A stretch of DNA of 18,344 bases from Hyella patelloides LEGE 07179. GTDB taxonomy: Bacteria > Cyanobacteriota > Cyanobacteriia > Cyanobacteriales > Xenococcaceae. Location of the stretch: contig NZ_LR213899.1 in the NCBI RefSeq assembly GCF_900659865.1, positions 1-18,344 on the forward strand. Direction: 5' to 3'. Positions 1-18,344 of this stretch are shown here, piece after piece. The notes beneath the pieces were generated by a model. The model did not search any database and was not told the origin of the DNA. It worked only from the letters and a program-made list of their open reading frames with translations. The position numbers and the translations under genes were made by a program. Every line of letters begins with the position of its first letter. Positions within the stretch are counted from its first letter, which is position 1.

Positions 1-16
1 AAAAATCACGAAGAAA

Positions 17-118
17 TTAAATTTTTCTGCGGAATGTGAGATAAATGATGTCGGGTCCTGGAGTGCAAATCATCACAACCGCAGTAGTGAAGAACAAAAC
101 AATATTTGAGAGTGGCAT
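17..118 (-). pseudogene. Short ORF resembling the N-terminus of a LysE/RhtB-family exporter, closed prematurely (possible gene remnant)
   Basis: Manual minus-strand translation from ATG 118..116 gives MPLSNIVLFFTTAVVMICTPGPDIIYLTFRRKI, then TAA at 19..17. A hydrophobic N-terminus followed by TPGPD is the pattern I associate with LysE/RhtB N-termini. The frame closes after 33 codons, whereas full-length members are ~200 aa. Too short for the supplied ORF track. Confidence 0.25.
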
Positions 119-271
119 AAAACTAACTTTCTCTTAAAATGAAGTTGTTCAAGAAACAAGAATTTTGAATATTATAGCGAATGGTTAAGTTTTAGCTGTT
201 GGGTACTTTCCGTATAAATCAGATACCAGTATTAATTTGGAAACTATTTAATTTAGTATTTAAAGACTCTA

Positions 272-1450
272 TCAATCGGATAAGGGTTCAGAAGTCTGAT
301 TGAGGCGCATCCACATAGGTAACTGACGCTCGCCTCCACTTGTTACACGTTCTAGGGCAGCCTCAATTTCTAAGCGGACATCAAACTCACTTTCATCCCC
401 TAGAGCTTTTTGTAGAGCTTCAACTGAGCTTGACTCTGCTACTTCATTAAGAAAACGTGCTGCTCTCCAACGCACAAAGGAGGAACTGTCTTCTAAAGCA
501 AGGCACATAGTAGGTATGGCTTCGACATTACCCAAATCACTTAAGGCATCGCCAGCAGTGCGTCGAACTACTGCAATCGGGTCGTTAAGTACCAATTTAC
601 TCAGAGGTTCGATAGCTTCTTGTCTTTCACTAGAACCAAGGAGTGCTGCTGCCCAACGTCTAACGGTGGCTTTGGGATCTTCTAAAGCTTGTACAAGAGC
701 AGGGAAAGTCTGAGGATTTATTTCCAGCTTTTGAATAGCTTTGAGTCTAGTTTTCCAATCACTGCTACCGAGCAAAACAAGTAAATCTTCTGGTTTGGCT
801 TTCTCTTTGATTATTGTTGGTGTTTTGGAACCAGTGATGATTCTCTCGGACAATCGAGCCAATTCCTCTTCATCGATGAGACTAGCGATTTCTTCGACCA
901 TCATCTTGGCTACTTCTTCTGGTTGACCAGAACGGGATGGATAAGGTTCCCAGTATCTTTCCTCTACATAGTTAGCTCCTGTAGCATCAATGACCCGTTG
1001 TAAAGTTTGCTCGAAACGAGCGGGCAAATTGACTCTAGCTTGTTCAAATGCACCTATAACTTTCACTTGAGTAGGGAGACAACGAAAGAATAATACGGCA
1101 ACTTCTACTAATCCTAAACTCTTACTAGTTTCTGCCAAAGATGAGGTGGATAAATCTTTCGATCTATTCAGTATTTCTGTATCGGCATTTTCAGCTAGCC
1201 CCAGTATCCCTGAAGCTCTGGAGAGAATTGTTTCCCAGTCAGCATTATTGTGACGAGTCAGGGTAATAAAATTAGACGCAAGAAAAACTTCTCGCACTCC
1301 TTCAATATCGAGCAACTGAAACACTTTATCAGGGACATTAGAGAGCGTTTTGCCCCGTTGTAGGGACAGAGGTTTTTCCACAATCTGCTCGTCCAGGTTA
1401 AGCTTCATGGAGTTGGGATTAGGAGTGGTTTCTAGGTTCGAGAGTTTCAT
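272..1450 (-). CDS. Nfu_N-domain / HEAT (PBS-lyase-type) repeat protein; conserved cyanobacterial family, function unknown
   Basis: ORF 272..1534. The codon at 1534..1532 is TTG. The first ATG (1450..1448) gives MKLSNLETTPNPNSMKLNL, the TPNPN hallmark at the very N-terminus of Nfu/NifU N-terminal scaffold domains, so I prefer the 1450 start. The C-terminal third has four HEAT_PBS-like units (DWKTRLKAIQKL, DPKATVRRWAAALLG, DPIAVVRRTAGDALSDLG, DSSSFVRWRAARFLNE). Confidence 0.75.
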   Translation of the reverse strand: MKLSNLETTPNPNSMKLNLDEQIVEKPLSLQRGKTLSNVPDKVFQLLDIEGVREVFLASNFITLTRHNNADWETILSRASGILGLAENADTEILNRSKDLSTSSLAETSKSLGLVEVAVLFFRCLPTQVKVIGAFEQARVNLPARFEQTLQRVIDATGANYVEERYWEPYPSRSGQPEEVAKMMVEEIASLIDEEELARLSERIITGSKTPTIIKEKAKPEDLLVLLGSSDWKTRLKAIQKLEINPQTFPALVQALEDPKATVRRWAAALLGSSERQEAIEPLSKLVLNDPIAVVRRTAGDALSDLGNVEAIPTMCLALEDSSSFVRWRAARFLNEVAESSSVEALQKALGDESEFDVRLEIEAALERVTSGGERQLPMWMRLNQTSEPLSD

Positions 1451-1666
1451 GGCTGTTGTTTTTCTTAAAGTACAACTAAAAACTGACAGATTAGATTTAA
1501 TTTTTCCTACACTATTAATCACTAATTCGACCAATCGAACTGGGAATATATCCAGCCACGATCTCGATGTTTGACATAGGAATGAACTACTACAATCAAC
1601 AAGGCGATCTCACTACCTGAAATAGTCAAGTAAGAGCAAAACTACTACTTAAATAGTGAACATTAA

Positions 1667-1879
1667 CTATCTTCTCTGCCACAAAAGAGGTAAAAAAGAA
1701 CCCCCAATAAAACCCACACCAGCGCAAAAGGCTAGCAAAACTCCAATAGGAAATTGAATAGATTGCCAAACTAAGAATTTGAGGGATACAGTTTGAATAT
1801 TTTGAATCGAAAAAACTGCGACCGCACTAACCCAACCTGCTACTATTAAAGAGTTAATAAAATTGGCAAAAATCTTCAT
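1667..1879 (-). CDS. Small two-TM membrane protein, LapA-domain/DUF1049-like
   Basis: 70-aa ORF with ATG start. Two hydrophobic helices flank SIQNIQTVSLKFLVWQSIQFPIGVLL, matching the LapA-domain pattern as I remember it (QN..v.l.Fl.w....P). Lies 64 bp downstream of the ExbD-like gene on the same strand. Confidence 0.55.
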   Translation of the reverse strand: MKIFANFINSLIVAGWVSAVAVFSIQNIQTVSLKFLVWQSIQFPIGVLLAFCAGVGFIGGSFLPLLWQRR

Positions 1880-1943
1880 TGTTATTTATTGCTTGTTAGT
1901 GATTGGCTGATATTTACTTGTTTTTTATTCCTCACTCCTTAAC

Positions 1944-2642
1944 TTATTGTACTCCGATGGCTCGACCACCAGAGCCAAATTGAATCGGTAAATCCAGCTT
2001 ATGAGGTTCCCAACCCACATCGAAACCTTTTGCCCAAGCTTGTTCCCTAGCAGCACGAAACCCAGAAAAACTATTAGGTCTGACAATAAAAGCCAGATAA
2101 TCTTTTTGGGGGTCTAATTGTGCTAAAGTTGCGTTGAATTGAGATTCAGGAAGGGCAAATTGCTCTTCGGTTTCTCCTGATTTAGTTTTGATCGGATCGT
2201 AACGCAAGGAAAAAGTACTGGCATTAGTCATCGTTACGTTGTAGTAATCAGTGGTGGTGCGAAAATTGATTAAACGACTAGCCCGACTATTAACACAAGC
2301 ATTATGATTATTTAATCCTGTTAAATATTGACCAGAATTAACATCTGAACCTAAATCTGGTCTATTACAATTGGGTAAATTACCAATAACATCTTGAATA
2401 TCTTTACCTACTTTTTCATCATCTATATAGGTTATTTGATTATCGCGAATTTCAAAAAAGCGAGGAGTTTTTTCGGTTTTAGAAACCAAAGGAGTTTGCA
2501 CAATAGAATCTGCTTCAACAGCGATTAAAGTAACAAATAAACTAATAAACATTAATACCCCAACAGTGTTAGTTAGAATATCTAAAAAAGAATCTAAATT
2601 TTGATCTGGGGTACTAGTTTTGCGCCTTCTACGGTTTCTCAT
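1944..2642 (-). CDS. ExbD/TolR-like single-pass membrane protein (long paralog, retains the TM aspartate)
   Basis: 232 aa, ATG start, basic N-terminus (MRNRRRRK). DQNLDSFLDILTNTVGVLMFISLF aligns by eye to the ExbD/TolR N-terminal motif (EINVTPFIDVMLVLLIIF), with Asp21 at the conserved proton-relay position. The C-terminus DYLAFIVRPNSFSGFRAAREQAWAKGFDVGWEP resembles the ExbD periplasmic domain and matches the neighbouring 157-aa protein. Confidence 0.6.
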   Translation of the reverse strand: MRNRRRRKTSTPDQNLDSFLDILTNTVGVLMFISLFVTLIAVEADSIVQTPLVSKTEKTPRFFEIRDNQITYIDDEKVGKDIQDVIGNLPNCNRPDLGSDVNSGQYLTGLNNHNACVNSRASRLINFRTTTDYYNVTMTNASTFSLRYDPIKTKSGETEEQFALPESQFNATLAQLDPQKDYLAFIVRPNSFSGFRAAREQAWAKGFDVGWEPHKLDLPIQFGSGGRAIGVQ

Positions 2643-2657
2643 AATAATTGTTAATTA

Positions 2658-3131
2658 TTAGTTACTGTTATTTATTTCTTCTTCAGTTTTCAATGTCCAA
2701 CCAGCATCTATCGGTTCATAGCCAATATCAATTTCTTCTTTTTCGAGAATGGCACGAACTTGATTAAACACATCAATTGCATTGGGTCTTAGTGCTACAA
2801 TTAAATATTCACTATCCTTATTGGCTTTAACTTCTGCTATTAATTGTTGTAATGGAGAGTTAGGGTCTTGTAGTTGGTCTATGGGAACAAATTCTTCACT
2901 AGGATATAAAACGATTCCTTCAGAGCGACATTCTATATAGCGAGGGCTTTTACTGGCGTTGACTCCACTTTCTTCTTCTTTGGCTACTATCGCTACTTCT
3001 TGTTGATTCAAAGCTTGGGTGGTTAGCACAATAATTAATAAGATTAATGTGCCAATAGTACAAGCCAAAATAGATAAAAAAGGGAATAATTCTATTTCAG
3101 TATGTTTTCGGGAAATACTGCGTCTACGCAT
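2658..3131 (-). CDS. ExbD/TolR-like single-pass membrane protein (short paralog, Ser in place of the TM aspartate)
   Basis: 157 aa, ATG start. HTEIELFPFLSILACTIGTLILLIIVL aligns closely by eye with ExbD EINVTPFIDVMLVLL, but Ser20 replaces the conserved Asp. C-terminus EYLIVALRPNAIDVFNQVRAILEKEEIDIGYEP. Gaps are 28 bp to the upstream MotA-like gene and 15 bp to the downstream paralog, so an operon is likely. Confidence 0.6.
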   Translation of the reverse strand: MRRRSISRKHTEIELFPFLSILACTIGTLILLIIVLTTQALNQQEVAIVAKEEESGVNASKSPRYIECRSEGIVLYPSEEFVPIDQLQDPNSPLQQLIAEVKANKDSEYLIVALRPNAIDVFNQVRAILEKEEIDIGYEPIDAGWTLKTEEEINNSN

Positions 3132-3159
3132 ATTAATTGTTCATTATTAATTAGTAAAG

Positions 3160-4584
3160 TTATTGTCTCCCATTATAGTTATCCTGCTCAACCAAAGTGA
3201 TTTTACGAGGTTTATTTAAGTTGTTTAAAACTGGTCTAAGCTGACCTAAATTATCTCTTACTTCTTCTAAAACCTGTGCTAGTTTCGCTGTTTTTTCTAA
3301 AGAACGTAGGCTTTCATCTAGACTAGCTTGCCACTCTCGAAGATCGCTAATTTTACTAGCACTTTTCCCTAAAGCAATTACTCTATTTTCTAAAATATTA
3401 GCAGCCTGTTCTAACTGCTTGGTGATTTGTCTAGCTTGTAAATTCAAACCATCTGCTAAATGATTATTCTTAGCTTTAATTTCTGTCACTAAAGCTTGTA
3501 TTGTAGCTACAGCTTCTTGATTAGCCTGCTGTTGTTGAGCAAAAAATTCCATAAATTGTTGTCGATCTCGATCTGCTAATTGCCTGACTTCTCCCACTTG
3601 AGTAATTACTTGGGAGCTAACATCTTGTACTTTACTAATTTCTGATAAAAAACCTTTTGCTAAAGAACTAGCTGCTTGTTGAGCATAATTATGAGCAGGT
3701 TCGACTAATTTTTCTGGATTGGGAAAATGTTCGTTAATAGCACCTTGTACCGCCGTATTAATAGCTTCTGCGCTAAGACTTTGCTTTTTATCTCTCAGGC
3801 GAGGTAATAATTTATCGTTAATAAAAATATCAATTCCGAGTAACAAACGAGATTCATAACGCTCTACTAACACCAGAGGAATCATTACTAAAACACTCAA
3901 GAAAAGAGCTAACAAAGTAGTATCAAAGGCTACAGCTAAACCACCAGTAACCATTCCAATACCCTCTTTAATTTGCTCAACATCTCCTGCTTCTTGTAAA
4001 AAACCAGAAAAACCACTAACTGCACTACTAATACCAACTACAGTTCCGATAAAACCCAATAGAGGAATTGCCCAAACAAGGATGCGAGGTACGGAAAAAG
4101 AAGACTCTGAAGCACTTTGATAAAAAGAAGAATCATCAAGAGCAAATTCTGTGGCTGTTTCACGATCGCCAGACTTGATGTAAGCTGCTACAATACGACC
4201 ACAACGCCTTGCTACTAGACTACCTTCGCTCATTAAGCGTTCTTGTAAGTAGCTAACTTCATCAGAATTAGGTTTCCCTAATGGAATATGCTCTGCGATC
4301 CAAATTTTACTCAAAGCATTATATTCTGGTTGTAAAGTTAATAGCTTAAGAGATATTGTCGCAATGACCATTGCTGCTAAAAACATTACTAGGTATTGAG
4401 TAAAGCCTCTATCATAGAGTAGAACCCCAATAGCAGACTCTTTAAAAGGATATAGTAGGGTGTAGAAGGCAATTACTAGACCTATACCAATGATACTCAC
4501 TAGAGGTATACTTACCTCTAACTCTTGGCGTTTAGAACTTTGGGTGCGGGATTTCGATCTAGATTTCGATCTAATTTTTTTCAT
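3160..4584 (-). CDS. MotA/TolQ/ExbB-family proton-channel subunit with a long C-terminal alpha-helical (coiled-coil-like) tail
   Basis: 474 aa, ATG start. Two N-terminal TM helices (aa ~25-45 and ~62-84), a soluble loop, then the family signature IPLLGFIGTVVGISSAVSGF ... GIGMVTGGLAVAFDTTLLALFLSVLVMIPLV (aa ~165-250, nt ~3835..4092). Residues ~255-474 are Q/E/A/L-rich and low in Pro/Gly with heptad-like spacing (QQQQANQEAVATIQALVTEIKAKNNHLADGLNLQARQITKQLEQAANILENRVIALGK). Confidence 0.85.
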   Translation of the reverse strand: MKKIRSKSRSKSRTQSSKRQELEVSIPLVSIIGIGLVIAFYTLLYPFKESAIGVLLYDRGFTQYLVMFLAAMVIATISLKLLTLQPEYNALSKIWIAEHIPLGKPNSDEVSYLQERLMSEGSLVARRCGRIVAAYIKSGDRETATEFALDDSSFYQSASESSFSVPRILVWAIPLLGFIGTVVGISSAVSGFSGFLQEAGDVEQIKEGIGMVTGGLAVAFDTTLLALFLSVLVMIPLVLVERYESRLLLGIDIFINDKLLPRLRDKKQSLSAEAINTAVQGAINEHFPNPEKLVEPAHNYAQQAASSLAKGFLSEISKVQDVSSQVITQVGEVRQLADRDRQQFMEFFAQQQQANQEAVATIQALVTEIKAKNNHLADGLNLQARQITKQLEQAANILENRVIALGKSASKISDLREWQASLDESLRSLEKTAKLAQVLEEVRDNLGQLRPVLNNLNKPRKITLVEQDNYNGRQ

Positions 4585-4656
4585 TGTAGTTATTATAATT
4601 TATGGTCATTATTAATAAGCTTTCTGAGCGATCGCTTATGAGGGAGATACTACCGA

Positions 4657-4670
4657 GTAAGTATACTTAC
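4657..4670. promoter_or_regulatory. Perfect 14-bp palindrome GTAAGTATACTTAC in the divergent promoter region (candidate operator)
   Basis: Read directly from the sequence; the site is its own reverse complement. It lies 73 bp upstream of the MotA-like start (4584) and ~280 bp upstream of the lipoprotein start (4953). Flanking CTTATG (4635..4640) and CATAAG (4670..4675) are also complementary. Confidence 0.2.
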
Positions 4671-4952
4671 ATAAGAGGTATTTCAGAAATCAACCTATTA
4701 TCAATGAACTATTATCTTTACTTTATATACGTATACAGTTGAATAATAGTGAAGATAACTAATGTATTTGGGCTATTTGTCTAAAGATTGAGTAAAGAAC
4801 AAAAATTAAGTATTTTTGCGAAACTTAGCATAAAAAGATGATTGTGTAAATTTACTTATAGATTTTATGCTCTCATTTCAAAAATAGCAAAAACACTGAA
4901 TCATATTGAATATCAATTGTATTGGGCTATTGGGATAAATTAGGAGAACACA

Positions 4953-5735
4953 ATGTTGAAAAAAACTCAGATCGGACAAAAAAACAGAAATTATATGGCG
5001 TTTTTGTTCCCTTTTCTGTGTTGTCTTTTAATGCTTTTAACAGGATGCGTTAACTATGACGTAGGGATTAACTTCAATAGCCCCCACAATGGTAATATTG
5101 TCCAGCACATTAAAATTGGACAGCAATTAAACAATCTGGATCGCTCTGATGTCAAAAAATGGTTGAATAGTATAGAGTCGCGATCGCGTAAATTACAAGG
5201 CAAAGTCAAAAAGCCCAATGCTGAAGAACTAATTGTGACTATTCCTTTTCGTAACGGGAAAGAACTAGCAACTAAATTCAATCAACTATTTCATAGCGAA
5301 ATTCCTGCTACCTCTGCGGTTTCTACAGCAGAAAATTCCGACTTAACCAAGCTCGATTCTTATATCACCCTGAAACAAAATAATCTGTTACTGTTAGAAC
5401 GTAATAGCCTAGATTTGGCGATTGATTTGCGAGCATTAAACATTCTCACTCGTCAAGATAAAATAACGATTAACAGCGATCGCTTGATTGACTTGGATTT
5501 TCAACTAAATACCCCCTGGTTAGCTTACAGTGCATCAGGAGAAAATAATCTTCAACCCATTCCTAACTCGCCTACCAAAAAATTAATGTGGCATCTGCAA
5601 CCTGGAGAAATTAATTATATCAAAGCCGTATTTTGGTTGCCAAGTCCTCTAGGAATTGGTGCAGTGGCTATTACTGTCTTGATGATTTTGGGTTTCTACC
5701 TTAAATATCAGCGTTTCCCAGGAGTTGCATCCTGA
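4953..5735 (+). CDS. Lipoprotein with a C-terminal TM anchor, function unknown
   Basis: 260 aa, ATG preceded by AGGAG (4942..4946, 6-nt spacer). Signal peptide with lipobox LLMLLTG-C. C-terminal hydrophobic helix SPLGIGAVAITVLMILGFYL. No catalytic motifs recognised. Confidence 0.7.
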   Translation: MLKKTQIGQKNRNYMAFLFPFLCCLLMLLTGCVNYDVGINFNSPHNGNIVQHIKIGQQLNNLDRSDVKKWLNSIESRSRKLQGKVKKPNAEELIVTIPFRNGKELATKFNQLFHSEIPATSAVSTAENSDLTKLDSYITLKQNNLLLLERNSLDLAIDLRALNILTRQDKITINSDRLIDLDFQLNTPWLAYSASGENNLQPIPNSPTKKLMWHLQPGEINYIKAVFWLPSPLGIGAVAITVLMILGFYLKYQRFPGVAS

Positions 5736-5832
5736 AAGAAAACGCTCAATTTAAGTTGGTTCTTGCGAATCCAAACAAAAACGTGTTATACCTATTTATG
5801 CAGCAAAAGAATGTTTCACTGCAACCACGTAA

Positions 5833-5906
5833 GGACGTATAGCTCAGTTGGTTAGAGTACATCGTTGACATCGATGGGGTCCCCCGTTCGAGTCGGGGTA
5901 CGTCCA
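5833..5906 (+). tRNA. trnV: tRNA-Val (anticodon GAC)
   Basis: Hand-folded cloverleaf. Acceptor GGACGTA/TACGTCC; D arm GCTC-AGTTGGTTA-GAGT; anticodon stem CATCG/CGATG with loop TTGACAT (GAC at 5867..5869); variable loop GGGTC; T arm CCCCG-TTCGAGT-CGGGG; discriminator A. CCA is not encoded. Confidence 0.92.
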
Positions 5907-5946
5907 TATATATTCAGTATATATTGCGATTTTGTGTTGTGACTTA

Positions 5947-6008
5947 AACCATAACTTTACCGTTGTGGCAAGCTTATGTTTAAAAGCAACCTTGGTAAAC
6001 CTATGGTT
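5947..6008. other. Imperfect extended hairpin downstream of tRNA-Val
   Basis: AACCATAACTTTACCGTTG ... CAACCTTGGTAAACCTATGGTT: 15-nt outer arms match 13/15 and an inner GTTG/CAAC pair follows a 3-nt bulge. No adjacent T-run on either strand, so it is not a canonical terminator. Confidence 0.3.
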
Positions 6009-6154
6009 GGAAAAAAAATTAGCAATCAATTCGTTTAAAGTATTTCTCATCTCTTCACACCACAAGTGTCCAGGTTAAGAAATTAATAAAGATCGTATCT
6101 AAACTGGATTTATAGTCGTTCCAATTAATTTCCTTACGTTGTTAAACATTGGTA

Positions 6155-6260
6155 AAAGGATGAAGGATAAAGGATGCCCTAAAGGATACCGCTTCCGCCT
6201 TAGGACTCGCTACGCATCGCGCGACCGAAGGAAGTCCTTTAGGGCATAAAGGATGAAAAG
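6155..6260. repeat. MITE-like palindromic element flanked by AAGGATGAA-type direct repeats
   Basis: Perfect 13-bp inverted repeat ATGCCCTAAAGGA (6174..6186) / TCCTTTAGGGCAT (6235..6247) around a GC-rich 48-nt core. Flanks are AAAGGATGAAGGATAAAGG (left) and AAAGGATGAAAAG (right). The core composition differs sharply from its AT-rich surroundings. Confidence 0.5.
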
Positions 6261-6389
6261 TAGTACTGAGTAACTTGTGGTTTCTATTTGAAATTATTAT
6301 AGTATCAGACGAAATTTGGTAATATTTTAATTGATCCTCAACAAAAGAAATCAAGATTCTCTTAATTAGCCTGACTCATTAAGTATATT

Positions 6390-6417
6390 TTCCTAAGACT
6401 AAATTCCTAAGACTAAA
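6390..6417. repeat. Perfect 14-bp tandem direct repeat (TTCCTAAGACTAAA x2) upstream of the histidine kinase
   Basis: Read directly: 6390..6403 and 6404..6417 are identical. Located ~115 bp upstream of the kinase ATG (6532). Confidence 0.6.
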
Positions 6418-6531
6418 GTCTCCCCACTCAACCAACAACTACTACAAAAGTGATAAATTTAGGCTTTATTGTGGTCATCAGAGTAAACTTAGAACTTTAA
6501 TAAAAGAAGACTCTCCCAACTTATTATTTCC

Positions 6532-7746
6532 ATGATTCCCCCTTTAAAATTTCTCCCCAATCCTTTTCGCTTTTTGCTGATTACTGAATGGGTAATGCTT
6601 GCCAGTTGCGGTTCTCTGGCTGTGGTGGAAGCTTGGCAGGGTCACATGATCCCTGTCCAACACATATCTATTCTAGTGGCACTAGGTTTGATGGGTTTAA
6701 TTTTGCCTAACGGAAGTCTCATAATTAAAGTGATTTATACCGCTATTGAAATTGGCTTAATTTTTTATGGGACGGTATTGGGATACCTGCATATTTTGCC
6801 TACGCTATATCTAATTGTGGTAATGCGGAGTTGCTTTTTGTTTGAATCCTTGGGTCGATGGATCGTAACTGGTTTAGTCTTTATTTTGTTTTTAGGAGAT
6901 CAGTTTAAATATATTCAGCGCGCTTTACCAGAAGAACCAGAGGCTCAAATTCATTTTGGAATGCACACAATAGCAGAAACATTGGTATTTGGTCTGGCTA
7001 TCTTTTTTGTGTTGCAGTTGACCAATAGAATATTAACCGAACGTCAAATGCGACAAAAACTTGCCAATGCTCACGAACAGCTACAGCAGTATGCTCAAAA
7101 AGTTGAAGAACTGGCAACCGTGCAAGAACGTAATCGTATTGCTCGCGACATTCATGACTCTTTAGGTCACGCTCTCACCAGTTTAAATATTCAGATGCAA
7201 ACTGCCGTCAAACTCTGGGAAAGAGAACCCGCACAGGCTCGCACCTTTTTGGCACAGGCTCAACATTTAGGTAAAACAGCAATGCAGGAAGTGCGTAAAT
7301 CCATTAGTACCTTAAGAGAAGATGCCAAAGACGAAAAACCTCTAGAAACCAAAATCGAGGCTTTGGTGGATGATTTTCGCAAAGGAACTGGATTGTCAAT
7401 TTGTACCAACATTAGTCGCTGTGGTTCAGTTCCAATACCAGTGGCTAAAACTGTTTATCGTATCGTACAAGAAGCTTTGACCAACATTTTTAAATACGCT
7501 CAAGCCACAGAAGTCCAAATTCACCTCAAAACCACTCACAAATGGGTTTATCTAACTGTGGAAGATAATGGTAAAGGGTTCGATTGCAAGCAAAAAAGTG
7601 CTGGGTTTGGGCTTCGGGGAATGCAAGAGCGAGTAGTTGCGGTTAATGGTCAATTTCGACTTAAAACCTCACCAGGAAAAGGCTGTCGAATAGAAGTGCA
7701 AATTCATAGTCTGAATGAATCTAAGAATGTTCTACAAGAAGTTTGA
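6532..7746 (+). CDS. Membrane sensor histidine kinase, NarL/DegS type (HisKA_3 + HATPase_c)
   Basis: 404 aa. The first ~165 aa are hydrophobic with about five TM helices. Coiled linker, then H-box ERNRIARDIHDSLGHALTSL (His208 at 7153..7155), N-box QEALTNIFKYA, G1 EDNGKGF, G2 GFGLRGMQER. Confidence 0.9.
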   Translation: MIPPLKFLPNPFRFLLITEWVMLASCGSLAVVEAWQGHMIPVQHISILVALGLMGLILPNGSLIIKVIYTAIEIGLIFYGTVLGYLHILPTLYLIVVMRSCFLFESLGRWIVTGLVFILFLGDQFKYIQRALPEEPEAQIHFGMHTIAETLVFGLAIFFVLQLTNRILTERQMRQKLANAHEQLQQYAQKVEELATVQERNRIARDIHDSLGHALTSLNIQMQTAVKLWEREPAQARTFLAQAQHLGKTAMQEVRKSISTLREDAKDEKPLETKIEALVDDFRKGTGLSICTNISRCGSVPIPVAKTVYRIVQEALTNIFKYAQATEVQIHLKTTHKWVYLTVEDNGKGFDCKQKSAGFGLRGMQERVVAVNGQFRLKTSPGKGCRIEVQIHSLNESKNVLQEV

Positions 7747-7748
7747 TA

Positions 7749-7789
7749 AATAGCGATCGCACATTAGCCGAATACTCGCGATCGCTATT
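7749..7789. repeat. HIP1-based hairpin between the convergent kinase and regulator genes
   Basis: AATAGCGATCGC (7749..7760) and GCGATCGCTATT (7778..7789) form a perfect 12-bp inverted repeat with a 17-nt loop, starting 3 bp after the kinase stop. A third GCGATCGC follows near 7810. Confidence 0.6.
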
Positions 7790-7832
7790 GAGCTATTTCA
7801 CTCTTATTGCGATCGCTATAAAAATTAATTAC

Positions 7833-7861
7833 CTGAGATTTTAAAGAAATCTCAGTCTTTT
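7833..7861. terminator. Candidate bidirectional intrinsic terminator
   Basis: CTGAGATTT (7833..7841) / AAATCTCAG (7847..7855) with a 5-nt loop, followed by TCTTTT on the plus strand and by an A/T-rich run with TTTTT on the minus strand. The stem is AT-rich, so it is weak. Confidence 0.35.
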
Positions 7862-7868
7862 AAGCTAC

Positions 7869-8510
7869 TTATCTAGCACAATTAGCATAAATAGCTATCT
7901 GCGATCGATTGCGTAGATTTAGTCGATTTAGAATATGAGTAACATGAGTTTTGACAGTTCCTTCAGCGATATAAAGTTGTTTGGCAATTTCACGATTAGT
8001 ACAACCAGTACCAATTAATTGTAGTACTTCTACTTCCCTTGGGGTCAACTCTGTTAGCTCTAGTTCATCTGATTCAGTTTCGGTTATGCTGGAATCTAAA
8101 ATACCATCGAGCATTTTTTCCATTAGTCCAGGTCCCATCTGGGTATATCCCCGATGTACTAACCGAATTGCCTGGGCTAGCTCTTCGACAGGCATATCCT
8201 TAAGCAGATATCCTTTTGCTCCTGCTTTAATGGCATGAGCGATGTAGTCATCTTCATCAAATGTGCTGACAACTAAAACCTTAACATCGGGAAATCTTTG
8301 AGCAATAATTCTCGTTGCTTCTCTTCCGTCCATGATAGGCATCCTGATATCCATCAAGACGACATCTGGTTTGAGAATTGCTACCTGTTCAATAGCAGTT
8401 TGCCCATTGTTAGCAATTCCTACTACTTCTAAATCTGACTCCAGATTTAACATTGCTTGTAATCCCTGAGAAACTAATTCTTGATCGTCTACCAGTAAAA
8501 GGCAAATCAT
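7869..8510 (-). CDS. Response regulator, NarL/FixJ family (REC + LuxR-type HTH)
   Basis: 213 aa. LLVDDQ acidic pocket, phospho-acceptor context VVLMDIRMPIMDG (Asp54), KGYLLKD. C-terminal LTPREVEVLQLIGTGCTNREIAKQLYIAEGTVKTHVTHILNRL is a classic LuxR/GerE HTH. GGAG lies ~9 nt upstream of the ATG. Confidence 0.92.
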   Translation of the reverse strand: MICLLLVDDQELVSQGLQAMLNLESDLEVVGIANNGQTAIEQVAILKPDVVLMDIRMPIMDGREATRIIAQRFPDVKVLVVSTFDEDDYIAHAIKAGAKGYLLKDMPVEELAQAIRLVHRGYTQMGPGLMEKMLDGILDSSITETESDELELTELTPREVEVLQLIGTGCTNREIAKQLYIAEGTVKTHVTHILNRLNLRNRSQIAIYANCAR

Positions 8511-8764
8511 TCAAATTAACTCCAGCTTTTGATATGAATAAAACTTAGACTTTGCTGATTTAAAGCAGAAACTAAAAGTAATACTGTTCGGAGCTTCAGA
8601 GCTTCGGAGCTTTTAGTTGATTATCATTCTTTAAGACTATAAAAGTAATCAACATGGTGACAGGATCGGCAAAGGGTATACTAGCATCTCTTACTATCAA
8701 TTCGCGGTCATACCAAATCCGAATTACATACCCAGTTTATATATGAAACCGTTAACCCACTCCA

Positions 8765-8784
8765 AGACGTATCATGATACGTCT
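8765..8784. repeat. Perfect 20-bp palindrome AGACGTATCATGATACGTCT, partnered with a distal GTAGAGACGT
   Basis: Read directly; the site is self-complementary. Its right edge extends to ACGTCTCTAC (8779..8788), whose reverse complement GTAGAGACGT recurs at 8886..8895. CAAATCCG / CGGATTTG form another inverted pair ~100 bp apart. Confidence 0.6.
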
Positions 8785-9266
8785 CTACACTAAATATTGA
8801 TTGGGGTTTTACTAAACGGATTTGAGATCAGACACAATCCTATTGACACACAATATAATATTTAGCGATAAAATCGTTAAATCCTGTAGAGACGTGTTTA
8901 TAGGATGTTCTGATAATCATATTTGATATTATACCCTGATTCAGCAACGCCAACTTGATTATTGATAGTTTTTAAATTCAGTAAAATATCATTGCAGAAC
9001 TTCTGAAAACTCTTGTTTAAATTTTTTTACCTTAGAACACCAATTTTGGTATTTCTGCCAAATTTCTAAGTACAGAAAATAATTAATTAACAGGAAATAG
9101 TTAATTTTACAAAAGTAATAAAGTACCAACCTTATTTGAGTAATTGCGATCGCAATCTGCTTTTTTTGTTTAATCAGGCTTTGTGCGTTGTGCTTTGCTA
9201 ATTTGATTTGAATTCACACACACTTGATATTAGTAATAACCTCAATATTAAATCCTTAGATTACGT

Positions 9267-12200
9267 TCACGTCACGCAAGAGATCGCGCCTAAAATTTTC
9301 AGAGTTTCTTGTTGTGCAGGGGTTAAACCAGTTACTCCAGTAATATTCATATTTTCATAGAGTCTAGGAACTCTAAGGGTTTTCAGACATTCCCCCGTTG
9401 CTACATCCCAAAGTTTGGTAGATTGATCTTGAGAACCACTGGCAAGAATTCTCCCATCAGGGCTAAAGGTAACGGAACAGACTTTATTGCTATGTCCGAT
9501 TAAAGTTTGCAGACATTTTCCTGTTTGGATATCCCATAATTTAACAGTTTGATCGCTACTACCACTGGCTAAGATTTCCTGAGTGGAGTTGCTGGAAAAT
9601 ATAGAAGTAGCAGCAACGGAAAAAACAAATCCTTGATGTCCTTCAAAAACCCTGAGACATTTTCCTGTAGCAATATCCCACAATCTAACTTGATTGTCTG
9701 CACTACCACTAATAATAGCCTTATCGTTTGGACTGAAGGCAACGGAATAGACTCCTGGAGAATCTTCAGCAATATAAGTCTGCAAACATTTTTTGCTGTT
9801 AAAATCCCATAATTTAATTGCACCATTACTACTTCCACTAACCAGAAATTTCCCGTCTTCACTAACAGTTAAAGACCAGACTTGAGGTTCAGAAATCACA
9901 GTATAAATTCCAGTGTTAAGATTCCAAAATCTGATTGTGCCATCCCCTCCACTACTAACTAGGGTTTGACCATCAGGATGAAAAGCGATCGCCCTAATCC
10001 AGTCTTCATGACCCACTAAAGCTTGGTTACATTCACCAGTATTGATATCCCATATTCTAATCTGGCGATCTGCACCACCACTAGCGAGAATTTTGTCCCT
10101 ATTCGAGGATAAACTATTAGGACTAAAAACAACCGACCAAATATGATCTTGATGTCCTGATAAAGTTTGCTGGCACTCTCCTGTTTGAATATCCCATAGT
10201 CTCACTTTATAGTCACTGGAAATACTAGCTAAAATCAAATTGGTTTGTTTTTGAGTAAAAGCAACGGGAAATGCCCAATCTGTATGACTTTCGATATTAC
10301 GGAGACATTGTCCTGTAGTGACATCCCATAGCTTGACGGTGCGATCTAAACTAGCACAAATTACAGTATTTTCATCAGCCCCAAAATCAACTGTGACGAT
10401 CTGATTTTTGTGTCCGTATAAAGTTTTAAGACACCGATCTGTAGTTATATCCCATATTCTGATGGTGGTATCACCACTCCCGCTAGCAAAGATAAATCTT
10501 TTGCCACTATTGCTCAAAGGACTAAAAGCAATGGAATAGACTCCACTACTATGATCGGTATAGGTTTTATGACATTTACCTGTTTTCAGATTCCACAGCT
10601 TGATAGTATGGTCGTCACTCCCACTAGCCAGAATCACACCTTCTGACTGATTCAACGGAATCGGACTAAAAGCAACCGAACGTATCCAACCATGATGTCC
10701 CGTTAAAGTTTGCAGACATTCCCCTGTCTGGATATTCCATAATTTGACAGTGCGATCGCTACTACCACTAGCCAGAATTGTACCATCGGGACTAAATGCA
10801 ACCGAACGTACCCAACCATTATGTCCCGTTAAAGTTTGTAGACATTCCCCTGTTTGGATATCCCATAATTGAATACTGCGATCGCTACTGCCACTAGCTA
10901 GAATTATACCATTGGGACTAAATGCCACTGTATAAATTTCATTTTTGTGTCCGATAAAAGTTCTTAAACATTCTCCTGTCTGGATATCCCATAATTGAAT
11001 ACTGCGATCGCTACTGCCACTTACTATCATCTGACCATCGGGACTAAAAGCAATGCAACGAACCCAATTATGATGTCCCTCACAAACAGTTAGTAATTTA
11101 CCTGTATACCTATCCCAAAGACTTACTTTGTTTCCATTATCACAAGTTGCAAATTTATCCCCTTGAGGACTCAAAGCAGCCGATAAAATATTACCTAAAG
11201 TTGCGGTAAATATCGACTGAGATAGATCGCAATTAGTAAAATCAGTCTGATGTAAATTTAAACCTTGTAAATTAGCTTGCCAAACTGTTAATCCTGAAAA
11301 GTTATAATCAGTTAAATCGATTTTTAATTGACGTAATAAATTAATCGTATTACCAGCAAAATAACCTTTTATTGATTTCGCTTTCCAGGTTGCTAAATTC
11401 TTTTTTAAACAATTATTAATATCTTCGGCTGTGCCACAGGTAAACAATAATTCCTCTATCAAGGGTTTTAGAATCAGAAAGCTTTGTGAATCTTTAATGT
11501 ATTCTTTATTTTGAGCTTGAATGAGAGCATGACTATTGAATAAATTAATTTCTCCTGTAACTATTTCCTCACAAACTCTCTCAATTAATTCACTGATTAT
11601 ATATTCTATGATTACAGGTTGTTGAGTAAATTTATTATTATTAGTTTCAATTAAAGAACGATTTTTTAAATCAGTTAAAGCTTGAATTAAATCGCCTAGG
11701 GAAAGATTCGCAACAAAGTTTTCTTGTAATTTAGATAATGAAATTGGCTGACGCTCAATTGCCAACCAATACATAATATTTTGTTCGATCTGGTTGAGAC
11801 GTTGAAATTGTCGCTCCAAAAGAAGACGAATATCGTCAAAGATAAATAAGCCTTCTTGTAAAACTGCTAAAAAATCTTCAATATTACCAGAGAAAAAATC
11901 TTTGATATGAGAAGCAACAATCTTTAAAGCCAAAGGATTACCCCCATATCTTTCTAGCAATATTTGCCAAGTTGTTTCTGAACCACTAAATGAACCTTTA
12001 GTCTGGAAAATTTCTTTACCTTCTGCTTGTGACAAACCCTTTAATGGCAAACAACGATTAGGAAAATTTTTTCCTTCTAAAATTTCTAATTCTTTAAGTT
12101 TTTCCCTTGAGCTAATTAGTAAACAGCTTTGATGTTTAGTTTCAGCAATTGCTTGAAAAAGCTGACCGTATGCTTCGTAACCTTCTCGATAATGATTATT

Positions 12201-12890
12201 ATTGGGTGTTTGCTTATTTTCTAAAATAGATTCTGCATTGTCTAAAATTAATAAGCATTTATGATTACGCAAATATTCAAGCAATAAATTAATTTTATCT
12301 ACAGTTTTATCGGGTAGTTTTGTTTCTTTTTTATTACTAACAAATTGAATAATATCTGCTAATATGCTTTTACAAGAAGGTGCATTGCGAAGACTACGCC
12401 AAATAACAAAATTAAATTGATACTGAATGCTTTGGGCTATTTTAATCGCTAAAGCAGTTTTGCCAATTCCACCCATTCCTAACAGTAAAATCGAGCGACA
12501 TCGATCGCTTATAATCCATTTTCTGAGGGTGATTATTTCTTTTTGACGACCAAAAAATACAGAAACATCAATGGCTTCTCCCCAATCTTGATGATTGAGA
12601 TGAAAATCTTGATGAACGCTGCGATCTGAAATTACGCTTTGCCATTCCAAACCTAAAACTTGACAATAAGCTTGAAAAGCGCGATCGTTAATAGGATGTT
12701 TACCCCCCAAAAAACGTTTCCAAGTACCATAGGATATCCCTGAAGCTAACTTGTCCTCTTTTTCTCTAAAAATACCCAAAACTTCACTCGCAGACTCCAG
12801 CCAGCGATAATCATTAATATTCCAACCTTTTTCTTTTCTCGCTTGCTTAATGTTCCTCAGTCCTATGGCAGAAGCTATCAGCTTTTTCAT
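9267..12890 (-). CDS. STAND/NLR-like NTPase: N-terminal HTH-like/adaptor domain, NB-ARC P-loop, short pentapeptide stretch, 14 WD40 repeats, C-terminal cap motif
   Basis: 1207 aa, ATG start. Walker A GMGGIGKT (aa 138-145, nt 12456..12479); Walker [11 protein letters not shown]; [10 protein letters not shown], equivalent to the NB-ARC GLPLA motif. Pentapeptide-like [23 protein letters not shown] (aa ~539-561). I count 14 units of the pattern GH..x..VAFSPDG..LASGS.D.T(V/I)(K/R)LW(D/N) across aa ~563-1172 (nt ~9375..11204). Tail is [26 protein letters not shown]. Confidence 0.9.
10644..11021 (-). repeat. Three tandem 126-bp (42-codon) WD40 units with near-identical DNA blocks
   Basis: GCGATCGC occurs at 10752, 10878 and 11004, exactly 126 bp apart. 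The 53-nt blocks 10843..10895 and 10969..11021 differ at 2 positions. Units 2 and 3 are also near-identical through their centres (AACCGAACGTA(C/T)CCAACCAT(T/G)ATGTCCCGTTAAAGTTTG(T/C)AGACATTCCCCTGT). Protein: [17 protein letters not shown] twice, then [17 protein letters not shown]. Confidence 0.85.
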
Positions 12891-13177
12891 TCTTTACGAA
12901 GTGTTTAAAACAGAGAACAAGATAACCTTGTTTTGATTTTACACTTCTCGATCCTGAATTTTGTCTCGAAAAAATTCAAAATCGATCTGCGGAATTATTC
13001 GATTATTGATTTTCTTGAGAATTTGAGAAATTTTGCGATCGCGTTTGGCTCTAACATACGATCTTGACAAATATTAAAATTTAAAGTGAATAAAACGATT
13101 TCATCTTAAGCTGTAGTCAATAGGCATAATTAGTCACAACCTATTTATTGTGAGAAAAACTATCTAAAACAGTATCG

Positions 13178-16100
13178 ATGGTTGCCCTAAAAGTCTCTGC
13201 TCGGAGTTTAGCAATAGTAAAACAAGCCAGAAAAGCCAAAGGTTGGACAATTGATGATTATCGCTGGTTAGAAGAAGCCAGTAAAGTTTTGGGTACTTCA
13301 TGGCAAGAAAAAGGTTATTTTGCTAATGGTATTTCCGAAGGGACTTGGAAGCGTTTCTTATCAGGAAAATACGCAGTTAATGTTGATGCTTTTAAAGCCT
13401 TTTGTCAGGTTCTCGGACTCAAATGGCAAGAAATTATCGACCACAAAAATCATCAAGATTGGGGCGAAGAAATAGATGTTTCTGTATTTTTTGGGCGATC
13501 GCAAGAAATCAAGATGTTGCAAAAATATATTCTTGAAGATCGATGTCGTCTCGTTACCGTATTAGGTATGGGGGGAATTGGTAAAACTTCTCTGTCTATT
13601 AAAGTTACTCAATTAGTTGAAAATAAATTTGAATTTGTTATTTGTCGTAGTCTTCGCAACACCCCATCTGTAGAACAGGTAATAGCCGATTTCATTCAAT
13701 TTGTAAGCAAGCAAAAGCAAAAAGATTTACCCAATTCTTTAGAGCAAAAAGTGTCTCTTTTACTGCAATACTTAAGCTCGTCCCGTTGTCTTTTGATACT
13801 AGATAATGTGGAATCAATTTTACAGAGTGGCAACAATAAATCTCCTAATTTATCAAGAGAATCATATCGGGTAGGCTATGAAAATTATGGCTACTTAATA
13901 AGAGCGATCGCAGAAGCCAAACATCAAAGCTGCCTAATCTTAACCTCTCGCGAATCACTCCCCGAATTATCTACTTTAGAAGGAGACAATTTACCAGTTC
14001 GCTGTCTCCAACTAACAGGACTATCTCATCTAGAAGGACAAAAACTTTTATCGGCAAAAGGTTCTTTCTCTGGTACAAAAACAGAATGGCAGTCCTTAGT
14101 CGCTCGCTATAGTGGCAATCCTTTAGCTTTGAAGATAGTTTCCTCTAGCATTCTAGATTTTTTTAATGGTAGCGTTACGGATTTTATTAAAGTTTTACAA
14201 CAAGATCCCTTGATTTTCGATGATATTAGCGATCTCTTACAGCAGCAATTTACACGTTTAACTCTATTACAACAACAAATTATGTACTGGTTGGCAATTA
14301 ATCGCGAGCCAATTTCGATTCAAAATTTACAACAAGACTTGATAATTCCAGTTTCTTCTAGAGTATTATTTCAAGCTTTAATTTCTTTGCAAAAACGCTC
14401 TCTGATTGAAAATATTGATAACTTATTTAGTCTACAAACAGTAGTATTAGAATATATTATTTATCAATTAATTGTCAAAATTACCGAAGAAATAGTCAAT
14501 CAAAATATTGATATTTTAAATAAAATTTCTTTAGTAAAATCTCAAGCTAAAGATTATCTTAGAGAATCTCAAGAAACCCAACTAATTAGACCTATTGTCA
14601 ATAATTTAAGCAACTTTTTAGGAAGACGTGAAAATATCAAAAAGCAGATAGATGAAATTTTACAATCGCTACATTCTCAATCTCACTCTCAACAAAGAGG
14701 CTATTTAAGTGGTAATATTATCAATATTTTGCGTCATCTAAATATAGATTTACAAGGCTATGACTTTTCAGGATTAACAGTTTGGCAAGCTAACTTACAG
14801 GGACTAAAATTACATAACGTTAATTTTGCTAATGCAGACTTATCGAAATCAGTTTTTACTGAAACTTTAGGTAATATTTTATCCGCTATCTTTAGCCCTG
14901 ATGGTAAAACTTTAGCTACTTGTGATACTGATTGTCAGATTCGCCTCTGGGAAGTAGCAACAGGTAAACTTTTAATTATTTGCAAAGGGCATACTAATTG
15001 GATACGTTCTATTGCTTTTAGCCCTGATGGTAATGTTCTAGCCAGTGGTGGAGCAGATCGCACGGTCAAATTTTGGCAAGTTAAGGATGGTATTTGTCTC
15101 AAAACTTGTCGAGGACATGAAAATGAAATCTTTTCAGTTGCTTTTAGCCCTGACAATAAAACCTTAATTAGTGCTAGTGGAGATCATATTCTGCGTCTTT
15201 GGAATATTACCACTGGTAAATGTATTCAGACCCTTGAAGGACATGAAAGTTATGTGCGCTCGGTGGCATTTAGTCCCCTCGGCGATCTTGTTGCTAGTGG
15301 TAGTGACGATGGCACTATGAAAATTTGGGATATTACCACTGGTGAATGTATTCAAACCCTCAAAGACCATAAAAATGGGGTTCGTTCAGTAGCGTTTAGC
15401 CCTGATGGTCATGTTTTGGCTAGTGGAAGTAGCGATCGCACTGTCAAATTATGGGATGTTTCTACGGGAAAATGTCTTGCTACTTACAAACAGCATACTT
15501 CTGGAGTTTCTGCGGTTGCTTTTAGTTCCGATGGCATGACTTTAGCTAGCGGGAGTTGCGATCGCACTGTCAGGCTATGGAATTATCATACAGGCACTTG
15601 TATCCGAACTATTTACGGACACACTAATCAAATCTTTTCTCTTGCTTTTAGTCCAGAAGGAAGAAAAATAGTTTGTGTCAGTTTAGATCAAACTGTCAGA
15701 ATTTGGGACTGTCATAATGGGAAATGTTTAAAAACTTGGCAAGGTAGTACAGATTGGGTATTCCCCGTAGCCTTTAATTCTCAGGGTAATTTAATTGCTA
15801 GTGGTAGCAATGACAGTACTGTCAGAATTTGGGACTGGGAAAACAATGTTTGTCTTCAGAGTTTATCTGGTCATAGCGATCTAGTTTGTGCTGTCGCCTT
15901 CGCGCCCATTAACTCTAAGGGAATAGTTGCTAGTGCTAGTCGCGATCGCACGATTCGACTCTGGGATGTGACTACAAGTAAATGCTTGCAGATTTTGCAA
16001 GGACACGAAGACTGGGTATATGCAGTGGCATTTAGTCCTGATGGTACTATCTTAGCTAGTGGTGGCGCAGATCAAACCGCTAAACTTTGGGACATTAAAA

Positions 16101-16762
16101 CTGGTAATTGTTTCAAAACCTTTTCAGGACATACCAATCAAGTATGGTCAGTAGCTTTTCATCCCGATGGTAAAATTCTGGCTACTAGCAATAGCGATCC
16201 TATTATTAGACTATGGGATCTTGAGACAAATAATTTATTAACCAGCTTAACAGGACATAAAAATAGAGTAACATCAGTAGATTTTAGTCCGATCCTCGAT
16301 CAGGGGAGAAATAAAGGGGGGATTCTCGCCAGTGGTAGCATGGATAACGCGATCGCTATTTGGGATTATCAACAAGGTCAATTAATTAAAACTCTGAAGG
16401 GACATGATAATTGGGTGTTTTCTGTAGCCATTAGTCCCGATGGTCAAACTTTAGCTAGTGCTTCCCACGACCAAAGCGTGAGACTATGGGATATTGAGAC
16501 TGGCAAATGTCTGCATATCTGCCACGGAAATGATTATTTAGCTTCTTCTGTTGCTTTTCATCCTCACGGTCACATTGTTGCTAGTGGTTCGCAAGATCAA
16601 ACTATAAGATTGTGGGAAGTCGAAACAGGTAAGTGTCTACAAATACTGCAATTAGCCAGATTATATGAGGGCATGAACATCACTGGGGCAAAAGGTTTGA
16701 CCTCCGCTCAAAAAGCAACTCTTAAAGCTTTAGGGGCTTCATCGGGTGGAGCATTCATTTAA
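13178..16762 (+). CDS. STAND/NLR-like NTPase, full-length collinear paralog of 9267..12890
   Basis: 1194 aa, ATG start. Walker A GMGGIGKT (aa 130-137, nt 13565..13588); Walker B CLLILDNVES; [10 protein letters not shown]. Pentapeptide-like ANLQGLKLHNVNFANADLSKSVF. 14 WD40 units across aa ~562-1158 (nt ~14861..16651). Tail is LYEGMNITGAKGLTSAQKATLKALGA. The N-terminus KQARKAKGWTIDDYRWLEEASKVLG...GISEGTWKRFLSGK...FKAFCQVLGLKWQE parallels the partner gene. Confidence 0.9.
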   Translation: MVALKVSARSLAIVKQARKAKGWTIDDYRWLEEASKVLGTSWQEKGYFANGISEGTWKRFLSGKYAVNVDAFKAFCQVLGLKWQEIIDHKNHQDWGEEIDVSVFFGRSQEIKMLQKYILEDRCRLVTVLGMGGIGKTSLSIKVTQLVENKFEFVICRSLRNTPSVEQVIADFIQFVSKQKQKDLPNSLEQKVSLLLQYLSSSRCLLILDNVESILQSGNNKSPNLSRESYRVGYENYGYLIRAIAEAKHQSCLILTSRESLPELSTLEGDNLPVRCLQLTGLSHLEGQKLLSAKGSFSGTKTEWQSLVARYSGNPLALKIVSSSILDFFNGSVTDFIKVLQQDPLIFDDISDLLQQQFTRLTLLQQQIMYWLAINREPISIQNLQQDLIIPVSSRVLFQALISLQKRSLIENIDNLFSLQTVVLEYIIYQLIVKITEEIVNQNIDILNKISLVKSQAKDYLRESQETQLIRPIVNNLSNFLGRRENIKKQIDEILQSLHSQSHSQQRGYLSGNIINILRHLNIDLQGYDFSGLTVWQANLQGLKLHNVNFANADLSKSVFTETLGNILSAIFSPDGKTLATCDTDCQIRLWEVATGKLLIICKGHTNWIRSIAFSPDGNVLASGGADRTVKFWQVKDGICLKTCRGHENEIFSVAFSPDNKTLISASGDHILRLWNITTGKCIQTLEGHESYVRSVAFSPLGDLVASGSDDGTMKIWDITTGECIQTLKDHKNGVRSVAFSPDGHVLASGSSDRTVKLWDVSTGKCLATYKQHTSGVSAVAFSSDGMTLASGSCDRTVRLWNYHTGTCIRTIYGHTNQIFSLAFSPEGRKIVCVSLDQTVRIWDCHNGKCLKTWQGSTDWVFPVAFNSQGNLIASGSNDSTVRIWDWENNVCLQSLSGHSDLVCAVAFAPINSKGIVASASRDRTIRLWDVTTSKCLQILQGHEDWVYAVAFSPDGTILASGGADQTAKLWDIKTGNCFKTFSGHTNQVWSVAFHPDGKILATSNSDPIIRLWDLETNNLLTSLTGHKNRVTSVDFSPILDQGRNKGGILASGSMDNAIAIWDYQQGQLIKTLKGHDNWVFSVAISPDGQTLASASHDQSVRLWDIETGKCLHICHGNDYLASSVAFHPHGHIVASGSQDQTIRLWEVETGKCLQILQLARLYEGMNITGAKGLTSAQKATLKALGASSGGAFI

Positions 16763-16873
16763 CATTGAGCATTAAACAATTTATTTTTACTATTAGTAAA
16801 TCTCGGAAGGTGACAGAAGAGGGCCAATTCGTAATTAAGCTCAATTTTTTGTAAAGTGTATATTTAGGTAAGG

Positions 16874-16897
16874 CAGGTTATAAGCAACCTGTTTTAA
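16874..16897 (+). terminator. Candidate intrinsic terminator downstream of the plus-strand NLR-like gene
   Basis: CAGGTT (16874..16879), loop ATAAGC, AACCTG (16886..16891), followed by TTTTAATT. Short 6-bp stem, ~110 bp after the stop codon. Confidence 0.3.
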
Positions 16898-16936
16898 TTA
16901 TGTGTAATCAAAACCGACTTATAACTTATAACTTAG

Positions 16937-17353
16937 ATGAGCGATTCAACAGAAACTTTATTCGATCGAGCCATAGAGAAATATCAAGCAGGAGAAGCAG
17001 CAGAAAACTTAATCCCAACTTTTCAAGAAATTTGTACCAGCACTCCTAAAAACTCCGCAGCTTGGACTTGTCTGGCTTGGTTGTACCTTTTGCAAGAAAA
17101 ACCCCAACAAGCCCTTAAAGCAGCCCAAAGAAGCATCAAAATCGAGCCTAGGGATCCTCAAAGTCAGCTTAATCTAGCTTTGGCAATGTTAGAAATAGGG
17201 CAAAAAGGAGTCCGTAAACATATCGAAATTGTGCAACAAGCAATTGATTTCGATGAAGATATTAAAACTACTCTGAAAGAAAACATCGAAGAAGGTTTAC
17301 AAAGAAAACCCGATTGGAAAAGCTTGCAAAAAGCTAAGAATTGGTTATTTTAA
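16937..17353 (+). CDS. Small TPR-like repeat protein
   Basis: 138 aa, ATG start. AAWTCLAWLYLLQEKPQQALKAAQRSIKIEPRDPQSQLNLALAML fits the TPR helix-turn-helix consensus (W/L..Y....A...A..P). Confidence 0.55.
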   Translation: MSDSTETLFDRAIEKYQAGEAAENLIPTFQEICTSTPKNSAAWTCLAWLYLLQEKPQQALKAAQRSIKIEPRDPQSQLNLALAMLEIGQKGVRKHIEIVQQAIDFDEDIKTTLKENIEEGLQRKPDWKSLQKAKNWLF

Positions 17354-17480
17354 CAGCAATCAATTTACTACGACTTCCCTTGAGAAAATTCCAGCAAAGA
17401 AGCTAACAGTTAAGATAATAGCCAATGGCTACGAAAACTATCACTATCGACTTCATCCCCAAAATCAACAACGCCAAATT

Positions 17481-18344
17481 ATGAATTTATCAAAGCAATT
17501 ACTCATCGGTTTAAAAGCGGATGGCTTTCGTCATCCTCTAGATTTAGAAGCAACTAACACCTTAAAACAACTACCAGGATTAGACGTAGTCATTCGTAGT
17601 ATTTTAGGTTCTGTAGGGGAACAATTTTTTTATCTCAATAACATCGCCTCTAGTGTATTAGTGAGCGCAAAACAATTACCAGACTTACACAAACTATTGA
17701 TAGAAGCTTGTCAAATTCTCGATCTCGAACCTCCTCAACTATACGTACAGCAAAACCCCGTACCTAATGCTTATACCTTTGCCATGCGGGGTAAAAAGCC
17801 TTTTATTGTATTGCATACATCTTTGATCGAGATGTTAACTCCTGAAGAGATACAAGCAGTAATTGCTCACGAATTGGGTCATCTCAAATGCGAACATGGG
17901 GTGTATCTGACAATGGCTAATATCATGGTGCTAGCAACTAATCTGTTACCCACTTGGGGGACGGTGCTAGCACAGTCACTACAAGAGCGTATTTTACAAT
18001 GGGTACGTTGTGCAGAATTTAGTTGCGATCGCGCAGCTTTGTTAGCTACCCAAGACCCTAAGACTATCATGTCTGTGTTAATGAAGCTAGCGGGTGGTTC
18101 TCCTACCTTAGCTCCTCAGTTAAATTTGGATGCTTTTATCGAGCAAGCCAGAGCTTACGATGCTGCTAGTGAAGATAGCTTAGGTGAAACCCTCAGAATG
18201 ATGCAAAATGCCCAATTAAGTCACCCTGTTCCTGTAATTCGGGCTAGAGAAATTGAACGCTGGGCGAGTTCAGCACAATATCAGAATTTATTACAGCAAC
18301 ATAATAGTAAGTTAGATAATTCTGGAAAATGGCGTAATTGGTAG
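17481..18344 (+). CDS. M48-family zinc metallopeptidase (HtpX/Ste24-like)
   Basis: 287 aa, complete; the stop TAG at 18342..18344 is the last codon of the window. HExxH motif AHELGHLKCEHG (His130 at 17868..17870) with downstream EFSCDRAA, typical of soluble cyanobacterial M48 peptidases. Confidence 0.88.
   Translation: MNLSKQLLIGLKADGFRHPLDLEATNTLKQLPGLDVVIRSILGSVGEQFFYLNNIASSVLVSAKQLPDLHKLLIEACQILDLEPPQLYVQQNPVPNAYTFAMRGKKPFIVLHTSLIEMLTPEEIQAVIAHELGHLKCEHGVYLTMANIMVLATNLLPTWGTVLAQSLQERILQWVRCAEFSCDRAALLATQDPKTIMSVLMKLAGGSPTLAPQLNLDAFIEQARAYDAASEDSLGETLRMMQNAQLSHPVPVIRAREIERWASSAQYQNLLQQHNSKLDNSGKWRNW

Follow-up and report, generated by a model that had tools for sequence, protein, structure and literature searches.

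A predicted long-tailed membrane motor with an asymmetric pair of TolR-like subunits in the cyanobacterium Hyella patelloides

Introduction

What kind of machine is encoded by three adjacent genes of Hyella patelloides LEGE 07179, one of which resembles the channel subunits of ion-driven membrane motors, and what could it drive? The genes lie in an 18,344-nucleotide stretch of DNA (hereafter the window), and a preliminary description made from the sequence alone had proposed that they encode a MotA/ExbB-type channel with a long helical tail and two ExbD-like paralogs, without an obvious TonB, flagellar or Zorya partner. Here, we examined this proposal by profile searches, structure prediction, profile-profile comparison and a survey of homologous loci, and every testable element of it was supported, although the continuous 30 nm helix that it had calculated for the tail was not shown.

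Results

The three open reading frames, here called A, B1 and B2, were confirmed on the minus strand (Table 1), and hundreds of conserved homologues were found for all three proteins, so these are real genes and not chance ORFs. The AT-rich region between A and the divergent DUF3153 gene is the presumed promoter region of the trio, but the one promoter-like site detected there on the minus strand was not above chance.

Table 1 Coordinates of the trio and neighbouring features in the window
Positions	Strand	Feature	Size or residues	Description
3160..4584	-	Gene A	474 aa	MotA/ExbB-superfamily channel subunit, four predicted TM helices and a long cytoplasmic tail
3163..3852	-	Tail of A	aa 245-474	Amphipathic helical region, cytoplasmic by topology
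3187..3213	-	Tail-tip motif of A	K458-P-R-K-I-T-L-V-E466	Conserved
3132-3159		Gap between A and B1	28 bp
2658..3131	-	Gene B1	157 aa	Single-pass subunit of predicted TolR/ExbD fold, Ser20 in place of the transmembrane Asp
2643-2657		Gap between B1 and B2	15 bp
1944..2642	-	Gene B2	232 aa	Paralog of B1 with the transmembrane Asp (D21)
2163..2420	-	Insertion domain of B2	aa ~75-160	Contains C92 and C116, inside the periplasmic TolR-like domain
1667..1879	-	LapA_dom gene	70 aa	Small membrane protein 64 bp downstream, possible lineage-specific accessory gene
4585..4952	.	AT-rich intergenic region		Presumed promoter region of the trio
4890-4862	-	Promoter-like site		Not above chance
4716-4697		Direct repeat		GATAAT-N8-GATAAT

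We first asked whether A belongs to the MotA/TolQ/ExbB superfamily. It matched Pfam MotA_ExbB (PF01618) with 29.4 bits against a gathering cut-off of 22.9 over aa 139-235, and distant family members matched as well. A Kyte-Doolittle scan found four TM segments (aa 26-44, 65-83, 168-190 and 222-240) and a strongly basic N-terminus with 9 K/R, and the channel motifs of TM3 and TM4 were conserved, with P174, G180, T181, G184 and T223 invariant and T222 nearly so in the two alignments examined (A3 and A5). The remainder of A, from about aa 245, is amphipathic and helical. For aa 297-458, the best period was 3.6 residues, with a power of 100 against a shuffle maximum of 35.7 +/- 10.7, and 0 of 300 shuffles reached the observed value. 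No conserved Pro or Gly lies between aa 297 and 446, but a conserved proline cluster (P288, P290 and P296) breaks the tail, and the uninterrupted helical stretch is therefore about 150 residues (~22 nm if it is one helix), which makes 30 nm an upper bound. At the tail tip, P459 and R460 were nearly invariant in alignment A3, down to 25% identity, and a PRxIxLxE-type motif lay within the last 40 aa of 42 of 150 family representatives. Tail length varies widely among relatives, whose A proteins run from about 350 to 1033 aa with no fused enzymatic domain.

The best solved relatives of A by sequence were two ZorA proteins, 8vvn (E 3e-8, aa 173-434), from a ZorAB complex reported in the type I/II Zorya study (PMC11890865), and, further down the same list, 8qyd of the E. 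coli type I system (E 0.0028), and both alignments included the ZorA tail. Weak ZorA hits were also obtained with NCBIfam (ZorA_2, 21.8 bits against a cut-off of 100) and PADLOC (best E 8e-6). However, the ZorA similarity largely disappeared when the tail was removed from the profile, so part of it is compositional, and the only PDB hit of the tail-less core profile was PomA (E 0.14), aligned in the loop-TM3-TM4 register.

Second, we examined the relationship of the two small proteins to each other and to ExbD/TolR. Profile-profile comparison of the two families by hhalign gave 98.5% probability and E 2.8e-15, which confirmed the paralogy that the preliminary description had seen by eye. The AF2 model of B1 (pLDDT 79 overall and >90 for aa 61-140) showed beta-beta-beta-alpha-beta-alpha-beta order, and its top Foldseek match in the PDB was E. 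coli TolR 5by4 (probability 0.99, E 8e-3, TM-score 0.53 on the target) with matching strand and helix order. The B1 family profile aligned to verified E. coli TolR/ExbD over the TM helix plus the whole domain (hhalign E 9e-5, probability 59%), although the hhalign probabilities to TolR were only 33-63%. In contrast, the full-length model of B2 had no significant PDB match, and B2 is linked to this fold only through its paralogy to B1. Pfam ExbD (PF02472) gave no hit for B1 or B2 at E <= 1, nor for distant B proteins at E <= 10, and only the Anabaena B1 homologue gave a sub-threshold hit (E 0.0036, 17.8 bits against a cut-off of 25.4). The relationship to ExbD/TolR is shown at fold and context level only. 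B1 also hit PADLOC ZorB1 at E 0.008.

Interestingly, the two paralogs differ in the membrane. In the alignment with TolR, D21 of B2 lies opposite TolR D23, and the B2 motif SFLDIL resembles TolR's PLLDVL, but B1 has S20 at this position. The asymmetry holds across distant relatives: the Asp was present in 36 of 36 B2-type genes in the metagenome loci, and Ser was found in about 40 of 49 B1-type genes. However, one subclade has Asp in both B genes, and one locus has a third B paralog. B2 is further distinguished by an ~85-aa insertion, which appears as a gap in B1 in the profile-profile alignment and for which the AF2 model predicts helices 75-86 and 103-124 and three strands at pLDDT 75-93. 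C92 and C116 in this insertion are invariant in the B2 alignment, and a disulfide between them is an inference.

Third, we surveyed the gene neighbourhoods of the homologues. The trio is conserved far beyond cyanobacteria. Both B genes were found in all 16 genome and plasmid loci that contain an A gene, in the two short Logan-assembly loci with room downstream of A, and in at least 21 of 32 informative metagenome loci, but one Geminocystis MAG has B1-B2 with no A gene within 9 kb. No TonB, OmpA-like domain, flagellar gene or ZorC/D was found in the window, and none is conserved beside the trio elsewhere. The only repeated neighbour was the LapA-like gene (Pfam LapA_dom, E 7e-9), which lies directly downstream of B2 in 7 Pleurocapsales-type loci besides the window but not in Symploca, Caldora, the plasmid loci or the distant loci.

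Discussion

Taken together, the trio most likely encodes one self-contained inner-membrane machine of the 5:2 ion-driven motor kind, from a distinct and so far uncharacterised family, and we give this reading a probability of roughly 0.6. By analogy with the family, A most likely forms the pentameric proton channel ring, and, like ZorA, each A subunit continues after the last TM helix into a long amphipathic helix. These helices would bundle into a cytoplasmic tail of roughly 20-30 nm that ends in a conserved KPRxITLxE tip, as ZorA is documented as a 5:2 motor with a pentameric coiled-coil tail (PMC11946911). However, the tail could also fold back into a helical bundle rather than extend, as its PDB hits include apolipoprotein-like bundles. 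B1 and B2 most likely sit together as a heterodimer in the centre of the ring, and because only B2 carries the membrane-embedded Asp that takes up the proton in all known relatives, the pair would be intrinsically asymmetric. The periplasmic domains, including the Cys-containing insertion of B2, would hold the pair in the envelope or contact a periplasmic partner. Ion flow would turn or switch the A ring and its tail relative to B1-B2, and the output would then be delivered in the cytoplasm through the tail tip, rather than to TonB or a flagellar rotor. Since no multimer model or experimental data exist, the 5:1:1 stoichiometry, heterodimer formation, rotation, tail bundling and direction of signalling are all inferred, and no cytoplasmic partner for the tail tip was found. 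The physiological role is unknown, and the only experimental pointer, the iron-limitation response, concerns a presumed Synechocystis counterpart.

Compared with the known motors, the trio has several different features. ZorA has 3 TM helices (PMC11946911) and a tail of ~500 aa, against four and ~230 aa in A, and ZorB is a homodimer with an OmpA-like peptidoglycan-binding domain and Asp in both chains, whereas the trio has two different TolR-like subunits, only one of them with Asp. ExbB-ExbD and TolQ-TolR share the gene order of channel subunit followed by single-pass subunit(s), but ExbB and TolQ have 3 TM helices and no tail, ExbD and TolR are homodimers with Asp in both chains, and no TonB, TolA or Pal partner lies near the trio. 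The flagellar stators MotAB/PomAB share with A the four-TM, N-in topology and a cytoplasmic domain between TM2 and TM3, but the trio has no OmpA-like MotB domain and no flagellar genes, and the long tail and the two non-identical B subunits also differ. The gene content of one TolQ-like and two different TolR-like subunits matches the Myxococcus AglR-AglQ-AglS gliding motor, but no Glt gliding genes were found nearby.

Among the alternatives, the trio could be a third, divergent ExbB-ExbD set that energises TonB and TonB-dependent transporters for iron uptake, as proposed for sll0477-sll0478-sll0479 of Synechocystis sp. PCC 6803, but we consider this unlikely. That cluster, which the preliminary description had suggested as a counterpart, is one transcription unit of an ExbB-like gene and two hypothetical proteins and is induced 6.7-fold under iron limitation (PMC4195498), its genes are named exbB/exbD3/exbD4 with a Fur box in strain 6803 (PMC8634477), and reviews cite Jiang et al. 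2015 for three exbB-exbD operons. The suggested correspondence fits this gene content, and homologues of the trio occur in the related Chroococcales Crocosphaera, Cyanothece, Geminocystis and Microcystis. In addition, B1 has a TolR/ExbD-like predicted fold, and its homologues are called ExbD in JGI annotation. However, no TonB or TonB-dependent transporter was identified in the window, among the 25 commonest of 136 families in the pooled flank scan, in the loci with per-gene Pfam tables or as a conserved neighbour cluster, and the four TM helices and tail of A, the missing Pfam ExbD match and the lack of the essential Asp in B1 all speak against it. As far as we could find in the papers we read, the published work on sll0477-0479 does not describe the tail, the one-Asp asymmetry or the ZorA likeness.

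A Zorya-like anti-phage module, in which a tailed motor senses envelope damage and signals through its tail to separately encoded, exchangeable effectors, is less likely still. Besides the similarity to ZorA and the weak ZorA and ZorB hits, two plasmid copies do sit in defence islands. On Microcystis aeruginosa NIES-2481 plasmid p1, the trio directly follows a 1094-aa PLD + SNF2 helicase and lies among N6-methylase, SLATT, DUF559, HNH and GIY-YIG genes, and on Anabaena cylindrica pANACY.03 it directly follows a type III-B Cmr operon and lies near a viperin gene. A TIR + AAA_35 gene also lies downstream in Caldora, and two STAND NTPase-WD40 genes lie 4.7 kb away in the window. In contrast, most contexts are not defence islands, and chromosomal neighbours are mostly housekeeping genes that differ from locus to locus (MurT, PntAB, M16 peptidases and citrate synthase). 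No ZorC/D/E/F/G is present, nothing in the trio reaches a PADLOC or NCBIfam Zorya threshold, the B proteins lack the peptidoglycan-binding domain that defines ZorB, and the trio is absent from phage records. Identity falls smoothly with taxonomic distance, from 65-80% in Pleurocapsales to about 50% in other orders, and the LapA-like neighbour is retained across one order, both of which look like vertical inheritance.

Finally, a Tol-like or gliding/secretion-type envelope motor with mainly periplasmic output through the B1-B2 domains and the B2 insertion, and with a tail used only for assembly or localisation, is favoured by the AglRQS-like gene count, by the ~100-aa coiled-coil linkers that both B proteins gain in distant relatives and that would reach further into the periplasm, by a ~660-aa periplasmic beta-propeller-like gene between A and B1 or Pro-rich lipoprotein genes upstream in some clades, and by the LapA-like envelope protein downstream in Pleurocapsales, but it is the least likely, as it has no experimental support, no Tol, Pal, Glt or secretion genes are conserved nearby, and the tail and its tip are among the most conserved features across the family, which argues for a cytoplasmic function.

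A more far-reaching possibility, which remains doubtful but is not excluded, is that the trio defines a previously unrecognised and phylogenetically widespread class of tailed 5:2 motors with an obligately asymmetric central pair of one proton-carrying and one proton-blind subunit, which would relay the state of the envelope or the membrane potential into the cytoplasm through the conserved tail tip. On this reading, the class is a housekeeping relative, possibly the evolutionary source, of the Zorya sensor, and in cyanobacteria it would be wired to the metal-limitation response.

In conclusion, the gene trio of H. patelloides probably encodes an uncharacterised motor that differs from ZorAB, ExbBD, TolQR and MotAB in its asymmetric pair of single-pass subunits. 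All well-studied 5:2 motors (MotAB, ExbBD, TolQR and ZorAB) use two identical central subunits, and current rotary models rely on the two Asp residues taking turns, so a conserved family in which one of the two chains has lost the Asp would test those models directly. The family would also be a second case, outside phage defence, of a motor with a long cytoplasmic tail, which bears on how Zorya arose and on what such tails do. B1 and B2 match no Pfam or NCBIfam model, so two new families could be defined. For cyanobacterial physiology, it would mean, if the presumed Synechocystis counterpart is indeed an orthologue, that the third ExbB-ExbD invoked in iron-uptake studies is probably not an ordinary Ton motor, which would affect how the published mutant data are read.

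Sequence features of protein A

The three minus-strand ORFs were confirmed as noted in the preliminary description (Table), with gaps of 28 bp between A and B1 and 15 bp between B1 and B2. Each has hundreds of conserved homologues, so these are genuine genes. A and B1 have 100% matches labelled Hyella patelloides in the protein collection, whereas the best hit of B2 is 96% identical, and B2 may be uncalled or called differently in the public record. Protein A matches Pfam MotA_ExbB over aa 139-235 at 29.4 bits, above the cut-off of 22.9. A hydropathy scan gave four TM segments (26-44, 65-83, 168-190 and 222-240), with nine Lys/Arg in the N-terminus and an acidic loop between TM3 and TM4, which implies that both termini are cytoplasmic and that a cytoplasmic domain lies between TM2 and TM3, as in MotA/PomA. 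In comparison, ExbB, TolQ and ZorA have three TM helices. Across 24 family members down to 25% identity, the invariant residues cluster in TM3 and TM4 (P174, F178, G180, T181, G184, F220 and T223), and these are the channel motifs of the superfamily.

Table. Coordinates of the trio, its neighbours and related features in other loci
Locus	Feature	Position	Strand	Size
Window	Protein with Nfu_N (Fe-S scaffold N-terminal domain), a 'Virulence_fact' domain and HEAT/PBS-lyase repeats	272-1534	-	420 aa
Window	LapA_dom membrane protein, 64 bp downstream of B2	1667-1879	-	70 aa
Window	B2	1944-2642	-	232 aa
Window	B2 aa 56-65 (first strand of the domain)	2448-2477		
Window	B1	2658-3131	-	157 aa
Window	B1 aa 57-65 (first strand of the domain)	2937-2963		
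Window	A	3160-4584	-	474 aa
Window	Tail tip of A	3187-3213		
Window	Direct repeat GATAAT-N8-GATAAT	4697-4716		
Window	DUF3153 protein, divergent from the trio	4953-5735	+	
Window	Convergent pair of HisKA_3 histidine kinase and NarL/LuxR-type response regulator	6532-7746 and 7869-8510	+ and -	
Window	Two divergently oriented STAND NTPase proteins with pentapeptide and WD40 repeats	9267-12890 and 13178-16762	- and +	~1200 aa each
L002 (Xenococcaceae MAG)	DUF3153 protein, divergent from the trio	6639-7430		
L018 (Anabaena cylindrica pANACY.03)	Plasmid copy of the trio in a defence-rich region	1-14903		
L019 (Microcystis aeruginosa NIES-2481 plasmid p1)	Plasmid copy of the trio in a defence-rich region	4525-10559		
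L020 (Crocosphaera chwakensis)	A gene lacking most of the distal tail and the tip	1407-2585		392 aa
L021 (Geminocystis sp. GBBB08 MAG)	B1-B2 with no A gene within 9 kb	9001-10183		
L033 (metagenome locus)	Three B genes (Ser-type, an extra Asp-type and B2)	1151-2789		

After TM4, the protein runs on for about 230 residues. Residues 297-458 show strong amphipathic helical periodicity, with a best period of 3.6 and a power of 100 against a shuffle maximum of 35.7 +/- 10.7, and 0 of 300 shuffles reach the observed value. The phase drifts gradually rather than jumping, and no Pro or Gly is conserved between 297 and 446, but a conserved proline cluster (P288, P290 and P296) separates this stretch from the membrane-proximal part. 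The uninterrupted helix is therefore about 150 residues, roughly 22 nm if straight, and the length of about 30 nm proposed in the preliminary description is an upper bound; a folded-back bundle is not excluded. The tail ends in a motif, K458-PRKITLVE-466, in which the Pro-Arg and the alternating hydrophobic residues persist to 25% identity. The motif sits within the last 40 residues of 42 of 150 family representatives, and other subgroups have different but equally stereotyped tips, for example ...GEKQVVIQ...RRGWxxFGRR (basic and aromatic) and ...KPLDVQVQF, which suggests several tip classes with different targets. The KPRKITLVE tip also resembles the first strand of the B domains (K-S-PRYIECR and K-T-PRFFEIR), but by predicted topology they lie on opposite sides of the membrane, and this may be coincidence. 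When we looked for domains fused to longer tails that might reveal the output, none were found, and homologues of up to 1033 aa have only longer helical tails with no fused enzymatic domain. In Crocosphaera chwakensis, in contrast, the short A protein aligns only to aa 17-370.

With the full-length profile of A, the best PDB chain is 8vvn_C (E 3e-8, aa 173-434), a ZorA from the study of type I and II Zorya, and E. coli ZorA 8qyd also appears in the list, while canonical ExbB, TolQ and MotA are absent from the top 60. NCBIfam ZorA_2 and several PADLOC ZorA models gave weak hits, far below threshold. When the tail was removed from the profile, however, ZorA disappeared and only PomA remained, at E 0.14, so A cannot be claimed to be closest to ZorA in the TM core, and part of the ZorA score is compositional. 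A is thus best described as a deeply divergent MotA/ExbB-superfamily member with MotA-like topology and a ZorA-like tail. ZorA itself forms a 5:2 complex with ZorB and a pentameric coiled-coil tail of about 70 nm (PMC11946911). A literature search for ZorA-like proteins outside Zorya found nothing.

Relationship of B1 and B2 to TolR and ExbD

B1 and B2 are paralogs, as profile-profile comparison gave a probability of 98.5% and E 2.8e-15 over 138 columns. B2 carries an insertion of about 85 residues inside the domain (aa ~75-160) with two invariant cysteines, C92 and C116. Neither protein matches any Pfam or NCBIfam model, and profile searches of both families against PDB sequences found no ExbD, TolR or MotB. 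At the structural level, the picture is clearer for B1. Its AlphaFold model has pLDDT above 90 for aa 61-140 with the order beta-beta-beta-alpha-beta-alpha-beta, and its best Foldseek hit in the PDB is E. coli TolR 5by4 (probability 0.99, E 8e-3, TM-score 0.53 on the target). When the B1 family profile was aligned to E. coli TolR and ExbD sequences verified against the PDB, E 9e-5 and a probability of 59% were obtained over 114 columns, spanning the TM helix and the whole domain in a consistent register. In addition, the B1 homologue on an Anabaena plasmid gave a sub-threshold Pfam ExbD hit at E 0.0036, and B1 hits PADLOC ZorB1 at E 0.008. In contrast, the full-length model of B2 has a confident domain but no significant PDB match, presumably because of the insertion, although removing the insertion, or merging B1 and B2 into one profile, did not improve the match to TolR at the sequence level. 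We conclude that both are TolR/ExbD-fold proteins in function and probably in ancestry, and that they are not members of the Pfam ExbD family as currently defined.

Asymmetry of the transmembrane Asp

In the alignment to TolR, D21 of B2 (SFLDILTNT) lies opposite the essential TolR D23, whereas B1 has S20 (PFLSILACT) at that position. Ser is nearly invariant in the B1 family and Asp is nearly invariant in the B2 family, and the pattern persists in relatives with only 28-40% identity in A. In the metagenome survey, all 36 B2-type genes keep the Asp, and about 40 of 49 B1-type genes have Ser; most of the nine flagged as containing Asp have it only in the preceding cytoplasmic segment. True exceptions are a small clade with Asp in both genes (metagenome loci L039-L041 and L059) and one locus with an extra, Asp-bearing paralog (L033). 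A deeply conserved pairing of one Asp-bearing and one Asp-less subunit, always encoded side by side, argues for a B1-B2 heterodimer rather than two alternative homodimers, although this is an inference.

Conservation and genomic context

The A-B1-B2 order was found in 10 of 10 close genome loci, including Symploca and Caldora, as well as in more distant genome or assembly loci, in Crocosphaera and Hydrococcus, and on two plasmids. Of 32 metagenome loci with an A gene and at least 2.5 kb downstream, 21 have both B genes and 4 have one, and the shortfall is at least partly due to our crude ORF picking. No universal fourth gene was found. The only repeated neighbour is the LapA_dom membrane protein directly downstream, which is conserved in that position in 7 other Pleurocapsales-type loci but not elsewhere. 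The Nfu_N protein is not conserved next to the trio in other loci, and the divergent DUF3153 gene occurs in the same arrangement in one other Xenococcaceae MAG only. Other neighbours differ from locus to locus, and include MurT, PntAB, M16 peptidases, an ABC permease, TnpB, LexA, a caspase-kinase and a TIR-AAA_35 protein. In distant clades, the B proteins gain ~100-aa coiled-coil linkers. Some distant clades insert a large, apparently beta-propeller-like gene of ~660-770 aa between A and B1 (metagenome loci L044, L047, L049 and L053), with an NHL-like repeat motif seen by eye in one example, and others (the L051-L094 marine clade) carry small lipoprotein-like and extremely Pro-rich proteins just upstream of A. 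Promoter and terminator scans were at chance level. An E. coli-type Fur box was not found by eye upstream of the Hyella A gene, and the GATAAT direct repeat, which lies about 115-130 bp upstream of the A start codon in an AT-rich region, was not a good match to the E. coli Fur consensus by eye.

Discussion

A Ton motor for iron uptake, as proposed for Synechocystis sll0477-0479, is a less likely reading of the trio. In Synechocystis, sll0477-0479 is one transcription unit consisting of an 'ExbB-like' gene and two hypothetical proteins, and it is induced 6.7-fold under iron limitation (PMC4195498). The genes are named exbB/exbD3/exbD4, with a Fur box in strain 6803 (PMC8634477), and the cluster is counted as one of three exbB-exbD operons, citing Jiang et al. 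2015. The gene pattern, and the presence of the family in related Chroococcales, make orthology likely, although this estimate was made without comparison of the Synechocystis sequences. If it holds, the 'third ExbB-ExbD' is a tailed, asymmetric motor and probably not an ordinary Ton energiser. No TonB or TonB-dependent transporter was identified among the neighbours that were scanned or clustered, which removes the main objection anticipated in the preliminary description, namely that the cluster might consistently sit beside such genes as an ordinary Ton system. An insertion mutant of Anabaena sp. PCC 7120 exbB2 (alr4587) fails to grow without combined nitrogen (PMC8262864), but this is only a lead, because its orthology is unknown.

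A Zorya-like role in defence appears unlikely, but it is kept alive by the ZorA likeness and by the two plasmid copies, which lie in defence-rich regions. On Microcystis aeruginosa NIES-2481 p1, the trio directly follows a 1094-aa PLD + SNF2 helicase and is surrounded by an N6-methylase, a nucleotidyltransferase-SLATT pair, DUF559, HNH and GIY-YIG genes. On Anabaena cylindrica pANACY.03, it directly follows a type III-B Cmr operon plus a 510-aa protein with no Pfam match, and lies near viperin. The window itself also carries two proteins with an N-terminal NB-ARC/NACHT STAND NTPase, then pentapeptide repeats and then 12-14 WD40 repeats, an architecture often linked to signalling or immunity in cyanobacteria. 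However, chromosomal contexts are mostly housekeeping, identity declines smoothly with taxonomic distance, no Zor effector is conserved nearby, the B proteins lack the peptidoglycan-binding domain of ZorB, and searches of phage and viral collections gave no real hits.

In conclusion, the gene trio is real and its reading as a stator-like module in the preliminary description is sound. The best-supported mechanism is a 5:2-type ion-driven complex acting on an unknown target, in which, as inferred from the family, an A pentamer with a ZorA-like cytoplasmic tail would surround a B1-B2 heterodimer with a single proton-binding Asp. The trio defines two protein families with no current model, and it offers a natural test of how 5:2 motors use their two Asp residues.

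Follow-up and report, generated by a model that had tools for sequence, protein, structure and literature searches.

STAND transcription factors are an established paradigm (PMC10936776; bioRxiv 10.64898/2026.09.02.748808; PMC4381067). AfsR keeps its DNA-binding domain inhibited through the NOD and sensor until it binds ATP (PMC10936776), and it has explicitly been called an NLR-type transcription factor (bioRxiv 10.64898/2026.09.02.748808). In plants, what defines an NLR sensor/helper pair is that one of its members has an integrated domain, and some NLR pairs, such as Pi5-1/Pi5-2, were also born of duplication (PMC9528088). For cyanobacteria there are architecture catalogues, to judge by the accessible portions of PMC11119718 and 10.1101/2020.01.06.895854, and the former places sigma-r4 fusions to NB-ARC and WD40 on record. 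The N-terminal XRE-type subtype that we describe here, its operator and its neighborhood do not appear in the accessible portions of either source, and we found no experimentally characterized member of the family in the literature searched.

Here we analyzed a window (the whole stretch of DNA under study) of 18,344 nucleotides from Hyella patelloides LEGE 07179. It holds two divergent, head-to-head genes, A and B, both annotated in their records as "NB-ARC domain-containing protein," with the following features:

9267–12890 (−): gene A, 1207 aa, VEP12415.1 / WP_144870413.1; in order, predicted XRE-HTH, NB-ARC NOD, helical arm, pentapeptide linker, 14 WD40 repeats, conserved C-terminal tail
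9375–11195 (−): A residues 566–1172, 14 WD40 repeats, two predicted 7-bladed propellers
10663–11079: A WD40 array with a 126-bp period, 3.3 units, 79% identity among units
11196–11570 (−): A residues 441–565, helical arm, then a short pentapeptide-repeat stretch
11571–12569 (−): A residues ~108–440, NB-ARC NOD (Pfam, model, motifs); Walker A GMGGIGKT at aa 138, Walker B LLILDN at 213, SSRE at 260, GNPLALK at 317, FTQQP at the MHD position
12621–12890 (−): A residues 1–90, predicted Cro/C1 (XRE)-type helix-turn-helix (HTH) (family invariants; helices in the model of A residues 1–560)
12891–13177 (no strand): divergent spacer between the start codons, 287 bp, without the canonical family operator
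12948–12985 (no strand): imperfect palindrome TCGATCCTGAATTTTGTC / GAAAAAATTCAAAATCGA, complementary at 15 of 18 positions
13060–13069 (+): GATCTTGACA core, 109–118 bp upstream of the B start codon
13178–16762 (+): gene B, 1194 aa, VEP12416.1 / WP_144870415.1, architecture as in A
13178–13447 (+): B residues 1–90, predicted Cro/C1 (XRE)-type HTH (Pfam, AF2, Foldseek)
13475–14485 (+): B residues ~100–436, NB-ARC NOD (Pfam, motifs); GMGGIGKT at aa 130, LLILDN at 205, TSRE at 256, GNPLALK at 313, FSLQT at the MHD position
14870–16657 (+): B residues ~565–1160, 14 WD40 repeats
15198–15475: B WD40 array with a 126-bp period, 73% identity among units

A first-pass annotation of this DNA had the open reading frames, strands, start codons and spacer right, and its description of full-length collinear paralogs is borne out by BLASTP, which aligns A and B from residue 1 through the C-terminal tail (619/1221 identities, 51%; 67% positives; E = 0). 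The motifs it quoted are present, including GMGGIGKT, GNPLALK, the pentapeptide stretch, the shared tail LYE.MNITG..GLT.AQ..TLK.LGA and the correspondence of "repeat 7," and our own count agrees with its 14 WD40 units per protein, for which Pfam finds 12 and 14 stretches. The arm is the most divergent part (34% identical), while the WD40 regions are 50% and the pentapeptide stretch 69% identical; the latter scores 24.8 and 20.7 bits in A and B against PF00805, whose cut-off is 20.2 bits. High internal identity of WD40 repeats is a hallmark of diversifying NLR-type recognition, not of housekeeping regulators. Pfam favors NB-ARC over NACHT in both A (46.5 versus 36.4 bits) and B (41.5 versus 23.3 bits). 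The Apaf-1 plan of NB-ARC plus 14 WD40 repeats was also correctly recognized. The solved structures nearest by sequence are ZAR1, Sr35, MLA13, NRC4, AfsR and PH0952, and a fold comparison puts Apaf-1, plant NLRs and MalT nearest. Both proteins have intact Walker A, Walker B, sensor-1 and GxP motifs, and the comparison of domains and motifs revealed no integrated domain or other asymmetry between them.

What, then, is the output of these proteins? No nuclease, protease or TIR domain was found in A or B, in keeping with the earlier remark that a killing domain is missing, but the implication that there is no effector did not stand: profiles and models identify a predicted XRE-type HTH at the N terminus as the output domain of both. 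In Pfam, the B domain matches HTH_31 (E 3.9e-4) and HTH_26 (E 7.1e-4) and the A domain matches HTH_31 weakly (E 0.06), all below gathering thresholds. An AF2 model of the B domain (pLDDT 80.9) was searched against the PDB with Foldseek, and all 50 of the top 50 matches were XRE-type HTH domains, among them ClgR, HipB, SinR, CI-NTD, CapH, ComR and PrgX, with single E-values that are weak (0.03–0.3). This modeling and search used the B domain, to which that of A is homologous; the model of A residues 1–560 shows the same HTH helices. The predicted recognition helix, G-T-W-K-R-F-L-x-G-K, does not vary within the family and includes invariant basic residues. In close homologs the N-terminal domain is exchanged among DNA-binding classes, with LuxR/GerE domains (39.1 and 26.5 bits) or another HTH (HTH_3, 24.1 bits) in its place.

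The promoters of relatives give a second line of evidence. HTH-bearing relatives have a conserved inverted repeat, CAAGATCAGTTTT-N-AAAACTGATCTTG, ∼30–300 bp (mostly 80–150 bp) before the start codon. Family genes show a ∼78-fold enrichment of the half-site AAACTGATCTTG in their upstream 300 bp, where 31 of the 32 sites lie ahead of HTH-bearing genes. Out of sample, the operator was found at 8 of 15 HTH-bearing loci versus 0 of 50 HTH-less loci (Fisher p = 1.3e-6). At 15 of 21 loci its arms stand 32 nt apart; the variant spacings, 21 and 44 nt, differ from this by about one helical turn. At 21 loci the operator sits in a divergent promoter region common to the family gene and a PNPOx-like gene, and 6 further loci have it with no such neighbor. 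Presence of the operator is strongly correlated with one syntenic neighbor, so the loci may not be phylogenetically independent, and the operator could be bound by another regulator. We infer that the family HTH binds the inverted repeat, and the sequence of these upstream regions points to STAND transcription factors like AfsR and MalT.

The Hyella spacer itself is a different matter. No canonical operator was detected in it (the best pair has mismatches at 8 of 24 positions and was matched by 64 of 300 shuffles), and in most of the A/B subclade the operator has been lost or persists as degenerate copies only. The GATCTTGACA core fuses the promoter-proximal half-site core of the family to a −35-like TTGACA, and the 10-mer recurs at the operators of four family loci (L001, L011, L015 and L033); taken alone, its presence in the Hyella spacer is not significant. 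The imperfect palindrome, 58–95 bp upstream of the A start codon, is mildly significant (its level was matched by 5 of 300 shuffles).

Altogether, we favor, at a probability of roughly 55%, the reading that A and B are paralogs within a large cyanobacterial STAND (NB-ARC/AP-ATPase clade) signal-transduction family with an N-terminal XRE-HTH output, gated in the manner of AfsR and MalT, and that they are old duplicates, not an obligate sensor/helper pair. The family probably consists of signal-gated transcription regulators, and the pair probably does not constitute a novel bipartite immune receptor. By analogy with AfsR and MalT, the most likely mechanism is that the resting protein would be kept monomeric, with its HTH inactive, by the ADP-bound NOD, the arm and the WD40 sensor. 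Binding of a ligand (a protein or peptide being the likeliest) to the two WD40 propellers would lift auto-inhibition and allow ADP-to-ATP exchange and oligomerization, which would gather the HTH domains on inverted-repeat operators at promoters and so alter transcription.

Could A and B instead be immune or non-self sensors akin to Avs or bNACHT, in which the WD40 repeats detect a phage or other foreign protein and the HTH acts as effector, e.g., by triggering a defense or suicide program? This question concerns biological role and is compatible with a transcription-factor mechanism. The architecture is of NLR type, and multicellular cyanobacteria show an enrichment of NLR-like genes (10.1101/2020.01.06.895854; PMC7159879). 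The WD40 units of A are alike even in DNA, as is typical of fast-diversifying recognition domains, each genome has many paralogs, and relatives are often pseudogenized or IS-disrupted (L083, L001, L084). In addition, XRE-type HTH regulators such as CapH, one of the fold matches above, control defense systems. However, the Avs/bNACHT analogy drawn in the first-pass annotation found no footing, as PADLOC matched no Avs, bNACHT or other STAND defense model. The neighbors of the pair are a two-component system, a TPR protein, an M48 peptidase, a DUF3153 protein and a MotA/ExbB-like protein; their sole defense-related signal is a weak ZorA similarity, and no defense-island context was found around A and B. 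The conserved partner of relatives, a PNPOx-like flavoprotein sometimes joined by a GST, is metabolic or redox in character. With the lack of a killing domain as well, we consider an immune role possible but rather unlikely.

We are more doubtful still that A and B are functionally coupled as a hetero-oligomeric switch or a sensor and its helper, co-regulated from the 287-bp spacer and co-evolved since duplication. The head-to-head arrangement with its short common spacer is real, and the spacer holds the palindrome. Each protein is nearer to relatives in its own clade (59–65% for A versus L004, L087 and L086a; 59–72% for B versus L009, L083, L018 and L086b, rising to 80% across the first ∼95 aa in L083) than to the other, and thus the duplication is, judged by sequence, old, as first proposed. 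The clades of A and B are sisters of matching internal topology, and at least three genomes (Hyella, GCA_029980045.1 and Pleurocapsa sp. MO_192.B19) carry a member of each. The "fixed inverted arrangement" of the first-pass annotation did not survive: the family is large, abundant in cyanobacteria and nearly always solitary, and in a set of 152 non-redundant homolog loci no head-to-head paralog was seen. The only other adjacency of A-like and B-like genes, at L086, is tandem with a 62-bp gap and therefore has no shared divergent promoter. The B-like genes of L083 (10 kb on each side) and L009, the nearest relatives of B, are solitary, the A-like gene of L004/L088 is preceded by an RTX-like gene and followed by no B-like start, and an IS66 transposase lies upstream of the gene at L018. 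Finding both clades in three genomes, adjacent in two, exceeds what a solitary model strictly predicts. Given that both lineages were kept in three genomes, A and B may be coupled in some form, but with homologs usually solitary, an HTH output, no asymmetry between A and B and an operator in HTH-bearing relatives, the sensor/helper reading is unsupported. Since A-like and B-like genes adjoin in tandem elsewhere, the neighboring position of A and B in Hyella appears to be left over from a tandem duplication, with an inversion of local extent. Under the old-duplicate reading that we prefer, an old, probably tandem duplication within a Pleurocapsales subclade would have been followed by retention of both copies, probably with different sensor specificities (given the divergence of WD40 regions and arm), and by the inversion in the Hyella lineage.

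Least probable, and in our judgment quite improbable, is that the N-terminal domain binds no DNA and serves as a protein-protein adaptor, as effector-associated domains of conflict systems do, recruiting a separately encoded effector: such adaptors on STAND proteins are documented (PMC7159879), the Pfam matches are subthreshold, an insertion sits between helices 2 and 3 and short proteins with this domain alone are in databases, but several of these are gene fragments, contig-end pieces or frameshifted genes, and the uniform XRE fold matches, the invariant basic residues, the bona fide GerE and HTH_3 N termini of close homologs and the specific co-occurrence of the inverted repeat with HTH-bearing genes argue against it.

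How does the pair compare with known systems? Like the antiphage STAND NTPases Avs1-5 and bNACHT, A and B are tripartite (effector, STAND ATPase, repeat sensor), but they belong to the NB-ARC clade, not the Avs or NACHT clades, and carry no nuclease, protease, TIR or Sir2 effector. With plant paired NLRs (RGA4/RGA5, RRS1/RPS4, Pik-1/Pik-2) they share two head-to-head NB-ARC genes and a short common intergenic region, but they have identical architecture and intact motifs with no integrated decoy domain, the missing hallmark of sensor/helper pairs (PMC9528088), an orientation that is not conserved in relatives, and an HTH output in place of CC or TIR. Apaf-1, Dark and CED-4 share the NB-ARC NOD followed by two WD40 propellers, and Apaf-1 (3j2t) is the best structural match (E 1.2e-7). 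The propellers of Apaf-1 have 7+8 blades, versus 7+7 repeats in A and B, and its output is a CARD that recruits caspase-9, whereas A and B have an HTH and no protease link.

MalT of Escherichia coli (NOD-arm-sensor-LuxR HTH) shares the STAND logic, the HTH output and, by analogy, inducer- and ATP-dependent multimerization on repeated sites; when the HTH+NOD model was compared with the PDB, its structure 8bob_C ranked first by TM-score, and close A/B family members carry a LuxR/GerE HTH. It differs in a C-terminal, LuxR-type HTH, a helical-repeat (SUPR/TPR-like) sensor that binds maltotriose, and its STAND clade. AfsR of Streptomyces coelicolor, a SARP-NOD-arm-TPR STAND activator and one of the solved structures nearest in sequence (E 4.7e-5), has the same order of N-terminal DNA-binding output, NB-ARC-type NOD, helical arm and C-terminal repeat sensor. 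A and B differ from it in a predicted Cro/C1 (XRE) HTH in place of the OmpR-type SARP domain, 14 WD40 repeats in place of TPR, a pentapeptide stretch between arm and sensor, and Q at the MHD histidine position; the operator of their family, which is known here from sequence, is an inverted repeat in relatives, in contrast to the direct repeats of AfsR. Found in the same organisms are the cyanobacterial sigma70-region-4 and LuxR-HTH fusions to NB-ARC and WD40 (PMC11119718) and the "bacterial NLRs" of multicellular bacteria with NB-ARC/NACHT plus WD/TPR (10.1101/2020.01.06.895854), which share the NOD family (45–55% identity) and the WD40 sensor with A and B and differ only in the class of N-terminal HTH.

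Hyella patelloides LEGE 07179 is a pleurocapsalean, baeocyte-forming cyanobacterium. Six proteins of the window, A and B among them, match records of this genome exactly. The two largest ORFs of the window, here called A and B, face one another, with start codons at 12890 and 13178 and 287 bp between them.

The divergent gene pair
9267-12890, minus strand: ORF A (VEP12415.1), 1207 aa
13178-16762, plus strand: ORF B (VEP12416.1), 1194 aa

We confirmed that A and B are collinear paralogs, as the first-pass annotation had proposed from the sequence alone. Their BLASTP alignment runs over the full length, with 619/1221 identities (51%) and 67% positives, and the two proteins have the same domains throughout. 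The features that the annotation had quoted are present in each protein: the Walker A motif GMGGIGKT and the GNPLALK motif, the pentapeptide stretch (a short Pfam match at about residues 525-564), 14 WD40 repeats, the corresponding idiosyncratic "repeat 7," and the C-terminal tail LYE.MNITG..GLT.AQ..TLK.LGA. Identity between A and B is 58% in the N-terminal helix-turn-helix (HTH) domain, 57.5% in the NBD, 54% in the ARC, 34% in the arm, 69% in the pentapeptide stretch, 50% in the WD40 repeats and 60% in the C-terminal tail. Each gene holds an array with a 126-bp period, which is one WD40 unit, at 10663-11079 in A (3.3 copies, 79% DNA identity between units) and at 15198-15475 in B (2.2 copies, 73%). 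These arrays suggest intragenic recombination or concerted evolution; comparably high internal repeat conservation is reported for the WD/TPR domains of fungal and bacterial NLRs. An NCBIfam scan of the proteins returned no informative family.

The WD40 families swamped the whole-protein Pfam scan, and residues 1-570 were therefore scanned separately. In both proteins NB-ARC (46.5 bits in A, 41.5 bits in B; cut-off 23.5) is a better match than NACHT (36.4 and 23.3 bits). By sequence, a profile of the non-WD40 module finds its nearest solved structures in the plant CNLs ZAR1, Sr35, MLA13 and NRC4, in AfsR and in PH0952. By fold, a Foldseek search with the AlphaFold (AF2) model of A residues 1-560 (pLDDT 72.9) has Apaf-1 as its best match (E 1.2e-7), followed by plant TNLs (WRR4A, RPP1, Roq1), archaeal STAND-like ATPases and MalT; the global TM-scores are low (0.25-0.36) because domain orientations differ. 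The Apaf-1 plan of NB-ARC plus two propellers had thus been read correctly. The Walker A and Walker B (LLILDN) motifs of A and B are invariant across the family alignment. In the winged-helix domain of such proteins the MHD-type histidine contacts ADP, and in bacterial NB-ARC-TPR proteins the motif at this position is hhxFxxHPhhxEY. An alignment by eye puts the equivalent position at residues 421-430 of A (window ~11601-11630, minus strand) and residues 417-426 of B (window ~14426-14455), where B reads FSLQTVVLEY; in the same by-eye alignment a glutamine replaces the histidine and is invariant in the family, including A and B. Since AfsR is made autoactive by mutation of its HD motif (bioRxiv 10.64898/2026.09.02.748808), this glutamine position is a candidate switch residue.

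Both proteins had been described as carrying no recognisable killing domain. Such domains (nuclease, protease, TIR, Sir2 and similar) are indeed absent from the N termini, but both proteins start with an HTH domain, as indicated by Pfam, structure modelling and fold matches. Residues 1-90 are extremely conserved among homologs in the family alignment, with invariant K15, Q16, A17, R18, G22, W23, W30, E32, A34 and S35 in the first half and G51, S53, G55, T56, W57, K58, R59, F60, L61, G63 and K64 in the second. The motif GTWKRFL.GK sits where the recognition helix is expected, and an insertion separates helices 2 and 3. Pfam matches of B residues 1-90 to Cro/C1-type families are sub-threshold (HTH_31, E 3.9e-4; HTH_26, E 7.1e-4). 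An AlphaFold model from an 18-sequence alignment (pLDDT 80.9) has XRE-type HTH domains as 50 of its 50 best PDB matches, each with a weak E-value (0.03-0.3); they include ClgR, an M. smegmatis XRE regulator, HipB, SinR and the TP901-1 CI N-terminal domain, as well as C.BclI, CapH, ComR and PrgX. Homologs in JGI and NCBI bear the label "transcriptional regulator with XRE-family HTH domain" or "helix-turn-helix domain-containing protein." Residues 1-90 of A and B, which the annotation had left to be identified, are a Cro/C1 (XRE)-type HTH by sequence and model, and the predicted output domain is thus one that binds DNA.

This architecture is common. For the module of HTH and NOD (the NB-ARC nucleotide-binding oligomerisation domain), the scored candidates include more than 2480 homologs at E<=1e-10, the named ones nearly all from filamentous or colonial cyanobacteria, and GTDB species representatives hold at least 579 confirmed loci. 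For the HTH domain, an exhaustive profile search told more than a word-index search: the former found 457 representative clusters of this HTH subtype at 50% identity, almost always at residues 1 to ~95 of the protein, and the latter, run with the 95-aa N-terminal domain alone, returned 17 short proteins, several of which are fragments or come from truncated genes. Some close homologs (NOD 45-55% identical) have other DNA-binding N termini, namely GerE/LuxR (39.1 and 26.5 bits), HTH_3 (24.1 bits) and another Cro/C1-like variant. Broken family members are frequent, as in the following three loci.

Broken family members in relatives
L083:10001-13616: B-like gene split by a frameshift into 149+1073 aa
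L001:8993-12290: P0004, split into 807+305 aa
L084:10001-15704 (Pleurocapsa PCC 7319): a DDE transposase and a TPS-domain gene between a 73-aa HTH remnant and a WD40 fragment

The "bacterial NLRs" of multicellular bacteria, with NB-ARC or NACHT plus WD or TPR repeats, have been catalogued repeatedly (10.1101/2020.01.06.895854), and a 2024 census lists NB-ARC and WD40 as accessory domains of cyanobacterial sigma70-region-4-containing proteins (PMC11119718). The searched text of Kaur et al. 2020 (PMC7159879) and that of Dyrka et al. 2020 describe neither this HTH subtype nor paired bacterial NLRs.

To look for a cognate site of the recognition helix, we compared stretches of 300 bp ahead of the start codons of HTH-bearing homologs. 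Of 35 such regions, 17 contain the 10-mer AAACTGATCT; shuffles reach at most 4. The putative operator in these relatives is a conserved inverted repeat, CAAGATCAGTTTT-N-AAAACTGATCTTG. Between the end of its proximal arm and the start codon are about 30-300 bp (mostly 80-150 bp), and the element adjoins a -35-like TTGGCG/TTGACA and a -10-like TATGCTATT. It usually lies inside a divergent promoter region common to the regulator and a conserved ~298-aa PNPOx-like gene (MSFHSGEI.VQTQAGVREEA...), which is sometimes accompanied by a ~200-aa GST gene.

Examples of putative operator loci and divergent neighbours in relatives, outside the window
L010:9863-9907, L008, L013, L014, L037, L019, L012, L017, L028: operator
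L002, L005-L007, L089-L095: operator
about -220 to -1110 from the regulator start, divergent: PNPOx-like gene, in L008, L010, L013, L019, L037, L012, L017, L028
L002, L005-L007: PNPOx-like gene plus an extra GST gene

Half-sites with at most one mismatch number 55 in 1.39 Mb of fetched loci, and 32 of the 55 fall in the 24 kb directly upstream of family genes (300 bp each), an enrichment of ~78-fold; all but one of these 32 precede genes encoding this HTH. The pattern replicates in independent metagenome loci, where the operator is found at 8/15 HTH-bearing genes versus 0/50 HTH-less homologs (Fisher p=1.3e-6). The arms most often start 32 nt apart (15 of 21 loci), and variants of 21 nt and 44 nt occur; as the steps equal about one helical turn, the half-sites stay on one DNA face, as expected of a protein-binding site. 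We infer that this HTH binds the operator. A further copy of the operator, 1.1-2.1 kb upstream, is at the promoter of an operon for a ~150-aa protein, a ParA-like ATPase and a ~470-aa protein, and we regard the PNPOx-like, GST and ParA-like operon genes as a candidate regulon. In HTH-bearing loci with enough upstream sequence, operator and PNPOx-like neighbour occur together in 21, the operator alone in 6, the neighbour alone in 1 and neither in 17. Regulator, divergent target and palindromic operator form a classic arrangement, and many of the loci are syntenic orthologs and hence non-independent. Another gene, RTX/beta-helix-like, repetitive and of ~465 aa, lies divergently upstream of the regulator in a few loci (L004:354-1745, L001:7282-8691 and L108), with 63% identity between L004 and L001. 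We do not regard it as a general partner, since it is confined to L004/L088, L001 and L108 as local synteny and has left no remnant in the window.

What does the operator say about A and B themselves? PWM and paired-half-site scans of the 287-bp spacer found no canonical operator above chance. The best half-site scores there (5.3 and 3.8) rank 16 and 24 in the window, and the best paired site, with 8/24 mismatches, is equalled in 64/300 shuffles and in 18/127 same-size sub-windows. The spacer does contain two other features.

Features of the spacer
12948-12985, 58-95 bp upstream of the A start: imperfect palindrome TCGATCCTGAATTTTGTC / GAAAAAATTCAAAATCGA, 15/18 complementary, matched by 5/300 spacer shuffles
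13060-13069: core GATCTTGACA, identical to the sequence at which proximal half-site and -35 element meet in L001, L011, L015 and L033

A GATC...GATC geometry at 13038-13069 fits the 21-nt-spacing variant; we do not claim it, given the degeneracy of its arms and the overlap of the left one with a HIP1 palindrome. In the closest B ortholog among the matches listed (L009), the repeat is degenerate yet recognisable. An operator that is seen in relatives and undetected in the spacer backs a mechanism for the family, not self- or cross-regulation of A and B.

The first-pass annotation took the head-to-head pair as a candidate two-component NLR system, with the sensor/helper pairs of plants as its model. 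We gathered 79 genome loci, 80 metagenome loci and 7 contigs around specific homologs; removal of duplicates left 152, with at least 500 bp of upstream sequence in 143 and at least 2 kb in 129. None of the 152 shows a head-to-head paralog. A tblastn search of the flanks with the HTH+NOD module found a second family copy in only five loci, none head-to-head adjacent.

Second family copies in flanks
L011: divergent, 8 kb off
L025 and L163: tandem, starts ~6-7.5 kb apart
L052: convergent
L086: tandem, 62-bp gap

Among the matches listed, the closest relatives of A are L087 (62-65%), L004/L088 (59-63%; Pleurocapsa sp. MO_192.B19) and the A-like gene of L086 (60.5%), and those of B are L009 (72%), L083 (~70%, rising to 80% over the N-terminal ~95 aa), L018 (63%; from the same Pleurocapsa MAG as L004/L088) and the B-like gene of L086 (63%). 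In a neighbour-joining tree of this subclade, built without bootstrap, the A and B clades are sisters whose internal topologies are congruent, with L001 branching basally to the two; the duplication is therefore older than the split of these lineages. Hyella, GCA_029980045.1 and the Pleurocapsa MAG are the three genomes with both clades, which are adjacent in two of them. The sole other adjacency among the loci examined is L086 (GCA_029980045.1, JARPNC010000918.1), where an A-like gene (3953-7492; 60.5% to A) is followed on the same strand, after a 62-bp gap, by a B-like gene (7555-10239; 63% to B). The A-like start there overlaps an upstream 495-aa gene that has no Pfam match and is unrelated to the RTX-like gene.

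Elsewhere the two lineages stand apart. The frameshifted B-like gene of L083 is followed by a TPR gene, as in the window, and preceded by DUF4278, CHRD/RTX and IS605 genes, with no A-like gene within 10 kb. In L009, the 628 bp that precede the B-like gene hold no family-related sequence, including any A-like end, and an IS66 transposase lies upstream of the B-like gene in L018. In L004/L088, an RTX-like gene lies 104 bp upstream of the A-like gene, and the 230-340 bp downstream contain no B-like start; nor does a B-like start follow the A-like gene at the contig edge of L087. Pleurocapsa PCC 7319 has an IS-disrupted remnant alone. The pair is real and old, and its head-to-head layout is specific to Hyella among all loci examined. 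The simplest account would be that the pair arose by tandem duplication, that both copies were kept and that a local inversion took place in the Hyella lineage.

Because both lineages persist in three genomes and are adjacent in two, functional coupling of A and B stays a minority possibility, to which we give a small chance. One form of it, a hetero-oligomeric two-sensor, NLR-like transcription switch under mutual control from the Hyella spacer, which would explain why the two lineages were kept together after the ancient duplication, we consider improbable; here, either both WD40 sensors would have to engage or one protein would restrain the other before the HTH domains reach DNA. If A and B were co-dependent, they would be a bacterial counterpart of paired NLRs and, to our knowledge, the first case of paired NLR-type proteins in bacteria. 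Four features define paired NLRs in plants (PMC9528088): the genes cluster, they lie head-to-head, the sensor has an integrated non-canonical domain, and the partners depend on each other one to one. The analogy holds for clustering and head-to-head orientation, in the Hyella genome only, but the integrated domain is absent from both proteins. Comparison by motif and region reveals no sensor/helper asymmetry: neither protein has an extra domain, both retain Walker A, Walker B, sensor-1 (S/TSRE) and GNPLALK, and both have a glutamine at the putative MHD-histidine position.

An immune or "conflict" role through transcriptional output is possible, since NLR-like non-self sensors typically show such highly similar internal WD40 repeats, paralog expansion and frequent gene decay. 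In relatives, the PNPOx-like and GST targets would fit a redox or detoxification response. The analogy with the phage sensors Avs and bNACHT is unsupported: PADLOC matches neither these nor any other STAND defence model and, on both proteins and all neighbours, gives nothing convincing (a WD40-driven HEAT-ARM_XIII match and marginal IetA and PDC-S27 P-loop matches on A and B). The neighbourhood also encodes a TPR protein, an M48 peptidase, DUF3153 and a HEAT/Nfu_N protein, together with the following.

Neighbouring features in the window
1944-2642, minus strand: ORF of 232 aa, no family match
2658-3131, minus strand: ORF of 157 aa, no family match
3160-4584, minus strand: MotA/ExbB-family protein, 474 aa, with weak PADLOC similarity to ZorA (E 8e-6 to 5e-4)
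6532-7746, plus strand: HisKA_3 histidine kinase, convergent with the response regulator, the two lying next to gene A
7869-8510, minus strand: LuxR/GerE-type response regulator, convergent with the kinase
8511-9266: AT-rich, 756 bp long, separating the response-regulator gene from the 3' end of A; no ORF of at least 50 aa and no Rfam match

The stretch 1944-4584 could be a MotA-like module, its ZorA similarity being too weak for Zorya. We found no evidence linking the kinase and response regulator to the pair, and an Rfam scan of the window returned nothing at gathering threshold.

Altogether, the most likely reading of A and B is as two paralogous STAND transcription regulators that act independently. 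The Hyella patelloides genome is reported to have an unusually high share of duplicated genes, 27% (PMC7381351), and the pair would be an ordinary outcome of paralog expansion in such a genome. The most useful by-product is the prediction of an operator and regulon for the family: a large, uncharacterised cyanobacterial set of "NB-ARC/WD40 NLR-like" proteins appears to consist of HTH-output STAND regulators. Many relatives have a defined palindromic operator, and the divergent target that recurs there is a PNPOx-like flavoprotein, at times together with a GST. A vague "bacterial NLR" annotation thereby gives way to testable predictions (operator, regulon and autoactive NOD mutants as in AfsR), with the caution that a bacterial NB-ARC-repeat protein need not be an immune receptor.

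Building on the observed architecture, folds and operator in relatives, we infer all dynamic steps by analogy with AfsR and MalT. As ligand-gated transcription regulators, A and B would sense a ligand, probably a protein, with their WD40 propellers; the NB-ARC domain would then exchange ADP for ATP and oligomerise, and the XRE HTH domains would be juxtaposed on repeated DNA sites. In the AfsR/MalT paradigm, the DNA-binding domain is held in check by the NOD and sensor of the same protein until inducer and ATP lift this inhibition and drive multimerisation (PMC10936776, PMC4381067, bioRxiv 10.64898/2026.09.02.748808). Like A and B, STAND regulators of the AfsR, MalT and GutR type have a DNA-binding domain fused to a NOD-sensor module.
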